Source: Actinomycetota bacterium
GTDB taxonomy: Bacteria; Actinomycetota; Acidimicrobiia; Acidimicrobiales; Ilumatobacteraceae
DNA length: 64,000 bases
Assembly (NCBI GenBank): GCA_041180605.1
Contig: JBEGRF010000051.1
Location: 36,421-100,420, forward strand
Reading direction: 5' to 3'
Part shown: in pieces, positions 1-64,000 of the stretch
How positions within the stretch are numbered: position 1 is the first letter of the stretch
Layout: each line of letters starts with the position of its first letter
Position numbers and translations under genes: made by a program
Notes under the pieces: model-generated
Database searches by the model: none
Seen by the model: the letters and a program-made list of their open reading frames with translations, nothing else
Told to the model about the DNA's origin: nothing

Positions 1-1760
<1,760 letters not shown>

Positions 1761-1876
1761 CGCGATCCCCCGCCGAACGCGTGGCGAAGAGGGCAAAAAT
1801 CGGTCATGTTCAGTCGTCTCATTCTAGTTGTGTGCACGGCGCGCAAAGAGGAACTTGGGCTGCAAAAAGTACCGAT

Positions 1877-2197
1877 TTATCGGCGTTTTACGCGCACCTC
1901 GAGTGCCGTGACCGGTGTCGTAGTGAGGCGGGAGATTTTTTCGCACAACGATGCTTCGAGGAAACGCATTTCAGTGGCCCAGTGCGGGTCGTCGACTTCG
2001 ACGACGAGGGTGGAGCGGTCGAGCTTGACCGGTAGCACGTGCACGGCGACGGCTTCACCGACGAGTTCTTCCCATGCACCGAACACGCCGCGCACACTGG
2101 CTGCGTCGTCGCTGCCGAGCGAGGCGAGCAGGCGCGACAACTGGCCCTGCAAGGTGGTGCTCGGGGGAAGCTCGTCGCGGCGGGGGTCGGTGGTCAT
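1877..2197 (-). CDS. DUF721/Rv0004-like small protein in the conserved slot between recF and gyrB
   Basis: ORF 1877..2245. ATG at 2197 (MTTDPRRDELPPST...) lies 7 nt after the recF stop. The position between recF and gyrB is typical of this family in Actinobacteria. The family name is from recollection, not a search. Confidence 0.7.
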   Translation of the reverse strand: MTTDPRRDELPPSTTLQGQLSRLLASLGSDDAASVRGVFGAWEELVGEAVAVHVLPVKLDRSTLVVEVDDPHWATEMRFLEASLCEKISRLTTTPVTALEVRVKRR

Positions 2198-2204
2198 GGT
2201 CGGG

Positions 2205-3314
2205 TCATTGTCGGTCGGGAGAGGTGGGGGTGACCTGGCCGCCATCCACTCGTAGCCAGCGGGTGATGCGCGGTGAGTCGGGCAGGTGGTGGGCGCTCGT
2301 CACGATCATTTGTCGGTACGGCACGACGGCGAGTAACTGATCGAACAGCTTCTTGCTGCGTTCCGGGTCGAGCGCGGCGAGCACGTCGTCGAGCACCACG
2401 ACGGGCGGTGACCCATGTTTGTCGGTGACTGCTTGGTGCGCAGCCATGCGCAAGGCGAGGCCGAGCGACTGTTGCTCGCCGTGCGACCCTTGCGTGCGGG
2501 TGGCGAAATCGTCGAGTTCGACGATCATGTCATCGCGGTGGGGGCCGACGGTGCTCGTGCCTCGCCGCAAGTCGTCATCGCGCGACTCAGCGAGTGCGGC
2601 AGCAAGACCGTGCTCCCGCCACGGAGCGTCGTAGTCGAGCCGCACGTTGCAATCGCGATCCAACAACGACTGGTAGGCGGTCTGCACGAGCGGCGAGATC
2701 GCTGCGACGAACTCGGACCGGGCCCGACCGACCTCATCGCCCACCGTGGCGAACTTGTCGTCCCATGCATCGAGTGCAGAGAGCGTCGACGCCGATGGGC
2801 GGTAGCCGGATTCTTTGAGCAGAGCGTTGCGTTGGCGCAGCACTCGTTCGAGTTCACCGACCAGGTCGAATCGCGAAGGATCGATGGCGACGATGCTGTC
2901 GTCGAGAAACGTGCGCCGTTGGCTCGCCGCCCCGTAGACGAGGAAGCGGTCGTCGGGCGAAAAAACGGTGGTGCGCAGCACCCCGAGCAGGTCGCGCGTG
3001 CGGTTGATGCGTTTGCGGTTGACCTGTGCGACTGACCTGCCCGCCGTCTTCAGTTCGATTTCTACGAGGAACTCTCGTTCGTCATCGTGCACGATGTCGG
3101 CGCGCAAGAAAGCGCTCTCTGAGCCGCGGCGCACAACATCGTCGTTGGCGACGCCGCGGAACGATTTCATCGTCGAGACGACGACGAGCGCCTCGGCGAG
3201 GTTGGTCTTGCCGGCTGCGTTGAAGCCGACCAACGCGTGCACGCCCGCGCCGAGGTCAAGTTGCAACCGTTCGTAGTTGCGAAAATCGGTGAGCTGCAGC
3301 GAGCGAACGATCAC
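2205..3314 (-). CDS. recF: DNA replication/repair protein RecF
   Basis: ORF 2205..3428 contains the Walker A motif GFNAAGKTNLAEAL. Start set to GTG 3314 (VIVRSLQLTDFRNYE), which overlaps the dnaN stop as GTGA. The longer ORF extension lies inside dnaN. Confidence 0.93.
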   Translation of the reverse strand: MIVRSLQLTDFRNYERLQLDLGAGVHALVGFNAAGKTNLAEALVVVSTMKSFRGVANDDVVRRGSESAFLRADIVHDDEREFLVEIELKTAGRSVAQVNRKRINRTRDLLGVLRTTVFSPDDRFLVYGAASQRRTFLDDSIVAIDPSRFDLVGELERVLRQRNALLKESGYRPSASTLSALDAWDDKFATVGDEVGRARSEFVAAISPLVQTAYQSLLDRDCNVRLDYDAPWREHGLAAALAESRDDDLRRGTSTVGPHRDDMIVELDDFATRTQGSHGEQQSLGLALRMAAHQAVTDKHGSPPVVVLDDVLAALDPERSKKLFDQLLAVVPYRQMIVTSAHHLPDSPRITRWLRVDGGQVTPTSPDRQ

Positions 3315-4405
3315 GACGTGAGTCGTTGCGGCATCACGAGATAGAGGTAACCGTCGTTGGTGGAGCCGCGCAACACTGCCGGCTTGATCGGATCGCTCGA
3401 CTCGATGCTGATCGTCTCGCCGTTGCACGCCTCGACGCCCTGCAACAGGTAGTCGGGGTTGAAGCCGATCGTCATCTCGGGGCCCTTGTAGTCGGCGTCG
3501 AGTTCTTCGATGGTCTCGCCGGTGTCGTTGGTGTGCACCGACAGCTTCAGTGCACCCGATGCCTGCGTGAGTCGCACCGGGATGGTGTCGCGCGCGTACA
3601 CCTTGGAACGTCGAACTGCGTCGAGCAACGCCTCTCGGTTCACCGACAACTTGTTCGGGTACGACGGCTGCACGAGCTGTTTGTAGTTGGGGAATTGCAC
3701 GTTCAAGAGCGCCGTCGACAACGTGGTGTTGCCGACGCTGAAGGTGGCGCGGTCAGATGCGAGGCGGTAGGTGATCGTCTCGTGGTCCTTGATGAGGCGC
3801 AGGAGTTCGCCGAGGGCTCGCGCAGGGATGATGACGGAGCTTTCACCGGCGAGCGCGGTGCCCGCGACTTGACGCACGGCGAGGCGGTAGCTGTCGGTCG
3901 CGACGAGCGTCAGGCCTTCGGCTTGGTTGCTGATCAGCACCCCGGTGAGCGCGAGTCTGGTGAGGTCGGCACTCGCCGCACGCACCACTTGCCGCAACGC
4001 TTCGCCGAAGAGGGCGGCAGACACTTTGCCTTCCGGGGCGCTCGCCTGGATGATCTTCGGGAAGTCGTTCGTGGCGTAACACAACACCGACGACCGGTTG
4101 CGCGCCGCTTCGACGACGAGCGACTCGCCCTCGAGGCTGATCTGCAGTTTTCCGTCGGGCAGTCCGCGCACCAGTTCGGTGAGCACGCGGGCGTTCGGCA
4201 CGACGACGCCGTCTTTTTGGCCGCCGACGGAGAGGGTGGATTGCATCGAGATTTCTTTGTCGGTGGTGGACAAGGTGAGGGTGTCGCCGCTGACGACGAG
4301 CTCGACCCCGGCCAGGGCGGGCATGGCGCTCGTGCGCGAGGTGGCGATGCGGCTCACGTCGCCCAGGATCTCGTTGAGTTCTTCGCGCTCTACCCGGAAT
4401 TTCAT
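3311..4405 (-). CDS. dnaN: DNA polymerase III beta sliding clamp
   Basis: 364-aa ORF MKFRVEREELNEILGDVSRIATSR... of typical clamp length. GAGGAA Shine-Dalgarno upstream of ATG 4405. Located between dnaA and recF. Confidence 0.96.
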   Translation of the reverse strand: MKFRVEREELNEILGDVSRIATSRTSAMPALAGVELVVSGDTLTLSTTDKEISMQSTLSVGGQKDGVVVPNARVLTELVRGLPDGKLQISLEGESLVVEAARNRSSVLCYATNDFPKIIQASAPEGKVSAALFGEALRQVVRAASADLTRLALTGVLISNQAEGLTLVATDSYRLAVRQVAGTALAGESSVIIPARALGELLRLIKDHETITYRLASDRATFSVGNTTLSTALLNVQFPNYKQLVQPSYPNKLSVNREALLDAVRRSKVYARDTIPVRLTQASGALKLSVHTNDTGETIEELDADYKGPEMTIGFNPDYLLQGVEACNGETISIESSDPIKPAVLRGSTNDGYLYLVMPQRLTS

Positions 4406-4677
4406 GGCTCAGTTCCTCATTGCGTGGCTGGTGGGAGAATTACAGGAGTCAGATGTACGTATGTCAATAGCAGTAATAAGTGCTGTGGATTGTGGAGAAC
4501 CACGACGTTTTCCAGCGTAGACAAGGGCCGTAGCACGCACAGGTTGCGCATCGCTGACCACACCTTGCAGGCGTGTCGTTTGTCGTCTGCGGACAACGGA
4601 GGTCTTGTGCACAGTTGATGAACAGCTCGTCCACCGGAAACCCACAGGACGGTTCCAGACACGATTCATGGCACGGT
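4406..4677. other. Candidate oriC (dnaA-dnaN intergenic region with DnaA-box-like 9-mers and an AT-rich stretch)
   Basis: Box-like 9-mers: TGTGGATTG 4484-4492 (CAATCCACA on the other strand), overlapping TGTGGAGAA 4491-4499 (TTCTCCACA), TTGTGCACA 4605-4613, and TCGTCCACC 4627-4635. An AT-rich run gatgtacgtatgtcaatagcagtaataagtgc lies at about 4452-4483. This is the canonical oriC position in Actinobacteria. Confidence 0.6.
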
Positions 4678-6111
4678 TCATGTCTTGAACATCCGCAGGA
4701 GTTCGTTCACCTGGTCGAAGACCTGCTGGCGGTCTTTCATCACGTGTTGCGTCTTTTCGACTGCGTGGATGACCGTGGTGTGGTCGCGACCGCCGAAGAG
4801 CCTGGCGATTGCCGGGTACGAAAGGTCCGTGAGTTCGCGGATGACGTACATTGCCGTCTGGCGGGCGCCGACGATCGGGCGCTGGCGGCTGCGGCCACGC
4901 ACGGCTTCGACGCTCACGCCGAGGTAGTCGCAGATCTCCGACAGCAGCTGTTCGGCGCTGCGTTGCTTGCCGACCCGGCGCGAGACCAAATCGACGAGTA
5001 GTTCGCGAGCCAGGTCGACGTCGATTTGCGCCTTGTTGAGCGACGCGTAAGCCGCCACGCGCACCAACGCACCCTCGAGTTCGCGGATGTTGGTGGTGAC
5101 GCTGGAGGCGATGAACTCGAGCACTTCGGGGGCCGCATCCAGGTGCTCGCGCTCGGCCTTGTTGCGCAAGATGGCCAGACGCGTCTCGACGTCGGGTGGC
5201 TGGATATCGGTGATCAATCCCCAACGGAAGCGACCGCGCAGGCGGTCTTCGAGCGTCGGGATCGCATCGGGCACCCGGTCACTCGAGATGACGATCTGTT
5301 TGCTCGAACCGTGCAACGAGTTGAACGTGTGGAAGAACTCTTCCTGCAGACCCTCTTTGCCTTCCATGAACTGGATGTCGTCGATGAGCAGCACGTCCAC
5401 CTCGCGGTAACGGCGCTTGAAGGCGCTGATGGTGTTGTTGCGGATGCCGTCGACGTATTCGTTGAGGAACGCCTCCGTCGAGACGTAACGCACCTCGTAG
5501 TTCGGGTAGTGCTCGTGCACGTACGAACCGATGGCGTGCAAGAGGTGCGTCTTGCCGAGGCCAGCCGAGCCGTAAATGAAGAGCGGGTTGTACGAACGAC
5601 CAGGCGTCTCCGCGACGCGCTGCGCAGCGGCGAGCGCGAACTGGTTGGAGGCCCCCTTCACGAACGTGTCGAACGTGTAGCGCGGATTGAGACCCACTGC
5701 TGCGCCGCGACCCGTCTTGCCGACGACGGTCGGGGTGTTCGTGTTCGGTGCGGTGAGCGCTGTCGTGGAAGTCGGCAACGAGTTCGTCGGGCTTGCCGGC
5801 ACGGGTCGCACGTCGACGTGCAGTTCGTGAGCGGAGCCGCCTGCTTCGTTGAGCGCATCGCGAACAAGCGACATGTAGCGCGTGAGCACTCGGTCGCGCA
5901 CGAACGCGTTCGGTACGCGCAAGGTGAGGCTCATCGTGCCGCCGACCTTGCCGTTGGCGTCACGTTCGACGATGATGTCGCTGAACGTGGAGAACCACAC
6001 CGCCTCTGATACCTGTTGGCGCAGCACGGCCGCGGCGCGCTCCCACAGGCCGTTTTCTGATCCGGCGAATGCGTCACTCGTGTCGAGTGTGGCGGTTTCG
6101 TCGTTTGTCAT
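4678..6111 (-). CDS. dnaA: Chromosomal replication initiator DnaA
   Basis: ORF 4678..6246. AAA+ Walker A GSAGLGKTHLLHAIG. C-terminal DNA-binding domain RQTAMYVIRELTDLSYPAIARLFGGRDHTTVIHAVEK. Start set to ATG 6111 (MTNDETATLD) preceded by GAAGGGGA. Confidence 0.95.
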   Translation of the reverse strand: MTNDETATLDTSDAFAGSENGLWERAAAVLRQQVSEAVWFSTFSDIIVERDANGKVGGTMSLTLRVPNAFVRDRVLTRYMSLVRDALNEAGGSAHELHVDVRPVPASPTNSLPTSTTALTAPNTNTPTVVGKTGRGAAVGLNPRYTFDTFVKGASNQFALAAAQRVAETPGRSYNPLFIYGSAGLGKTHLLHAIGSYVHEHYPNYEVRYVSTEAFLNEYVDGIRNNTISAFKRRYREVDVLLIDDIQFMEGKEGLQEEFFHTFNSLHGSSKQIVISSDRVPDAIPTLEDRLRGRFRWGLITDIQPPDVETRLAILRNKAEREHLDAAPEVLEFIASSVTTNIRELEGALVRVAAYASLNKAQIDVDLARELLVDLVSRRVGKQRSAEQLLSEICDYLGVSVEAVRGRSRQRPIVGARQTAMYVIRELTDLSYPAIARLFGGRDHTTVIHAVEKTQHVMKDRQQVFDQVNELLRMFKT

Positions 6112-6357
6112 GTCCCCTTCTTCGTCATCCACAGGAACTCCCACAACGTGTGGAGAATCCCATCCGTGTAACTCTGTAACTCTGTGTGTCGTCGATACCC
6201 GCACGAGGCGGGGCAGGGAACGTAGCACGTTTTCCACAGGGGGCAAAACGACAAATCACATCGCGGGTGTTTACCCGAGCGTTGTGAGCACCCACCCACT
6301 GCCCTAGCCTGAAGACGTTGCTTCCAATCGCCTTGAAAGTGACGTCAGGAGAGAGGC
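6112..6357. promoter_or_regulatory. dnaA/rpmH divergent control region with DnaA-box-like sites
   Basis: TCATCCACA 6125-6133, TGTGGAGAA 6149-6157 (TTCTCCACA on the other strand), and TTTTCCACA 6230-6238. Each is within 1-2 mismatches of TTATCCACA/TTGTCCACA. Confidence 0.5.
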
Positions 6358-6492
6358 GTGAAACGTACATTTCAACCCAATAAGCGTCGTCGTGCCAAAA
6401 AGCACGGGTTTCGCAAGCGGATGAAGACCAAGGGCGGCCGTGCCGTCGTCAAGTCGCGCCGCGCCAAGGGTCGCGCCCGTCTGTCGGCGTGA
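6358..6492 (+). CDS. rpmH: 50S ribosomal protein L34
   Basis: Not in the ORF track (short). GTG 6358 after AGGAGAGAGG gives [44 protein letters not shown], stop at 6490-6492. Confidence 0.95.
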
Positions 6493-6854
6493 TCGGTCGC
6501 ATCCCCCGTCGCATCGGATTCGCCCCGTTTCAAGGCACGCGTATGGTTCGCCATAACTCATTGGGGTTGCGTCTCGTCGTTGACCCGGCCGCCGGGGGCG
6601 TTCGGGTCGCTTTCTCGACCCCGAAACGCATCGGCTCTGCCGTCAAACGCAACCAGGTACGTCGCCGCTTGCGTGCATTGATGCACGAGCGCACCACACG
6701 GCTGCCCTCCGGCTGGTACTTGCTGGCCGCCGAAGCGGGAGCTGTGGACAATGACTGGGGACAACTGGGGACAACACTCGATCAGGTGTTAGAGAACGCA
6801 CTCAACTCGGCCCAAACGGTCGCCGATACTGGCAAATACAGAGTTTCACGATGA
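6489..6854 (+). CDS. rnpA: Ribonuclease P protein component
   Basis: 121-aa basic ORF that overlaps the rpmH stop (GTGA). Contains ...[24 protein letters not shown]... The rpmH-rnpA-yidD-yidC order is conserved. Confidence 0.88.
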
Positions 6855-7177
6855 CTGTGACGCGCGACACACACCTCCACCATGATGTCCACAGGGTGGG
6901 GACACTGACCCGAGAAGGTGTCCTGCCAGCGGGTCGATTGGCCACGTTCCTCCTCAGATCCATCGAGTGGTATCAAGACCAGCGCCGCGGAGCACTCTCC
7001 CCGTGCCGGTTCTTTCCGAGTTGCTCGGAGTACGCCCACGATGCGATCACCATGCACGGCCCTGGCCGCGGTGGGTGGTTGGCCGTGCGCCGATTGGCGC
7101 GGTGCCGACCCTTCGGTCCGTCGGGGTACGACCCGGTCCCTCACCGTGGGACTCACGAGGAGGTAGGCAATGTTTGA
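6851..7177 (+). CDS. yidD: Membrane protein insertion efficiency factor YidD
   Basis: ATGA overlap with the rnpA stop. Conserved core [57 protein letters not shown]. The true start may lie further downstream. Confidence 0.85.
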
Positions 7178-8129
7178 TTGGTTATTTAATGGCGTCGGTT
7201 GGTTGATCGCCTGGATCTACTCCTGGAGCAACAGCTACGCCGTCTCGATTGGCTCGATGGCGATCATCGTCATGATCGTCATCACCCCACTCACGTTGAA
7301 GAGCACCCGCGGGATGCTGGAAATGCAGCGCCTACAGCCCGAAATGCGCCGCCTGCAGATCGAATTCAAAGGAGACCGCCAAGGCCTCAACGAAGCGATG
7401 ATGAAGCTCTACCAGGAACACAAGGTCAACCCGCTGGCCTCTTGCCTGCCGCTTGTTGCACAAATGCCGGTGTTCATCATCATGTTCCGCCTCATCCGCG
7501 GTCTCACGTATCGAACGACCTCCGACACCGGGTTTGTTCCTCGACACCTCGACAAGGCGTCCGAGCTCTATCAGTCGCTCGTCGGCAAGACGGAGATGCG
7601 GTCGTTCGGACTCGACCTGGCAGTGCACCCGATCGAAGTGATGCGCGACGATTTCGCCAAGGGGTTGCTCTACGGCGGTCTTGTTGCGGCACTCGCGTTG
7701 TTGTACTTCGTGCAGCAGCGAATGGTCGCCTCGCGAGCAGTCAGTCCGACCATGTCGGCAAGCCAGCAGAAGATCCTGCAATACATGCCCGTCGCATTCG
7801 CCGTCTTCCAAGTGGCGCTGCCCACGGGTCTCATCGTCTATTACTTCGTGCAAGCCCTCGTGCGCATCGGCCAACAGGCGTACATCACGAAACGCTTCTA
7901 CGGCGGCGACGACTCAATCGGCCGACAAGCCCAACAGGCAAGCGCCAAGGCTCGCGAGATCAAGGAAGACGACAGCAAGAAGGCGAAAAAGGCCGAAAAA
8001 ACGGGTGAATCAGGGCAATTCCCGAGCAAGCGCATCACCCAACCAAAGAACCCGAAGAATTCACCAAACCGTCCTTCGTCGCCGCGAAACGATGGTCCGC
8101 CGAAGCGGCCCAAGCCGCCGCAGCGGTGA
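7170..8129 (+). CDS. yidC: Membrane protein insertase YidC
   Basis: 319-aa polytopic ORF after GAGGAGG. Contains ...[49 protein letters not shown]... and a Lys/Pro-rich C-terminal tail. Confidence 0.93.
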
Positions 8130-8190
8130 GAGTGATACCACAACTGTCTCATCATCATTCAATTCGCAATTCAGAACAAAGGAGCACATC

Positions 8191-9060
8191 ATGGAATGGG
8201 TAACGATCACCGCCGCAACCGTGGAGGACGCAAAGACGCTTGCCCTCGACCAGCTCGGCGTCGCACCAGAAGACGCAGAGATCGAGATTCTCGAAGAACC
8301 CAAGCCGGGTCTCTTTGGTCGCCTGCGCGGGGAAGCAAAGGTTCGCGCCCGCGTGCGGCCGACTTCGGTTCGCGAATCGTCTCGTCGTGAACGCGGCGGC
8401 GAGCGCGGGGAACGTCGCGGCGGGCGTGCTCGTTCGCGCAGCCGAAGCGGCGAAGGCGCTGACCGCGGCGGAGATCGCCGTCGAGAACGAAGCGACTCGC
8501 GCGGGCCTGTCCGTGAGCGCAGCAACGACCGTGAACGCACGGAACGCGAGGATGGCGACGACGACGCACGCCGTCGTGCGGATGCCCCGAAGGTGCCCGT
8601 CGCCACGGTGCGTGACGCGGCGACCACATTCTTGGAGGGTCTGTTTTCCGCAGCTGGGCTGTCGGCCACCGTCGAGTCGACGATCGAGGGTGATGACATC
8701 GAAATTGCCGTCAACGGCGACAATTTGACGATGTTCGTCGGTGCCCGCGGGGCCACTCTCACCAATCTGCAAGATGTCACCCGGGTCGTGAGCCAACGCA
8801 AACTGGGGGATCATGACACCCGTCTGCGAGTCGACGTCGGGGGCTATCGCCAACGCCGCAAGGACGCCCTCGGTCGATTCGCGATGAAAGTCGCCAGCGA
8901 CGTCATTGAATCCGGTACGCCGCGCATCCTTGAGCCGATGAACTCTGCCGATCGCAAGATCGTGCACGACACGCTGGCGAACATGGAGGGCATCGTGACC
9001 CACTCTGAAGGTGACGATCCGTTCCGCCGTGTCGTCGTGTCCCGCGCACAAGGGGCCTGA
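8191..9060 (+). CDS. jag: Jag/KhpB-type RNA-binding protein (Jag_N, KH, R3H) with an Arg/Glu/Ser-rich linker
   Basis: ATG 8191 after AAAGGAG (MEWVTITAATVEDAKTLALDQLGV). C-terminal ...MNSADRKIVHDTLANMEGIVTHSEGDDPFRRVVV (R3H). The 7681 ORF extension overlaps yidC and was rejected. Confidence 0.88.
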   Translation: MEWVTITAATVEDAKTLALDQLGVAPEDAEIEILEEPKPGLFGRLRGEAKVRARVRPTSVRESSRRERGGERGERRGGRARSRSRSGEGADRGGDRRRERSDSRGPVRERSNDRERTEREDGDDDARRRADAPKVPVATVRDAATTFLEGLFSAAGLSATVESTIEGDDIEIAVNGDNLTMFVGARGATLTNLQDVTRVVSQRKLGDHDTRLRVDVGGYRQRRKDALGRFAMKVASDVIESGTPRILEPMNSADRKIVHDTLANMEGIVTHSEGDDPFRRVVVSRAQGA

Positions 9061-9082
9061 CACCTCCGTTTAGGCTGAGGCG

Positions 9083-9655
9083 GTGACCCCGCCTCACGAC
9101 GAGCAGCGCCTCATCGAGATGCTGCAACGGGCACAAACTGAGGGCGCGCTTGGCCCGTGGCCAATCTCTGAGGTGATTGCCCATGCCCGGGAATTCGTGA
9201 CAGTACTCCCCCACGACACCGCTACGGTGCTCGATTTGGGCTCGGGGGCAGGCGTTCCGGGGTTGGTGATCGCCCTTGACCTCCCCCATGTGCGGGTCAC
9301 GCTGGTCGATCGTCGCGACAAACGTGTGGATGCCCTGCAGCGAGCAGTCGCGCGACTCGGCTGGTCAGAGCGTGTCACGGTGGTGTCGGCGGATGCCGCC
9401 ACGCTCGCCGCTGACCCCTTCTGGCAACGCTCTCAGGATGCCGTGGTCGCACGAGGGTTTGGCCCACCCGAGGTCACGCTTCGGTTGGCGGCTCGCCTCA
9501 CCCGAGTGGGTGGGCATGTGGTAGTCAGCGAACCCCCTGCAGGGGTCCCTTCCCGCTGGGAGGCGGAGCTCTGTGCGTCTTGTGGCGTCGGCACCCCCGA
9601 ACGACTCGGTCGGGTCGTTCGGTTCCACGTGGAACACGAGCAGGTGACCGACTGA
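9083..9655 (+). CDS. rsmG: 16S rRNA (guanine527-N7)-methyltransferase RsmG/GidB
   Basis: 190-aa ORF with the SAM motif VLDLGSGAGVPGLVIA. Sits in the conserved position before parA. Confidence 0.9.
   Translation: MTPPHDEQRLIEMLQRAQTEGALGPWPISEVIAHAREFVTVLPHDTATVLDLGSGAGVPGLVIALDLPHVRVTLVDRRDKRVDALQRAVARLGWSERVTVVSADAATLAADPFWQRSQDAVVARGFGPPEVTLRLAARLTRVGGHVVVSEPPAGVPSRWEAELCASCGVGTPERLGRVVRFHVEHEQVTD
9621..9636. promoter_or_regulatory. parS centromere-like site 1
   Basis: gGTTCCACGTGGAACa is a perfect 14-bp palindrome. It matches the parS consensus tGTTTCACGTGAAACa except for a symmetric T>C/A>G change. It lies inside the 3' end of rsmG. Confidence 0.8.
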
Positions 9656-9657
9656 GC

Positions 9658-9673
9658 CGTTCCACGTGGAACA
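9658..9673. promoter_or_regulatory. parS centromere-like site 2
   Basis: cGTTCCACGTGGAACa has the same 14-bp core as site 1. It lies 37 bp away, just after the rsmG stop and upstream of parA. Confidence 0.8.
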
Positions 9674-9772
9674 CTCTCGCGGAGGACTTCCATGCAATGG
9701 CACCCCACTCGCGCTGTGATCCGGATCAGGAACCGTGGTGCCGACCAGGAATGATGACTGGGCCGAACAGCG

Positions 9773-10564
9773 ATGGGGTACGGTAAGGGGGTGAGCTCCC
9801 CCACCCGAGTGCTGGCAGTCGCCAACCAGAAGGGTGGCGTCGGGAAGACCACCTCTGTCGTCAACCTCTCGGCCAGCATCGCGCTCTTGGGCCATCGAGT
9901 GCTGGTCGTGGACCTTGACCCGCAAGGCAACGCCTCCACCGGTCTCGGCATCGACATTCGCACCCTCCAACACAGTGTGTACGACGTGCTCCTCCATGAA
10001 ACCCCGCTCGAAGATGCCGTGCAATCCAGCGCGGTCAAGGGGCTATTCGTGGCTCCGGCAAACCTCGACCTGGCGGGGGCAGAGATTGAACTCGTCCCAG
10101 TGATGGGGCGCGAAACCAGGCTGCGCAAGGCCCTCGAACGCGTCGCGGGAGACTACGACTACGTCTTCATCGACTGCCCGCCCTCGCTGGGTTTGTTGAC
10201 CGTGAACGCCCTCACCGCCGCGCACGAAGTGCTCGTCCCGGTGCAATGCGAGTATTACGCCCTCGAGGGCCTTGCCCAATTGCTGCGCAACATCGAATTG
10301 GTCAACAAGAACCTCAATCCCAGCCTGCACGTCAGCACGATTTTGTGCCAGATGTACGACAGTCGAACGAAGCTCTCGTCTGACGTCGTGAAAGAAGTTC
10401 GCGCCCATTTCGGCGACAAAGTATTGAAGACCGTCATCCCGCGTACCGTGAAGATCGCAGAGTCACCAAGTCACGGCATGCCCGTGGTCGTCCTCGATCC
10501 GAATGGTGTCGGGGCAGAGGCCTATCGATCCGCAGCCAAGGAGGTCGCGCATGGCAGGACTTAA
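9773..10564 (+). CDS. parA: Chromosome partitioning ATPase ParA/Soj
   Basis: Deviant Walker A VANQKGGVGKTT. 263-aa ORF. An alternative start at GTG 9791 is preceded by AAGGGG. Confidence 0.93.
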   Translation: MGYGKGVSSPTRVLAVANQKGGVGKTTSVVNLSASIALLGHRVLVVDLDPQGNASTGLGIDIRTLQHSVYDVLLHETPLEDAVQSSAVKGLFVAPANLDLAGAEIELVPVMGRETRLRKALERVAGDYDYVFIDCPPSLGLLTVNALTAAHEVLVPVQCEYYALEGLAQLLRNIELVNKNLNPSLHVSTILCQMYDSRTKLSSDVVKEVRAHFGDKVLKTVIPRTVKIAESPSHGMPVVVLDPNGVGAEAYRSAAKEVAHGRT

Positions 10565-11417
10565 AAGCGGCAAAGGACTCAGCTCGCTGATCCCCGGCGG
10601 GGGAGGTGTGCCGCCCGTCACAGGAGGGTTGACCGAGGTGGCGATCTCGTCAATTGAGCTGAATCCGCATCAACCGCGCATGCATTTCGACGATGAATCA
10701 CTGAACGAACTTGCGGCGTCCATCCGCGCCGTCGGCGTGTTGCAGCCGTTGCTCGTGCGCACGGTACGACCCGGCGTGTACCAACTGATCGCCGGTGAAC
10801 GACGCATGAAAGCCGCGGAACGTGCGGGATTGTCGCAAGTGCCGGTCATCGTGCGTGACGCGAGCGACGCAGCATCGGCGGAGCAGGCACTGATCGAGAA
10901 CGTGCACAGAGAAGATCTTGGTCCGCTCGAGGAGGCAGCCGCATACCAACAGCTGCTCGAGGATTTCGGCCTCACCCACGATCAACTCGCGGCGCGAGTT
11001 GGCAAGAATCGTGCCACTATCAGCAACTCGCTGCGGCTCTTGACGCTGCCAGCATCGGTGCAACAACTGATTGCCGACCGACGCTTGACGTCGGGTCATG
11101 CAAAGGTGTTGCTGAGCATCACGGATCGCGCACAACAGGAACGCATCGCACAACAAGTGGTTCGCGAGGGTCTGTCGGTGCGCGCTACCGAGTCGCTTAT
11201 TGCCACTTCTGGTACTACTACGCGCAAGAAGAAGGCCGGCAAGCCGCAACCCGCAGGAGATCCGGCACTTGGCGAACTGGCCCATCTCATCGGCGAACAC
11301 TTGTCGACGCGGGCGATAGTCACCGCACCGACGGCGTCATCCCGTGGATCGCTGCGCATCGAATTTGCCGACGTATCCGACCTCGAGCGCATCGCGCGAA
11401 CCATTCTCGGCGCCTAG
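10551..11417 (+). CDS. parB: Chromosome partitioning protein ParB/Spo0J
   Basis: ATG 10551 after AAGGAGG. ParB box LQPLLVR...YQLIAGERRMKAAERAGL and HTH ...LTHDQLAARVGKNRATISNSLRLL. It overlaps the parA end by 14 nt. Confidence 0.93.
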   Translation: MAGLKSGKGLSSLIPGGGGVPPVTGGLTEVAISSIELNPHQPRMHFDDESLNELAASIRAVGVLQPLLVRTVRPGVYQLIAGERRMKAAERAGLSQVPVIVRDASDAASAEQALIENVHREDLGPLEEAAAYQQLLEDFGLTHDQLAARVGKNRATISNSLRLLTLPASVQQLIADRRLTSGHAKVLLSITDRAQQERIAQQVVREGLSVRATESLIATSGTTTRKKKAGKPQPAGDPALGELAHLIGEHLSTRAIVTAPTASSRGSLRIEFADVSDLERIARTILGA

Positions 11418-11428
11418 ATCGCAACGAC

Positions 11429-11467
11429 CCTCAAGCCGTACTTGAGGCGAACCCTGTAGTTCAGGGT
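11429..11467. terminator. Two adjacent GC-rich hairpins in the convergent parB/trxA spacer (possible bidirectional terminators)
   Basis: CCTCAAG-ccgta-CTTGAGG (11429-11447) and ACCCTG-tagtt-CAGGGT (11451-11467). No U-tract follows either, so the call is tentative. Confidence 0.3.
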
Positions 11468-11546
11468 GTCCCCAGCCTGTGGACAACCTTGGGGAAAGGG
11501 GTGGGGACGAGGTGGGGATGCCGAGCTGACGTGCCGAGGGCCGTGT

Positions 11547-11876
11547 TTAGGCGAGTTGTCCGGCGAGGTCGGCGAGCAACGCCGCCTTGCCGCGAGCACC
11601 GACGAGACGCTGCACTTCGGCACCGTTTTTGAAGACGATCATCGTCGGGATGCTCATCACGTTGAAGCGCATCGCGATGTCGCCGTGATCGTCGACGTTC
11701 AGTTTCGCGACGGTCAGCACGCCGGCTTTCTCGGTAGCGATCTCGCGGATGACGGGGTCGATCTGCTTGCACGGGCCGCACCATTCGGCCCAGAAATCGA
11801 CGAGTACCGGAGTGGTTGACGAACGAATCGTCTCGTCGAAATTTGCGGTGGTGAGAGTGACGACGTTGGCGGCCAT
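11547..11876 (-). CDS. trxA: Thioredoxin
   Basis: ATG 11876 (MAANVVTLTTANFDETI) with the WCGPC active site. The longer ORF to 12017 overlaps trxB and was rejected. Confidence 0.93.
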   Translation of the reverse strand: MAANVVTLTTANFDETIRSSTTPVLVDFWAEWCGPCKQIDPVIREIATEKAGVLTVAKLNVDDHGDIAMRFNVMSIPTMIVFKNGAEVQRLVGARGKAALLADLAGQLA

Positions 11877-11886
11877 GGCCGACACG

Positions 11887-12852
11887 CTACTTGCTCGTTG
11901 TTGCGTGCTGGTGCTCGAGCCAGCGCTCGGCATCGATCGCCGCCATGCAGCCCGAACCTGCGGCGGTGATGGCTTGTCGGTACGTGTGGTCTTGCACGTC
12001 GCCGCAGGCGAACACACCCGCTACGTTCGTGCGCGACGAGCCCGGTTGCGTCACGAGGTAGCCGGTCTCGTCCATGTCGAGCACACCGCTGAACAGGTCG
12101 GTGTTCGGGCGGTGACCGATGGCGACGAAGAGACCGCTGAGCGCGATGCGTTCGACCGCACCCGTGACGGTGTCGGTGACCTCGATCGACTCCAGCTTTT
12201 TGTCACCGTGCAACTTGGTGACCTGGGAGTTCCATCGGACCGAAATCTTCGGGTTGTTCAACGCGCGCTCCTGCATGATCTTCGAAGCACGGAACTTGTC
12301 GCGACGGTGCAAGATGGTGACCTTGGTAGCGAACTTCGTGAGGAACGACGCTTCTTCGATCGCCGAATCGCCTCCGCCGACGACCGCAATCTCCTGGCCG
12401 CGGAAGAAGAAGCCGTCGCACGTCGCGCACGTGGAGACACCGTGACCGATAAGGGCGGTCTCGTTCGGCAGGCCGAGCATCAACGATCGAGCGCCCGTGC
12501 TCACGATGACGGCATCGGCGGAGTACTCATCGTCGCGCACCCATACCCGGTGCGGACGTCCAGAAAAGTCGATTTTTGTTGCCTTTTCGGTGAGGAATTC
12601 GGCCCCGAATCGAGCCGCTTGGTCGCGCATGCGTTGCATGAGCTCTGGACCTTGCACGCCTTCGGGGAATCCGGGGAAGTTCTCCACTTCGGTGGTCAGC
12701 ATCAACTGGCCGCCTGGCTGGTCAGAGGTCGACGACGGTTCACCTTCGATGACGAGGGGAGCAAGCGAGGCCCGCGCTGCGTACACCGCCGCAGTGAGCC
12801 CGGCGGGGCCCGAGCCGATGATGATCACTTTGCGTTGTGGGTAGGTGGTCAT
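11887..12852 (-). CDS. trxB: Thioredoxin-disulfide reductase
   Basis: 321 aa. FAD motif VIIIGSGPAGLTAAVYAARA and redox centre CATCDG. Confidence 0.95.
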   Translation of the reverse strand: MTTYPQRKVIIIGSGPAGLTAAVYAARASLAPLVIEGEPSSTSDQPGGQLMLTTEVENFPGFPEGVQGPELMQRMRDQAARFGAEFLTEKATKIDFSGRPHRVWVRDDEYSADAVIVSTGARSLMLGLPNETALIGHGVSTCATCDGFFFRGQEIAVVGGGDSAIEEASFLTKFATKVTILHRRDKFRASKIMQERALNNPKISVRWNSQVTKLHGDKKLESIEVTDTVTGAVERIALSGLFVAIGHRPNTDLFSGVLDMDETGYLVTQPGSSRTNVAGVFACGDVQDHTYRQAITAAGSGCMAAIDAERWLEHQHATTSK

Positions 12853-12882
12853 GGAGTTCCTGTCTCGTGATGGATGGTGTGG

Positions 12883-13218
12883 TCAGCGGTCGTCGGAATC
12901 CGCGGCGGAATGACGAGCCTTCATGAGGAAGGCCCCGACGAGAATAAACGAACTGCCGACGAAGAAATACGTCGCCCACACGGCGCGCCGTTCGCTGAGG
13001 ACGAGTTCGAACACTTCTTGGGTGCCGCGAATGACCGCGATGAGCGCCACCACGACGAGCGAGACTGCGACGACGGCGACGATCGAGCCGAACACGATGC
13101 CGCGCACGACTGCGACCACCGGTTTGGTGGTTCGGTCGCGGACGAAACCCACGACGCGGTCGATGAGATCGACGGTCTTCCTCGGGAATTCCGGATCGCT
13201 CAGCGGGTTACCGACCAC
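12883..13218 (-). CDS. Small integral membrane protein (2-3 predicted TM), function unknown
   Basis: 111-aa ORF with hydrophobic segments IVFGSIVAVVAVSLVVVALIAVI and WATYFFVGSSFILVGAFLM. Tightly spaced between the kinase and trxB on the same strand. Confidence 0.55.
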   Translation of the reverse strand: MVGNPLSDPEFPRKTVDLIDRVVGFVRDRTTKPVVAVVRGIVFGSIVAVVAVSLVVVALIAVIRGTQEVFELVLSERRAVWATYFFVGSSFILVGAFLMKARHSAADSDDR

Positions 13219-13243
13219 GACGTCAGGCTAACGCTGACGCGTT

Positions 13244-14842
13244 TCACGCAGGGACGAATGCAACCTCGTTGATGCGACCCTGGAAGGGGTTGTTCGTACT
13301 GCACGCGGAACTCTTGCCGATCTCCGTCATCACGATCAACAAGTGCGTGACTGGAGCAGTGACGGAGAACTTCATGATCTCGCCGCGCGTGCGGTATTCC
13401 TTCCCGATTGGTGCACCCCAACCGTCGAAGCTCGACGGAGGCGTGCCCATCGTCCCGTAGATTTCCGCGCCCCAAGGACCGTTGGCGAAATTCACCCGCA
13501 ACATCCCGGTACCGGCACCCGTCAACGTGACGAGCACACCGATGCGCTCTTTGGATCCGAAGAATTTGTCGGCGTAGCACGAGGTCGCCCACGAACTTTG
13601 CGGGTTCTTGTCGACGAGGAGCCCGATGATCTCCTCGTTCTCCACGCCGTCGTCACCGTTCGGATCGAACGAATTGACCGAAGCGATGGTCGCTGGCCCG
13701 GCGACGACCGGTGCGACAGCAGCCGGCAACGTCTCTTGCGGAATCACCACATTCTCGGGGTCGTTCGTGCGCAGCACGGCGACGATGACGAGCGCCGTAA
13801 GGACGACGGTGGCCAGCAACAGTCGCGCAGTGGTAGTGCGCATGAAGCCGCCGACGCTGGAAGCGGCATTCTTTCGTCGGCGTGATCCGCGAACGGGCGA
13901 CTTGTCGGCCTGTCGGTCGCGCACGTTCGCCGCACCGGTGGTTCGTTCGAACTCGACCCGCTGACCGCGCGGGGGAGTGAACGAAGTGTCGGCGTCACGC
14001 AGATCGTTGAGCGCCGCCAGCAGGGCGACCCGCGTCTCTTCACCCGACTGGAATCGGTGGTCCGGGTTGCGCGCCAGCAGTTTGTGCACGACTCGCACCA
14101 GACGCGGGGAGAGGGTGGGTCGAAGATGCCCGAGGTCGGTGGGCTCGCGTTGCAGGCGGGCGAGCGCCGTGTCGGCGTCGTTGTCGCACACGAACGGAAC
14201 CTTGCCCGAGAGGCATTCGTACAGAACGAGACCGAGGCTGTAGAGGTCGGCTCGGCCGTCGAGCGGTTTGCCGCGCACGATCTCCGGCGAGAGGTACTTG
14301 GCCGTGCCCATCATGATGTTGTCGTTCGTGAGGTCGGTGCCCTCCGATGCATTGAGGGCCTTGGCGATGCCAAAATCCGCAAGCAAGAAATGCCCGTCGG
14401 GGCGCACGAGGATGTTGCCGGGTTTCACGTCGCGGTGGATGTACCCGTGCTTGTGCGTGGCGTCGAGCGCGGCCGCGATCGCAGCACCCATCATGATCGT
14501 GAGGCTCGGGGTGAGTCGCTTCTTTTTGTCGAGCAGATCGCGCAGACTGCGACCCTGAACGTATTGCATCACGACCACTTGGTTGCCTGCATGGGCGAAC
14601 GAGTCGTATACGGCGACGATGTTCGGGTGATTGAGCCCGGCACAGGCGAGTGCTTCGCGGCGGAAGCGCTCGATGGCAGTCTCGTCGCGGGCGATGTGGC
14701 GCTTCAACACCTTGATGGCGACTTGTCGGTCAAGAAACGTGTCGTGACCGAGCCACACTTCGGCCATTCCACCGCGGGCGATGAGACGCTCAAGCCGGTA
14801 GCGGTCGCCGATGAACCCTGGTTCGAGTTCGACGGCAGACAT
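13244..14842 (-). CDS. Transmembrane Ser/Thr protein kinase with ~175-aa extracytoplasmic C-terminal domain
   Basis: Hanks motifs GGMAEVW, VAIKVL, HRDVKPGNILV, DFGIAKA. One TM segment, LLLATVVLTALVIVAVL. Start set to ATG 14842; TTG 14854 is also possible. Confidence 0.9.
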   Translation of the reverse strand: MSAVELEPGFIGDRYRLERLIARGGMAEVWLGHDTFLDRQVAIKVLKRHIARDETAIERFRREALACAGLNHPNIVAVYDSFAHAGNQVVVMQYVQGRSLRDLLDKKKRLTPSLTIMMGAAIAAALDATHKHGYIHRDVKPGNILVRPDGHFLLADFGIAKALNASEGTDLTNDNIMMGTAKYLSPEIVRGKPLDGRADLYSLGLVLYECLSGKVPFVCDNDADTALARLQREPTDLGHLRPTLSPRLVRVVHKLLARNPDHRFQSGEETRVALLAALNDLRDADTSFTPPRGQRVEFERTTGAANVRDRQADKSPVRGSRRRKNAASSVGGFMRTTTARLLLATVVLTALVIVAVLRTNDPENVVIPQETLPAAVAPVVAGPATIASVNSFDPNGDDGVENEEIIGLLVDKNPQSSWATSCYADKFFGSKERIGVLVTLTGAGTGMLRVNFANGPWGAEIYGTMGTPPSSFDGWGAPIGKEYRTRGEIMKFSVTAPVTHLLIVMTEIGKSSACSTNNPFQGRINEVAFVPA

Positions 14843-14919
14843 GACTGGCGGCAAACGCTAGTTCTGGCCACCGTCTGAACGGTGGAATCACCTCGTGCAA
14901 GAGGTGTGCGGAGGTCAGT

Positions 14920-15753
14920 TCACTGCACGTGGTACGTGACGCCGATGGTGCCCGGGCCGGTGTGCGAGCCGATGACCGAGCCGATGTCGCCGACGATGAT
15001 CTCTCCCTTGTACGTCTCGCGCAACTGGGCGATGAAGGCGTCGACGTCGGTGCACTGGGCATGCAGCACCGCCACGTTGCTCACGTTGCCCGCGGCACGG
15101 AACTGCTCCACGACGAACGCCAACGCCTTGCTGCGCGTGCGCTGCTTGCCGCCTTCGGCGACCTTGCCGTCTTTCACGGTGATGATCGGCTTGATCGCAA
15201 GAGCCGAAGCGAGGAGTGCCTTTGCTCCGCCGATGCGACCGTTCTTCTTCAGGTTTTCAAGCGTGTCGAGCGCCCCCCACACCTTGGTGCGTTCGACCAA
15301 CGCGGTCACTTGCTTGATGAGATAGTCGACGCCGATGCCCGACTTGGCGAGCCTTGCAGCAGCGAGCACGTTGATGCCTTCGCCCATCGACGCGGCACGA
15401 CTGTCGACGATGTGCACCGGGATGTCGAGACCTGCTTCTTTGGCTCCTTGTTCGGCAGCTTGGTTGGTCGCCGAAAGTTCGGAAGAAAGCGTGATGACGA
15501 GAATCGCGGTCGCCCCCTCCTTCGCCAGACGCTTGTAGGTCTCGGCGAACTGGCCTGGGGCAGGTGCGGCGGTCTGAGGAAGCACGGGCGAGGCCGAGCA
15601 ACGGGCCCAGAATTCGGCGGGGGTGAGCGAGGCACGGTCGACGAATTCCTCGTCTCCGAAACGGAAGGTGAGCGGCACGATGCTGATGCCCAGTTCATCG
15701 ACCAGTTTCTGTGGCAGGTCGCACGCGGAGTCGGTGACGATTCGTACGGTCAT
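14920..15753 (-). CDS. DegV family fatty-acid-binding protein
   Basis: ATG 15753 (MTVRIVTDSACDLPQKLVDELGISIVPL) overlaps the upstream stop as ATGA. Length and N-terminal motif are typical of DegV. Confidence 0.87.
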   Translation of the reverse strand: MTVRIVTDSACDLPQKLVDELGISIVPLTFRFGDEEFVDRASLTPAEFWARCSASPVLPQTAAPAPGQFAETYKRLAKEGATAILVITLSSELSATNQAAEQGAKEAGLDIPVHIVDSRAASMGEGINVLAAARLAKSGIGVDYLIKQVTALVERTKVWGALDTLENLKKNGRIGGAKALLASALAIKPIITVKDGKVAEGGKQRTRSKALAFVVEQFRAAGNVSNVAVLHAQCTDVDAFIAQLRETYKGEIIVGDIGSVIGSHTGPGTIGVTYHVQ

Positions 15754-17756
15754 GGGTTGGAGCGTAGTGCCGGATGTTCCTTGGCCATTTTCTTCTTCGC
15801 GTTCCGCCGAGCGTGGACGAACCACCACAATGCAAGTACCGCGAGAAACACCGCGCTCACGCCCCGACCCAGCCCGGCGATGGCGTTCACCCGGATGCGA
15901 ATCTCGGCGACGTCGAGTACTGAACCGCTCTTGCTCATGAGCACCAGTTCGACAGGGATGAGGCCGTTGGAACGGGCGGACGCGTCAACGACGACTTCGC
16001 GTTGACCGTTCGCCGGGAGCACCGCGTCGACGAAGGCGGGGGTGAAGGTCATCTTGCCCGTCGGGCTTGAGAACTGTAATCGCACGGACAATTGGTAGTC
16101 GCTCGAGTTGGAGAGACCGAGGCGCAACGAACTGTCGCGGCTCCCGAAGGTGAACGATGATGCGGGGAGGACGACTGCCGATCGCACCGATTCGACTTCG
16201 TCGATCACGGTCTGGAGGTACTCGTTGCGGCGCTGCTCCGAGAGGGAAGTGTCGTTGGCGACGTCGATGATCTCGATCCACGAGTCGGTGACGTCATCGT
16301 TGGTGACCAACACCTCGCGCAAGGCTTCCACCGCAGAGATCGCGGCATTCGTGCGCGACTGGATCGACAGCACGTCGAGCACCGGCACAGTCGGAGGTTG
16401 GATGCGCGGCAGACCTTCGAGCGTCGGCGCGATGTTGCTCAGTTGACGGAGCGAGACCTGCGGCGTGTTGCGCAAGAGACGAAGCAGCGTGGCGGCGATC
16501 AACGGTTCCGCCGGCACACCAGCTGCGCTCGAGAGAACGACCTGGCGGCCGGAGAGGGCGGCGATGCCGATTGCGGAAGTGGTGATTGACTCGCGCTGGG
16601 CGATGATCTCCGCGGCGATCGCCGCTGCAGACTCGTGCGCGGTGCCCGTCGGCACGTCGAGCAGAGTCGCATACCGCGGGTCGGCGAGCGACACGGCGAC
16701 GCCGCTCAGGGCAGAACGCAGGGCGTACGGGCGACCGGTGTCCACGCCCTTGCCGTATACCTCCACCGCGGAGCCGACGACGACCACGTTCGTCACGCCG
16801 AGACCGCGAAGCAGATCGATGCTTGCTGAATCGACCGGCTCGCTGGTCACCCAGGTGCTGCGCGTCGAGAGATTCGGTCCGTTCAGCTCGTCGAGCACGA
16901 GCTCACCGCGCAAGAGCTGTGCTTCGAACTGCGTCTTCAATGCGGCCGCGCCGTACGACGCGACGCTCGTCGGACGGAATGTGGCGACCATGATCTCGCT
17001 GTCGGGGAGCTTGTTGAAGAGGTCTTCGCGCAGCTGTGCATCACCGGATTCACCCGACCGGGAGAGGCCGTCGAACATTTCTGGACGGATGCGCACGGCG
17101 ATGCGCGCCGCCGCAGGTTTGCGGTAGATGAGGTCGCGAAGGTCGCGCAACCGTTCGCGCTCGGCGTCACCGAGGAGGATCGTGCCGTCGGGTTGCAGCG
17201 CGGGCTGGCCGTCGGCATCCGCCACGAAGTAGACGGAGAGCGGCGGATAGGAACGGTTTGCCACGACGTTGAGAAACGTGTTCGCCTGGGCAAGAAGGTT
17301 GTCGCCCCCCGTGACGGTGACCCGGAGTGCCCGCAGACCCTCGCGCGGGATGCGCAATGTTCGGTCACGAGACGTCGAAGAAGTCGGGAGAGAAAGTTGG
17401 AATACCGCTTGTTCGTTCAGCGTCGACGCGGCGAACACCGGGCCTGTGAGCACGAGACTCGTTTCTTCTTTGAACGGTTCGCCGGCGACGGCGCGCGCAA
17501 CTTGTTCCCGGTTCGTGAGCGGTGGACTGAGCGAGACGACCGCAGTCGCCGCCGGATCCGTGAGGAGGTCGGCGATCTCCTCACTTTGCGGTGCGGTGAC
17601 GGTGAGAACGACCCGCTCCCCGATGCGTGCCGTGAAGGTCCCGGTCTCGATTTCGAGCCGGTAGCTCAGTGCCGATGACGGTGCTGCTTTGACGCTTACC
17701 GCCGCGAGCACGACCGCCGCCGCAACGGCGACGCGCCAAACGAGGGAACGACTCAT
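15750..17756 (-). CDS. Large exported protein with C-terminal membrane anchor (Rv3909/DUF6049-like by position and architecture)
   Basis: ATG 17756 gives the signal peptide MSRSLVWRVAVAAAVVLAAVSVKAAPSSA. C-terminal TM AVFLAVLALWWFV is followed by HARRNAKKK. ATGA overlap with the GNAT stop. The family name is from recollection and was not searched. Confidence 0.72.
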   Translation of the reverse strand: MSRSLVWRVAVAAAVVLAAVSVKAAPSSALSYRLEIETGTFTARIGERVVLTVTAPQSEEIADLLTDPAATAVVSLSPPLTNREQVARAVAGEPFKEETSLVLTGPVFAASTLNEQAVFQLSLPTSSTSRDRTLRIPREGLRALRVTVTGGDNLLAQANTFLNVVANRSYPPLSVYFVADADGQPALQPDGTILLGDAERERLRDLRDLIYRKPAAARIAVRIRPEMFDGLSRSGESGDAQLREDLFNKLPDSEIMVATFRPTSVASYGAAALKTQFEAQLLRGELVLDELNGPNLSTRSTWVTSEPVDSASIDLLRGLGVTNVVVVGSAVEVYGKGVDTGRPYALRSALSGVAVSLADPRYATLLDVPTGTAHESAAAIAAEIIAQRESITTSAIGIAALSGRQVVLSSAAGVPAEPLIAATLLRLLRNTPQVSLRQLSNIAPTLEGLPRIQPPTVPVLDVLSIQSRTNAAISAVEALREVLVTNDDVTDSWIEIIDVANDTSLSEQRRNEYLQTVIDEVESVRSAVVLPASSFTFGSRDSSLRLGLSNSSDYQLSVRLQFSSPTGKMTFTPAFVDAVLPANGQREVVVDASARSNGLIPVELVLMSKSGSVLDVAEIRIRVNAIAGLGRGVSAVFLAVLALWWFVHARRNAKKKMAKEHPALRSNP

Positions 17757-18421
17757 GCCTGCGGTCTTGACTCCCGCTCGAGCACGCAGAGTCGGTCTGG
17801 CACCGTCACGAAGCCGAGCTTGCGATACAGCGAAAGGGCGGCTTGGTTGGTCGGCTCGGTATTGACGAGCAACTCGACGGTCCCGCGCGAGTGGGCCCAC
17901 GCGAGACTCGCGTGCACGAGACGGCTGGCGATCCCTCGTCGGCGGGCGTCGCCGCCGACGGCGAGCCGCTGCAGGTACGCGGTCTGCGCAGAGCGGCCGA
18001 CAAGTGCGAACCCCGTCGTCGCGCCATCACCGCTGACGATGATCGCGTGGTCGTAGGTGGCGGTGCACGCCTTTGCGAATCCGTCGCGCGAGAAATTCCA
18101 CGGTGACGGGAATCCTTCGGCGTCCAGTTGCAAGAGTCCTTCAAGGATTGGCGCGTGGCGCCGCGACCGAAGTTTGCGCCACGACCATGTCGTCAGGTCT
18201 TCAAAGGAGCGTGACCCGAGAGGAACCGTGTTGCGTCGCAGCATCACCAACGACTGCACGACGGAGAAACCCTGTGCCTCGAACCAACGTGCGTCAGACA
18301 CACCCAACGCTGGGGTTCGCAGCACGTCGCCGTTGGCTCCTCGCACTTCGGTGCACGTCGCGAGAATTCGGCGCTCGTCATTTCGGCGTTGCGCACGCGG
18401 CCCGAACACGACAGCCGACAC
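17753..18421 (-). CDS. GNAT family N-acetyltransferase
   Basis: 222-aa ORF with an acetyl-CoA-binding-like block LQRLAVGGDARRRGIASRLVHASLAWA and ...NQAALSLYRKLGF. Confidence 0.8.
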   Translation of the reverse strand: MSAVVFGPRAQRRNDERRILATCTEVRGANGDVLRTPALGVSDARWFEAQGFSVVQSLVMLRRNTVPLGSRSFEDLTTWSWRKLRSRRHAPILEGLLQLDAEGFPSPWNFSRDGFAKACTATYDHAIIVSGDGATTGFALVGRSAQTAYLQRLAVGGDARRRGIASRLVHASLAWAHSRGTVELLVNTEPTNQAALSLYRKLGFVTVPDRLCVLERESRPQA

Positions 18422-18463
18422 ACTCGAACGCTAGTGGCGCAGTTGTTGCCTAACCTGTAGTTC

Positions 18464-19867
18464 GTGCAGCCGGCGCGTTTCGATGCCGTGGTCGCCGAAC
18501 TTGCACCCGTCACTGCAGCGTTCGAACGAGCGGGTCGACGTTTGTACATCGTCGGAGGCACCGTGCGCGACCTCATGCTCGGCCGCGACATTGCGACGCT
18601 CGACTTCGATTTCACAACGGATGCGCGGCCCGACGAAGTGAAGGCGCTACTCGAAGGTCTTGTCGATGCGTTGTGGACTCAAGGCGAACGTTTCGGCACG
18701 ATCGCGGCCAAGCGCGGAGAGCGCACCCTCGAAATCACCACGCACCGTGCCGAGGCGTACGTTCCAGATTCGCGCAAACCCGAGGTGAAGTTCTCCGATT
18801 CGGTCGAAACAGACCTCTCTCGTCGAGATTTCACGATCAATGCGATGGCATTGGAACTGACGGCGAAGTCACCGCAGTTGGTCGACCCGTACGGCGGGCT
18901 CGATGACCTGATGGCGCGACGCTTGCGTACACCGCTCTCGCCGCAGGAGAGTTTCAACGACGATCCTCTACGAATGTTGCGCGCGGCGCGATTCTTGGCG
19001 ACGCTCTCCGTCGTGCCCGATGACGCTCTTGTGGCGGCGGTGAAGACGATGAACGAACGACTGCAGATCGTCTCCCCCGAACGCGTGCGCAACGAATTCG
19101 ACCGGATGATGGTGACGGAGTCACCCACTCTCGGCCTCCGTTTCGCCGTCGAGACCGGCCTCGCCGACCGCTTCTTGCCGGAATTGCCAGCACTCTCGCT
19201 GGAGCAGGACCCGATCCATCGTCACAAAGACGTGCTGACGCACACATTGGCGGTCGTCGAGAACGTGCGCCCGGACATGCCGGGGGAGTTTCGCATCACG
19301 CGACTGGCGGCACTCTTCCACGACATCGGCAAGCCGCGCACGCGCAAAGTGCTGCCCGACAGAGGAATGACCTTCTACCACCACGAAGTGGTCGGGGCGA
19401 AGATGACCCGCAAGCGGATGCGCGAACTGCACTACTCGAACGAGGACATCCGCAAAGTCTCCGAACTGGTGTTCCTGAGCGGACGCTTCCACACGTATCA
19501 AATGGGCTGGACGGACTCTGCCGTCCGCCGCTACGTGCGCGACGCAGGAGACGTGCTCACCGAACTCAACGTACTGGTGCGCTGCGACTGCACGACGCGC
19601 AGCGAGAAGAAAGTCGATGCGCTCAACCGCCGCATGGACGAACTTCAGTCGCGCATCGACGACCTCGCGCAGAAAGAGGAGCTCGCTGCGCTGCGACCAG
19701 AGATGGATGGTGTCGCCGTCATGCAACACCTCGGCATCGCACCCGGTCGTGCGGTCGGTGAAGCGATGGAGTTCTTGATGGAGATCCGTCTCGACGAAGG
19801 ACTGATCGGCGTCGAAGAGATCCGCAAGCGTCTCGATGCGTGGTGGGCGGCGCGCGCCGACACCTGA
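18464..19867 (+). CDS. cca: CCA tRNA nucleotidyltransferase / poly(A) polymerase family with HD domain
   Basis: 467 aa. Nucleotidyltransferase motif YIVGGTVRDLMLGR...DFDFTT, RRDFTINAMA, and HD region HRHKDVLTHTL...LFHDIGKP. Divergent from the GNAT operon, as for pcnA in mycobacteria. Confidence 0.9.
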   Translation: MQPARFDAVVAELAPVTAAFERAGRRLYIVGGTVRDLMLGRDIATLDFDFTTDARPDEVKALLEGLVDALWTQGERFGTIAAKRGERTLEITTHRAEAYVPDSRKPEVKFSDSVETDLSRRDFTINAMALELTAKSPQLVDPYGGLDDLMARRLRTPLSPQESFNDDPLRMLRAARFLATLSVVPDDALVAAVKTMNERLQIVSPERVRNEFDRMMVTESPTLGLRFAVETGLADRFLPELPALSLEQDPIHRHKDVLTHTLAVVENVRPDMPGEFRITRLAALFHDIGKPRTRKVLPDRGMTFYHHEVVGAKMTRKRMRELHYSNEDIRKVSELVFLSGRFHTYQMGWTDSAVRRYVRDAGDVLTELNVLVRCDCTTRSEKKVDALNRRMDELQSRIDDLAQKEELAALRPEMDGVAVMQHLGIAPGRAVGEAMEFLMEIRLDEGLIGVEEIRKRLDAWWAARADT

Positions 19868-19886
19868 ACCAACTACGGTGAGGGCA

Positions 19887-20288
19887 ATGGGCCGAACCAC
19901 ACGAACATCGCGCGACGCGACGATCGACTATCGCATGGTGCGACGCGCCTTCATCGAGCGCGTGCGCAACGGCGATGTCTCGTTGCGCGAGGCCTGCGAC
20001 GCAGAACGCGACTTGCTGCGCGCCGCGCGTCACTACGGCACCGCGCGACGCACCCCGTGCCCGCTGTGCGCAAGGGAGTCGTTGCGCAACGTGACGTATC
20101 TCTTCGGGCCGCGCTTGCCGAAATCGGGACGTTGCATCACTTCGAACTCAGAGTTGCGCGACTTCGACCGGCGCACCGAGCACTACACGGCTTACACCGT
20201 CGAGGTGTGCACGGAATGCGAGTGGCATCACCTGTTGACCGCGGTGCCGCACGGCGGTGCCCGACCTCGCGTTCGTCGCCGCGCGTAA
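19887..20288 (+). CDS. Conserved actinobacterial four-Cys (zinc-ribbon-like) protein, DUF5318-like
   Basis: ATG 19887 after GGTGAGGG. Contains CPLC ... CTEC cysteine pairs. Lies immediately upstream of rpsF. The family name is from recollection. Confidence 0.65.
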   Translation: MGRTTRTSRDATIDYRMVRRAFIERVRNGDVSLREACDAERDLLRAARHYGTARRTPCPLCARESLRNVTYLFGPRLPKSGRCITSNSELRDFDRRTEHYTAYTVEVCTECEWHHLLTAVPHGGARPRVRRRA

Positions 20289-20421
20289 CGGCGCGTGCAC
20301 ACAACTGAGGTGTGACACCCCCGTGGCAACCTCGGTGCGTGACGGTACGCTCAATCTTCCTATTCACCCTGCCCTTAACTGGGCCTCGACCCGCCGGGTC
20401 GTGTCCGAAGGGAGGCAAGCA

Positions 20422-20757
20422 ATGCGTCCATACGAGCTGATGATCATCGTCAGCGGTGCTCTCGACGAGAACACCGCCCACGGGTGGATCAAGCAGGTCA
20501 CCAAGTCGGTGACGAGCGTCGGCGGTTCCGTGCACGGAACGCCCGATTGGTGGGGCAGGCGCCGCCTGGCCTACCCGATCAAGAAGCAGAACGACGGCTA
20601 CTACGCGGTGTTCAATCTCGTCGCCGACGGTGGAGCGCTCGACGAAGTCGAGCGAACGCTGCGGCTCTCCGACGACGTGTTGCGGCACAAGGTGCTGCGT
20701 CTTCCCGATCACGAAGCCAAGCGCCGCGGCATGTTGCCCGCGGGTTCGGCAAAGTAA
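20422..20757 (+). CDS. rpsF: 30S ribosomal protein S6
   Basis: ATG 20422 after GGGAGG. MRPYELMIIVSGALDE...WGRRRLAYPIKKQNDGYYAVFNL. Confidence 0.95.
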   Translation: MRPYELMIIVSGALDENTAHGWIKQVTKSVTSVGGSVHGTPDWWGRRRLAYPIKKQNDGYYAVFNLVADGGALDEVERTLRLSDDVLRHKVLRLPDHEAKRRGMLPAGSAK

Positions 20758-20794
20758 CCGCACACAATCACACGCAACGACCAAAGGAACTTCC

Positions 20795-21232
20795 ATGGCA
20801 GACAACACCATCACCCTCGTCGGCAACCTCACCCGCGACCCCGAACTTCGCTTCACCGCCAACGGTCGCGCGGTCGCCTCGTTCGGCATTGCCGTCGGTC
20901 GTCGCTACCAAGTGAACGGCGAATGGCAAGAGCAGACCTCTTACTTCAACGTCACCGCCTGGGGCGACCTCGGCGAGAACGCCGCAGCGTCGCTCTCCAA
21001 GGGCACGCGCATCGTCGTGACCGGCCGTCTCGAGCAGCGGGAGTACACCACCCGTGAGGGCGACAAGCGCACCGCGATCGATGTGATCGCCGACGAACTC
21101 GGGCCGAGCCTGCGTTGGGCAACTGCCCAAGTCGAGCGCACCGCGCGCAAAGAAGGCGGTGCGAAGAAGACTGGCGGCGGCGCCAACCCCGCCGGCGACG
21201 TCCCTCCATTCGAGGGCGAAGAGCCGTTCTGA
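20795..21232 (+). CDS. ssb: Single-stranded DNA-binding protein
   Basis: ATG 20795. MADNTITLVGNLTRDPELRFTANGRAVASFGIAV (OB fold), Gly-rich linker and acidic tail FEGEEPF. Confidence 0.95.
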   Translation: MADNTITLVGNLTRDPELRFTANGRAVASFGIAVGRRYQVNGEWQEQTSYFNVTAWGDLGENAAASLSKGTRIVVTGRLEQREYTTREGDKRTAIDVIADELGPSLRWATAQVERTARKEGGAKKTGGGANPAGDVPPFEGEEPF

Positions 21233-21273
21233 AGTAAAGATCACCAACCAACCGATCACGAAAGCACCCGAAC

Positions 21274-21690
21274 ATGACCAGCAAAAAGAACAAACTCCGC
21301 GCCGCCAAACTGCTGCAGCGCCGCTACAAGAAGAAGCCCAACCCGCTCAACCCGGAGGGCATCGACTACATCGATTACAAAGACGTGAACCTCCTGCAGC
21401 GATTCATGAGCGACCGCTCGAAACTGAAGGCTCGCCGCATGACCGGCGCCGACGTGCAACAGCAGCGTGAAATCGCAACCGCCGTGAAGAATGCCCGCGA
21501 GATGGCGCTTCTGCCATACACCAAGCGCGTCGCCGGACTGCGAGGACCGCGCAACCGCGATGACGATCGCGAAGAGCGTGGCGGCGTGAGCCGTGACGTC
21601 GTTGAGCGTTACGCGAACATCCCCGACGCCCCTGGCGCCGCGGCGGACGTTCCGGCCGACGCAGCCACACCAGCACCCGCGCAGGACTGA
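21274..21690 (+). CDS. rpsR: 30S ribosomal protein S18 with ~50-aa acidic/Pro-Ala C-terminal extension
   Basis: Core [53 protein letters not shown]. The ORF runs to 138 aa. Confidence 0.92.
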
Positions 21691-21694
21691 CGTC

Positions 21695-22141
21695 GTGCAG
21701 GTGCTTCTGCGCCGCGACGTGAAGGGCATCGGGCGCCGTGGTGACATCGTCAACGTGTCGTCGGGGCATGCCCGCAACTTCCTGATTCCCAACGGACTCG
21801 CCGTCGAGGCGACCGACGGCGCCGTGGCGCAAGCCGAGACCTTGAAGAAGTCGCGCGACCTGCGCGAGGCTGCCGACCGCGAATCTGCACGGGCGATCGC
21901 CGCCACGTTCGCCGAGTCACCCTTGGTCGTCACCGCCAAAGCAGGGGCCACCGGCAAGCTGTTCGGCTCGGTCACTGCCGCCGACATCGTCGAAGCGGTC
22001 GAGCGACAATTCCACGTCGTGGTCGAACGCAAGCATGTTTCGATCGAGTCACCGATCCGCGAGGTCGGTACCCACAAGGTGACCGTCGCCCTGTTTGGCG
22101 ACGTGCGCGGCACACTGAACGTCGACGTGCGCGCCAGCTGA
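21695..22141 (+). CDS. rplI: 50S ribosomal protein L9
   Basis: GTG 21695 gives MQVLLRRDVKGIGRRGDIVNVSSGHARNFLIPNGLA, a typical L9 N-terminus. The longer ORF from 21593 overlaps rpsR. Confidence 0.92.
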   Translation: MQVLLRRDVKGIGRRGDIVNVSSGHARNFLIPNGLAVEATDGAVAQAETLKKSRDLREAADRESARAIAATFAESPLVVTAKAGATGKLFGSVTAADIVEAVERQFHVVVERKHVSIESPIREVGTHKVTVALFGDVRGTLNVDVRAS

Positions 22142-22186
22142 GCTTGCCCCGACACACCTGCGCCCTCGGCGCACACCCCGGCACTA

Positions 22187-22195
22187 TTGTCCACA
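22187..22195 (+). promoter_or_regulatory. Perfect actinobacterial-type DnaA box upstream of dnaB
   Basis: TTGTCCACA at 22187-22195. Weaker box-like TCATCCACC (22220-22228) and ACATCCACG (22231-22239) follow. Confidence 0.4.
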
Positions 22196-22298
22196 GCGTG
22201 TACACAGGCTGACCACAAGTCATCCACCGCACATCCACGTGCAAATCACAGGGTTGTTCCCCTTGTGATCAACAGGCCAGACGAACGAAGGTAGAAGG

Positions 22299-23678
22299 GT
22301 GACGATCACCGATATCCGCCGCGGCGACGCCGAGGGCGGCAAGCCGCGCATCCCGCCGCACAACGTGGACGCCGAAGCGTCGTTGCTCGGCGCGATGATG
22401 TTGTCGGAAGAAGCGATCGCGACCGCACTCGAAATCGGCCTCAGCGACCAGGATTTCTACAAACCTGCGCACCGAAGCGTCTTCGATGCGATTCGCTCAC
22501 TCAGCATCGCCGGCGAACCAGTCGACCCAGTCACTGTCGGCGAAGAGTTGCGCAAAGCGGCGAAGTTGGAGGGCATCGGCGGACTCGACGCGCTCATGCG
22601 GCTGCAGAATGCGACCCCGGCCATCTCGAGCGCCGAGCGATACGCGAAGATCGTCCGTGATGCTGCCAAGTTGCGCCGCGTCATCACCGCTGCGGCAGCC
22701 ATCGCCGAGATCGCATACAGCGAGCCTCCCGACGTCGACCAAGCACTCGACGAAGCCGAGAGCAAGATCTACGACGTCTCCGCAGGAAAGTTGAACGAGG
22801 GAGCCCAGCAACTCAGCGAACTGCTGACCCAGTCGCTTGAGACCATCGAAGAACGCTGGAACAACCCGAACTCGATGACCGGCGTGCCGACGGGCTTCAA
22901 CAAACTCGACGAACTGTTGCTCGGCTTGCAGCCAGGCGCACTGCACGTGATCGGTGCACGACCCGGCATGGGCAAGAGCGCCCTTGCTCTCAACATGGCG
23001 GTCAACGTGGCGCGCAACACGATGCGGCCAGTCATCTTCTTCAGCCTCGAAATGAGCGCCTACGAACTGTCGCAACGCGTTCTCGCGAGCGAAGCGAGCG
23101 TGCCGTCGGAAGTGCTGCGCGGTGCGGCACCGAGCGAACGCCAGTGGACAGAGATCGGTCGCGCGGTCGGCCGACTCGACATCCCGCTTATCATCGACGA
23201 CTCGCCCTCGACTTCCGTCGGTTCGATGCGGGCGCGAGCGCGACGCGTGCGGCTCGCGCAAGGCGATCTCGCGCTCATCGTCATCGACTACCTGCAGTTG
23301 ATGGGCGGCGATGCCAAGGTGGAGAACCGCCAGCTTGAAGTGAGCGACATCAGCCGCAACCTGAAATTGATGGCCCGCGAATTCAACGTGCCGATCGTGG
23401 CGCTCAGCCAGTTGAGCCGCAATCTGGAGAACCGCGGCGACAAGCGACCGAACCTCTCCGACCTGCGAGAGTCAGGCGCCATCGAGCAGGACGCCGACGT
23501 CGTCATGTTCATCTATCGCGGCGAGGCAGCCGGCGACTCCACTGCGGCACGCGGCACCGCCGACTTGATCGTCGCCAAGCACCGCGCCGGTCGCACCGAC
23601 ACCGTGAAACTCGCGTGGATCGAACCGTTCACTCGCTTCGAGAACTTCTTCGAAGGCACGTCCTCACCGAGCATCTAG
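22299..23678 (+). CDS. dnaB: Replicative DNA helicase DnaB (no intein)
   Basis: 459 aa. PPHNVDAEASLLGAMML, Walker A GARPGMGKSALALN, and ...IVALSQLSRNLENRGDKRPNLSDLRESGAIEQDADVV. Confidence 0.96.
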   Translation: MTITDIRRGDAEGGKPRIPPHNVDAEASLLGAMMLSEEAIATALEIGLSDQDFYKPAHRSVFDAIRSLSIAGEPVDPVTVGEELRKAAKLEGIGGLDALMRLQNATPAISSAERYAKIVRDAAKLRRVITAAAAIAEIAYSEPPDVDQALDEAESKIYDVSAGKLNEGAQQLSELLTQSLETIEERWNNPNSMTGVPTGFNKLDELLLGLQPGALHVIGARPGMGKSALALNMAVNVARNTMRPVIFFSLEMSAYELSQRVLASEASVPSEVLRGAAPSERQWTEIGRAVGRLDIPLIIDDSPSTSVGSMRARARRVRLAQGDLALIVIDYLQLMGGDAKVENRQLEVSDISRNLKLMAREFNVPIVALSQLSRNLENRGDKRPNLSDLRESGAIEQDADVVMFIYRGEAAGDSTAARGTADLIVAKHRAGRTDTVKLAWIEPFTRFENFFEGTSSPSI

Positions 23679-23693
23679 TCGGGAGGCAGCACG

Positions 23694-23906
23694 ATGTTCC
23701 TCGGAGAAGACCTCCTCGCGTGGCTATTGCTCGCTTTCGGCGGCGCGATGTTCGTCGGCAACCTGGCCGCGGTGTTGCGCCCGCGCGAAGCACCACGTGA
23801 AGAAGGAGAACTGACTCAAGCCCCCAAGGCACGCAGCATCGCGATGGCGTTGCTCGGTCTCGTTGCAGCCGCATGGGCGTTGTTCACTCTGCTTGCCACC
23901 GGCTGA
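23694..23906 (+). CDS. Small two-TM membrane protein
   Basis: 70-aa ORF, ATG 23694 after GGGAGG. Hydrophobic N- and C-terminal segments. Its codon composition still looks high-GC, unlike the DNA that follows. Confidence 0.55.
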   Translation: MFLGEDLLAWLLLAFGGAMFVGNLAAVLRPREAPREEGELTQAPKARSIAMALLGLVAAAWALFTLLATG

Positions 23907-25354
23907 CTCCGATCACCTTATTGAGCAGGTGTTCAAATTTCGCTGCATTTTGGTGTCCAACCGCCAAATCAATGTTGACTTGACCGCTCTCGTCTCCGAG
24001 CTGAATTCGGTGACATCCTTGTTCAGGAAGTTCAGGCAAGCAGACAAATCGCGAAATTGAGTTTTGCTTAATTGTCACAACACCTCCAACTGCTTAGCCG
24101 CTATGTTGATTCACGTGTCAAGTCTGCAGTTCAATGTCATTGATGTAGGTGCTCGTTATGGAATTCATCCCTCGCTGCGGCGTCTTATGGGAATGGTTCC
24201 AATCCACCTGTTTGAACCAGATCCAACAGAGTCGGAGAGACTCTCGGCACAGTATGCGTCGATTCGTGGAGTATCCGTTCATGCAGTTGCATTGGGTGTC
24301 GCAAGTAGCGCGAGACCGTTTGTACTTCGAGAACACCGAGGTCTTAGTGGATTTGCCGACATTTCACCCGACAACTCGAACTGGAAAATTCCGGTTCAGG
24401 GAGTGGGGGAGTTCGAGCATATACAAGTGGAAGTTCGGCCGCTTTCCGATTTCCTAATTGGTAAGCCTGCAATTATCAAACTTGATACCGAGGGTAGCGA
24501 GTTTGAAATACTCGTCTCCGCGGGAGAGCAATTGCGAAATGTGACTGCAATCCGGCTTGAATTCAATATGAGGGCGCTATGGAGCACGGGGACCAGCTTC
24601 GCCAAGCTGGATGCTTTTTTGGCCGAGCAAGGATTCGTGTTTACTAATTTTGATTCTCCGCCAAACGGCTCGATCTTCGGTCGACTTCCACTGCCCGGAA
24701 GCAAGGGACAGTTGATTGCCGGCGATGGTTTGTGGGTGCGCGAACAAAGGGAATCGACTTTAAGTGACCCAGAGCTTTTCTGTCGCTCGTTCTTCTTTTA
24801 TTTGAACGGCCTCGAGGGATTGGGACTTGAGGACGTATCAAAACTGTCAGAAGATGCGAGGGTGAGCCTTATCTGCTCTGAGCATTCTTCGCTTGAGGCT
24901 CTGCTGTACGCACTTGTGCTTCAACATCTTCTATCTGCGCGGCTTTACCCACACTTCGGGGCTTCGGCAGTTGAATCTGAGCACTTGAATCTCTTTGGCC
25001 GTCCGATTCCTGGGCGCGAAATCCTCTTTCAGCGTCTCCACCAAGCGGGACTAAATGTTGAGTAGTCGTAGCGCCAGAGGGCAGACCAAAGAAAAATCTA
25101 GGCTCATGACAAATCTAGGTCCTAGCCTTTGGTCGCAGTCTTGAACTTGTAAACTCAAGGTTAAGTACCTGATAGATCCTATCGCACTTGGTGAACACCT
25201 CCTGAATTGTCGTGCTTGTACGCACCGCGGAACTTCATTTGTGAACCAGATGGCAAGGCTCAGGCGTGTGCGAGATCTCGGCTCAGGGTCGCCTGCAGTC
25301 ATAGGCAAATTCGTGGGACCGCACACAATCCGAAGAATTACTGTTTTGGATCGG
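23907..25354. other. AT-richer islet (probable horizontally acquired remnant) abutting the 3' end of tRNA-Gly
   Basis: Base composition shifts abruptly (for example ttattgagcaggtgttcaaatttcgctgcattttggtg), judged by eye. It contains one convincing gene (FkbM-type methyltransferase) and about 290 bp of non-coding DNA with a short direct repeat AAATCTAGG x2 at about 25094-25120. No integrase or att repeat was seen. Confidence 0.6.
24103..25065 (+). CDS. FkbM family methyltransferase with ~110-aa C-terminal extension
   Basis: ORF 24064..25065; ATG 24103 preferred. Motifs VIDVGARYG, HLFEPDP, AVALG, and IIKLDTEGSEFEILVSAGEQL...IRLEF are typical of Methyltransf_21/FkbM. Confidence 0.8.
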   Translation: MLIHVSSLQFNVIDVGARYGIHPSLRRLMGMVPIHLFEPDPTESERLSAQYASIRGVSVHAVALGVASSARPFVLREHRGLSGFADISPDNSNWKIPVQGVGEFEHIQVEVRPLSDFLIGKPAIIKLDTEGSEFEILVSAGEQLRNVTAIRLEFNMRALWSTGTSFAKLDAFLAEQGFVFTNFDSPPNGSIFGRLPLPGSKGQLIAGDGLWVREQRESTLSDPELFCRSFFFYLNGLEGLGLEDVSKLSEDARVSLICSEHSSLEALLYALVLQHLLSARLYPHFGASAVESEHLNLFGRPIPGREILFQRLHQAGLNVE

Positions 25355-25425
25355 AGCGGGTGACGGGAATCGAACCCGCGTTCTCAACTTGGGAAGCTGA
25401 TGTTCTGCCATTGAACTACACCCGC
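25355..25425 (-). tRNA. tRNA-Gly (anticodon CCC)
   Basis: Reverse complement GCGGGTGTAGTTCAATGGCAGAACATCAGCTTCCCAAGTTGAGAACGCGGGTTCGATTCCCGTCACCCGCT. It folds as a cloverleaf with anticodon loop TTCCCAA and T-loop GGTTCGATTCC. CCA is not encoded. Confidence 0.9.
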
Positions 25426-25508
25426 CGGCGGCGCTGCACCAGCGTCATCTCGAAGCGTACCAACGTCGCTTCTCGGCGAATTCTGCGTCTTACTAAGGTT
25501 GGTGCGCC

Positions 25509-26072
25509 GTGATCCTCTCTGATCGCTCCATCCGCGAAGCAATGACGGCCAAGCGCATCATCATCGACCCGTTCGACGAAGCGTGCCTGCAACCGTCGTC
25601 GATCGACGTGAAAGTGTCCAATCTCTTCCGCGTGTTCCGCAACCACACGACTGCTCTCATCGACGTGAAGAAGGATCTCACCGACCTGACCGAATTGGTG
25701 GAGATGAAAGGCGATGAACCGTTCGTCTTGCATCCGGGCGAGTTCGTGCTCGGCTCCACGCTCGAGCGAGTGGCGATCGCGAACGACCTCGTGGCGCGCG
25801 TCGAGGGCAAGAGCTCGCTCGGCCGGCTCGGTCTGCTCATCCATTCGACCGCCGGATTCATCGATGCGGGGTTTGACGGCCACATCACGTTGGAGTTGTC
25901 GAACGTGGCGAACCTTCCGATCACGATCTACCCGTCGATGAAGATCGGCCAAGTGAGTTTCATGACTATGACGACGCCGGCCGACAAGCCGTACGGCTCA
26001 GGGGCTCGCGGCTCGAAGTACCAAGGCCAGCGCGGCCCGACGCCGAGCCGCTACTTCGAAAACTTCCGCTGA
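25509..26072 (+). CDS. dcd: dCTP deaminase
   Basis: 187 aa. [12 protein letters not shown]...[18 protein letters not shown]...[32 protein letters not shown]. Confidence 0.95.
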
Positions 26073-28333
26073 CCAAGCGGTGCTTGGAGCGCGGATGCTG
26101 AACGTTCGCCGTTCTCGATCGCCTCGAGCACGTGGATGGCAATGTCACCCACTTTTACTTGCGACTCGTCCTTGCCCGCGCCTTTGACTCCGTCGTCGAG
26201 CATGATGTAGCAGAACGGGCAGGCGGTCGCCACGCGCGTCGCGCCAGTTGCAATCGCCTCGCGAGCGCGCTCGTCGTTCACTTTTACCCCGACGTTCTCT
26301 TCCATCCACATTCGCGCGCCGCCTGCGCCGCAGCACATGCCCTTGGTGCCGTTGCGCGGCATCTCCACCACTTGGATGCCCTTGATCGAGCCGACCACCT
26401 TTCGCGGCGCCAAGTACACGTCATTGTGGCGGCCGAGATAGCACGAGTCGTGGTAGGTAATGCGATCGTCGAGTGACGCGTTGCTCATGTCGAGTCGTCC
26501 GGTGGCAATGAGGTCTTCGAGCAACTGCGTGTGGTGCACGACTTCGTAGTTGCCGCCGAGCTGGGGGTATTCGTTCTTCAAGGTGTTGAAGCAGTGCGGG
26601 CACTGCGTGATGATCTTACGCACGCCCATGCCGTTCAGCATCTCCACGTTCGGCGTGGCGAGCATCTGAAAGAGGTACTCGTTGCCGCTGCGTCGCGCAG
26701 AGTCGCCCGTGCACATCTCGCTCGGGCCGAGGATCGCCACGTCGATGCCGGCGCGCTTCAACAACTTGGCCATCGCCTGCGTGACCTTCTTGTTCTTGTC
26801 GTCGAACGAGCCTGCGCAACCCACCCAGTACAAGTACTCGTGGGTGAGCGGCGATCCGGGGTCGAGCACCGTCACATCAAGACCTTTCGCCCACGCCGCG
26901 CGGTCGCCTTGGTTCATGCCCCACGGGTTGCCTTGGTTCTCCATGGCGCGGTAGGCGTTGCCGAGCTCGGCGGGGAAGTTGCTCTCCATCAGCGAGAGAT
27001 ATCGGCGCATGTCGAGGATCTTGTCGAGGATCTCGATGTTCACCGGGCAGATTTCGTCGCAGGCCTTGCACGACGTGCACGACCAGACCTCCTCGGCGGT
27101 GATGCGCTCGAACACCGAGTTCGCACTGACAGTGATCTCAGAGTCGACGCCGATGGGTGGGGACACCTTGCCGCCGGGCGCGTGCGCGGCAGTGGCGGCC
27201 ATCACTTCGCCGCTCTTCAGCACGATCTCGCGCGGGTCGAGCGGTTTGCCCGTGGCGTGCGCCGGGCACACGCTCGTGCACCGACCGCACATCGTGCAGG
27301 CATCGAGGTCAAGCAGCTGCTTCCACGTGAAACTTTCGACGGCGTTCACGCCAAACGACTCGAGCGAGGTCTCGGCGAGGTTGGGCATCGCGCGCATCGC
27401 GCCCTTCGGTCGCTCGCGGTCGCGCAAGTACATGTTGAGTGGTGAGGTGAAGATGTGGCGCAGCATCGTGATGGGCAGCAACGCCAGGAACGCGACGAAT
27501 GTGACGACATGGAACACCCACCACCCCTGGTGCCACGTCTCCAACGTGTCGAGCGACAGGCCGTTCACGGTCTGGGCGAGCGGCCAACCGACCACGCTCC
27601 AACGCTCGTAGTCGACGTTCTTGCCGGCGGCTTGCTCGGCGGCGATTCGGAACATCTCGGTGGCGAACCCGCCCACGCCGATGGAGAGCAAGACGCCGAG
27701 GATCCATGCGTGCTCGGGCTTCGACTTGATGCGGATGCGATACGGCTTCTGCACGTAACGGCGAAGGATCGCCCACACGACGCCGGCGGTGAAGACGACA
27801 CCAGCGATGTCGCCGACGAGGGCGTACCCGCGGTACACGTCGCCGTGCAAGAACTTGAGGGCCGGCGGCATCTGGTGGTCGACTTCGAGCACTGTCGTGA
27901 CGCCGAGCAGCACCAAGAAGCCGAAGTAGATCATCGAGTGCATCAAGCCGGCGGCGGAGTCGCGCAGCAGCGTGCGCATGTACACGCCGGCGCGGAAATC
28001 GGCGAGACGTCTCTTCAAGTTCTTTGTCGTCGTGCGGCGGTCGTCGGGCGCGCCGCGCTCCCAGTTGCGGATGCGGTCGGCAAAGCGCAGCGAGCCCCAG
28101 ATGAGCATCATCGGAATGACCGTGTAGAAGACGAGTTTGAGCGCCCCAGGAATGCCGCCGAACACTTGGCGGTGGACGGGCGAGTCGCTTTCCCACCCGG
28201 TGAGCGTCGGGACGACTCCCGATATCAGCGTGAAGATGCCGATGCCGCAGCCGAGGATGATCGACAGTTGGTAAGGCTTCAGTCGCTTGCGTACGGCAAC
28301 GGGCGCGGCGTCACCATGCATGGCGACCGCCAC
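26051..28333 (-). CDS. Membrane-anchored Fe-S / CCG-domain oxidoreductase (heterodisulfide-reductase-like, Rv0338c-type)
   Basis: 760 aa. N-terminal polytopic domain, two ferredoxin motifs [12 protein letters not shown] and [12 protein letters not shown], and Cys-rich CCG-type blocks [24 protein letters not shown]. Start is GTG 28333 or ATG 28321. Confidence 0.87.
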
Positions 28334-28383
28334 GCTAGTTGTGGCGGAATTGGGCGTCGTGGCTCAGCCGACGACGAGAGAGT

Positions 28384-28827
28384 TCAGCCGACGGCGGCGC
28401 GGTCGAGGTCGCGCAGGCGCGAAGCGAGCGTCGAGAGCAGCTTGTGCGAGAGCGCCGGCACGTCGTCGAGCACGCCGTGGAAGTGGCGCTGGCTGATGAC
28501 GAGCACGTCACAGTCGGTGTCGCAGGTGACGGTGGCAGTGCGCGGACCGTGGTCGAGCAGGGCGAGCTCGCCGACCATCGAGCCGGCGCCGATCGCCGCA
28601 AGTTTCTTGCCGTTGCGCCGCACGGTGGCCTTGCCCTTCAGCACGATGAACGCTTCGCGACCCGGCTGACCCTGTTCAATGAGCACCCGACCCGCCTTGA
28701 ACGACACCGTGTCAGACACCTTGACGATTCGAGCAAGGTCTTTCTTCGAGCACGACGAAAAGAGGGGAACATGATGGAGCGTGGTGAGGGGATTGAGGGC
28801 GGTTGGCATGGCAATCACGGTACGCAC
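28384..28827 (-). CDS. Stand-alone cyclic-nucleotide-binding domain protein (no DNA-binding domain)
   Basis: 147 aa. VPLFSSCSKKDLARIVKVSDTVSFKAGRVLIEQGQPGREAFIVLKGKATV...GSMVGELALLDHGPRTATV. The start could be ATG 28809. Confidence 0.8.
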   Translation of the reverse strand: MRTVIAMPTALNPLTTLHHVPLFSSCSKKDLARIVKVSDTVSFKAGRVLIEQGQPGREAFIVLKGKATVRRNGKKLAAIGAGSMVGELALLDHGPRTATVTCDTDCDVLVISQRHFHGVLDDVPALSHKLLSTLASRLRDLDRAAVG

Positions 28828-28868
28828 GAATTCGTGCGAAGATGCACAAATTGCCGGTGAAGGTTGTC

Positions 28869-29690
28869 TCAGGTGCCGGCTTGCTTTGCGACGGCGTTCG
28901 TGGCCGCGGCAATCGCGTCAGCGTCACCGAGATACGAGACGGATGACACACGCAACTCGCTTCGAACACGATCGTCTTCGTTGCGCGGATGAAAGTCGTA
29001 CTTTCGGGGTACGCCAGTCGGGATGTTCATCTCTGCGATGTCGTCCCGCGTGATGTGTTCGAGATGCATTGCGAGTGCGCGCAGCGAGTTGCCGTGCGCG
29101 ACGACAAGCACGTTCTTGCCGTCCGCGAGCAGCGGCACGAGCACGTCGCGCCAGAACGGCACGACGCGAGCAACGACGTCTTTCAAGCACTCCGTCGCCG
29201 GCAACACCGACGGGTCGATGTGCGAATATCGGGGATCGTTTGCCGGATGCTCCGGACTGGAGCGTTCGACGGGAGGCGGCGGCACGTCGTAGCTGCGCCG
29301 CCACAACTTCGTTTGTTCCGCACCATGGCGCAGCGTGGTTTCTTTCTTGTCGAGACCCTGCAGCGCCCCATAGTGGCGCTCGTTGAGTCGCCAGTCGCTG
29401 CGGACGGTCAGGTCCGCCTGCCCGAGGGTGTTGAGTGTTCTTCGGTTGGTCTCGATTGCCCGCGACAAAAGAGACGTGTACACGATGTCGAAACGCAGCC
29501 CAGCCTCGCGCAACGTGCGACCCGCCGCGTCGGCCTCGGCTTCACCCTTGGCGCTGAGCGGCACGTCGTGCCAACCAGTGAAAAGGTTGAGTTCGTTCCA
29601 GGTGCTCTGGCCATGGCGTAGCACTACGAGCGTGCCGACGGGAGGAACGCTCGCAGCGGTAGGAACGTCTGGTTGCGAAGCGGCGTTCAC
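28869..29690 (-). CDS. gpmA: 2,3-bisphosphoglycerate-dependent phosphoglycerate mutase
   Basis: LVVLRHGQSTWNELNLFTGWHDVPLS, RLNERHYGALQGLDK, VVAHGNSLRAL. Confidence 0.93.
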   Translation of the reverse strand: MNAASQPDVPTAASVPPVGTLVVLRHGQSTWNELNLFTGWHDVPLSAKGEAEADAAGRTLREAGLRFDIVYTSLLSRAIETNRRTLNTLGQADLTVRSDWRLNERHYGALQGLDKKETTLRHGAEQTKLWRRSYDVPPPPVERSSPEHPANDPRYSHIDPSVLPATECLKDVVARVVPFWRDVLVPLLADGKNVLVVAHGNSLRALAMHLEHITRDDIAEMNIPTGVPRKYDFHPRNEDDRVRSELRVSSVSYLGDADAIAAATNAVAKQAGT

Positions 29691-29733
29691 GCGGCAAGGC
29701 TAGACCGCAGGATTCGCTGAGAAAGGCGCAGGA

Positions 29734-30633
29734 ATGACGACGAATGACGCTTTCGACGTGGTGGTCGTCGGCTCGGCGAATCTTGACCTCGTCGCGCGAA
29801 CGAAACGGCTTCCGCACCCCGGGGAGACGGTCTCTGCGCACGGATATTTCGAGGCGTGCGGCGGCAAAGGTGCCAATCAGGCGATCGCCGCCGCCCGTGC
29901 CGGTGCCCGCACGGCGTTCGTCGGAGCAGTCGGACGCGACGCCGCAGGCGACACCCTGCGTTCGGCGTTCGTGAATGACGGCGTCGATGTTGCACGCCTC
30001 TTGACGGTCGGAGCGCCGACTGGCCGCGCGCTCATCGGTGTGTCCGACGATGCAGAAAATCTCATCATCGTTGTGCCCGGGGCGAACCACGCTTTGTCGG
30101 TCGGCGACATCGATGCCGCCGCGCACGTCATCAGGCGAGCCCGCGTGTTGCTCATGCAACTTGAAGTGCCGCTCGCCGTCGTGCAGCGTGCAGCGTCGCT
30201 CGCCGGTGACGACACCATCGTCGTGCTCAACCCTGCCCCGGCCGCCGAACTTCCGGATGCACTGCTTGCGCAACTCGACGTGATCACGCCGAACGAGCAC
30301 GAAGTCGAGCTGTTGGGCGGGACTGAGTCGTTGCTCAACCGTGGTGTCGGGGCAGTGGTGGTGACCGAGGGACCGCGCGGTGCACGATTGGTGACGAAAG
30401 CCGGCAGCATCCGTGTGCCGCCGTACCCCGTGACACCGATTGATACGACGGGTGCAGGTGATGCATTCTGCGGAGCCTTGAGTGCTCGGCTGGCCCTTGA
30501 TGGTGGGCTCGATGCCCTGCCGAACGCCTTGCGAGCGGCCGCGGTCGCCGGGGCGCTCGCCACCACCGTGGAGGGTGCGGTGCCCTCGTTGCCGCGGTGG
30601 GCACGTATCGCGGCGGTGCTTCAAGGTCGGTAG
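29734..30633 (+). CDS. rbsK: Ribokinase / PfkB family sugar kinase
   Basis: VVVVGSANLDLV...GGKGANQAIAAARAG and DTTGAGDAFCGAL. 299 aa. Confidence 0.85.
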   Translation: MTTNDAFDVVVVGSANLDLVARTKRLPHPGETVSAHGYFEACGGKGANQAIAAARAGARTAFVGAVGRDAAGDTLRSAFVNDGVDVARLLTVGAPTGRALIGVSDDAENLIIVVPGANHALSVGDIDAAAHVIRRARVLLMQLEVPLAVVQRAASLAGDDTIVVLNPAPAAELPDALLAQLDVITPNEHEVELLGGTESLLNRGVGAVVVTEGPRGARLVTKAGSIRVPPYPVTPIDTTGAGDAFCGALSARLALDGGLDALPNALRAAAVAGALATTVEGAVPSLPRWARIAAVLQGR

Positions 30634-30675
30634 GTCTCCCAGTCCAGACAACCCTTCCTAGCACGTGACATAAAT

Positions 30676-30696
30676 CCTTAGCCGAGGCGGCTCAAC
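30676..30696. promoter_or_regulatory. Weak candidate HspR operator (degenerate HAIR-like inverted repeat) upstream of dnaK
   Basis: CCTTAGCCGAGGCGGCTCAAC. One half (GTTGAGC on the other strand) resembles the CTTGAGT half of the CTTGAGT-N7-ACTCAAG consensus. The other half is degenerate. Confidence 0.25.
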
Positions 30697-30716
30697 TTTC
30701 GGGTTGGTGGCGCTAG

Positions 30717-32594
<1,878 letters not shown>

Positions 32595-32621
32595 TCGTCG
32601 CCGTTACCGAGCACCTAGATC

Positions 32622-33170
32622 ATGGCTGACGAGACCACCACGTCGAATCCGGAGGGCGCTGACGGCGCCACCCCTCACGCCGAAACGGCGCCCTCCGGTG
32701 AAACTCCCGTCACCGACGAGGCAGGCAGCGACCGCTTCGGCGTGAGCGACGTGCTCGATGCCGTCACCAAAGAACGCGACGAATTCAAGAACCTCGCGTT
32801 GCGCCTGCAGGCCGACTTCGAGAATTTCCGCAAGCGGGCGACTGCACAGATGGTCGACGACGTCGACCGAGCGACTGGTCGAATCGTCGAGTCGATCCTC
32901 CCCGTCCTGGACGCGTGCGAAGCCGCCGCGGCGCACGGAGTGAAGGGCATCGAGTCGGTATGGTCGGCGCTCCTCGGAGCCTTGCAGAAGCAAGGTCTGG
33001 AAGCGCTCGACCTCGCCGAAAAGCCGTTCGACCCGGCGACTGCCGAAGCCGTCGTGCACGAACCAGCCGAAGGCGAGAGCCAGGGTCCGGTCGTGATCGA
33101 AGTGCTGCGCACGGGATACCGCTGGAAGGGGCGGGTCGTGCGTGCGGCAATGGTGAAGGTGAAGGGCTGA
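32622..33170 (+). CDS. grpE: Nucleotide exchange factor GrpE
   Basis: 182 aa. ...LRLQADFENFRKRA... with the typical C-terminal beta domain ...VLRTGYRWKGRVVRAAMVKV. Confidence 0.93.
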   Translation: MADETTTSNPEGADGATPHAETAPSGETPVTDEAGSDRFGVSDVLDAVTKERDEFKNLALRLQADFENFRKRATAQMVDDVDRATGRIVESILPVLDACEAAAAHGVKGIESVWSALLGALQKQGLEALDLAEKPFDPATAEAVVHEPAEGESQGPVVIEVLRTGYRWKGRVVRAAMVKVKG

Positions 33171-33201
33171 GGAATCTTTCAAGCAACGAGTCGAGGATGC
33201 G

Positions 33202-34290
33202 ATGACTGCACAACGAGAGTGGTTCGAGAAGGACTACTACGCGGTGCTCGGTGTCGCCCAGAACGCCTCGGCAAAGGACATCACGAAGGCGTACCGCAAA
33301 CTCGCGCGCCAATACCACCCAGACGCGAACCCCAACAACGCTGCTGCTGAAGAACGATTCAAAGAAATCTCTGCCGCCTACGACGTGCTCGGCGACGAAG
33401 AGCGCCGTCGAGAATATGACGAAGTGCGACGGCTCGGGCCGGGCGCCTTCGGCGGGCCGGGCAACGGTTCGTTCCGCTTCGACATGGGCGACATGGCCGG
33501 TGCGGGCGGATTGGGCGACTTGCTCGGCCAGATGTTCGGCGGAGCACGCCGCGGCGGTGCTGGTGTCGGGCCGCAACGCGGCTCCGATCTCGAGGCGGCA
33601 CTCACCATCGACTTCGTCGATGCGGCGAAGGGTCTCACGACCACGTTGCATCTCAATTCCGAGACCACTTGCTCCACGTGCCGCGGCTCGGGGGCGCGAC
33701 CCGGCACCAATCCGGTGCGCTGTACGTCGTGCAACGGACGCGGTGTCACCGAGATGAATCAAGGCGGCTTCGCCTTCTCCACCCCGTGCTCACGATGCGG
33801 CGGCCGAGGCGCGATGATCGAGCATCCGTGCTCCACGTGCCGCGGCTCGGGTGTCGAGATGCGAAACCGCGAAGTGAAAGTGCGCGTCCCGGCTGGCGTC
33901 GACGACGGCACGCGCATCCGCCTGAAAGGCAGGGGTGCGCCGGGCCGCAGCGGCGGACAACCAGGCGACCTCTTCGTCGTATGCTGGGTGACGCCGCACC
34001 CGCAGTTCACGCGCGACGGACAAAACTTGCACGTGCGCGTACCCGTGCCATTCACGTCCGCTGCGCTCGGCGCGGACGTGAACGTGCCGACGCTCGAAGG
34101 TGATGTAGTCACGTTGCGGTTGCGGCCAGGCACGCAACCCGGGAGCCGACACCGAGTGAAAGGTCGCGGCATCGTCTCTGAACGAAAAACCGGCGACCTC
34201 ATCGTCACCGTCGACATCGTCGTCCCGACATCACTCACCGAGCAACAGCGCGAAGCCCTGCTCGCTTTCGCCAAGGAGGAAGTCTCATGA
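33202..34290 (+). CDS. dnaJ: Molecular chaperone DnaJ
   Basis: J domain DYYAVLGV...YRKLARQYHPDAN. Zn-finger repeats CSTCRGSG, CTSCNGRG, CSRCGGRG, CSTCRGSG. Confidence 0.96.
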   Translation: MTAQREWFEKDYYAVLGVAQNASAKDITKAYRKLARQYHPDANPNNAAAEERFKEISAAYDVLGDEERRREYDEVRRLGPGAFGGPGNGSFRFDMGDMAGAGGLGDLLGQMFGGARRGGAGVGPQRGSDLEAALTIDFVDAAKGLTTTLHLNSETTCSTCRGSGARPGTNPVRCTSCNGRGVTEMNQGGFAFSTPCSRCGGRGAMIEHPCSTCRGSGVEMRNREVKVRVPAGVDDGTRIRLKGRGAPGRSGGQPGDLFVVCWVTPHPQFTRDGQNLHVRVPVPFTSAALGADVNVPTLEGDVVTLRLRPGTQPGSRHRVKGRGIVSERKTGDLIVTVDIVVPTSLTEQQREALLAFAKEEVS

Positions 34291-34679
34291 GCACGCAACC
34301 CGACCGCGACAACTACCGCATGGCCGTGTACGTCATCTCCGTAGCAGCCGAACTCTCCGGGATGCATCCGCAGACTCTGCGCAACTACGAGCGCGTCGGC
34401 TTGCTGAATCCTGCCCGCACGCAAGGCGGCAATCGTCGCTACAGCGAAGCCGATATCGCCAGGCTGCATCGCATCGCCCAACTGGTCGACGCCGGGCTGA
34501 ACCTCGAAGGGATCCGTCAAGTGCTCGAGCTCGAGCACCAAGTCGCGGAACTGCGCAAGCAGGTGGATGCATTGCGTGATCACGTCTCGCGCGAGCGCGC
34601 ATCGCGCGGCGAACTGGTGCCGACCCGGCAGGTGTTGTCGGTCTTCGCCCGACGTACCGGTTTCTTCGGAGAGCGCTGA
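34287..34679 (+). CDS. hspR: MerR-family heat-shock repressor HspR
   Basis: ATGA overlap with the dnaJ stop. HTH YVISVAAELSGMHPQTLRNYERVGLLNPARTQGGNRRYS. The position after dnaJ is conserved. Confidence 0.9.
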   Translation: MSTQPDRDNYRMAVYVISVAAELSGMHPQTLRNYERVGLLNPARTQGGNRRYSEADIARLHRIAQLVDAGLNLEGIRQVLELEHQVAELRKQVDALRDHVSRERASRGELVPTRQVLSVFARRTGFFGER

Positions 34680-34694
34680 CGAGGAGGCTGCACG

Positions 34695-37190
<2,496 letters not shown>

Positions 37191-37197
37191 TCGAGGG

Positions 37198-38517
37198 TCA
37201 GCGTTCGCGCACGGCGTTGCCGTGGGCCGGAAAACCTTCGTGATCAGCCAACGCTTCGATCGTCGGCCGCATCCGTCGGAGCGCTTGCGCGGAGGCAGAC
37301 GCGACCGCGGTCGTCTTCAAGAACGCAGCTGCAGTGATGCCCGACGACACCGCCGCAAAGCCGCTCGTCGGGAGTGATGCCGGCACACCGAGCACGAAGT
37401 TGGCCGCAGAGAACGGCGTGTTTTGCCCGATCAACATCTCGCCGGCATGGTGGATGCGTGCCGCCACGTCGTCGGCATGCGGAGCATCGATCGCCAGCTG
37501 CAGGTGCTCGGGAGCGAACATGTTCACCACGTCGCAGGCCTCGGCGAGCGTTCCGACGAGGATCGAACCGCCGTTGACGCCAAGCGAAGCACGAGCCGCG
37601 CGGGCTCGCGACTCGGGGAGACGTGCGATCAACTTCTCGAGGTGAACGTCAATTGCGTCGATTAACCCGCGGTCAGTTGCGACGAGCACGACGCACGAGT
37701 CTTCGCCGTGCTCGGCCTCGATCAACAAGTCGAGGGCGGCACGCCGCGCGTCGGTGGAGTCGTCGGCGACCACCATGCTCTCGGTCGGGCCGAGCACCAT
37801 CATCGTCACGACACCGTGGCGCTGCATCTCGACTTGCGCTGCGGTGACAGCAGGGCTGCCGGGCCCGACGACCTTGCGCACCGCCGGAATCCCTGCGGTG
37901 CCGAAGCCAAGTGCGGCAATGGCAGCTGGACCGTTCGCTCGGTACACCTCTTGTATTCCGAGCAGGCGACACACGACCAGCACTGCTGGATCGACGCGCC
38001 CAGAACCGTCGGGCATCGGGGGCACGACCAACGCGATACGGGGGACTCCGGCGACGATCGCCGGCACGGCGAGCTGATACGCGACCGACGGATAACTCGC
38101 CTTGCCGCTCGGCACGAACAGCCCGACCGATTCGATCGCCGTCACCTTCTCACCGACGCGTGCGCCAGGCTCGATCTCCATCGACCAGTCGCTGAAACGT
38201 GAGCGAACGACCTCGTTGTAACGACGCACATGGTCGATCGCATCGCCGAGTGCGGTCTGCATGGCGTCACCCACAGTCGCGCCCATGATGTCGTCGGTGT
38301 CGACCCTCAGTTGGTCCGTACGAAGAGAGACTCCGTCGAACTTCCGGGTCGCGTCGCAGACGGCTTCGTCGCCACGTGCGCGAACGTCGTCCACCAACGC
38401 CGCGATCTCGTTACGCAGCGACGGAGAAATGACGTCGCTGATCTTGCGCTGTCCGAACGACAAGCGATCAGCTGCACTCATCGTCGCCCACTCGCGTCGT
38501 CGCAGTACGGCGCTCAC
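37198..38517 (-). CDS. Histidinol dehydrogenase family protein (divergent paralog)
   Basis: 439 aa. HisD-like blocks VVGPGSPAVTAAQ, LGPTESMVVAD, DLLIEAEHGEDS, APEHLQL, AHGNAV. The GDY...NHVLPT block is altered (see findings). It is not in a his operon context. Confidence 0.8.
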   Translation of the reverse strand: MSAVLRRREWATMSAADRLSFGQRKISDVISPSLRNEIAALVDDVRARGDEAVCDATRKFDGVSLRTDQLRVDTDDIMGATVGDAMQTALGDAIDHVRRYNEVVRSRFSDWSMEIEPGARVGEKVTAIESVGLFVPSGKASYPSVAYQLAVPAIVAGVPRIALVVPPMPDGSGRVDPAVLVVCRLLGIQEVYRANGPAAIAALGFGTAGIPAVRKVVGPGSPAVTAAQVEMQRHGVVTMMVLGPTESMVVADDSTDARRAALDLLIEAEHGEDSCVVLVATDRGLIDAIDVHLEKLIARLPESRARAARASLGVNGGSILVGTLAEACDVVNMFAPEHLQLAIDAPHADDVAARIHHAGEMLIGQNTPFSAANFVLGVPASLPTSGFAAVSSGITAAAFLKTTAVASASAQALRRMRPTIEALADHEGFPAHGNAVRER

Positions 38518-38612
38518 GTCACGAAACTATCGGTGTTATCGCTGTTTTCTGCCCTGAAGATGCACATCTGCGTGTAGGCTTTCTCCACGTTCCCTTCAAG
38601 CCAGGAGCGTCA

Positions 38613-39893
38613 ATGCCCGTCACCGTCGTAGTCGGCACCCAGTGGGGAGACGAGGGCAAAGCCAAGATCATCGACCTGCTGTCGGGCACCCACAGTCATG
38701 TGGTGCGCTACCAAGGTGGCCACAACGCTGGTCACACCGTGGTGGTCGGTTCCGAACGCTACGCGCTGCAGCTCGTGCCCAGCGGCGTTCTGTATCCGCA
38801 CGTCACTCCGGTCATCGGCAACGGGGTCGTCGTCGACCTGCCGACGCTCTTTTCGGAGATTGACGCGCTCGAAAAACGGGGCGTGTCGTGCTCGGGCCTG
38901 CGCGTCTCGACCCTCGCGCACCTCATCTTCCCGTGGCATCAGCGGCACGACGCCATCAGCGAAGCATTGCGCGGTGAGTCAAAACTCGGCACCACGCTGA
39001 AAGGCATCGGACCCGCCTATGCCGACAAGGTGAAGCGCATCGGGGTGCGTGCCGGCGACGTGCGCGACCGAGAACGCTTCTGCGCACTCGTCAAAGAGCG
39101 CGCGACGCAGGAAAACGAGCTGTTCGCTTCGCTCGGGGAAGAACTTCTCGACGTCGACCAGATCGTGCGTCGTTACGACGAATACGGTCGCCGTCTGGTT
39201 CCGCACTTGTCCGACACGGTCAACCTGCTGCACGCAGCGCTCGGAACCGGCGCCTCGATCTTGCTCGAAGGTGCGCAAGCGACGTTCCTCGACATCGATC
39301 ACGGAACGTACCCGTACGTCACGTCGTCGAACCCCACTGCCGGCGGCGCATGCGCGGGAAGCGGTATCGGTCCTCGTCACATCACCCGCGTGGTCGGCAT
39401 CGCAAAGGCGTACACCACTCGCGTGGGTGCCGGACCCTTCCCCACCGAAATGCATGGTGAGACTGCCGATCGAGTAGTCGACATCGGCAGGGAGTTCGGC
39501 ACGGTGACGGGCCGTCGCCGTCGGCCGGGCTGGCTCGACCTCGTGATGTTGCGCCACGCAGTGCGCGTGAACTCGTTGACAGACATCGCGCTCACGAAAC
39601 TCGACGTGCTCGACGATTTCGATGACATCAAGGTGTGCACGGGCTATGTGCTCGACGGCCGCACGCTCGATTCGTTCCCCGACGACGCCGATACCCTCGC
39701 TCGCGTTGAGTGCGTGTATGCGTCATTGCCCGGTTGGAAACGGCAGTTGCGCCGTTGCAAACGCGAGAGCGACCTGCCCGAGCAAGTGTTGGCGCTGCTC
39801 GCGCTCGTCGAAAGCCTCACTGGGGTGCCAGTGAGCGTGGTCGGCGTAGGTCCGGAACGCGATGACGTGGTCGTGCGCGGTACTCGAGCATGA
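38613..39893 (+). CDS. purA: Adenylosuccinate synthase
   Basis: ATG 38613 after AGGAG. VVVGTQWGDEGKAKIIDLL, GGHNAGHTV, GTTLKGIGPAY. Confidence 0.96.
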   Translation: MPVTVVVGTQWGDEGKAKIIDLLSGTHSHVVRYQGGHNAGHTVVVGSERYALQLVPSGVLYPHVTPVIGNGVVVDLPTLFSEIDALEKRGVSCSGLRVSTLAHLIFPWHQRHDAISEALRGESKLGTTLKGIGPAYADKVKRIGVRAGDVRDRERFCALVKERATQENELFASLGEELLDVDQIVRRYDEYGRRLVPHLSDTVNLLHAALGTGASILLEGAQATFLDIDHGTYPYVTSSNPTAGGACAGSGIGPRHITRVVGIAKAYTTRVGAGPFPTEMHGETADRVVDIGREFGTVTGRRRRPGWLDLVMLRHAVRVNSLTDIALTKLDVLDDFDDIKVCTGYVLDGRTLDSFPDDADTLARVECVYASLPGWKRQLRRCKRESDLPEQVLALLALVESLTGVPVSVVGVGPERDDVVVRGTRA

Positions 39894-41200
39894 TCGACCG
39901 TTACTCGCTCCCGGAGATGGACGCCATCTTTTCGGATGTCGCACGGTTCTCCCGTTATCTCGAGATCGAACTGCACGCGCTCGACGGCCAAGCGATCGTC
40001 GGGGCAGTTCCATCGACTGTTTCGGCAACGTGTCGTGCGCGCGCACCGAAAATTGACGAGGCGTTCGTTCGCGACGTGTCAGAACGTGAGGCAATCACGA
40101 ACCATGACGTGGCCGCATTCGTCGACGTCGTCCAGCAGCGGATCAGTGGCGCGGAGGCAGCGTGGCTGCACCATGGCCTGACGAGCAGTGACGTCGTCGA
40201 TACGGCCTGGTGTGCGATGCTGCGTGACGCCGCCGAACTCATCGATGCGGCTCTCGGAGAACTCGTCGGTGTGCTGGTGCGCGAGGCGCGCAAGCATCGC
40301 GACACCCCGATGATTGGGCGCACCCACGGAATCCACGCCGAGCCCACCACGTTCGGCTCGAAGGTCGCGTTATGGGCCTTGCAGATCGATCGAGATCGTC
40401 GACGAATGAAAGCCGCTCAGTACACCATTGCGGTCTGCAAATTGTCTGGTGCGGTCGGCACCTACAGCAACATCGACCCACGCGTCGAAGATCATGTGGC
40501 ACGAGCAATGAACCTGCGCGCCGTGCCGGCGACACAAGTGGTGAGCCGCGATCGACATGCCGAGTTTCTCTACGCTTGTGCGAGCATCGCCGACACAGTC
40601 GAGATGATCGCTATCGAATTACGAAACTTGCAGCGCACCGAAGTATCGGAAGTGCGTGAAGGCTTCGGCGCAGGGCAGAAGGGCAGCTCTGCAATGCCGC
40701 ACAAGCGCAACCCGATCTCCGCTGAGACGCTCTCGGGCCTCGCACGAGTGGTGCGCGGAAACTTGCAAGCCGGCCTGCAGAACGTCGCGTTGTGGCACGA
40801 GCGCGATATTTCGCATTCGTCGGTTGAGCGCATCATCCTGCCCGACACCGCGACGCTTGCGTACTACATGGTGAAACGTCTGGCACGGCTGGTCGCCAAC
40901 TGGGAAGTCGACACGAGGCAGATGCTCAGCAATCTCGAGATGACTCGCGGCGCGATCTTTTCCCAATCGGTGCTGCTCGCCCTCGTCGAATCTGGGATGT
41001 CGCGCGATGACGCCTATCGAGTGGTGCAAGATGCGGCGCGACAGTCGCATGAGACCGGTTCGCACCTGTGCGACGTGCTCGCCGCGATGCCTGTCGCGTC
41101 GCAAGCGCTGGATGCCGCAAGGCTCGCATCCATCTTTGACACATCGCGAGTGCTGCGCTATGCGGGCCGCGCGGTCGACGCACTCAGCGAACTCGACTGA
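39890..41200 (+). CDS. purB: Adenylosuccinate lyase
   Basis: ATGA overlap with the purA stop. Fumarate-lyase signature GSSAMPHKRNP. Confidence 0.95.
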   Translation: MIDRYSLPEMDAIFSDVARFSRYLEIELHALDGQAIVGAVPSTVSATCRARAPKIDEAFVRDVSEREAITNHDVAAFVDVVQQRISGAEAAWLHHGLTSSDVVDTAWCAMLRDAAELIDAALGELVGVLVREARKHRDTPMIGRTHGIHAEPTTFGSKVALWALQIDRDRRRMKAAQYTIAVCKLSGAVGTYSNIDPRVEDHVARAMNLRAVPATQVVSRDRHAEFLYACASIADTVEMIAIELRNLQRTEVSEVREGFGAGQKGSSAMPHKRNPISAETLSGLARVVRGNLQAGLQNVALWHERDISHSSVERIILPDTATLAYYMVKRLARLVANWEVDTRQMLSNLEMTRGAIFSQSVLLALVESGMSRDDAYRVVQDAARQSHETGSHLCDVLAAMPVASQALDAARLASIFDTSRVLRYAGRAVDALSELD

Positions 41201-41205
41201 CGATC

Positions 41206-41775
41206 ATGACCCAATTGCCCGCGCTCGACCCGCTTCGTGAACGCCTGCGTCAGCACGTGCTCACGCATTCGCTGAAGACCGGCAGTTTCACTTTGAAAAG
41301 TGGTCGTTCGAGCAACTGGTTCTTGGACACCAAGCAGACCGCCTGCCGACCCGACGGAATCGTGCTCGTCGCCGATCTGGCGCTTTCAATCCTCCCTTCA
41401 GATGCCACCGCAATCGGCGGTCTCACCATGGGTGCCGACCCCGTCGCCTACGGAGTTGCCGCGGTCGCCGCGTCACGCGGGCGCGCGCTGCGCAGCTTCA
41501 GCGTGAGGAAAGAAGCAAAGGATCACGGTGTGAAAGGGCGCATCGCCGGCGCACTCCAACCCGGCGACAAGGTGGTCATCGTCGAAGACACCGTCACGCG
41601 CGGCACGTCGATCTTCGAGGCCGTCGAAGCGGTGAAAGAGTTCGGCGCACATCCCGTGTTCATCACGGTGGTCGTCGATCGTGGCGGCACGTGCGCGGCG
41701 ATGGCCCGTGACGCAGGGATTGCCTATGAGTCGATGCTCACCGCGCCACAACTCGGCTACGACTACAACTCGTAA
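41206..41775 (+). CDS. pyrE: Orotate phosphoribosyltransferase
   Basis: 189 aa. PRPP-binding motif KVVIVEDTVTRGTS. Confidence 0.92.
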   Translation: MTQLPALDPLRERLRQHVLTHSLKTGSFTLKSGRSSNWFLDTKQTACRPDGIVLVADLALSILPSDATAIGGLTMGADPVAYGVAAVAASRGRALRSFSVRKEAKDHGVKGRIAGALQPGDKVVIVEDTVTRGTSIFEAVEAVKEFGAHPVFITVVVDRGGTCAAMARDAGIAYESMLTAPQLGYDYNS

Positions 41776-41844
41776 TCACTTTCGTTCTTCGGCGCGCAGA
41801 CGTGGCGCACCCACGTGAATAGCTGATGCGCGAGCGCACCACAC

Positions 41845-41920
41845 TGGTGGTCGGGACCGGCGTCGATCCGGTGACCCCGCGCTTTTCAGGCGCGTGCTCT
41901 GCCAACTGAGCTACCCGACC
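41845..41920 (-). tRNA. tRNA-Phe (anticodon GAA), CCA encoded
   Basis: Reverse complement GGTCGGGTAGCTCAGTTGGCAGAGCACGCGCCTGAAAAGCGCGGGGTCACCGGATCGACGCCGGTCCCGACCACCA. Confidence 0.93.
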
Positions 41921-41945
41921 ATGATTCGGTGTTTCCACCGTCTCG

Positions 41946-42020
41946 CGGTCCCGACGGGATTTGAACCCGCGACCTCCGGCTTGACAGGCCGGCGTGAACT
42001 CCAAACTTCACCACGGGACC
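41946..42020 (-). tRNA. tRNA-Asp (anticodon GTC)
   Basis: Reverse complement GGTCCCGTGGTGAAGTTTGGAGTTCACGCCGGCCTGTCAAGCCGGAGGTCGCGGGTTCAAATCCCGTCGGGACCG. Confidence 0.93.
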
Positions 42021-42046
42021 AGATTCGTTGTCGAAACTGATCTTCG

Positions 42047-42119
42047 CACCCCCAACGGGATTCGAACCCGTGCCGCCACCTTGAAAGGGTGGTGTCCTAG
42101 GCCTCTAGACGATGGGGGC
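42047..42119 (-). tRNA. tRNA-Glu (anticodon TTC)
   Basis: Reverse complement GCCCCCATCGTCTAGAGGCCTAGGACACCACCCTTTCAAGGTGGCGGCACGGGTTCGAATCCCGTTGGGGGTG. It has a G1-U72 wobble at the top of the acceptor stem. Confidence 0.9.
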
Positions 42120-42221
42120 AAGGATCTGTATCTCGTTGGAAGAGCATCTGAAATCTACCAGCGAGTTCTGACCAGCACTCAAGCCTCTCCTGTCGCCACA
42201 GCGTGCAAGTCAGAGGAGGGT

Positions 42222-42704
42222 TCACTCGCGCAACTCGTCGAGCGAGGCGTGAAGGAGCCAGCCGAGGTAGTCGTACACCTCGCGCTGCGGTTGGCTGGCG
42301 TCATCGCCTGACCCATCTTCGGCCGAGTCGTCATCGTCCTCGCTCACATCGAGCAGCGTGCCGAGCACGAGACGCATCGAATTGAGCGCTCGGACGAATC
42401 GTTCCAGCTCCTCGGTACGAAACACTCGCTCGGGCGACAACAATTGCACTGCCTCGTCGATTGCCGCAATGTGCGAGTCGGCGATGTCCCCGTGCGTCAA
42501 GCGCACGTACTCATCGTTCAATCTCTGGTCATCGTGGTACGCCGAGGGGAAGAGGCGCTTCATATGCTCGCCGACCTGCTCGGGCGGTACTCCTCTTGCA
42601 GCGACTACCTCGCCGCGCAACTCTCCGAACAGCCGTGCGATGATCTCCCGCGAGTGGTCGTCAATGCCGAGGCGCAAACCGCCTTCGACGTGCTGAAAAA
42701 TCAT
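42222..42704 (-). CDS. Acidic protein coupled to clpS (DUF2017-like by position)
   Basis: ATG 42704 ([22 protein letters not shown]) overlaps the clpS stop as ATGA. Acidic tail [15 protein letters not shown]. The upstream ORF extension is Arg-rich and lies inside clpS. The family name is from recollection. Confidence 0.7.
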
Positions 42705-42982
42705 GCGTCTTCCCGCTGCATGGTGGCCCACAAGCCGTGCTCGTGCAGTCGTTGTACGTCGACCTCGGCCCGTTCTCTGGTTCCGTTCGAAACTACGGCG
42801 CGGCCCTTTTCGTGAACGTCGAGCATTAACGCCGTCGCTTTCTCGAGGCTGTAGCCGAACAATTTCTGGAACACCCACGTCACGTACGACATGAGATTGA
42901 TCGGATCGTTCCAGACGATGACGACCCACGGACGATCGATGCCGACGTCCGTCCCGCGCTCGACATCGGTGACGGTCGACAT
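42701..42982 (-). CDS. clpS: ATP-dependent Clp protease adaptor ClpS
   Basis: ATG 42982. [47 protein letters not shown]. Confidence 0.92.
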
Positions 42983-43041
42983 ACTTCCATTGTGCCGACG
43001 CAAGGTCCCGTGGCCCCCGAGTCCTCCTAGCCTTCTAGCGC

Positions 43042-43974
43042 GTGGTGCTCGGTCGACCTCTCGTCCCATCACGATTGACGAGCTCGTTCGCCCACGTGGG
43101 ATCGCGTCCCGCACGCACGCAGATCGGCGCGTACGTCATGCTGACCAAGCCGCGGATCATTGAACTGCTGCTCATTACCACCGTGCCGACGATGGTGCTC
43201 GCCCAGGGCGGGTGGCCGGACACGTGGCTCGTCGTGCTCACGGTGCTCGGGGGCGCGCTCGCCGCCGGCGGTGCGAACGCCATAAATATGTACATCGACC
43301 GCGACATCGACCACTTGATGGAGCGCACGAAGAATCGTCCTCTCGTCACGGGTCGCGTGGCGCCACGCAACGCACTCATCTTCGCTGTGACCCTCGAAGT
43401 GCTGTCATTCATCGTGCTTGCTGCCTCGTCGAACGTGCTCGCCGGGCTGCTTGCGATTGGTGCGACTCTTTTCTATGTCTTTGTCTATTCGCTCTGGTTG
43501 AAACGCACCTCGCGGCAGAACATCGTCATCGGCGGTGCAGCGGGCGCCGCCCCTGTTCTTGTCGGTTGGGCCGCGGTCACCAACGATGTCTCGTGGTCGG
43601 CGGTCGTCCTCTTTCTCGTCATCTTCTTTTGGACTCCGCCGCATTTCTGGGCACTCGCGATACGCCACGTCGATGAGTACCGCGCGGCATCGGTGCCGAT
43701 GCTGCCCGTCGTCGAAACTTTGGCTCGCACGGTGCGCACCATGGGGCTGTATTCCGTCGCGGTTGCGCTCGCGTCGTGGGCGCTGATTCCGATGAACGAC
43801 ATGGGTGTCATTTACACCGTGGCATCGTTCGTGCTCGGCATCGCGTTCGTAGCGCTGACCTTCGGTCTCGGTCGAGCACCCAGTCCCTCGGCCGCGATGC
43901 GCGTGTTCTCGTTCTCCATTACCTACGTCACGCTGCTTTTTCTCGCCGTGATGATCGATGTGCTCGTGCGCTAG
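43042..43974 (+). CDS. ctaB: Protoheme IX farnesyltransferase (heme O synthase)
   Basis: [14 protein letters not shown]..., [23 protein letters not shown], polytopic. The exact start is uncertain (GTG 43042, 43045 or 43096). Confidence 0.92.
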
Positions 43975-44051
43975 TTCTGCGCACTGCCCGACACGCTGAG
44001 CCTGCAACAGACCTCGGCCAAAACGGTCGATTTGAGTAGCCTTGCGGGACG

Positions 44052-45551
44052 GTGACGACGGCAGTGGATTCGCGCGCGACAAGCAGTGTCGGCTCATCGG
44101 CCGTCCCCGCACCGCTCTCGGCGATCGGCCGTTGGCTGACTACCGCAGACCACGTGCGAGTGGGTGCCTCCCTCGTCGTAAGCGCATTCGTCTGGGCGTT
44201 GGTCGCCGGTGCACTCGGTGCCGTCCTCGGCGTAGAGCGGCTCGATGCCGGTTCGGCGCTCGTCGATGCTGATGCGCTGGCACAGCTGTTCTCCCTGCAC
44301 CGCTTTGCGCTCGTGTTCGGGGTGCTCGCTCCGTTGATGCTCGGCGTGTCCGTCTTGACGGTGCCCGCGCAGTTGCACGCTGCCAACCTTTCTGTCCCGC
44401 GATTGGCGGCGTTCGGCTGGTGGGCGTGGCTCGCAGGAAGCATCATCGCACTCGTCTCGTACATCGGCAACGGCGGTCCGGGCGGGGGAGACGGGCGCTA
44501 CGTCGAGACGTATCTGCTCGGTCTCGCCATCGTCATTCTCGGTCTCGTCGCGGTCGCCGTGTCGCTCGCCACCACCGTGCTGACTCGTCGCAACGGCAAC
44601 CGACTCGCCGACATACCGGTCGGCGCATTCGCTGCACTCGTCTCGGCGGTCGGAGTGACCCTCACGTTCCCCGTGGCCCTCGGCACCGTCGCTTACTTGT
44701 GGGTTGATTTCGTCAATGCCCGTGTCGCGTTCGGCGGCGGCGACATGTTCGATTCGTGGCTCGGTTGGTTGATGCGCGAGCCGCAAACGCTGCTCTTGGC
44801 TGCTCCGGCGCTGGGCATCCTGGCGGATGCAGCAGCTCGCACCGCCAAGTCTCGCCAGCCGCTACGCGGAGTAGTGCTCGTCGGTGTAGGAATCTCGGCT
44901 GTCGTCGTCTTCAGTTCAGTGACCCAGCAGGCTCACGTGTTCGCGACGGGGAAGACACCGTTCGAAACCCTGCAATCGTTCGTGCCCTTCGCCCTCTTCA
45001 ACGTGCTTCCGCTGCTCGCACCATGTTTCGTGGTGCTGCTCTCGCTCCTCGCGCTCAAGTCGGGCACGAGCGCTCTTTCTGGCGCATTCGTCGCATCTTT
45101 CCTGGGAGTCGGAATGGTATTCACCGGACTGGTTGGTTCCGCGGCCATGCACCTCGAAGCCCTCGACCTCATCGGCACGGTGTTCGGCGAAGCCACCCTC
45201 GTCTATGTCGTCTACGGCACGGTGCTCGCCGCCGTCGGAGCGATCACCTTGCATGCGGGGGCCGTCACTGGCCGCGCACTTCCGGACACGCCGGTTCTCC
45301 TGCTCGCGCTATCGGGATTCGCCGCCACCGTGCTCGCGTCGCTCCCGCACTTCGTCGCCGGCTTCCTCGATCAGCCGGCAGCAGTAGCAGCCGGTTATGA
45401 CGACTCTGGTTTCGTCGGCATCGCCAACGTGCTCGTCGGCGTAGGCCACGCGCTCATGGCTCTCGTCGTGCTCGCTTTCGCCGGTCTCTTCTTCAAGTCC
45501 CGGCGCGGCGAAGCCGCCACCGACCGATATGCGACGGAGGTGTCTGCATGA
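44052..45551 (+). CDS. Heme-copper oxidase subunit I-like polytopic protein lacking most canonical His ligands
   Basis: 499 aa. Collinear by eye with the window's own ctaD (RWLTTADHVRVG vs SWLFTVDHKKLG; LFSLHRFALVFGVLAP vs MFTMHATTMVFLFVMP). The GHPEVY, HH and HFHY blocks are replaced. Confidence 0.8.
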   Translation: MTTAVDSRATSSVGSSAVPAPLSAIGRWLTTADHVRVGASLVVSAFVWALVAGALGAVLGVERLDAGSALVDADALAQLFSLHRFALVFGVLAPLMLGVSVLTVPAQLHAANLSVPRLAAFGWWAWLAGSIIALVSYIGNGGPGGGDGRYVETYLLGLAIVILGLVAVAVSLATTVLTRRNGNRLADIPVGAFAALVSAVGVTLTFPVALGTVAYLWVDFVNARVAFGGGDMFDSWLGWLMREPQTLLLAAPALGILADAAARTAKSRQPLRGVVLVGVGISAVVVFSSVTQQAHVFATGKTPFETLQSFVPFALFNVLPLLAPCFVVLLSLLALKSGTSALSGAFVASFLGVGMVFTGLVGSAAMHLEALDLIGTVFGEATLVYVVYGTVLAAVGAITLHAGAVTGRALPDTPVLLLALSGFAATVLASLPHFVAGFLDQPAAVAAGYDDSGFVGIANVLVGVGHALMALVVLAFAGLFFKSRRGEAATDRYATEVSA

Positions 45552-46153
45552 GCGTTCCAGCACTCACGGCCGGGCCTGCTCGTCGCACGAGCACGGTCTT
45601 TGTCGCCACCGGATTCGTCTCCGCTGCCGCAGCGGCACTGATGGGCGGGATGCTCGCGATCTGGCTCGACTTTCGTGCAAAGGCTCCGACGCGCATCGCC
45701 GGGGACGGTGCGACAATCATCAAAGACTGGCTGAAGAAAGACATCACGATCCCTGAGGTCGCCGCGAACACGATGATGTTCACCTTCGTCATCGCGTGCG
45801 TGATGGCCCAGTGGGCGGTCTACTCGGGGCGGCGAAACGACAAGTCGCACACCACGCTCGCTCTTGCGGTAACGCTCTTCACGGGCCTCGCGCTGCTCAA
45901 CGTGCAGGCTGCCCTGTGGATGCAGATGGACATCGTGCTGCGCGACGACGCGTACCAGACGATGTTCTATACGGTCACCGGAACGATGTTTGCGCTCATC
46001 GCGAGTGCAGTGGTCTACTCGCTCGTCGCGATGTTCTGGGTGCTCGCCGGTCGAACGAGCGACCACGACGTTCTTGCCGCCCATGCCCTCTATTGGTACG
46101 CGACCTACGGCATCTTTGCCGCCCTCTGGTTCGTCGTCTACGTGCAGAAGTAA
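45548..46153 (+). CDS. Heme-copper oxidase subunit III-like 5-TM protein
   Basis: 201 aa. ATGA overlap with the preceding gene. Aligns by eye with ctaE over its full length (FYTVTGT vs FYTLTGF; ALYWYATYGIFAALWFVVYV vs GLYWHFVDIVWIIIFTLVYL). Confidence 0.75.
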   Translation: MSVPALTAGPARRTSTVFVATGFVSAAAAALMGGMLAIWLDFRAKAPTRIAGDGATIIKDWLKKDITIPEVAANTMMFTFVIACVMAQWAVYSGRRNDKSHTTLALAVTLFTGLALLNVQAALWMQMDIVLRDDAYQTMFYTVTGTMFALIASAVVYSLVAMFWVLAGRTSDHDVLAAHALYWYATYGIFAALWFVVYVQK

Positions 46154-46157
46154 CACC

Positions 46158-47291
46158 ATGTTCAAGGTCGGATCCAAACTCTTCCTCGGTCTCACCGGGT
46201 TCGCAGCGCTCGTCCTCCTCGCGTACATCATCTTCGTCGAACGACTCGCGGTCGGCGGCGTGGCGCTCAGCCTCGTCTTTGCTGCGCTGGTCGGCCTCAC
46301 CTCCATCGTCTTGGCCGTCAACGAGGGTGACGACGAAGTGCAGCCTCGTGATGCGACGCTCACCAGGGCGTCGATGTGGCCGCTGGTCACCGTCGTCGGT
46401 CTCGTGCTCTTCGTGCTCGGGCTCGTCGTTGCGCAGGTGTATTTCGTCTTCGGCATCGTCGTAGTGCTCGCGGCACTCGCGGAATGGATGGTGCAATCGT
46501 GGAGCGAATCGGCGTCAGACGACGTGCTCCACAACGAGTCTGCACGCCGACGCTTGCTCCACCCGATCGAATTCCCCGTGCTCGCGGCACTCGGCCTCGG
46601 CGTCATTCTCTTTTCGTTCTCGCGCATCATGCTCGCCATCTCGAAGAGCTCGGGTGCCGCCATGTTCATCGTGGTGGCCTCGTTGGTGCTATTGGCAGGT
46701 TCGCTCTTTGCACTTCGACCGTCGTTGAAGCCGGCGCTCGTGAGCGGAATCTGCGTCGTCGGCGCCATCGGCATCGTCGCAGGCGGAATCGCTGGCGCCG
46801 GAGCCGGCATGCGCACGGAACTCGCCGAGGCAAAGGAAGAAGGCCACTTTTCTCACCGCGAATGCGGGACGGAAAAGTCGAAGTACTTCGACAAGAAGGC
46901 GATGAAGACGTTGTCCTTGCGCAGCAACGTCGCCGCAGTGATCGAACTTCGCGACGGCAAACTCACGGCCGCAGTGGCCGGGTTCGAAGATCCACAAGAA
47001 ACGATCAGCGTGCCGCGCTCCAACCCCGTCACGTTCATCTTCCGCAACCATGACGACACCGAACGGCGCATGGTTGCCACCCTCGGCACTGCGATGGCCG
47101 CGAGCGCGACGCAAGAGGCCCCGAGCGAGAAGCACGGAGACAGCAACGAGACGTGCACCCAACTCATCCCGAACGGCGCGGAGCAAGGGCTCACCATCAC
47201 GTACAACAAACCCTCGATCGCACAAGAGACTCCCTTCACCCTGAGCGTTCCGGGGCTCGACGGGCAGTACATCGAGGTACTGGTGCCGTGA
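46158..47291 (+). CDS. Polytopic (about 7 TM) membrane protein with ~170-aa C-terminal soluble, beta-rich (cupredoxin-like?) domain
   Basis: ATG 46158 lies 4 nt after the previous stop (MFKVGSKLFLGLTGFAALVLLAYIIFV). C-terminal ...ISVPRSNPVTFIFRNHDDTERRMVATLG...GLTITYNKPS...FTLSVPGLDGQYIEVLVP. The ORF extension from 45990 overlaps the previous gene. Confidence 0.7.
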   Translation: MFKVGSKLFLGLTGFAALVLLAYIIFVERLAVGGVALSLVFAALVGLTSIVLAVNEGDDEVQPRDATLTRASMWPLVTVVGLVLFVLGLVVAQVYFVFGIVVVLAALAEWMVQSWSESASDDVLHNESARRRLLHPIEFPVLAALGLGVILFSFSRIMLAISKSSGAAMFIVVASLVLLAGSLFALRPSLKPALVSGICVVGAIGIVAGGIAGAGAGMRTELAEAKEEGHFSHRECGTEKSKYFDKKAMKTLSLRSNVAAVIELRDGKLTAAVAGFEDPQETISVPRSNPVTFIFRNHDDTERRMVATLGTAMAASATQEAPSEKHGDSNETCTQLIPNGAEQGLTITYNKPSIAQETPFTLSVPGLDGQYIEVLVP

Positions 47292-47344
47292 ATCACGAAC
47301 GAACGAATGCACCTGCCGACCGCCACGGCTTTAGCGTGAGGCGC

Positions 47345-48541
47345 ATGGGTGTGCGGTCGCTCGTGTCCCGAGTTGCGGCCGCACTCGGCCTGCTCGTCGT
47401 CCTTGCCTCGTGCGCCACGGATGCGCCGCAAGACACGTGGCAGCCGAAAGGTCCGAACGCCAAACTGATCGACGATCTCCAACAGCCGATCTTCGCGGTC
47501 GCGGGCATCATCGGCATCATCGTCTTCGCAGTCATCGTGTACGTCATCTGGCGTTACAAGGACCGCGGCCAACCGATTCCCGAGCAGACGCACGGCAAGC
47601 CGGCGCTGGAGATCACGCTTACCGTCATCCCCGCACTCATCCTCGCCGTCGTCGGTGTGTTCACCGTGCGCGCCATCTTCGACCTCGCCCGCACCGACGA
47701 CAGCGAACTCGTCATCAACGTGACCGGGCAGCAGTGGTGGTGGGAATACGACTACCCCGTGCAGAACGAATGGGGAATCACTCAGCCGATCATCACCTCG
47801 GGCCAGTTGGTGATGCCAGCCGGCACGAAGGTGCTCCTGCGCGAGACGAGTCGCGATGTCATCCACTCGTATTGGATCCCCGCGCTGAACGGCAAGCGTG
47901 ACGCGGTCCCTGGACGTATCCATACACTGCGACTCGAGGCCGACGAACCCGGCATCTATGCCGGACAATGCACCGAATTCTGCGGCCTCTCGCATGCAAA
48001 CATGCGCATGGAGGCAGTCGCCCTCTCCAAGGAAGACTTCGCCGCGTGGGTAGCCAACCAGCAGGCTGCGTACACGTCACCTGCAGAAGGCACGCTGGCC
48101 AAAGAAGGCGAATCGGTGTTCCTCAACCAGTGCGTACGCTGCCACCAAGTCAACGGCTTGAAGCGCGCCGACGGCACGCTTGCGATCGCCGCACCCGACG
48201 AGAACGTGTGGTCGGGTGCCGCCCCGAACTTGAGCAAATTGATGACTCGCAACACGTTCGCGGGGGCGATGTTCGACCTCCTGCGAGATGCATGCCGCGA
48301 CGACGTGTGGAAGTCCGCAAGCGCTGACTTCGGGGCGAAATACCTCGCTGGCGTCGACGAAACGTGCCTCAACGTCACCGACCTGCGCGCATGGTTGCGC
48401 AATGCGCCGGCCGAGAAGCCGATGTACTCGAATCCGGCACTTCTCACCGAGACGAACGGCAAGTACCGCGGCATGCCGAATCTCGGCCTGAGCGAATCCG
48501 ACATCGACAAACTCGTCGCATACCTGCTCACGCTGAAATAG
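47345..48541 (+). CDS. ctaC: Cytochrome c oxidase subunit II with fused C-terminal cytochrome c domain (caa3 type), lipoprotein signal
   Basis: Lipobox LVVLASC. CuA site CTEFCGLSHANM (47969-48004). Heme c motif CVRCH (48131-48145). An alternative start at GTG 47288 overlaps the upstream stop (GTGA). Confidence 0.92.
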   Translation: MGVRSLVSRVAAALGLLVVLASCATDAPQDTWQPKGPNAKLIDDLQQPIFAVAGIIGIIVFAVIVYVIWRYKDRGQPIPEQTHGKPALEITLTVIPALILAVVGVFTVRAIFDLARTDDSELVINVTGQQWWWEYDYPVQNEWGITQPIITSGQLVMPAGTKVLLRETSRDVIHSYWIPALNGKRDAVPGRIHTLRLEADEPGIYAGQCTEFCGLSHANMRMEAVALSKEDFAAWVANQQAAYTSPAEGTLAKEGESVFLNQCVRCHQVNGLKRADGTLAIAAPDENVWSGAAPNLSKLMTRNTFAGAMFDLLRDACRDDVWKSASADFGAKYLAGVDETCLNVTDLRAWLRNAPAEKPMYSNPALLTETNGKYRGMPNLGLSESDIDKLVAYLLTLK

Positions 48542-48550
48542 GAGGAAGAG

Positions 48551-50581
48551 ATGGCCATCATTGAACGCCCCGCCCCGACGACGGTTCCGGCGCTCGTACC
48601 AGCGGCCCCCGCCATCACGCCCACCCGCACCTTCGGCGCGCTGCGACGACCCGTCACGAGTACCGGTTGGAAGTCGTGGCTGTTCACCGTCGACCACAAG
48701 AAACTCGGGCTCATGTACGGCGCAATGGCGCTCTTTTTCTTTCTCGTCGGCGGCATCGAGGCGGTGCTCATCCGCCTGCAGCTAGCCGCCCCCGACGGCA
48801 AGGTGCTGAACGCCGACCTCTACAACCAGATGTTCACTATGCACGCCACGACGATGGTGTTCTTGTTCGTGATGCCGATGGCGGCAGGATTCGCCAACTA
48901 TTTCGTACCGTTGCAGATCGGTGCTCGAGACGTCGCGTTCCCGCGCATCAACGCGTTCGGTTTCTGGTGCGTACTGGGCGGCGGCATCGTCGTCAACCTC
49001 GCGTGGTTCCTCGGCGGAGCCGCCGACGGCGGATGGTTCATGTACGCGCCGAATTCTGGCCCGGTGTTCTCACCGAGCCACGGCGTCGACTTCTGGGCGC
49101 TCGGATTGCAGATTGCCGGCATCGCCTCACTGACTGGCGCCATCAACTTGATCGTCACCGTGCTCAACATGCGTGCACCGGGCATGACACTCATGAAGAT
49201 GCCGGTCTTCACGTGGATGATCACGGTGGTGCAGTTCCTCCTTCTGTTCGCCGTGCCGGTGATCACCGTCGCCCTCTTCTTGCTCACCTTCCAACGAATG
49301 TTCGGCGCACAATTCTTCGACGTCGCGGCCGGAGCCGACCCGCTCCTGTGGCAGCACCTCTTCTGGATCTTCGGCCACCCAGAGGTGTACATCCTGGTTC
49401 TCCCGTCATTCGGCATCATCTCCGAAGTGCTGCCGGTGTTCAGCCGCAAGCCGCTCTTTGGGTATCCCTTCGTCGTCTTCTCCGGTGCCGCCATCGGCTT
49501 CGTCGGTTGGGGAGTGTGGGCCCACCACATGTTCGCCTCCGGTCTTGGGCCCGTGTCGGTCGCAGTGTTCAGCGTCGCCACCATGGCGATTGCCGTCCCG
49601 ACGGGCGTCAAGATCATCAATTGGACGCTCACCATGTGGGGCGGCAAGTTGGTGTTCTCCACCCCGATGAAATTCGCCATCGGTCTCGTCGTGTTGTTCA
49701 CCATCGGCGGCCTCTCCGGCGTCACCCACTCCGTCGCACCGAGCGACACCCAACAGACCGACACCTATTACATTGTCGCCCACTTCCACTACGTGCTGTT
49801 CGGCGGCGCGATCTTCGGCATCTTCTCCGGCTTCTACTACTGGTGGCCCAAGATGTTCGGCAAGATGCTCAACGAGCGCCTCGGCTCATGGAACTTCTGG
49901 CTCATGGTCATCGGCATGAACCTCACCTTCGGCCCGATGCACATCCTCGGACTGCAGGGCCAACCGCGCCGCATGTACGTGTGGACCGAAGCCCGCGCCG
50001 GCGAAGGCTTCTTCAACCTGGCGTTCTGGAATCTCGTCGCGTCGCTCGGCTCGATCGTCCTCGCAGTCGGAGTGCTGTTCTTCCTCATCAACATCGTGGT
50101 GACGGCCCGCAACAAGACGCGCGCCCCGCTTGACCCGTGGAATGCGCGAAGTCTCGAGTGGATGACCGCGAACCCGCCCAAAGAGCACAACTTCGACTCG
50201 ATTCCGCACGTGCATCACTTGGACGAGTTCTTCCACCGCAAGTACGAAGAAGACCCGACCACCCACACCATGCGCGAGGTCGCGTCGGCCGAGCAAGTAC
50301 TCGCCGAGCTCGAGCGCAACGCCGACCATCACATCCACATGCCGTCGCCGTCTTACTGGCCGATCGTGCTCGCATCCGGCCTCCCGATCGTCGCGCTCGG
50401 GGCGATCTATTCGATTCCAGTCGCCATCGTGGGTGCGGTCGTCATCTTGTACGCGATGTACGGATGGGCACTCGAGCCGTCGGTGGCCCCGGAGAGTGAC
50501 TTCGATCCGGCGTCAGGCAACGGAACTTCCGCAAACGGCGCGTCGGGCAGCGGGCATGCCCTCGGAGCAAGTCATGGCTGA
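48551..50581 (+). CDS. ctaD: Cytochrome c oxidase subunit I with ~110-aa C-terminal extension (two extra predicted TM helices)
   Basis: 676 aa after GGAGGAAGAG. WLFTVDHKKLGLMY, WQHLFWIFGHPEVYILVLP, WAHHMFASG, VAHFHYVLFGG. Tail ...HIHMPSPSYWPIVLASGLPIVALGAIYSIPVAIVGAVVILYAMYGW. Confidence 0.96.
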   Translation: MAIIERPAPTTVPALVPAAPAITPTRTFGALRRPVTSTGWKSWLFTVDHKKLGLMYGAMALFFFLVGGIEAVLIRLQLAAPDGKVLNADLYNQMFTMHATTMVFLFVMPMAAGFANYFVPLQIGARDVAFPRINAFGFWCVLGGGIVVNLAWFLGGAADGGWFMYAPNSGPVFSPSHGVDFWALGLQIAGIASLTGAINLIVTVLNMRAPGMTLMKMPVFTWMITVVQFLLLFAVPVITVALFLLTFQRMFGAQFFDVAAGADPLLWQHLFWIFGHPEVYILVLPSFGIISEVLPVFSRKPLFGYPFVVFSGAAIGFVGWGVWAHHMFASGLGPVSVAVFSVATMAIAVPTGVKIINWTLTMWGGKLVFSTPMKFAIGLVVLFTIGGLSGVTHSVAPSDTQQTDTYYIVAHFHYVLFGGAIFGIFSGFYYWWPKMFGKMLNERLGSWNFWLMVIGMNLTFGPMHILGLQGQPRRMYVWTEARAGEGFFNLAFWNLVASLGSIVLAVGVLFFLINIVVTARNKTRAPLDPWNARSLEWMTANPPKEHNFDSIPHVHHLDEFFHRKYEEDPTTHTMREVASAEQVLAELERNADHHIHMPSPSYWPIVLASGLPIVALGAIYSIPVAIVGAVVILYAMYGWALEPSVAPESDFDPASGNGTSANGASGSGHALGASHG

Positions 50582-51170
50582 GACTGCAGTGGCCCACGAC
50601 ACCCACGCGACGAGCACCGGGCTCTCCAACGTGAAGCTCGGCATGTGGCTCTTCCTCGGCTCAGAGTGCCTGCTATTCGGCGGACTGATCTCCACCTACA
50701 TGCTCTATCGCGGTCGAGTCGCCAATGGCCCGACGCCCGAGCAGGTGTACGACATCCCATTCACGTCAGTCAGCAGCTTCGTGCTGCTCATGAGCTCGCT
50801 CACGATGGTGCTCGCGGTCACTGCAGCCCACAAGAAAGACGATCGCAACACGAACCTGTGGCTCACCGTTACCGCTTTGCTCGGCGCCACGTTTGTCGGC
50901 GGCCAGGTGTACGAGTTCACCGCCTTCTACAACGAAGGCCTTGGTTTCACCACCAGCCTCTTTGGCTCGAGCTTCTACACCCTCACCGGCTTCCACGGCG
51001 TCCACGTCACCGTCGGCATCATCATGCTGCTCGCACTCGTGGCGATCAACAAGCGCAGCCGCGTGCCGGGCAGCAAATCGGAGACTGTCGAGATGATCGG
51101 CCTCTACTGGCACTTCGTCGACATCGTCTGGATCATCATCTTCACTCTCGTGTACCTCATTCCGGTCTGA
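50574..51170 (+). CDS. ctaE: Cytochrome c oxidase subunit III (short, 5-TM form)
   Basis: ATG 50574 overlaps the ctaD end. FYTLTGFHGVHVTVGIIML, GLYWHFVDIVWIIIF. Confidence 0.92.
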   Translation: MAETAVAHDTHATSTGLSNVKLGMWLFLGSECLLFGGLISTYMLYRGRVANGPTPEQVYDIPFTSVSSFVLLMSSLTMVLAVTAAHKKDDRNTNLWLTVTALLGATFVGGQVYEFTAFYNEGLGFTTSLFGSSFYTLTGFHGVHVTVGIIMLLALVAINKRSRVPGSKSETVEMIGLYWHFVDIVWIIIFTLVYLIPV

Positions 51171-51172
51171 TC

Positions 51173-51475
51173 ATGACGACATCGACGCCGACCCACGCCG
51201 AGCACGGCATGTCCACTCGCGGCTACGTCAATATCGCGGTCATCTTGGCGGCCATCACTGCACTCGAGGTCTCCACGTACTACGTGGACTTCGGCCCGCT
51301 CTTCTTGCCGGCATTGCTCATCATGATGGTGGTCAAGTTCTTCATGGTCGTCAGTTACTTCATGCATCTCAAGTTCGACAACAAGATCTTCAGTTGGCTG
51401 TTCTACGCGGGCTTGTTCCTCGCAGTCAGCGTGTACGTTGCGGCTCTCGCGACATTCCATTTCTTCCTGCGCTGA
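51173..51475 (+). CDS. ctaF: Cytochrome c oxidase subunit IV (prokaryotic COX4 type)
   Basis: ATG 51173 lies 2 nt after the ctaE stop. 100 aa, 3 TM. ...YVNIAVILAAITALEVSTYYV...KFFMVVSYFMHLKFD... Confidence 0.85.
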   Translation: MTTSTPTHAEHGMSTRGYVNIAVILAAITALEVSTYYVDFGPLFLPALLIMMVVKFFMVVSYFMHLKFDNKIFSWLFYAGLFLAVSVYVAALATFHFFLR

Positions 51476-51483
51476 GCACGCAC

Positions 51484-52416
51484 ATGCACGCGCCGGTCGC
51501 ACTGCTCGCAGAGTCGGCTGATCTTCTCGCCAGCCCGTGGCGTTTCCAGGCGCACCCCGAGGTGTGGCTGCTCGTCGCGTTCGTGGTTGCTTCGTGGTGG
51601 TATGCGCTCACATTCATCGGCCCGCACACGCCGGAGGTGCGTGCCGGCGGGCCACTCGTGACGGCGCGCCAAAAGAGGCTCTTTGTTCTCGCGGTGATCG
51701 TGCTGTGGTTGGCGTCTGATTGGCCGATTCACGACATCAGCGAGGAATACCTCTATGCCGTGCACATGTTCCAGCACATGGCGCTGTCGTACTTCTTGCC
51801 GCCGCTCGTGCTGCTCTCGATGCCGACCTGGCTGTTTCGGGCGGTCATCGGTTCGCAACGTGTCGGCCGTGCCATCCGCTGGTTCGCCAAGCCGGTCGTT
51901 GCAGGACTGGTCTTCAACGTCATGGTGATGGTCACGCACATCCCCGCACTCGTCAACCGCAGTGTGTCGAACGCCCCGCTCCACTATTCGCTGCACGTCG
52001 GACTGGTCGTCTCTGCGCTGTTGATGTGGACGCCGGTGGCCGCGCCCGACCCTGCGATGCGCATCGGATATGGCGGGCGGATGATCTATCTCTTCCTCAT
52101 GTCGGTGGTACCAACGGTTCCGGCCGCATGGCTCACCTTTGCGGAGGGTGCCGTCTACAAGCACTACGACATCGCGGTCCGTGTTTGGGGTCTCTCCGTG
52201 ACGACCGACCAACAGATTGCCGGCGCGATCATGAAGGTCGGTGGCTCGATCTTCTTGTGGTCGATTGTCGTCTTCTTGTGGTTCAGGCGCTTCATGGCCG
52301 GATACGGCGAAGGCCAGAGCTATGTGCGCAACCCCGAGCCCTCGCTCACCTACGAAGAAGTCACGCGGGAATTCGAGCGCGTTCCGGCGCATCCAGAGCC
52401 TCGCCGCGACGGCTGA
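51484..52416 (+). CDS. ctaG: Cytochrome c oxidase assembly factor CtaG (caa3_CtaG family, polytopic)
   Basis: ATG 51484. ...EYLYAVHMFQHMALSYFLPPLVLLSMP..., HIPALVN, DQQIAGAIMKVGGSIF. Confidence 0.85.
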   Translation: MHAPVALLAESADLLASPWRFQAHPEVWLLVAFVVASWWYALTFIGPHTPEVRAGGPLVTARQKRLFVLAVIVLWLASDWPIHDISEEYLYAVHMFQHMALSYFLPPLVLLSMPTWLFRAVIGSQRVGRAIRWFAKPVVAGLVFNVMVMVTHIPALVNRSVSNAPLHYSLHVGLVVSALLMWTPVAAPDPAMRIGYGGRMIYLFLMSVVPTVPAAWLTFAEGAVYKHYDIAVRVWGLSVTTDQQIAGAIMKVGGSIFLWSIVVFLWFRRFMAGYGEGQSYVRNPEPSLTYEEVTREFERVPAHPEPRRDG

Positions 52417-52449
52417 GTCGCGCCCGTCAAACGCCGATTCGCGTCCTCT

Positions 52450-53169
52450 TCAGCCGTCGAATCGAAACAGCCGGGCGGCTGCGGCGGGGGCGACGATCGC
52501 CCAGGCAACCAACACGAGTAGCGCTCGCTCGTCGAGCGCCGCGCCGCTCGCCGCGTCATGCAGTACCCGCGCCAACGACCCCGACGGCAACCACTGCGAT
52601 ACCGCGGCAAGTCCGTCCGGCAACTCCTCGGTCGGCACGAGCACGCCACCGACCGCGAGCAGCAACAGATACAGCGCATTCTGTGCTGCGAGGTTCACCT
52701 CGGCGCGCAGTCGACCAGCCATGCACAACCCGACACCGGCGAACGCGAATGTGCCCAGAACCACGGCGAGCAGGAGCGACATCCACGAGACGCTGGTCGT
52801 CGACCAGCCCATGCCGACGGCAAGTGTGACCAGCAAGACGCCTTGCACTGCTTCGATCACCGCGACCGCACCCGCTTTTGCGATGATGAGCCGATTTCGC
52901 CCGAGCGGAGTCGCACCGAGCCGCTTCAAGACATGGTACGAACGTTCGAAACCGGTCGAAATCCCGGTACTCACCATTGCGGTCGACATCACGGCGAGAG
53001 CTATCACTGAAGCGAGCAGCCTCGTCAGGTCGCTGCTCTCTGGAAGCACGTCGACGTTACCGAAGAACACCAGCACTCCGAGCGGAATCACGAGCACCAG
53101 CAACAGCTGCTCATAATTGCGGAGGAGAGTCGTCAGCTCCATGCGCATCTGTACGAGCGCGAGTCTCAT
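52450..53169 (-). CDS. ABC-2 type transporter permease
   Basis: 239 aa, 6 TM. ATGA overlap with the upstream ATPase gene. Confidence 0.82.
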   Translation of the reverse strand: MRLALVQMRMELTTLLRNYEQLLLVLVIPLGVLVFFGNVDVLPESSDLTRLLASVIALAVMSTAMVSTGISTGFERSYHVLKRLGATPLGRNRLIIAKAGAVAVIEAVQGVLLVTLAVGMGWSTTSVSWMSLLLAVVLGTFAFAGVGLCMAGRLRAEVNLAAQNALYLLLLAVGGVLVPTEELPDGLAAVSQWLPSGSLARVLHDAASGAALDERALLVLVAWAIVAPAAAARLFRFDG

Positions 53170-53882
53170 CGCGTCACCTCACGAACGACGTCTTCGAGTC
53201 GTTTACCGCCCGCGCAGAGGGCCGTCATTGCGGCGTCGGTGACGACCTTGCCGTGGTGCAGCACGACTGCGTGGTCGGCGACGCGCTCGGCTTCGTCGAG
53301 GTCGTGCGTGGCGAGCACGACACAAGTACCTCTGGCAGACAATTCGGCGATGATTTCTCGGACGACCTCGCGCCCGTCGAGGTCCATTCCTGCAGTCGGC
53401 TCGTCGAGAAACGCGACTTCCGGGTCGGCAGCAAGCGCGAGAGCCAACGACACCCGTTGGCGTTCGCCGCCCGACAACCGTCGCCACGAGGCATTTCGCA
53501 ACGCTGCAAGACCGAGTCGATCGACGAGGCGCGCTGCGTCGACGCCCCGGTCATAGAGCCTGCAGTAGTGGCGAATCAACGACTCGACCCGCGCTGACGG
53601 AGCGATGCCACCGTCTTGCAACATCACGCCCACGCGGGCACGAATCGATGCCGGCAGGTCACGCGCCGAGACCCCGAGCACGAGGGCGTCACCACTCGTC
53701 ATGCGGCGCAGGCCCTCGCATGCCTCGATCGTGGAGGTTTTGCCCGCTCCGTTGCGTCCGAGCACCGCGGTGACCGTGCCGCTGTGCGCCACGAACGAGA
53801 CCGAGTCGACTGCGACGGAGTCTCCGTAACGGATGGTCAGCGAGCGAACGTCAAGCGCAGGCTTCGAGTGCGACTGACTCAT
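53166..53882 (-). CDS. ABC transporter ATP-binding protein
   Basis: ATG 53882 (MSQSHSKPALDVRSL). Walker A GRNGAGKTST, signature LSGGERQRV, Walker B VAFLDEPTAGMD. The longer ORF to 54446 is antisense to serS. Confidence 0.9.
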   Translation of the reverse strand: MSQSHSKPALDVRSLTIRYGDSVAVDSVSFVAHSGTVTAVLGRNGAGKTSTIEACEGLRRMTSGDALVLGVSARDLPASIRARVGVMLQDGGIAPSARVESLIRHYCRLYDRGVDAARLVDRLGLAALRNASWRRLSGGERQRVSLALALAADPEVAFLDEPTAGMDLDGREVVREIIAELSARGTCVVLATHDLDEAERVADHAVVLHHGKVVTDAAMTALCAGGKRLEDVVREVTR

Positions 53883-53940
53883 CTCCAACACAGTAGACAG
53901 CGATTCATCGCAACATGCTGCAGCACTAGCCTGCATCGTT

Positions 53941-55227
53941 GTGATTGACGTCCGGTTGCTGCGATCGCAACCCGATGCGGTGCGCGAGGCGCTCGGGCGT
54001 CGTGCCAAGCCGGAACTTCTCGAGCATCTCGACCACGCCCTGCGACTGGATGCGAGGCTGCGGGACATCACCGTCGAGAGGGACTCGATCCGCGCAAAAA
54101 TCAACGAGATTTCCAAGCAAGTCGGCGCACTGCGCCGCGAAAAGAAAGACTCCGAATCGCTCATGATCGAGAGCCGCAGGTTAGGGGAGAACGAGAAACT
54201 TCTCGACGAAGAATCCCTCCAGGTGGAATCAGTGCTGCACGACCTCTTGCTACGGATCCCAAACATTCCGCATCCCGCCGTGTCGCTCGGGACGAGCAGT
54301 GACGACAACAAGGTGGTGCGCGGCCCCTCGCAGATGCCAGCAACGTTCGCCGAGTACCAGCGCGTACCGCACTGGGACGCCGCGACTGCGCTCGGCATCC
54401 TCGATTCCGAGCGAGCGGTGAAGATCTCTGGCGCGATGTTCACCATGCAGAGAGGCCTTGGCGCGACCCTCGCGCGAGCGTTGTGCCAATACGCCCTCGA
54501 CCGCCATGCCGATGCCTACGAAGAAATCCGGCCGCCGTCTCTCGTCACCACTGCGACGCTCACGGTGACGGGGCAGTTGCCCAAGTTCGCCGACGATGCA
54601 TACAACATCGGCCGCGACGATTTGTGGTGCATTCCGACCGCCGAAGCGCCGCTCACGTCGCTGCACGCAGGCGAGATCATCGACGAATCTGCCTTGCCGT
54701 TGCGATACATGGCGTTTTCGCCGTGCTTCCGCCGTGAGTCTGGCGCCGCTGGTCGTGACACGCGCGGCATGCTCCGAAGCCACGAATTCGACAAAGTCGA
54801 GATCCTGGCCGTCACCACCCCGGAGCAAGCACCAGCGATGCTCGATGAATTCGTCGAGCGTGCTGTCGGGACCATTGCCGATCTCGGCTTGCCGTACCGA
54901 GTACTCGAGATCTGCACGGGTGACCTCGGACAGAGCCACCATCGCAGTTTCGACGTCGAGGTCTATGCACCCGGATGCGACCAGTGGCTCGAAGTCAGCT
55001 CGGTGAGCTGGTTCAGCGACTACCAAGCCCGACGAGGCGACATCCGGCTCCGTCGCGAAGGCAAGAAAGGCACCGAGTTCGCGCACACTCTGAACGGCTC
55101 GGCACTCGCCGTTCCGCGCGTGTGGTCAGCGATCGTCGAGAACTTCCGAAACGCCGACGGATCCGTCAGCATCCCCGCGGTGTTGCACCCGTACATGCGC
55201 GGCGCAACGGTCATCCGCCCCCGATGA
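53941..55227 (+). CDS. serS: Serine--tRNA ligase
   Basis: 428 aa. N-terminal coiled coil MIDVRLLRSQPDAV..., class II motifs ...IPTAEAPLTSLH..., FRRESGAAGRDTRGMLRSHEFDKVE, GSALAVPR. Confidence 0.95.
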   Translation: MIDVRLLRSQPDAVREALGRRAKPELLEHLDHALRLDARLRDITVERDSIRAKINEISKQVGALRREKKDSESLMIESRRLGENEKLLDEESLQVESVLHDLLLRIPNIPHPAVSLGTSSDDNKVVRGPSQMPATFAEYQRVPHWDAATALGILDSERAVKISGAMFTMQRGLGATLARALCQYALDRHADAYEEIRPPSLVTTATLTVTGQLPKFADDAYNIGRDDLWCIPTAEAPLTSLHAGEIIDESALPLRYMAFSPCFRRESGAAGRDTRGMLRSHEFDKVEILAVTTPEQAPAMLDEFVERAVGTIADLGLPYRVLEICTGDLGQSHHRSFDVEVYAPGCDQWLEVSSVSWFSDYQARRGDIRLRREGKKGTEFAHTLNGSALAVPRVWSAIVENFRNADGSVSIPAVLHPYMRGATVIRPR

Positions 55228-55859
55228 GCCTTCGCGACAGGCGCGTCCAATACGAGACCGCCGGACTCGACCGCGGTGATCTTCGGGAAGATCCTCTTGC
55301 CCAATTTGATGCGTGGTATGAGGAAGCTGCGTCGGCAGGTGTGGTGGAACCGAACGCCTTCACTCTCGCGACCGTCGACGACGGTGGTCGCGCGAATGCG
55401 CGCGTCGTGCTCGCTCGAGGAGCCGATGCTCGTGGCATCGTCTTCTACACCAACTACGCGAGCGCCAAGAGCCTCGAGGTTGCTGCCGCACCGTCGGTGG
55501 CAGCGACGTTTGCCTGGCTCGAACTCCACCGCCAGGTTCGCCTGCGCGGCGAAGTGCAGCGTCTCAGCGAGAAGGAAAGTGACGAGTACTTCGCGTCCCG
55601 TCCCCGCGAATCACAACTCGGTGCTTGGGCGTCGCCGCAGTCTGAGGTCATCGAAGGTCGTGAAGTTCTCGATTCGCGGTTGCACGACGTGCGTGCACGG
55701 TTCGGGGACGGTCCGGTTCCTCGACCTTCACATTGGGGAGGCTGGTTGATTGCTCCTTATCAGTGGGAGTTTTGGCAAGGCCGCCCGAGTCGGCTGCACG
55801 ACAGGTTCCGCTATTCGCGAGTCACGAACGGTTGGAAGATCGAGCGACTCGCTCCGTAG
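55224..55859 (+). CDS. pdxH: Pyridoxamine 5'-phosphate oxidase
   Basis: ATG 55224 overlaps the serS stop (ATGA). ...EPNAFTLATVDDGGRANARVVLARG..., SRPRESQLGAWAS, WEFWQGRPSRLHDRF. Confidence 0.92.
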   Translation: MSLRDRRVQYETAGLDRGDLREDPLAQFDAWYEEAASAGVVEPNAFTLATVDDGGRANARVVLARGADARGIVFYTNYASAKSLEVAAAPSVAATFAWLELHRQVRLRGEVQRLSEKESDEYFASRPRESQLGAWASPQSEVIEGREVLDSRLHDVRARFGDGPVPRPSHWGGWLIAPYQWEFWQGRPSRLHDRFRYSRVTNGWKIERLAP

Positions 55860-56457
55860 TGGGCGACCACGAGGCAGCCGCATCGACGAGGCCGTCAATC
55901 AATGCATTGGTGTGCGGCGTGAGGTGCGGACCTTCCCAGTCCCACCACAGCGGGCTCGTCCCGCGAACGCGAGGCGGCAACTCGAGCTGCACGCCGCCCT
56001 GGCGAACCGCGTTCACCGGGTTCAGTGGGTGAAGTCCGCGAAGTTCTTTCGGGATCTTCTCGATGTCGTCCTCCACGCGATAGGCGGGGAGCACGCGGCG
56101 CAGGTGCGGGGCGACGTGCGCGGCGAGCGTACGGTTGGTGCCGCCGAGCAGCATCGTCGTGAACAGGCCTCGGCGTCCGTAGCCGTGCACCGTGATGACG
56201 ACGTCCACATGCTGCAAGAACGCAGCGAGCACGCTTGACTGGTCGGCAGTAAAGCGGTGCGACGGTACGTGTTGACGCAATCCGGCCGGCTGGTGGACTC
56301 CGTAATACGACGCTTCGGCACGTTCCGCCGCGATCCGAGCGATCACATCCGTGCGTTCTTCGAGCGAACCGCCGTGAAACGCCATGAATCCGAATCGTCC
56401 GCGCAACTCGGAGACCTCTTCGACGCCCGCATGGCCCAACAGGTCGCGCAGGTTCAT
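55822..56457 (-). CDS. Poly-gamma-glutamate hydrolase family (DUF867/PghP-like) protein
   Basis: ATG 56457 (MNLRDLLGHAGVEEVSELRGRFGFMAFHGGSLEERTD...VVITVHGYGRRG) overlaps the ccdA stop as ATGA. The 262-codon N-terminal ORF extension is antisense to or overlaps ccdA and was rejected. Confidence 0.78.
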   Translation of the reverse strand: MNLRDLLGHAGVEEVSELRGRFGFMAFHGGSLEERTDVIARIAAERAEASYYGVHQPAGLRQHVPSHRFTADQSSVLAAFLQHVDVVITVHGYGRRGLFTTMLLGGTNRTLAAHVAPHLRRVLPAYRVEDDIEKIPKELRGLHPLNPVNAVRQGGVQLELPPRVRGTSPLWWDWEGPHLTPHTNALIDGLVDAAASWSPTTERVARSSNRS

Positions 56458-57311
56458 GCGCCGGTTCTCGCGATGTTGCTTCGTCGGCGTCGAAGCAGCA
56501 CGCCTGCGCCCGCGAGTACGATGACGAACACCGAGAGCAATTTGATCGATCCGATCGTCGTGACGCCTTCGGCCAGCGCGCTTTGCCAGTCGCCGACGAT
56601 GTTGACGAGACCGCCTGGTTCCGAACGCTGGATGATGGCTACGTACCAGTACCACGTGAGGTAGATGCCGCTCGTCACCACCAGCAGGCTCGAGACGACG
56701 TTGATGACGCGCATTACGGATCGGCCGGCACGCAACAGAGCGCCTTTGGTAAACGCCAGTGAGACGGTAAGCGCAGTGACGAAGAGCCCCATACCAAGCC
56801 CGTAAAGGGCGATACTGAGCACGCCCGATACCACACCATGGCGGCTGAAACTTCCGAGGATCGCGGTGGTGAGCAAGCCGATGGTGCAGCCGATCGATGC
56901 AATCGCATAGACCACCCCGAACAGCATCATGTGCGAGAAGCCGCGGCGAGCGCTGCCACCCGTGAACGACGGAACCCAGAACCTCGGCCGCCAACCCGTG
57001 AGCATGCGAGCACCCAGACCGACGAGGGCAATACCGATGACGAGCGCCGGATACTTGGCGTTTGCTTCGAGCCAACCAGTGAACAGACGCGAAACGGTGC
57101 CGACGATCACGAAGACGCTGACGAATCCAGCCGATACCGATGCCCCGACGACGAGAGAACGTGCGACGCGTGAACTGGTGTCGGTGTCCTCTCCGACCGC
57201 GAGGTATGCCGTCAGATACGTGGGGAGCAACACGAAGCCGCATGGGTTGACGGTGGCCAGCATCCCGAGCAGCAACGAGTAGGCGAACTCACCTTCGACG
57301 AAACCGTTCAC
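56454..57311 (-). CDS. ccdA: Cytochrome c biogenesis thiol-reductant transporter CcdA/DsbD family
   Basis: GTG 57311 overlaps the tlpA-like stop (GTGA). LLLGMLATVNPCGFVLLPTYL and a second Cys in YAIASIGCTIGLL. Polytopic. Confidence 0.87.
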   Translation of the reverse strand: MNGFVEGEFAYSLLLGMLATVNPCGFVLLPTYLTAYLAVGEDTDTSSRVARSLVVGASVSAGFVSVFVIVGTVSRLFTGWLEANAKYPALVIGIALVGLGARMLTGWRPRFWVPSFTGGSARRGFSHMMLFGVVYAIASIGCTIGLLTTAILGSFSRHGVVSGVLSIALYGLGMGLFVTALTVSLAFTKGALLRAGRSVMRVINVVSSLLVVTSGIYLTWYWYVAIIQRSEPGGLVNIVGDWQSALAEGVTTIGSIKLLSVFVIVLAGAGVLLRRRRSNIARTGA

Positions 57312-57865
57312 GAAGGGAACACCTCGGCAATCGCCTCCCGCAATATCGAGTCGCTTACTTCGCCGGTGATCTGCCGGCGTACGACGCCCCCCGCATCGAT
57401 CAGCAACGTGACTGGGGCCGTCGCGACACCCATCGCGCTCGTCAACCGACCGTCCCGGTCGAAGAAGATCTCGAATCTGGCCCCGAATGCTGCCGCGAAC
57501 GCCGTCGCCCGCTCTGGCGTGTCGTTGAGATTCACGCCGACGAATCGCAGGTGCTGGTATTGCTCGTCGGCATCGACCAAGACAGGGAACTCCCGTCGGC
57601 ATGGTTCGCAGGTGGAGAACCAGAAGTTGATGACGAGCGGTCCGCCGAGCAATGTGTCGGTCGAAACGAGGTTGCCGGACGAGTCTTCGAGGTCGACCGT
57701 TGCCAACATCGCACCCTCCGAGAGCTTGTTCAAGGCGATGCTGCTCATCGTCGCATCAAGCACGAAACGCTCGTCATCGTCTCTGGCCGTCCACCATCCG
57801 ACGGCGACTGACAACACGACTGCTGCAGCAATCGATTGCGCCAACAATCGTCTTCTTAGCCGCAC
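57308..57865 (-). CDS. TlpA/ResA-like membrane-anchored thiol:disulfide oxidoreductase
   Basis: 185 aa. N-terminal anchor LLAQSIAAAVVLSVAVGWW. Thioredoxin-fold motif NFWFSTCEPCRREFP. Confidence 0.87.
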   Translation of the reverse strand: MRLRRRLLAQSIAAAVVLSVAVGWWTARDDDERFVLDATMSSIALNKLSEGAMLATVDLEDSSGNLVSTDTLLGGPLVINFWFSTCEPCRREFPVLVDADEQYQHLRFVGVNLNDTPERATAFAAAFGARFEIFFDRDGRLTSAMGVATAPVTLLIDAGGVVRRQITGEVSDSILREAIAEVFPS

Positions 57866-57880
57866 GCAGCGAGGCTACCG

Positions 57881-58681
57881 ATGACCGTCACCTTCGGTAG
57901 CGTCTTCGCCGTGTCGCACATGCAACACGCGTCTGCTCCCGCGCCGTTTCCGCATTCCGGTCGCACCTACGAATGTCGAAGAACCGTTCGTCTCGGCGAC
58001 GTGACTCCAAAGGGCAGACTGCGGCTCGACGCGACTGCTCGCTATCTGCAAGATATCGCGACTGACGACGCGCTCGACGGCGGCTATGACGATCCCCATG
58101 GTTGGGTGGTGCGTCGGACGGAGATGTGGGTCGACCACTTCCCGAAATATCTCGATGCGATCAAACTCACTACCTGGTGCGGAGGCGTGGGTTCGCACTG
58201 GGCGGAGCGTCGAACGAGGATCGAGGTCATCAATGATCACACCACACGACCCGCGATCGAGGCGGCTGCGCTCTGGGTGCGTGTCGACCTGAAAACGCTG
58301 AAGCCCCTGCCACTCACTGAACGCTTCCGAAATTTGATCGGCGAAGCGGCGAACGGCCGAAAGATCTCTGCGCGCCTCCTCGTCGGGCGCGACCTGCCTG
58401 AAGAGGCGGTCGGCAAGCCTGGTTTCGATATGCCTTTGCGTTTCTCCGACTTCGACGCGGTGGGGCACCTCAACAATGCCGTGTATTGGGAGGCACTCGA
58501 GGAGTACCTCGCTTCGCACCGAGAGAAGCGGGCACCGTTGCACGCGACAGTCGAGCACCATGCGTCCGTCGATCCAGGGGCGGACGTCCACGTACAGGTG
58601 CACGAGTCGAACGAAAGAACCGTGCTTCGACTCGTTGCGCGCGAAACGACGGCCTCGCTGATCCAGCTCGTCACGGCGTAG
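57881..58681 (+). CDS. Acyl-ACP thioesterase family protein
   Basis: 266 aa. ...RLDATARYLQDIATDDA...GWVVRRTEMWV...LTTWCGGVGSHWAERRTRI...AAALWVRVD. The start may instead be ATG 57920, because 57881 leaves only 15 bp to the divergent gene. Confidence 0.78.
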   Translation: MTVTFGSVFAVSHMQHASAPAPFPHSGRTYECRRTVRLGDVTPKGRLRLDATARYLQDIATDDALDGGYDDPHGWVVRRTEMWVDHFPKYLDAIKLTTWCGGVGSHWAERRTRIEVINDHTTRPAIEAAALWVRVDLKTLKPLPLTERFRNLIGEAANGRKISARLLVGRDLPEEAVGKPGFDMPLRFSDFDAVGHLNNAVYWEALEEYLASHREKRAPLHATVEHHASVDPGADVHVQVHESNERTVLRLVARETTASLIQLVTA

Positions 58682-58752
58682 CCGGCTTGAACGCGTTCCA
58701 CGGAATCATCGTTTCGGCATCATTCGTCGCGAGTTGGCTCGAGTTTCCGAGC

Positions 58753-59793
58753 ATGTCCGAGGCGACTCTCTTCTTGCTCGGCTGGCTCGCCGGATGGTTC
58801 GTGTTCATCCGTGCACGGTCGCTCGCTGCTGCGCAGTCGCCACGATTCGCGTCAGTGAGCATCATCGTGCCATGCCGCAACGAAGCGGAGAACCTCACGT
58901 TTCTGCTCCCGACCCTGCGGTCGGCGATGGATGGCAATGACGAGATCATCGTCGTCGATGACGAATCCACCGACGAGACGGTGGCTGTCGCTGAGCGACA
59001 CGGCGTCATCGTAGTGCGCGCAGGCGCCCTTCCTGACGGGTGGACAGGCAAGTCCCATGCGTGCTTCGTGGGTGCGCAACGAGCGACGCGAGACGTGCTG
59101 CTCTTTGTCGACGCTGACGTACGTGTCGGTGGTCGAGCAGTCGGCGATCTCTTGGCGGTGCTCGAGCAGCATCCCGATGCGGTCGTCAGTGCGATGCCGT
59201 GGCACCGCACCGTCGGCGCCATCGAGCGTCTGAGCATGTTGTTCAACTCGGTATCGGCCATGGTCGCGACGAGCGCGGCTGGCCGTGGCACCGGCCACGT
59301 GGCGTACGGGCCGTTTCTTGCGGTACGTCGAGACCAATACGTGCGAGTCGGCGGCCACTCCCACGTCGACGTACGCGGATCGGTGGTCGATGATCTGGCA
59401 CTCGCCGGAGTGTTGCCCCATTCAGTGGCGACGATCGCGCACCAACACCAAGTCGAATATCGCATGTATCCGCGAGGAATACGTCAACTGTGGGAAGGCT
59501 GGACGAAGAACACTGCGACGGGGGCGCTCTCGGTGCCGAGATGGGTCACGCTGCTCATCGTCGCATGGATCGTCTCACTCTGCGGCGGACCGCTCGCGTC
59601 AGTCTGGTGCTACGCCTTCTCTGCGATTCAGGTCGCGGTAGTCGTGCGCCGCGTCGGCAACTTCGGGGTGCTGAGCGCTGCGCTGTATCCGTTGCATGCC
59701 GCATTCTTCGTCATTGTCGCGGTACGAAGTCTCGTGCAATCAGTGTTGGTCGGCCGCGTTGAGTGGCGCGGCCGCACCATCGCCACTCGGTGA
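58753..59793 (+). CDS. Membrane-bound family-2 glycosyltransferase (CrtQ/diapolycopene-glycosyltransferase-like architecture)
   Basis: ATG 58753. N-terminal TM, then VSIIVPCRNEAENL, IIVVDDESTDET, LLFVDADV, and C-terminal TM helices. Confidence 0.8.
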   Translation: MSEATLFLLGWLAGWFVFIRARSLAAAQSPRFASVSIIVPCRNEAENLTFLLPTLRSAMDGNDEIIVVDDESTDETVAVAERHGVIVVRAGALPDGWTGKSHACFVGAQRATRDVLLFVDADVRVGGRAVGDLLAVLEQHPDAVVSAMPWHRTVGAIERLSMLFNSVSAMVATSAAGRGTGHVAYGPFLAVRRDQYVRVGGHSHVDVRGSVVDDLALAGVLPHSVATIAHQHQVEYRMYPRGIRQLWEGWTKNTATGALSVPRWVTLLIVAWIVSLCGGPLASVWCYAFSAIQVAVVVRRVGNFGVLSAALYPLHAAFFVIVAVRSLVQSVLVGRVEWRGRTIATR

Positions 59794-60324
59794 CGGCACG
59801 AAGAACGACTGGCGATAGAACGCCAGTTCCTTCACGCTCTCGCGAATGTCGTTGAGCGCACGGTGGGTGCCGACCTTGGGCGGGCGCGAAACACTTGCCG
59901 CGGGATACCAGCGCTTCGCGAGCTCTTTTACGCTCGACACATCGACACTGCGGTAGTGGAGGTGGTTCTCGATCTCGGGCAGGTACGCGGCAAGGAATCG
60001 CCGATCTGTACCGATGGAGTTGCCGCACAACGGCACGGAACGGGGTTCAGGTACGTGTTTCTTGATGAATTCGAGCGTCGCAGCCCCGGCCTCGCGGAGC
60101 GTCGTGCGCGATTCGCGAATCGCGGTGAGCAACCCGGAATCAGTGTGCATTTTCACGACGATCGGCTCCATCCGCGAGAGCACGTCGTCAGGTTGGTGGA
60201 TGACGAGATCTGGTCCTTCGGCGACGACATTCAGGTCGTCATCGGTGATGAGCGAAGCAATCTCCACGATCACGTCGACTGCCGGATCCAGCCCGGTCAT
60301 CTCGAGATCCATCCAGACGAGCAC
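59740..60324 (-). CDS. orn: Oligoribonuclease
   Basis: 194 aa. [13 protein letters not shown] (DEDDh), [22 protein letters not shown]. Confidence 0.93.
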
Positions 60325-60358
60325 CTCACAACCCTACGGCGCGTCGTATCGTCGTGAG

Positions 60359-60802
60359 GTGCCTTCACCGCTCGTCGTCCCCGTTCGCAGGCTTGACACT
60401 GACCTTCCGCTTCCCTCGCGAGCGCATCCGGACGACGCGGGCCTCGATTTGTACGCGCGCGTCGACGCAGTCTTGCCATCCGACGGCGGACGCATGCTCG
60501 TGCCGACCGGTGTCGCCGTGGCGATCCCGCGCGGATACATGGGCATGGTCGTTCCGCGCAGCGGACTCGCATTGAAGCACGGCATCTCGCTCGTCAACAC
60601 GCCCGGAATCATCGACGCCGCCTATCGCGGCGAATTGCAGGTGATCATGATCAACCACGACCCAACGAACGACTACCGAGTGTCGCGCGGAGACCGGATC
60701 GCCCAGTTGATCGTGCAAGCGATTGCACACGTCGAGTGGTCGGTTGTCGAGCAACTCGATGACAACGATCGCGGCGGAGGGTTCGGCCACAGCGGCCGTT
60801 GA
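60359..60802 (+). CDS. dut: dUTP diphosphatase
   Basis: GTG 60359 ([31 protein letters not shown]). [33 protein letters not shown]. The upstream part of ORF 60014 is antisense to orn. Confidence 0.9.
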
Positions 60803-60805
60803 GGA

Positions 60806-62023
60806 TTACTGCTTCGTCGGGCCGTGGCTGCTCGTCACACCGTCACGTTCGAGTCGTTCGATGCTGGCGTCGTCAAAGCCGAGCAGCTCGCGCAGCACCT
60901 TCGCGTTGTCTTCGCCGCGGTACTTCGGGACACCGGTGATGCGCACGTCGGCATCACTGAACTTCCAGGGACTCTGCGGGATGCGAACCGAGCCTCCTGC
61001 ACGGTCTGACACCTCCGTGATCGCACCGCGGTGCTCCGCCCAGTCGGTGCGTGAGATGTCGGCGACGCTGCGCAGACGACCGGTAGCGAGGTTGTGCTTC
61101 TCGAAGATACGTTCGATTTCGTCGGCGTCGGGCACCGAGCGCGCCCACTCCGCGAGAATCCCGTTGAACTCGCGCAGATTCGCCAACCGTGAAGGTACGT
61201 CGATGAAGCGCGGATCTTTCAGGAGGTCTCTGCGTCCCATCGCGCTGCAGAACCACTCGAAGTTCGTCTTCGAAGCAGGGTGCCCGCTCACCACGACGAT
61301 GCTGCCGTCGGCGGTGGTGAGAACGGGATAATCCGCGGGTTGGAACGAGCGGATCCAATCTGCTGGCACGTCACCTTCCCACAACTGGTCGTGGGCGTGC
61401 TCATTGACGTACAGCAACGTCTCTGCCATGGACACGTCGATGAACTGCCCGCGGCCAGTGCGTTCGCGCTGCAGCAACGCAGCGAGGATCCCCGCGGCGG
61501 TCTCCATGCCTGTGTAGACGTCGCCGTGACTGAACGGGTCGTTCGCGTACGCCCCGCCGCGCACGTCGCCTTGGTGCTTGGTAATACCGGCTTCGGCATT
61601 CACGACCGGTGCGTAGGCACGTCGGTCGACCCACGGGCCGGTCGCTCCGTATCCGCTTATCGAGGCATACACGAGGCGCGGGTTCGCAGCCGCGAGCCGT
61701 TCGTAGCCGAGTCCAAGACGCGACATCACTCCCGGTCGAAAGTTCTCGATCAACACGTCGCTCACGGCGGCGAGACGCTGCGCGATGTCGACTCCTCGGT
61801 CGTCGTCGAGGTTGAGCGACACGTTCAACTTCCCGACGTTCTGCTGGATGAAATACGTCGCCAACGAATTCAAACGAGGCTGGCCGAACCGCGTGAGGTC
61901 GCCGACCGGTGGCTCGACTTTGATGACCTCCGCGCCGAGATCACAGAGCATCCGTGTGGCGTGCGGCCCGGCGAGCACCCGCGTGAAATCGAGCACGCGG
62001 ATGCCGTCGAGCGGGCGGGGCAT
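60806..62023 (-). CDS. CoA transferase family III (CaiB/BaiF)
   Basis: 405 aa. LDGIRVLDFTRVLAGPHATRMLCDLGAEVIKVE, ...DVLIENFRPGVMSRLGLGYE. Confidence 0.88.
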   Translation of the reverse strand: MPRPLDGIRVLDFTRVLAGPHATRMLCDLGAEVIKVEPPVGDLTRFGQPRLNSLATYFIQQNVGKLNVSLNLDDDRGVDIAQRLAAVSDVLIENFRPGVMSRLGLGYERLAAANPRLVYASISGYGATGPWVDRRAYAPVVNAEAGITKHQGDVRGGAYANDPFSHGDVYTGMETAAGILAALLQRERTGRGQFIDVSMAETLLYVNEHAHDQLWEGDVPADWIRSFQPADYPVLTTADGSIVVVSGHPASKTNFEWFCSAMGRRDLLKDPRFIDVPSRLANLREFNGILAEWARSVPDADEIERIFEKHNLATGRLRSVADISRTDWAEHRGAITEVSDRAGGSVRIPQSPWKFSDADVRITGVPKYRGEDNAKVLRELLGFDDASIERLERDGVTSSHGPTKQ

Positions 62024-62030
62024 TTATCGC

Positions 62031-63296
62031 CTAGTCGAGTCGCACGCCCAGCGTGCGCAGCGCCAACGATGCGTACATCGCGATGCCGGTCTTCATTGCT
62101 TTCTCGTCGAACATGACTCGGTTGGAGTGGTTCGGTGCTGCCGTCGCTGGGTTCACACCGTCTGGCGTCCCGCCGAGGAAGATCATGGCTCCCGGCAGCT
62201 TGTTGAGCACGTACGAGAAGTCTTCGGCGCCCATGACCGGGGTGGGCAAGCGCACGGCCTTGTCCGCACCGATCAGTGCGTCGGCAACCTGGAGCCCGAA
62301 TTCGGCGCTGGGTCCGTCGTTGACCGTCACCGGATAACCGATCGTCACTGTCACCGTGGCCGACATTTCGTGCGTGGCCGCGATTCCCTCCGCCACGCGT
62401 TGAAGTCCGGCGTGGATCTTCTTGCGCGTCGACTCGCTGACGGCTCGGATGGTGCCGTTGACATAGACAGTCTCAGGAATCACGTTCGACGTCGTACCGG
62501 TGTGAATCTGCGTCACCGTCACCACGGCAGGGTCGAACACGGGAATCCGCCTCGTTACGTGCGTCTGCAAAGCCTGCACGATCTCGCACGCAACCGGCAC
62601 GGGGTCGAGCGTTCGGAACGGCTCGGACGCGTGGCCGCCTTTGCCCGTCACAGTGATTTCGAAGGTGTCGGAAGACGCCATGGTCGGCCCGCCTTTGGCA
62701 GTCACCCAACCGGCAGGGATTGCCGTCGTGATGTGCAGCGCATAGGCCGAACTCACCGGTGAAGGGGTACCGTCGGCGAGCGGCGGCACGTCGAGCAGAC
62801 CTTCTTCGAGCATGAACTTGGCGCCGTGATGGCCTTCTTCGCCCGGCTGGAACATGAAAAGCACTCGGCCCGGCAGTTCGTCCTTGCGCGCCGCCAGCAA
62901 CCGCGCCGTCGTCGCGAGCATCGAAGTGTGCGTGTCGTGCCCGCAGGCATGCATCATGTTGTCGTTGCGCGAGGCGAAGTCGAGACCGGTGTCTTCTGGC
63001 ATCGGCAAGGCGTCCATGTCGCCGCGCAGCATCACCGTCGGCCCCGGCTTGCCGCCGGTCAGGAGTGCCGCGATACCGCTCGTCGACTCGTGCAGCGTGA
63101 TGTCGAGGGGGAGGTCCTCAAGCGATTCGAGCACGGCGTCACGCGTCTTGGGCAGATGGTTTCCGACCTCGGGCCACTCGTGGAGGCGTCGTCGCAACGA
63201 GACTGCGCCGTCGTACAACTCGTCGACGTGCGAGGAGAGGTTCTTCGCGGTGCCGTGTGCGTCGCGTGCCGCGAGCGTCTGTGCATGTTCAGCCAT
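62031..63296 (-). CDS. M20/M40 family amidohydrolase (aminoacylase/hippurate-hydrolase type)
   Basis: ATG 63296 (MAEHAQTLAARD). RRRLHEWPEVG, LRGDMDALPM, MHACGHDTH, FMFQPGEEG. Confidence 0.88.
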   Translation of the reverse strand: MAEHAQTLAARDAHGTAKNLSSHVDELYDGAVSLRRRLHEWPEVGNHLPKTRDAVLESLEDLPLDITLHESTSGIAALLTGGKPGPTVMLRGDMDALPMPEDTGLDFASRNDNMMHACGHDTHTSMLATTARLLAARKDELPGRVLFMFQPGEEGHHGAKFMLEEGLLDVPPLADGTPSPVSSAYALHITTAIPAGWVTAKGGPTMASSDTFEITVTGKGGHASEPFRTLDPVPVACEIVQALQTHVTRRIPVFDPAVVTVTQIHTGTTSNVIPETVYVNGTIRAVSESTRKKIHAGLQRVAEGIAATHEMSATVTVTIGYPVTVNDGPSAEFGLQVADALIGADKAVRLPTPVMGAEDFSYVLNKLPGAMIFLGGTPDGVNPATAAPNHSNRVMFDEKAMKTGIAMYASLALRTLGVRLD

Positions 63297-63341
63297 TGAC
63301 TCATCGTAGGTCGCATCCTGCCGTCTACGCTTAGGGCGACG

Positions 63342-63587
63342 ATGTCGACGCTCGTTGTGGAGTTCACCGTTGAACCGTTCGTCGAAGGGCATCCTGGCCC
63401 GCACGTGAAGCAAGCCGTGGCTGCGGTCGAGCAGCACGGCCTGAAGGTCGATTTCGGTCCGTTCGGTTCGACCTTCGCAGTCGACGTCGATCGCATGCCA
63501 GCAGTCGTCTCCGACATGATGCGTGCGGCGTACGCCAACGGAGCCACGTTCGTCAGTGTGAGCGTGGCGCGCCAGATGATGCCATGA
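63342..63587 (+). CDS. MTH1187/YkoF-like (thiamine-binding, DUF77) small protein
   Basis: 81 aa. MSTLVVEFTVEPFVEG...HGLKVDFGPFGSTFAV... fits the ferredoxin-like UPF0045 pattern, by recollection. Confidence 0.6.
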   Translation: MSTLVVEFTVEPFVEGHPGPHVKQAVAAVEQHGLKVDFGPFGSTFAVDVDRMPAVVSDMMRAAYANGATFVSVSVARQMMP

Positions 63588-63943
63588 CGTTGCGTCATCC
63601 TTTGCTCGACACCGTGCAACCGTTGCTCGCCGCCCTGGGTGCCACCGTGGTGGCAGTCGATCAGATCAGCAAAGCCGACGTGCCGCTCGTGTGGGAGGGC
63701 AAGGTCGTTGCCGGTGTCCGCCTTCCGGCGCTGCACGGCGCGATGGATCGGCTCATCGACTCCGTCGAGAAGGAACTCGGAGGCAAACTCGCGTTGTTGT
63801 CTCGTGCCGAGAAGCAGCGAGCCATTCGTTTGCTCGACGAGCGTGGTGCGTTCATACTCCGTCGCGCCGTGGAAGACGTTGCTGACGCGATGGGCGTCTC
63901 ACGCATCACGGTGTACAACTACCTCAACTCACTGCACCGCTGA
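63584..63943 (+). CDS. Small regulator with C-terminal helix-turn-helix
   Basis: 119 aa. ATGA overlap with the previous gene. C-terminal HTH VEDVADAMGVSRITVYNYLN. Confidence 0.65.
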   Translation: MTLRHPLLDTVQPLLAALGATVVAVDQISKADVPLVWEGKVVAGVRLPALHGAMDRLIDSVEKELGGKLALLSRAEKQRAIRLLDERGAFILRRAVEDVADAMGVSRITVYNYLNSLHR

Positions 63944-63950
63944 CTGAATT

Positions 63951-63970
63951 GCGGCTCGAGTGCGAGCCGC
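63951..63970 (+). terminator. Stem-loop terminator candidate
   Basis: GCGGCTCG-agtg-CGAGCCGC (8-bp perfect stem) lies 8 nt after the stop and is followed by tcacgttcttt. Confidence 0.5.
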
Positions 63971-64000
63971 TCACGTTCTTTGGCGCTTACAGTTTCCGTA

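Follow-up and report, generated by a model that had tools for sequence, protein, structure and literature searches.

Between the heme O synthase gene ctaB and a caa3 oxidase operon, the window (the whole 64,000-nucleotide stretch analyzed here) encodes three proteins, X1, X3, and X2, that amount to a paralogous A-family heme-copper oxidase stripped of its cofactor sites. Our tentative reading, quite possible but held at less than even confidence, is that this copy serves the adjoining caa3 enzyme as a structural accessory or as a partner module. The genes lie on one strand, tightly packed in the order ctaB-X1-X3-X2-ctaC-ctaD-ctaE-ctaF-ctaG (43042-52416; Table 1), with reading frames that overlap or are spaced by 4 nt. 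The X1 stop and X3 start share an ATGA, X2 follows X3 after 4 nt, and ctaC begins either at a GTG (47288) that overlaps the X2 stop or at an ATG (47345); at locus L081 the gene caller chose the equivalent overlapping start. These coordinates match the layout described in an earlier note made from the sequence of the window. Terminator-like or promoter-like sites were looked for in the intergenic gaps of the operon and none were seen, and the gene arrangement suggests that the trio would be co-transcribed with ctaB and ctaCDEFG on one transcript, with translational coupling likely at the X1/X3 and X3/X2 junctions and probably at X2/ctaC.

Table 1. Genes and protein features of the ctaB-ctaG region, in window positions.
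Feature	Position	Strand	Evidence
ctaB, heme O synthase	43042..43974	+	NCBIfam NF003349 389 bits (cutoff 246); Pfam UbiA 4.8e-65
X1, 499-aa A-family heme-copper oxidase subunit I paralogue, 12-TM fold	44052..45551	+	Pfam, AF2, Foldseek
X3, 201-aa subunit III paralogue, short 5-TM type	45548..46153	+	hhalign, PDB profile matches
X2, whole gene	46158..47291	+	
X2 N-terminal module, aa 1-111, four TM, resembles actinobacterial subunit IV (CtaF)	46158..46490	+	Pfam Cyt_c_ox_IV E 7e-4 (this fragment)
X2 conserved TM4-TM5 loop, motif EW.VQ.WSE.AS.D...N...R.R...P.E.P	46482..46577	+	Invariant columns in alignments A3, A4, A9
X2 TM helices 5-7, including FSRIML motif	46575..46805	+	AF2 helices 140-161, 165-186, 192-216; conservation in A3
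X2 C-terminal cupredoxin-fold domain, degenerate type-1 blue-copper	46890..47291	+	AF2 pLDDT 80-90; Foldseek; alignment
ctaC, subunit II, CuA plus fused cytochrome c domain (caa3 type)	47288..48541	+	Pfam COX2, COX2_TM, Cytochrom_C; TIGR02866 199.8 bits
ctaD, catalytic subunit I	48551..50581	+	Pfam COX1 519.7 bits; TIGR02891 686.7 bits
ctaE, subunit III	50574..51170	+	Pfam COX3 72.9 bits; start confirmed
ctaF, small prokaryotic subunit IV (COX4_pro)	51173..51475	+	Pfam COX4_pro 1.4e-10
ctaG, Caa3_CtaG assembly factor	51484..52416	+	Pfam Caa3_CtaG 135 bits; start confirmed

X1 matches Pfam COX1 (99 bits, E 3.5e-28) and the adjoining CtaD (BLASTP 2e-23), and its predicted structure (AF2; pLDDT 82, pTM 0.87) aligns with mycobacterial CtaD at a Foldseek TM-score of 0.82; the modeled fold is that of a genuine A-family subunit I. 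In the window protein, four of six His ligands are gone (the binuclear-center ligands and, of the two low-spin heme ligands, the one in TM10), as are E286, Y288, all D- and K-channel residues, and the Arg pair for the heme propionates. Among 78 X1 orthologues, the heme a3 His, the heme a TM10 His, CuB H333, E286, D132, and K362 occur in none, CuB H284 in 2, and Y288 in 5, whereas the same ligand and channel residues are all present in 25/25 CtaD orthologues; the window CtaD likewise retains its six His ligands in full, together with the channel residues. The earlier claim that the middle genes lack the CuB, heme, and CuA ligands stands for the four X1 histidines, which are missing in 76-78 of the 78 orthologues, but not in full, because the window X1 keeps its TM2 His (as do 21/78) and has another His within 2 residues of the second CuB His (as do 60/78), and because the X2 tail never derived from a CuA domain. 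The further claim that the trio is unable to form a conventional oxidase agrees with this loss of ligands and D/K channels across the 78 orthologues: a complex without these cofactor sites and channels could neither reduce O2 nor pump protons.

The former active-site region of X1 now holds a conserved polar cluster (Q/E-P-Q in TM6, TQQ in TM7, FEE in TM10, and a TM12 His), and other family-specific conserved polar residues are E380 (TM10), D219, and the pair E62-R63. The cluster may mark a site for a new ligand or an ion, in which case a passive scaffold would be the wrong picture. The trio might accordingly be imagined as an autonomous, neofunctionalized membrane module whose emptied, Gln/Glu-lined heme pockets bind or conduct an ion or small molecule, with a link to caa3 that is only regulatory or historical. 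The position of these polar residues (QPQ, TQQ, E380, D219, E62-R63, and the TM12 His) within former cofactor helices would suit such a module, as would strong conservation of the X2 cytoplasmic loop, but neither the canonical D channel nor the K channel survives, transporter-family similarity of the trio was not found, and strict caa3 operon linkage over deep divergence argues for a shared function. We consider this explanation unlikely.

The relationship of X3 to subunit III emerges from profile comparisons, in which its alignment (A5) matches that of CtaE (A6) with an hhalign probability of 96.8% (E 3.1e-10) and PDB COX3 chains with E down to 6.6e-11; X3 orthologues in the loci L083, L085, and L086 carry a PF00510 annotation. 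The resemblance to catalytic subunits proposed in the earlier note is thus borne out, well beyond chance, for X1 and X3, and the X2 tail does adopt a cupredoxin fold. The third protein is, however, not the shadow of subunit II that the note took it for: hhalign comparison with CtaC gives 0.14% and 11% probability, and the N-terminus is instead subunit-IV-like. Pfam Cyt_c_ox_IV matches X2 orthologues in 9/17, reaching 31.1 bits, above the curated cutoff, in the distant orthologue P0409, and the N-terminal module also matches CtaF in PDB 7q21_F (E 0.038). The TM4-TM5 loop that follows carries the best-conserved motif in the X2 family, common to the window form (type-0) and to that of more distant orthologous loci (type-H), and is predicted to be cytoplasmic by positive-inside K/R counts. 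The cupredoxin domain, predicted to face outward, has auracyanin, Cupredoxin_1, EfeO, and CyoA as its best Foldseek matches, and by alignment it is a degenerate descendant of a type-1 blue-copper domain, not of a CuA domain. In the window protein, Arg304 occupies the position of the orthologues' first Cu-binding His and the C-x2-H-x3-M loop is lost. Cys333 is invariant and Cys236 near-invariant in X2 orthologues, and the two may form an extracytoplasmic disulfide.

The type-H loci retain part of what the window has lost. Their X1 keeps both low-spin heme His ligands and has no binuclear center. Their X2 has the complete H-C-H-M set of copper ligands and passes Pfam Cupredoxin_1 and Copper-bind, with one sequence also matching SoxE below the curated cutoff. 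In a neighbor-joining tree of X1, type-H is sister to all type-0 sequences, and type-H X2 (A9) matches type-0 X2 (A3) with an hhalign E of 4e-61. Judged from these comparisons, the type-0 trio is the fully stripped end of a graded series in which type-H is intermediate, which recasts an apparent dead copy as an evolutionary end point, something invisible from one window. The ancestor would have been redox-active, having already lost its O2-reducing center and retained a bis-His heme and type-1 copper, and this form would survive in the type-H lineages. A trio that is itself still redox-active, with heme and/or copper bound by non-canonical ligands, and that passes electrons on to caa3 as an adaptor, as type-H probably does, is nevertheless improbable. 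The two retained window X1 histidines, the TM12 His conserved in type-0 X1, the X2 cysteines, and the complete ligand sets for heme a and type-1 Cu in type-H all lend it some weight, but conservation of the retained X1 histidines does not extend across the type-0 clade, the Cu positions of type-0 X2 are Arg, Ser/Val, Gly/Leu, and Gln/Tyr, and we infer that the cysteines are better read as a disulfide.

The order ctaB-X1-X3-X2-ctaC-D-E-F-G was found collinear in 80/80 Acidimicrobiia loci, as far as contig flanks reach. The distant locus L083 shares this order and is bordered alike, by DUF2017 and ClpS on the upstream side and by ABC-2 and serS on the downstream side, and it has ctaA directly upstream. 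Evolution of the X genes outpaces that of ctaC/D/E by a factor of ~3-4 (Kimura distances average 0.88 for X1, 0.61 for X3, and 0.92 for X2, vs 0.23 for ctaD), as might be expected if an oxidase operon had been duplicated and the trio were its functionless, decaying remnant. That explanation is close to refuted, because essentially all 80 species have undisrupted reading frames, conservation in at least 95% of sequences holds for ~50 positions of X1, and synteny is retained across lineages that differ by ~60% in X1 protein. Values of dN/dS (X1 0.12-0.15, X3 0.03-0.08, X2 0.07-0.16) are similar to those of ctaB (0.07-0.12) and ctaF, with ctaD at 0.05, so X1, X3, and X2 are not pseudogenes, and pseudogenization in relatives, an outcome the earlier note had allowed for, is not seen. 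Since a trio so stripped could neither reduce O2 nor pump protons yet is under strong purifying selection, it would be kept for a non-redox job.

The trio resembles the A-family aa3/caa3 oxidases of Actinomycetota and Bacillota in the 12-TM fold of X1, the subunit III homology of X3, and the subunit-IV-like N-terminus of X2, and its I-III-IV order mirrors that of ctaD-ctaE-ctaF downstream. Unlike them, it lacks the heme a3/CuB ligands, cross-linked Tyr, E286, D/K channels, Arg pair, and a CuA subunit, and its complex is therefore not an oxygen reductase. A membrane-anchored, copper-less cupredoxin beside a subunit-I-type protein is also found in the quinol oxidase subunit II of Escherichia coli, CyoA (1fft_B, among the Foldseek matches of X2), and in gNOR subunit II (Murali et al., 2024; PMC11214002). 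Those systems, however, keep a catalytic subunit I, and X2 differs in its type-1 blue-copper rather than CuA origin and in having 7 TM helices instead of 2. Terminal oxidases are also served by membrane-anchored blue-copper proteins that carry electrons: auracyanin, the sulfocyanin SoxE of the Sulfolobus SoxM complex, and halocyanin. Type-H X2 is like these in its H...C-x2-H-x3-M ligands and in being encoded beside a terminal oxidase, and auracyanin matches the X2 domain best in structure, but the window X2 lacks all four copper ligands, is anchored by a 7-TM subunit-IV-like body rather than by lipid or a single helix, and is always accompanied by ligand-poor subunit I and III paralogues. The mitochondrial bc1 Core 1/2 proteins, inactive relatives of the mitochondrial processing peptidase, offer an analogy only, as enzyme paralogues kept under selection as non-catalytic respiratory parts; in the present case the hollowing-out extends to an entire multi-subunit membrane enzyme, whose place in the active complex is hypothetical. 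Our literature search found no description of a non-catalytic pseudo-oxidase of this kind.

We hypothesize that X1, X3, and X2 most likely assemble together as subunits I, III, and IV do. The trio would then comprise counterparts of subunits I and III along with a subunit-IV-like anchor to which three further TM helices and an outward-facing ex-blue-copper domain are fused. Such a complex, with no binuclear center, low-spin heme pair, copper site, or D/K proton channel, would dock to, stabilize, or organize the active caa3 enzyme. Against this accessory role, the caa3 operon has its own subunit IV equivalents in ctaF and in a subunit-IV-like hairpin fused to the CtaD C-terminus (Cyt_c_ox_IV 26.9 bits, residues 582-643), and the operon thus has no evident gap for the trio to fill.

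Position beside ctaB suits an assembly role equally well. Like Surf1, Sco, PCuAC, Cox11, Caa3_CtaG, CtaA/CtaB, and CtaM, the trio could act in oxidase biogenesis, as an apo-oxidase mimic that, while caa3 is being assembled, transiently holds either heme O/A received from CtaB/CtaA or nascent CtaC/D/E, a Surf1-like chaperone analogue. Within the cta operon it has the heme O synthase gene on one side and the structural genes on the other, ctaG ends the operon, ctaA adjoins it in L083, and type-H X1 retains exactly the heme a (low-spin) ligand pair. Window-type X1, however, has lost the TM10 His in 78/78 and the TM2 His in 57/78, and therefore has no bis-His heme site, and a stoichiometric three-subunit complex of ~1,080 residues would be costly as a chaperone. 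As the earlier note supposed, the trio is no described assembly factor set: Pfam and NCBIfam gave no Surf1, Sco, Cox11, or CtaA matches, and a term search of a review of cytochrome c oxidase assembly proteins (Hederstedt, 2022; PMC9145763) found no mention of it. We hold this scaffold role to be doubtful, if worth keeping in view beside the structural role favored above. In an analysis of rate covariation, X1-ctaB had the highest partial correlation (0.67), but the values reproduced gene adjacency only and supported no particular partner of the trio.

Two observations concern the flanking genes. The ctaC product carries a lipobox (LASC), and the start of ctaB may be GTG 43096, as the analogous 292-aa call in L081 would suggest.

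Between the heme O synthase gene ctaB and a complete caa3 operon of this Ilumatobacteraceae genome lie three genes, here called X1, X3 and X2, whose products resemble oxidase subunit I, subunit III, and a subunit IV-like body joined to a cupredoxin domain. All nine genes share one strand and are almost unspaced (window 43042-52416): X1 and X3 overlap in an ATGA, the gap between X3 and X2 is 4 nt, and the X2 stop codon shares bases with a GTG, at which the gene caller starts ctaC in a contig of 94% identity (L081). A consensus scan, weak because the genome is actinobacterial with 63% GC, detected neither promoter-like nor terminator-like sites in the gaps between the genes. The three genes were deposited in the Actinomycetota MAG as hypothetical proteins RL072_1583 to RL072_1585.

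Features of the cta locus and of its surroundings in the window
Feature	Position (strand)	Length	Assignment
recF, dnaA, Jag/R3H gene, dnaB	2205-6246 and 22299-23678 (recF and dnaA on -)
ORF without Pfam match	15750-17900 (-)	716 aa
Low-GC segment	24001-26000		GC 0.53
ORF in low-GC segment	24064-25065		FkbM-family methyltransferase
Fe-S oxidoreductase ORF	26051-28333 (-)	760 aa	HdrD/DsrK-like
tRNA trio	41845-42119 (-)		Phe-GAA, Asp-GTC, Glu-TTC
ctaB			heme O synthase (NCBIfam 389 bits)
X1	44052-45551	499 aa	subunit I-like
X3	45548-46153	201 aa	subunit III-like
X2	46158-47291	377 aa	subunit IV-like, with cupredoxin domain
ctaC			COX2 and cytochrome c domains; part of complete caa3 set
ctaD		676 aa	caa3 set
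CtaD hairpin	50294-50480		similar to Cyt_c_ox_IV
ctaE			caa3 set
ctaF			COX4_pro type; caa3 set
ctaG			Caa3_CtaG type; caa3 set

X1 has the homologous 12-TM fold of COX1. It passes the Pfam COX1 profile (99.1 bits, cutoff 34.8), is 27% identical to the adjacent CtaD across TM1-8, and gives an AlphaFold2 model (pLDDT 82, pTM 0.87) that Foldseek places on A-family subunit I structures, with mycobacterial CtaD ranking first (TM-score 0.82, E 2e-16 to 9gy6_F). Profile and structure searches thus agree with the earlier note, which had called X1 subunit I-like. The positions that X1 still has in common with CtaD are mostly Pro and Gly, which determine the fold.

The chemistry of subunit I has not been preserved with the fold. 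In an alignment of 78 X1 orthologues with 25 neighbouring CtaD sequences, the canonical six histidines (three CuB ligands, a pair at the low-spin heme and a single one at the high-spin heme) are not retained as a set; the heme a3 His, the TM10 heme a His and two of the three CuB His are absent from 76-78 of the 78 orthologues (His in 0-2), and in the window X1 the TM10 His pair is replaced by Thr and Val, H284 by Glu and H333 by Ala or Gln. Two histidines do remain in the window X1: the TM2 heme a ligand, kept in 21/78 orthologues, and one near the second CuB ligand, where a His lies within two residues (H334 region) in 60/78, its exact register depending on the alignment. The claim that the trio lacks CuB, heme and CuA ligands therefore stands for four X1 histidines and was too broad for these two. 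We think it improbable that the trio binds a residual, non-canonical cofactor.

Residues of the A-family proton pathways and the catalytic tyrosine are also missing. D132, N121, N139, E286, K362, T359 and the cross-linked Tyr (Y288), conserved in 25/25 CtaD sequences, are replaced or not conserved in the 78 X1 orthologues and read N, V, A, Q, V, P and L in the window. The propionate-binding Arg pair is replaced as well, and every one of the 25 CtaD sequences keeps the ligand, channel and Arg residues. Conserved specifically in the X1 family are an E62-R63 pair, an NGGPGGG loop in place of the W172 loop, Q/E-P-Q in TM6, TQQ in TM7, FEE in TM10 and a His in TM12. Beside these positions stands the proposal of an autonomous, neofunctionalised module using a new polar cluster, which we consider unlikely. 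Public names of X1 orthologues, 'cbb3-type cytochrome c oxidase subunit I' in PGAP and 'heme/copper-type cytochrome/quinol oxidase subunit 1' or 'cytochrome o ubiquinol oxidase subunit 1' in IMG, are misleading for proteins without metal ligands; where pipelines name X1 as oxidase subunit I, metabolic reconstructions consequently count an oxidase that cannot exist.

The window X3 alone scores under the Pfam COX3 (PF00510) cutoff (18 vs 23.8 bits). A profile of 17 orthologues aligns with the CtaE profile in hhalign at 96.8% probability (E 3.1e-10, 156 columns), and a PDB profile search returned Paracoccus COX3 (6.6e-11) and a full-length alignment to C. glutamicum CtaE. The homology to subunit III covers the C-terminal helices, and the earlier assignment of X3 to this subunit is borne out.

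X2 proved to be a different protein from the subunit II copy that had been proposed. Its four N-terminal helices resemble actinobacterial subunit IV: Cyt_c_ox_IV (PF12270) matches 9/17 orthologues, with 31.1 bits for the distant orthologue P0409, above the cutoff of 26.9, and 20.1 bits, below it, for the N-terminal fragment of the window protein (E 7e-4, profile positions 2-124 of 132 aligned). The top PDB sequence match (E 0.038) is CtaF of the C. glutamicum supercomplex (7q21_F). A loop, EW.VQ.WSE.AS.D...N...R.R...P.E.P, is the best-conserved motif of the family and is followed by three further TM helices and a C-terminal domain of ~130 residues (AF2 pLDDT 80-90). In isolation, this domain and the TM5-7 segment gave no meaningful Pfam matches. 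By Foldseek the domain has a cupredoxin fold, with auracyanin (6kol, E 1.1e-4), Cupredoxin_1 (4hcf, E 2e-4; probability 1.0) and EfeO on top and CyoA also among the matches; the β-sandwich is that of Cupredoxin_1 (PF13473) and Copper-bind (PF00127), whose Pfam thresholds orthologous domains pass. A positive-inside count puts the N-terminus in the cytoplasm and the cupredoxin outside the cell, a predicted location that fits the disulfide we infer for the conserved Cys236/Cys333 pair.

The β-rich, cupredoxin-like tail had thus been recognized correctly. Its attribution to COX2 did not survive: X2 has no Pfam COX2 match and no CuA motif (H...C-x-E-x-C-x3-H-x2-M), and hhalign to CtaC is not significant, at 0.14% for the fully stripped type of the window (type 0) and 11% for a distant form described below (type H). 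An invariant 'CTQL' could be taken for a remnant of the CuA 'C-T-E-F-C'; we rejected X2 as a degenerate CuA subunit II because the copper loop of distant orthologues, a type-1 C-x2-H-x3-M, sits elsewhere, and because of the non-significant alignment to CtaC.

These distant relatives are among 832 clusters that the X2 profile retrieved in an exhaustive HMMER search. They have the 7-TM body in common, and their C-terminal domains pass the Cupredoxin_1 threshold, two of them also that of the plastocyanin/azurin family (Copper-bind). Complete type-1 copper sites occur among them, e.g. '...VPHNLHI...YICDVHPVEMQG', and copper ligands are present in type-H X2, namely that of three contigs with orthologous loci (L082, L083, L085) and P0409, P0463 and P0471. 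Type-H and window-type X2 align in hhalign with 100% probability (E 4e-61). The four copper ligands (His, Cys, His, Met) are gone from the window X2, whose ligand columns hold Arg304 and non-ligand residues; this invariant Arg304 aligns with the first copper histidine. The copper Cys has been lost in the X2 of two further orthologous loci, L086 and L087. On the 3.4-kb contig of P0409 (JGI 3300041965), a gene with a subunit IV-like body and an intact blue-copper domain has no X1 or X3 gene directly upstream, where the genes run on the opposite strand; the X2 architecture may exist outside the trio too.

Less degenerate trios were observed in orthologous loci of metagenome contigs (L083:3173-6581; also L082, L085, L086 and L087). 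The L083 locus and flanks are ordered as in the window: DUF2017, ClpS, (ctaA), ctaB, COX1-like, COX3-like, X2, ctaC, ctaD, ctaE, ctaF, ctaG, ABC-2, ABC and serS. In type-H X1 (L082, L083, L085, L086), both low-spin heme histidines are kept, Gln replaces the heme a3 histidine and all three CuB histidines are gone. A neighbour-joining tree groups all X1 sequences apart from CtaD, with type H sister to all 78 window-type sequences. Together with the ligand states, this placement reads as a two-step loss: the binuclear centre went first, in the common ancestor of both types, and the heme a site and blue copper followed in the lineage to which the window belongs. An assembly scaffold tied to heme delivery from CtaB/CtaA would explain why type H keeps exactly the heme a site, but that site is lost in the window type, and we regard this explanation as somewhat unlikely. 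A quinol site of the bo3/aa3-600 type in X1, which would make type H a quinol:cupredoxin oxidoreductase, was unsupported: in a HMMER alignment to B. subtilis QoxB, the X1 profile carries Val, Leu and Ala at R70, D74 and H94, and the quinol-site positions of L083 X1 are Gly and Val.

A one-genome-per-species scan found 281 genomes with an X1 relative, of which we examined the best 80, all Acidimicrobiia MAGs and mostly Ilumatobacteraceae. In each of these 80, tblastn showed ctaB-X1-X3-X2-ctaC-D-E-F-G to be collinear as far as the contig reaches. Divergence of the X proteins runs at three to four times that of CtaC/D/E, yet they are intact. Comparison with five relatives gives dN/dS values of 0.12-0.15 for X1, 0.03-0.08 for X3 and 0.07-0.16 for X2, in the range of ctaB and ctaF and above ctaD by a factor of two to three. 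Pseudogenisation in relatives, which the earlier note had raised as a way in which its view might fall, is for practical purposes excluded by the intact frames, the low dN/dS and the collinearity, and a functionless relic is scarcely conceivable. Rate covariation of eight genes over 34 loci merely follows gene adjacency (partial correlations: ctaB-X1 0.67, X1-X3 0.42, X3-X2 0.33, X2-ctaC 0.41, ctaC-ctaD 0.42, ctaD-ctaE 0.56) and points to no physical partner.

The residues themselves show that the trio has lost redox and proton-transfer capacity; selection persists after this loss, so the retained function must be cofactor-independent. X1, X3 and X2 probably assemble as a I/III/IV-like complex, as suggested by folds of mutually binding subunits, translational coupling and constant co-occurrence. 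Since the operon linkage to caa3 is unbroken in both the type-H and the window-type lineages, we argue that such a complex would serve the adjacent oxidase as a non-catalytic module, and we tentatively favour a structural partner or accessory module of caa3 as the role of the trio. A wider reading, which we hold more loosely, is that the trio could represent an unrecognised Acidimicrobiia branch of the superfamily that abandoned O2 chemistry. Its older form would be a complex of three proteins whose only cofactors are a bis-His heme in subunit I and the copper of a tethered blue-copper domain, with no binuclear centre, a new kind of respiratory electron-transfer adaptor feeding or regulating caa3; the window form, in abundant freshwater Ilumatobacteraceae, would have discarded the remaining cofactors too and become a complete, selected pseudo-oxidase on which the active enzyme depends as an obligatory structural partner.

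Few membrane enzymes have been studied as thoroughly as the heme-copper oxidases, and the class Acidimicrobiia is abundant worldwide in freshwater and soil. The closest family to the trio is the A-family oxidases, whose defining ligand and channel features it lacks, and we rate it as a pseudoenzyme that derives from the heme-copper oxidase complex and is accompanied by a partly stripped intermediate. To our knowledge, no other cofactor-free pseudoenzyme complex exists in this superfamily. Copper-less cupredoxins are also found in quinol oxidases (CyoA). gNOR has one as well, according to a 2024 superfamily survey (Murali et al.; PMC11214002). Those of CyoA and gNOR adjoin a catalytic subunit I, unlike X2, and the type-H X2 domain resembles tethered blue-copper carriers (auracyanin, sulfocyanin, halocyanin). 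In keeping with the earlier note, which did not recognise it as a described assembly-factor set, the trio belongs to none of the assembly-factor families compared: X1, X3 and X2 gave no Pfam/NCBIfam match at E <= 1 to Surf1, Sco, PCuAC, Cox11, CtaA or Caa3_CtaG. Term searches of an assembly-factor review (Hederstedt, 2022; PMC9145763) and of the 2024 survey (PMC11214002) found no mention of a ligand-less family. No account of a ligand-less oxidase paralogue emerged from a full-text literature search, which mostly leaves out subscription journals and whose silence is not proof. Superfamily surveys admit members by their metal ligands, and ligand-less relatives are therefore left out.

What sets the trio apart is that a whole subunit set (I, III, and IV-like with cupredoxin) has been hollowed out, yet in at least 80 species it is strictly operon-linked to an active caa3 and strongly constrained by purifying selection. 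The type-H complex, with heme and blue copper and no binuclear centre, is of interest in its own right; as an intermediate it is a natural dissection of the enzyme, which lets one ask what the subunit I scaffold, III and IV contribute beyond catalysis.

Several minor observations concern the neighbourhood. The C-terminal part of CtaD contains an extra two-helix hairpin (residues 582-643) that scores 26.9 bits with Cyt_c_ox_IV, the profile of actinobacterial subunit IV; as ctaF is of the Bacillus-type COX4_pro, this caa3 mixes both small-subunit styles. The tandem tRNA genes lie just upstream of the DUF2017-ClpS pair preceding ctaB, and the DUF2017-ClpS-ctaB order recurs in the orthologous loci of L081, L083 and L084. 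Housekeeping genes surround the locus, with dnaA, recF and dnaB close by; the presence of recF, dnaA, Jag/R3H and dnaB implies that the window adjoins the chromosomal replication origin, the cta cluster being ~40 kb away from dnaA. The 716-aa ORF, without a Pfam match at E <= 1e-5, is either a gene or a high-GC artefact. The low-GC segment, which contrasts with ~0.63 elsewhere, may be a small acquired island. In the 760-aa ORF, a NarI-like membrane segment (Nitrate_red_gam) is joined to 4Fe-4S dicluster motifs and a pair of CCG cysteine-rich domains; the protein is a membrane-bound Fe-S oxidoreductase of the HdrD/DsrK-like kind and may be a further quinone-linked component of respiration.

Follow-up and report, generated by a model that had tools for sequence, protein, structure and literature searches.

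Described homologues of cytochrome oxidase subunit I

A functional A-family oxygen reductase carries six invariant histidines in subunit I, including (i) two ligands of the low-spin haem, (ii) one ligand of the high-spin haem, and (iii) three ligands of CuB. The 64,000-nucleotide stretch of DNA analysed here (the window), from a freshwater-type actinobacterium of the class Acidimicrobiia, encodes such a subunit, CtaD, together with a second subunit I homologue, here called X1. Compared to the actinobacterial aa3 CtaD enzymes (PDB codes 6hwh, 6adq, 9gy6, and 7q21), X1 displays the same 12-transmembrane-helix fold of the PF00115 family, a neighbouring subunit-III-type gene and a location in a cta operon, but it lacks the ligands of haem a, haem a3 and CuB (except for an unconserved helix-II histidine and an ambiguous H295), the His-Tyr cofactor, the Arg pair, the D- and K-channels, and the conserved C-terminal DPW...TLEW segment.

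Dead-enzyme paralogues are known as structural or scaffold subunits, as in the bc1 core proteins, the F1 alpha subunit and NifEN. By analogy, X1 would resemble them as a paralogue of a catalytic subunit that is selected beside the active enzyme, but it has lost all cofactor and substrate sites and not the catalytic ones alone. Within the haem-copper oxidase superfamily (HCO), the derived NO reductases (cNOR, qNOR, eNOR, bNOR, sNOR, gNOR, and nNOR) no longer have the cross-linked Tyr and have taken on another function, their active site comprising a high-spin haem and FeB with three metal ligands, one His being replaced by Asp in gNOR (PMC11214002). The loss of the Tyr is shared with X1, which nevertheless keeps nothing of the NOR active site.

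The literature searched yielded no described family of ligand-less HCO proteins, the sole precedent found being a 'deranged COX1-like protein' of Acetobacter, which, according to the summary in PMC10715153 (citing Matsutani et al. 2014, BBA 1837:1810), is devoid of metal-binding residues, is kept beside ctaB and has been proposed to play a structural, CtaB-stabilizing role. Compared by description only, this protein resembles X1 in being a subunit I homologue without metal-binding residues that clusters with ctaB. On the other hand, as summarized in that source, the Acetobacter gene is a remnant in Alphaproteobacteria that have lost cytochrome c oxidase and use bo3, whereas X1 occurs together with an intact caa3 operon to which it is coupled, has degenerate III-like and IV/cupredoxin-like proteins as its partners, and is conserved throughout an actinobacterial class.

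Overall fold of X1

The X1 open reading frame (44052-45551, + strand; GTG start codon) encodes 499 residues and is a real, selected and full-length paralogue of the A-family, actinobacterial-type cytochrome oxidase subunit I. The PF00115 (COX1) match covers profile positions 2-414 of 436, that is, the full length, at 99.1 bits (cut-off 34.8), and the match to TIGR02891 (CtaD_CoxA), at 113 bits, falls about 6-fold short of the equivalog cut-off of 670. Comparison with the CtaD of the window gives 27% identity by BLASTP (E 2e-23), and profile-profile alignment with the ctaD family by hhalign gives a probability of 100 and an E-value of 9e-49. The AlphaFold2 model (pLDDT 86.4, pTM 0.89) comprises 12 long helices and matches solved A-family subunit I structures in Foldseek with TM-scores of 0.80-0.83, the best Foldseek and phmmer matches being mycobacterial and corynebacterial CtaD. 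The retention of the subunit I fold with a 12-transmembrane-helix core, proposed in a preliminary description made from the DNA letters, is borne out by the family match, the model and the structural comparison.

About 40 invariant residues are specific to the X1 family, and helices X and XI are its best-conserved parts. The invariant charged or polar residues outside the canonical ligand set comprise E62, R63, Q78, R117, R180, D219, E380, Y385, Y388, Q441, and N459, with H466 conserved at 90%; E62, R63, Q78, D219, E380, Q441, N459, and H466 lie in or near the membrane and could point to a new activity. A docking face for a cupredoxin on the P-side of X1 was considered and dropped, because the P-side surface is conserved no more than the N-side (mean 0.61 versus 0.58; Mann-Whitney p = 0.71) and the P-side loops are not preferentially conserved.

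Ligand and proton-channel positions

The ligand columns of X1 were checked by phmmer against mycobacterial CtaD, two MAFFT alignments (one of them L-INS-i) and hhalign profile-profile alignment. In helix II, H83 (codon 44298-44300, +) stands opposite ctaD H98 in phmmer, BLASTP, MAFFT, and the site table. This histidine occurs in 15 of the 84 species-level X1 orthologues, the others having F, Y, L, S or V, and it is a vestige of the haem a ligand. The former block of the CuB histidine, the Glu and the cross-linked Tyr, HPEVY in ctaD, has become EPQTL in X1 (E243-L247; codons 44778-44792, +; BLASTP, MAFFT, and site table), with E243 at the position of the first CuB histidine and L247 at that of the cross-linked Tyr, so that the Tyr is missing together with its partner His. 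Across the family the His is replaced by Q, S or E, the Glu by Q, A or T, and the Tyr mostly by F or L (Y in 10/84). The correspondences first proposed for the N-terminus, for helix II with its His kept and for the CuB/Tyr block with His and Tyr gone reappear in the BLASTP alignment to the ctaD of the window.

The semi-conserved H295 (codon 44934-44936, +; present in 56/84 orthologues) lies near the former CuB HH pair, and its homology to a ligand is ambiguous. BLASTP, phmmer and one of the MAFFT runs align it with ctaD H326, an assignment that is absent from L-INS-i and hhalign. The earlier statement that one of the two histidines is gone therefore stands in the former three comparisons and gives way to the loss of both in the latter two, and the pair may have been lost entirely. 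In helix X, the haem a3 and haem a histidine columns fall within T382-V384 (codons 45195-45203, +; MAFFT and site table), T382 occupying the haem a3 column, in a register that differs between alignments, and V384 the haem a column. The family displays A, V or T at the first and V, I, T or L at the second, and residues 368-400 of X1 contain no histidine, in agreement with the original claim that both haem-ligand histidines of this helix have disappeared. Of the checks suggested at that stage, the alignment to PF00115 gave a full-length match, and inspection of the ligand columns in the alignments named above showed the helix-X and CuB/Tyr ligands to be absent.

Besides the metal ligands, the haem-propionate-binding Arg-Arg pair, R/R in 54/54 ctaD orthologues, corresponds by hhalign mapping to A443-A444 (codons 45378-45383, +), the X1 family having A at the first position and A, N, D or S at the second. 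The D-channel residues N121, D132, N139, and E286 and the K-channel residues K362 and T359 are present in 54/54 ctaD orthologues, which come from the same genomes, and absent from X1, where apolar or variable residues take their place. The losses of the Arg pair and of both channels go beyond the list in the preliminary description.

Altogether, X1 of the window retains at most two of the six histidines of an oxygen reductase, namely H83 and, in some alignments, H295, both of them unconserved in the family. It is missing two or all three of the CuB histidines, together with the cross-linked Tyr and both helix-X histidines. The ligands of an HCO-type NO reductase (a high-spin haem ligand, three metal ligands and a low-spin haem) are missing as well. 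Judged by these alignments, X1 lacks the residues for holding haem a, haem a3 and CuB, for forming the His-Tyr cofactor and for conducting protons. Because the cofactor and proton-channel residues have been lost, X1 is predicted to be unable to reduce O2 or NO or to pump protons.

The neighbouring X3 and X2 proteins

The X3 gene (45548-46153, +; 201 residues) starts with an ATG that overlaps the X1 stop codon (ATGA), with GGAGG 7 nt upstream, and the X1/X3 junction is -4 or -1 in 60/81 loci. On its own, the X3 protein of the window reaches 18 bits against PF00510, under the cut-off of 23.8; nevertheless, 22/22 orthologues match this family (best 2.9e-12), the X3 family profile finds PDB COX3 at 2e-11, and hhalign aligns X3 with the local ctaE (probability 96%, E 1e-9). 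By this profile similarity X3 belongs to the cytochrome oxidase subunit III (PF00510) family, as a degenerate member.

The X2 gene (46158-47291, +), with start and stop read from the sequence, encodes a polytopic membrane protein of 377 residues with a C-terminal extracytoplasmic-type β domain. The X2 stop overlaps the ctaC start (GTGA; junction -4 in 51/65 loci), and the gene is kept wherever the locus extends far enough, all its homologues being annotated as 'hypothetical'. Residues 67-113 (46356-46496, +) form a candidate subunit-IV-like transmembrane hairpin with an SxWP...EW motif, suggested by weak but consistent matches to (i) the IV-like C-terminal extension of ctaD (residues 596-642; hhalign probability 76%, E 2e-5), (ii) PF12270, in 3/21 orthologues (best 1.5e-4, weak), and (iii) the PDB CtaF chain 7q21_F (E 0.076, weak). 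The full-length AlphaFold2 model is of low confidence (pLDDT 56.6; about 45-60 in the membrane part and 74-86 in the C-terminal domain), and therefore the C-terminal domain alone was used. This domain (residues ~255-377; 46920-47288, +) displays a cupredoxin fold: the X2 profile matches auracyanin 6kol (E 0.008) and the top 50 Foldseek matches are all cupredoxins, 4hcf being the highest (TMt 0.66). The likeness is to type-1, Cupredoxin_1 and EfeO-type domains rather than to CuA, and the idea that the domain is a copy of the CtaC cupredoxin was rejected, hhalign detecting no profile similarity between the two.

The copper ligands are missing from the X2 domain of the window. The type-1 copper motif of one orthologue, from locus L089 (MHT...FCDVPGHRDAGM), corresponds to ERRMV...LSVPGLDGQYIEV, with R/E, S/L, L, and Y/I at the ligand positions defined by that orthologue, and C333, the sole invariant Cys, lies away from the type-1 ligand position. 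Neither the type-1 set (His...Cys...His...Met) nor the CuA set (two Cys and two His) is found. The subunits II of cytochrome bo3 and of gNOR likewise combine a membrane anchor with a ligand-less cupredoxin fold, but X2 differs from them in its about 7 predicted transmembrane helices, the subunit-IV-like hairpin among them, and in its type-1-like domain unrelated by profile to CtaC.

These observations bear on the possibility that X1 still binds haem or metal through non-canonical or migrated ligands and acts as an oxidase, NO reductase or electron carrier of an unusual type. The window protein does hold 8 histidines, including H83 at the haem a position and the fairly conserved H34, H295, and H466, and ligand migration has precedent in the superfamily, where it is discussed for the active-site Tyr (PMC11214002). 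Nevertheless, the conserved His, Met and Cys residues do not suffice for a haem ligated on both sides together with a metal site, H83 and H295 being present in a fraction of the orthologues, the propionate Arg pair is gone, the partner cupredoxin has no copper ligands, and haem ligands are kept in all described HCO and NOR families (PMC11214002), so that a persisting redox role appears very improbable.

Organization of the locus

Upstream of X1, ctaB (43042-43974, +; start codon uncertain) encodes haem O synthase (PF01040; NF003349, 389 bits, over cut-off). Downstream of X2 the operon comprises (i) ctaC (47288-48541, +), the real subunit II, fused to a cytochrome c domain and of caa3 type (COX2, COX2_TM, and Cytochrom_C); (ii) ctaD (48551-50581, +; PF00115 at 519.7 bits, PF12270), the real subunit I, whose C-terminal extension is subunit-IV-like and whose ligands are all present and conserved in 54/54 orthologues; (iii) ctaE (50574-51170, +; start set from orthologues; PF00510, 4.8e-20), the real subunit III; (iv) ctaF (51173-51475, +; PF03626, 1.4e-10), the prokaryotic subunit IV; and (v) a gene for a caa3-type CtaG assembly factor (open reading frame 51394-52416, +, with the true start probably near 51480; PF09678, 2.7e-39). 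A promoter/terminator scan returned intragenic T-rich matches alone and no intergenic terminator-like site in the operon.

The order ctaB-X1-X3-X2-ctaC-ctaD-ctaE-ctaF is found in all loci long enough, except for two in which extra DNA separates ctaB. X1, X3 and X2 thus form one three-gene module between ctaB and ctaC, conserved with the caa3 operon throughout the Acidimicrobiia; the module is taken as the unit because X3 and X2 are degenerate oxidase subunits too. This character of the two neighbours had been overlooked in the preliminary description.

The proximity of ctaB raises the alternative that X1, with X3 and X2, binds or stabilizes CtaB (and CtaA), or transiently carries haem O or haem A and passes it to nascent CtaD, much as NifEN scaffolds the cofactor for NifDK. 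X1 lies directly 3' of ctaB in 75/77 loci, ctaA adjoins the cluster in two (L088 and L173), distant X1 members keep a bis-His haem site, and the Acetobacter gene, as outlined in PMC10715153, offers an independent precedent of a ligand-less COX1-like gene with ctaB. However, the ctaB-X1 gap measures 54-172 nt and the stop/start overlap is with ctaC; in the two exceptional loci, where ctaB is set apart from X1 by ~3.8 kb (L049) or by four inserted genes (L091), X1-X3-X2-ctaC stays contiguous, which links the module to the oxidase rather than to ctaB. Haem handling also fits poorly, since the clade of the window has lost, or fails to conserve, the two axial ligands of each haem site. A role as CtaB partner or in haem hand-off is accordingly considered unlikely.

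The same synteny constrains a further alternative, in which the empty subunit I scaffold has become a transporter, channel or sensor that is expressed along with the oxidase but functions independently. The invariant polar and charged residues that the canonical ligand set leaves unexplained, the strong conservation of helices X and XI and the strong purifying selection on X1 would suit such a new non-redox activity; on the other hand, the canonical D- and K-channel residues have all been replaced, profile searches disclose no similarity to transporter families, and in about 95 loci the module is never found away from cta genes. We regard this alternative as improbable, more so than an association with CtaB.

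Selection, distribution and graded ligand loss

Median dN/dS over close pairs (160 for X1) is 0.086 for X1, 0.059 for X3, 0.088 for X2, 0.034 for ctaD and 0.051 for ctaB. The X1 values range from 0.04 to 0.21, with 0.12-0.15 against the closest relatives of the window gene. All-pairs estimates for X1 (0.2-0.65) were set aside and replaced by the close pairs, since they are inflated by the saturation of dS at large distances. An intact X1 frame is present in 84 of 85 related loci spanning 40-94% identity. A fragmented, frameshift-ridden long-read contig (L090) was left out of the analysis. The comparison of dN/dS among orthologues and the search for frameshifts or stop codons, both envisaged when the gene was first described as intact and not an obvious pseudogene, uphold that description.

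The view of X1 as a decaying duplicate that has not yet acquired stop codons could appeal to the complete loss of catalytic residues and to protein evolution ~2.5 times faster than that of ctaD. The data refute it: besides the intact frames and the low dN/dS of all 160 pairs, the family has its own set of invariant residues, conserved translational coupling and a confidently modelled 12-helix fold, which leaves hardly any room for a pseudogene.

The X1 family is present in at least 210 species-level genomes, labelled Acidimicrobiia or unresolved Actinomycetota metagenome-assembled genomes apart from a few apparent mislabels, and comprises 441 clusters at 50% identity at E<=1e-30, the top 150 scoring >219 bits. 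A metagenome scan, whose pattern was the canonical C-terminal COX1 motif and which therefore recovered mostly ordinary ctaD, gave 79/80 loci with ordinary ctaD carrying the full HHYHHHH set; the X module was seen in three of the loci (L144, L147, and L158) and is missing from most.

Among 104 distant X1 representatives, 13 keep H102 and H421, 3 of them also H419. The six haem-His-retaining loci that were looked up all share the same synteny; the X2 of one (L089) has an intact type-1 (blue) copper motif, and the five others have a short X2 with no cupredoxin. Cofactor loss in the X1 family was probably progressive, because distant members keep both low-spin-haem histidines, one of them paired with a blue-copper X2. 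That the ancestral X2 carried blue copper was held back as a conclusion and stays a mere possibility, because a single locus has the motif and five others have no cupredoxin.

Proposed role of the X1-X3-X2 module

On balance, and with modest confidence, we favour the reading that X1-X3-X2 is a catalytically dead 'ghost oxidase' module that supports the real caa3 enzyme, either structurally as a partner or as a scaffold during assembly. X1, X3 and X2 would take the places of subunits I, III, and II/IV in a membrane complex free of cofactors, which would act physically with CtaCDEF either as a permanent non-catalytic partner, in the way of dead-enzyme subunits in other respiratory complexes, or as a biogenesis scaffold. 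Assembly factors are usually required in small amounts; the translational coupling suggests stoichiometric synthesis, which weakly favours a partner over a scaffold. Counting against the reading as a whole are the poorly modelled membrane part of X2 and its weak likeness to subunit IV, the missing profile relationship between the X2 and CtaC cupredoxins, the lack of a distinct conserved docking face on X1, and the invariant polar residues of X1 in or near the membrane. The ancestor of the module may have been devoid of CuB and still haem-binding, as distant members with a bis-His site would recall, and the loss of cofactors would then have been completed in the Ilumatobacteraceae-type lineage of the window.

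A more far-reaching version, put forward tentatively and considered less likely than not, holds that the Acidimicrobiia have either an obligate hetero-assembly of the ghost module with live CtaCDEF or an emptied scaffold that gained a new non-redox membrane function around E380, R63, Q441, and H466, with living intermediates (CuB-less bis-His forms, one with a blue-copper X2) preserved.

Implications

Haem-copper oxidases count as some of the best-studied membrane enzymes. Their classification schemes presuppose the six histidines, and the X1 family, which keeps the fold without the cofactor residues, falls in a blind spot of the field. The family is large (at least 210 species and hundreds of 50% clusters), evolves under purifying selection and resides inside the operon of a working enzyme. 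Its members are labelled in databases as 'cbb3-type cytochrome c oxidase subunit I' or 'haem/copper-type oxidase subunit 1', and such labels are misleading when metabolism is inferred for the Acidimicrobiia (acIV/Ilumatobacteraceae) that abound in freshwater and marine habitats. Should the X module prove to be a partner in structure or in assembly, oxidase biogenesis or architecture would gain an accessory module of a new kind, and an obligate hetero-assembly, if true, would be a first among respiratory oxidases, one half of the complex being a dead paralogue. The graded retention of ligands in the X1 family provides a natural series for the haem-free stability of the subunit I fold, and the living intermediates, if this reading is true, would record the stepwise hollowing-out of a haem-copper enzyme.

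Structure of X1

X1, the cofactor-less subunit-I paralogue, is encoded on the + strand at 44052-45551 by an intact, long ORF (499 aa), as first described, which starts with GTG; by profile and predicted fold, X1 belongs to the haem-copper oxidoreductase superfamily. It matches nearly the whole Pfam COX1 profile (PF00115) with 99.1 bits (cut-off 34.8), and the window's real subunit I, ctaD (48551-50581), scores 519.7 bits; on NCBIfam CtaD_CoxA, X1 reaches only 113 bits, where a true CtaD needs 670. BLASTP against the window ctaD (27% identity across the first 300 residues, E 2e-23) recovers the N-terminal, helix II and CuB/Tyr blocks previously aligned by eye, and the nearest relatives of solved structure are mycobacterial and corynebacterial CtaD. 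The AlphaFold2 model, run on a 27-sequence family alignment (pLDDT 86.4, pTM 0.89), displays twelve long helices, in agreement with the 12-TM core anticipated from hydrophobicity, and in Foldseek it superposes on structures of A-family subunit I (TM-score 0.80-0.83), the top-ranked of them actinobacterial CtaD; the retained subunit-I fold signature is thus borne out by profile, model and structural comparison.

Loss of ligand and channel residues

The ligand columns were inspected in four kinds of alignment: (i) phmmer, (ii) MAFFT (115 homologues and ctaD), (iii) L-INS-i, and (iv) profile-profile hhalign of 84 X1 orthologues versus 54 ctaD orthologues of the same genomes. Canonical sites carry what we take to be the R. 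sphaeroides numbering, mapped via motifs in the window ctaD. All 54 ctaD orthologues conserve H102, N121, D132, N139, W280, H284, E286, Y288, H333, H334, T359, K362, D412, H419, H421, R481, and R482; among these sites, the X1 family largely keeps W280 only (62/84). In the window X1, the first CuB His is replaced by E243, the channel Glu (E286) by Q245, the cross-link Tyr by L247, the haem a3 His by T382, the helix-X haem a His by V384 (residues 368-400 contain no His), the Arg pair by A443 and A444, the D-channel Asp by N112, and the K-channel Lys by V327. The CuB-block His and Tyr and both helix-X His, reported lost in the preliminary description, are therefore absent also under profile alignment, and the helix-II His is kept (H83), as described, though only 15 of the 84 species-level orthologues share it. 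The claim that one His of the remaining CuB pair is gone and the other kept stands in BLASTP, phmmer, and MAFFT, which place H295 (found in 56/84 orthologues) opposite a CuB His, and falls in hhalign and L-INS-i, which do not.

At the level of sequence, the ligand loss is confirmed and extends further than first noted, because the channel residues and the Arg pair are also absent from X1 and H83 is restricted to 15/84 orthologues. X1 has none of the complete residue sets on which function in oxygen reductases and NORs depends; its residue complement shows that it could neither reduce O2 or NO nor pump protons in any known manner, and a cryptic redox activity seems highly improbable.

X3 and X2

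The ATG start of X3, the subunit-III-like protein (45548-46153, +, 201 aa), overlaps the stop codon of X1 (ATGA) and has a GGAGG 7 nt before it. The window X3 alone is a weak COX3 match; all 22 X3 orthologues tested match PF00510 (best 2.9e-12), and the X3 family profile matches solved COX3 chains (2e-11) and the local ctaE (96% probability).

X2 (46158-47291, +, 377 aa), whose stop overlaps the ctaC GTG (GTGA) and whose homologues are annotated 'hypothetical' everywhere, comprises two recognizable regions. Residues 67-113 resemble the IV-like hairpin fused to the real ctaD C-terminus (hhalign probability 76%, E 2e-5), in line with weak PF12270 and CtaF matches; the membrane topology of X2 and its subunit-IV homology are both tentative. 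The C-terminal ~120 residues adopt a cupredoxin fold (profile versus auracyanin, E 0.008), the only part modeled confidently by AlphaFold2 (pLDDT 74-86), and the top 50 Foldseek matches are all cupredoxins; sequence comparison found no copper ligands in this domain. Cys333 (CTQL; 47154-47156) is invariant and a second Cys near residue 236 is usual even among distant orthologues, suggesting a disulfide and hence an extracytoplasmic domain. An EGHxxHxECG motif (residues 228-239, about 46839-46874) is conserved in closer clades. Judged by these similarities of X1, X3 (COX3-like), and X2 (IV-like hairpin and cupredoxin), the module amounts to a shadow of the oxidase with I-like, III-like, and IV/II-like members.

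Operon organization and proposed function

The order ctaB - X1 - X3 - X2 - ctaC - ctaD - ctaE - ctaF (- ctaG) is found in all of the ~95 loci long enough to display it, except L049 and L091, and reaches down to 40% X1 identity, with the X1/X3 junction at -4 or -1 nt in 60/81 loci and the X2/ctaC junction at -4 nt in 51/65; among unrelated metagenomic ctaD loci, only 3/80 carry the module. X1, X3, X2, and ctaC are probably co-translated from a predicted common transcript. The real ctaC (47288-48541) carries both a lipoprotein-like signal (…LLVVLASC) and a cytochrome c domain as a fusion, which marks the working enzyme as a caa3-type oxidase. Residues 582-643 of the real ctaD form a C-terminal extension matching actinobacterial subunit IV (PF12270), despite which a separate COX4_pro gene (51173-51475) follows ctaE.

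We consider it somewhat better than an even chance that X1, X3, and X2 would form a cofactor-free complex, patterned on subunits I/III/II-IV, and would work together with the real caa3 oxidase, whether as its permanent, non-catalytic partner or as a scaffold for its assembly. The main rival, a CtaB- or haem-handling role, draws on the adjacency of X1 to ctaB and on Acetobacter, where, in a passage of PMC10715153 citing Matsutani 2014, a COX1-like gene that lacks the ligands and has been kept together with ctaB is proposed to stabilize CtaB; however, the axial ligands are here lost or not conserved, and in L049 and L091 inserted DNA splits ctaB from X1 while X1-X3-X2-ctaC stays contiguous, and we regard this role as unlikely.

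Upstream of ctaB lies a divergent ClpS/DUF2017 pair (42222-43114, -), found at the same position in 8/9 related loci with upstream gene calls, distant ones included (among them L001, L002, L004, L086, L088, and L173); in L088 and L173, ctaA (COX15) lies between ClpS and ctaB. A tRNA-Phe, tRNA-Asp, tRNA-Glu cluster (41845-42119, -) separates pyrE-like/purB/purA (38613-41775) from the ClpS-cta region. Elsewhere in the window, 24001-26000 (G+C 0.53 versus ~0.63) holds an FkbM-type methyltransferase ORF (24064-25065), adjoins tRNA-Gly (25353-25425, -), and may be a small acquired island.

Graded residue retention across the X1 family

The CuB triad, the channel residues, and the Arg pair are each missing from all 104 full-length 50% X1 representatives; 13 keep both low-spin-haem His (helix II and helix X), three of these also the haem a3 His. 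Six distant loci with such an X1 (L087, L088, L089, L172, L173, and L174) show unchanged operon structure; three of their X1 proteins also carry the haem a3 His, none keeps a CuB ligand, and they may be haem-only subunit-I proteins. Five of the six have a short X2 without the cupredoxin, whereas L089 X2 displays an intact type-1 copper motif, MHT...FCDVPGHRDAGM; in L089, a second Cupredoxin_1 gene lies just downstream on the opposite strand. The short X2 of L087 (3665-4468) and L088 (11276-12115) bear acidic His-rich tails (EEHEEEHG; HHGEESDHSEEEDHS) that could bind metal. Since some X1 proteins keep haem His while no representative keeps the CuB triad, loss of CuB probably preceded that of the haem sites, and the lineage of the window is the fully emptied end state.

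Selection, distribution, and annotation

X1 remains intact (476-563 aa) in 82/85 loci of the first set. Nei-Gojobori dN/dS, given versus the five closest relatives and as the median of 160 close pairs, respectively, is 0.12-0.15 and 0.086 (range 0.039-0.211) for X1, 0.02-0.08 and 0.059 for X3, 0.07-0.15 and 0.088 for X2, 0.07-0.12 and 0.051 for ctaB, 0.05-0.11 and 0.042 for ctaC, 0.05-0.065 and 0.034 for ctaD, and 0.03-0.05 and 0.035 for ctaE. These codon comparisons demonstrate purifying selection on X1, agreeing with its earlier reading as not an obvious pseudogene and rendering gene decay a negligible prospect. About 40 residues are invariant in the family and peculiar to it, among them E62, R63, Q78, D219, E380, Y385, Y388, Q441, N459, and H466; a new non-redox activity of X1 appears improbable.

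Searching 5.8 billion proteins disclosed at least 202 X1 matches with E <= 0.001 among 8000 candidates scored; the 120 matches listed share 40-94% identity with X1; those bearing a name go by generic oxidase subunit I or 'hypothetical', and any source organism given is Ilumatobacteraceae, Acidimicrobiia, or Actinomycetota. A family-specific peptide pattern locates relatives in 210 species-level genomes, Acidimicrobiia-type MAGs apart from a few obvious mislabels, and when 1.84 billion representatives clustered at 50% identity were searched with a profile, 441 matched at E <= 1e-30, the best 150 each above 219 bits.

In the latest survey of HCO diversity (PMC11214002), the families without the Tyr still have their haems and metal site; X1 retains neither kind of site. 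Our literature search, with most subscription journals outside its reach, found no description of the X1 family, and an earlier mention may exist. We describe X1 as a pseudo-enzyme offshoot within a famous superfamily, accompanied by an entire shadow operon. Its members carry public names such as 'cbb3-type cytochrome c oxidase subunit I', 'cytochrome o ubiquinol oxidase subunit 1', and 'cytochrome c oxidase subunit I+III', which would inflate terminal-oxidase counts in metabolic reconstructions of Acidimicrobiia MAGs.
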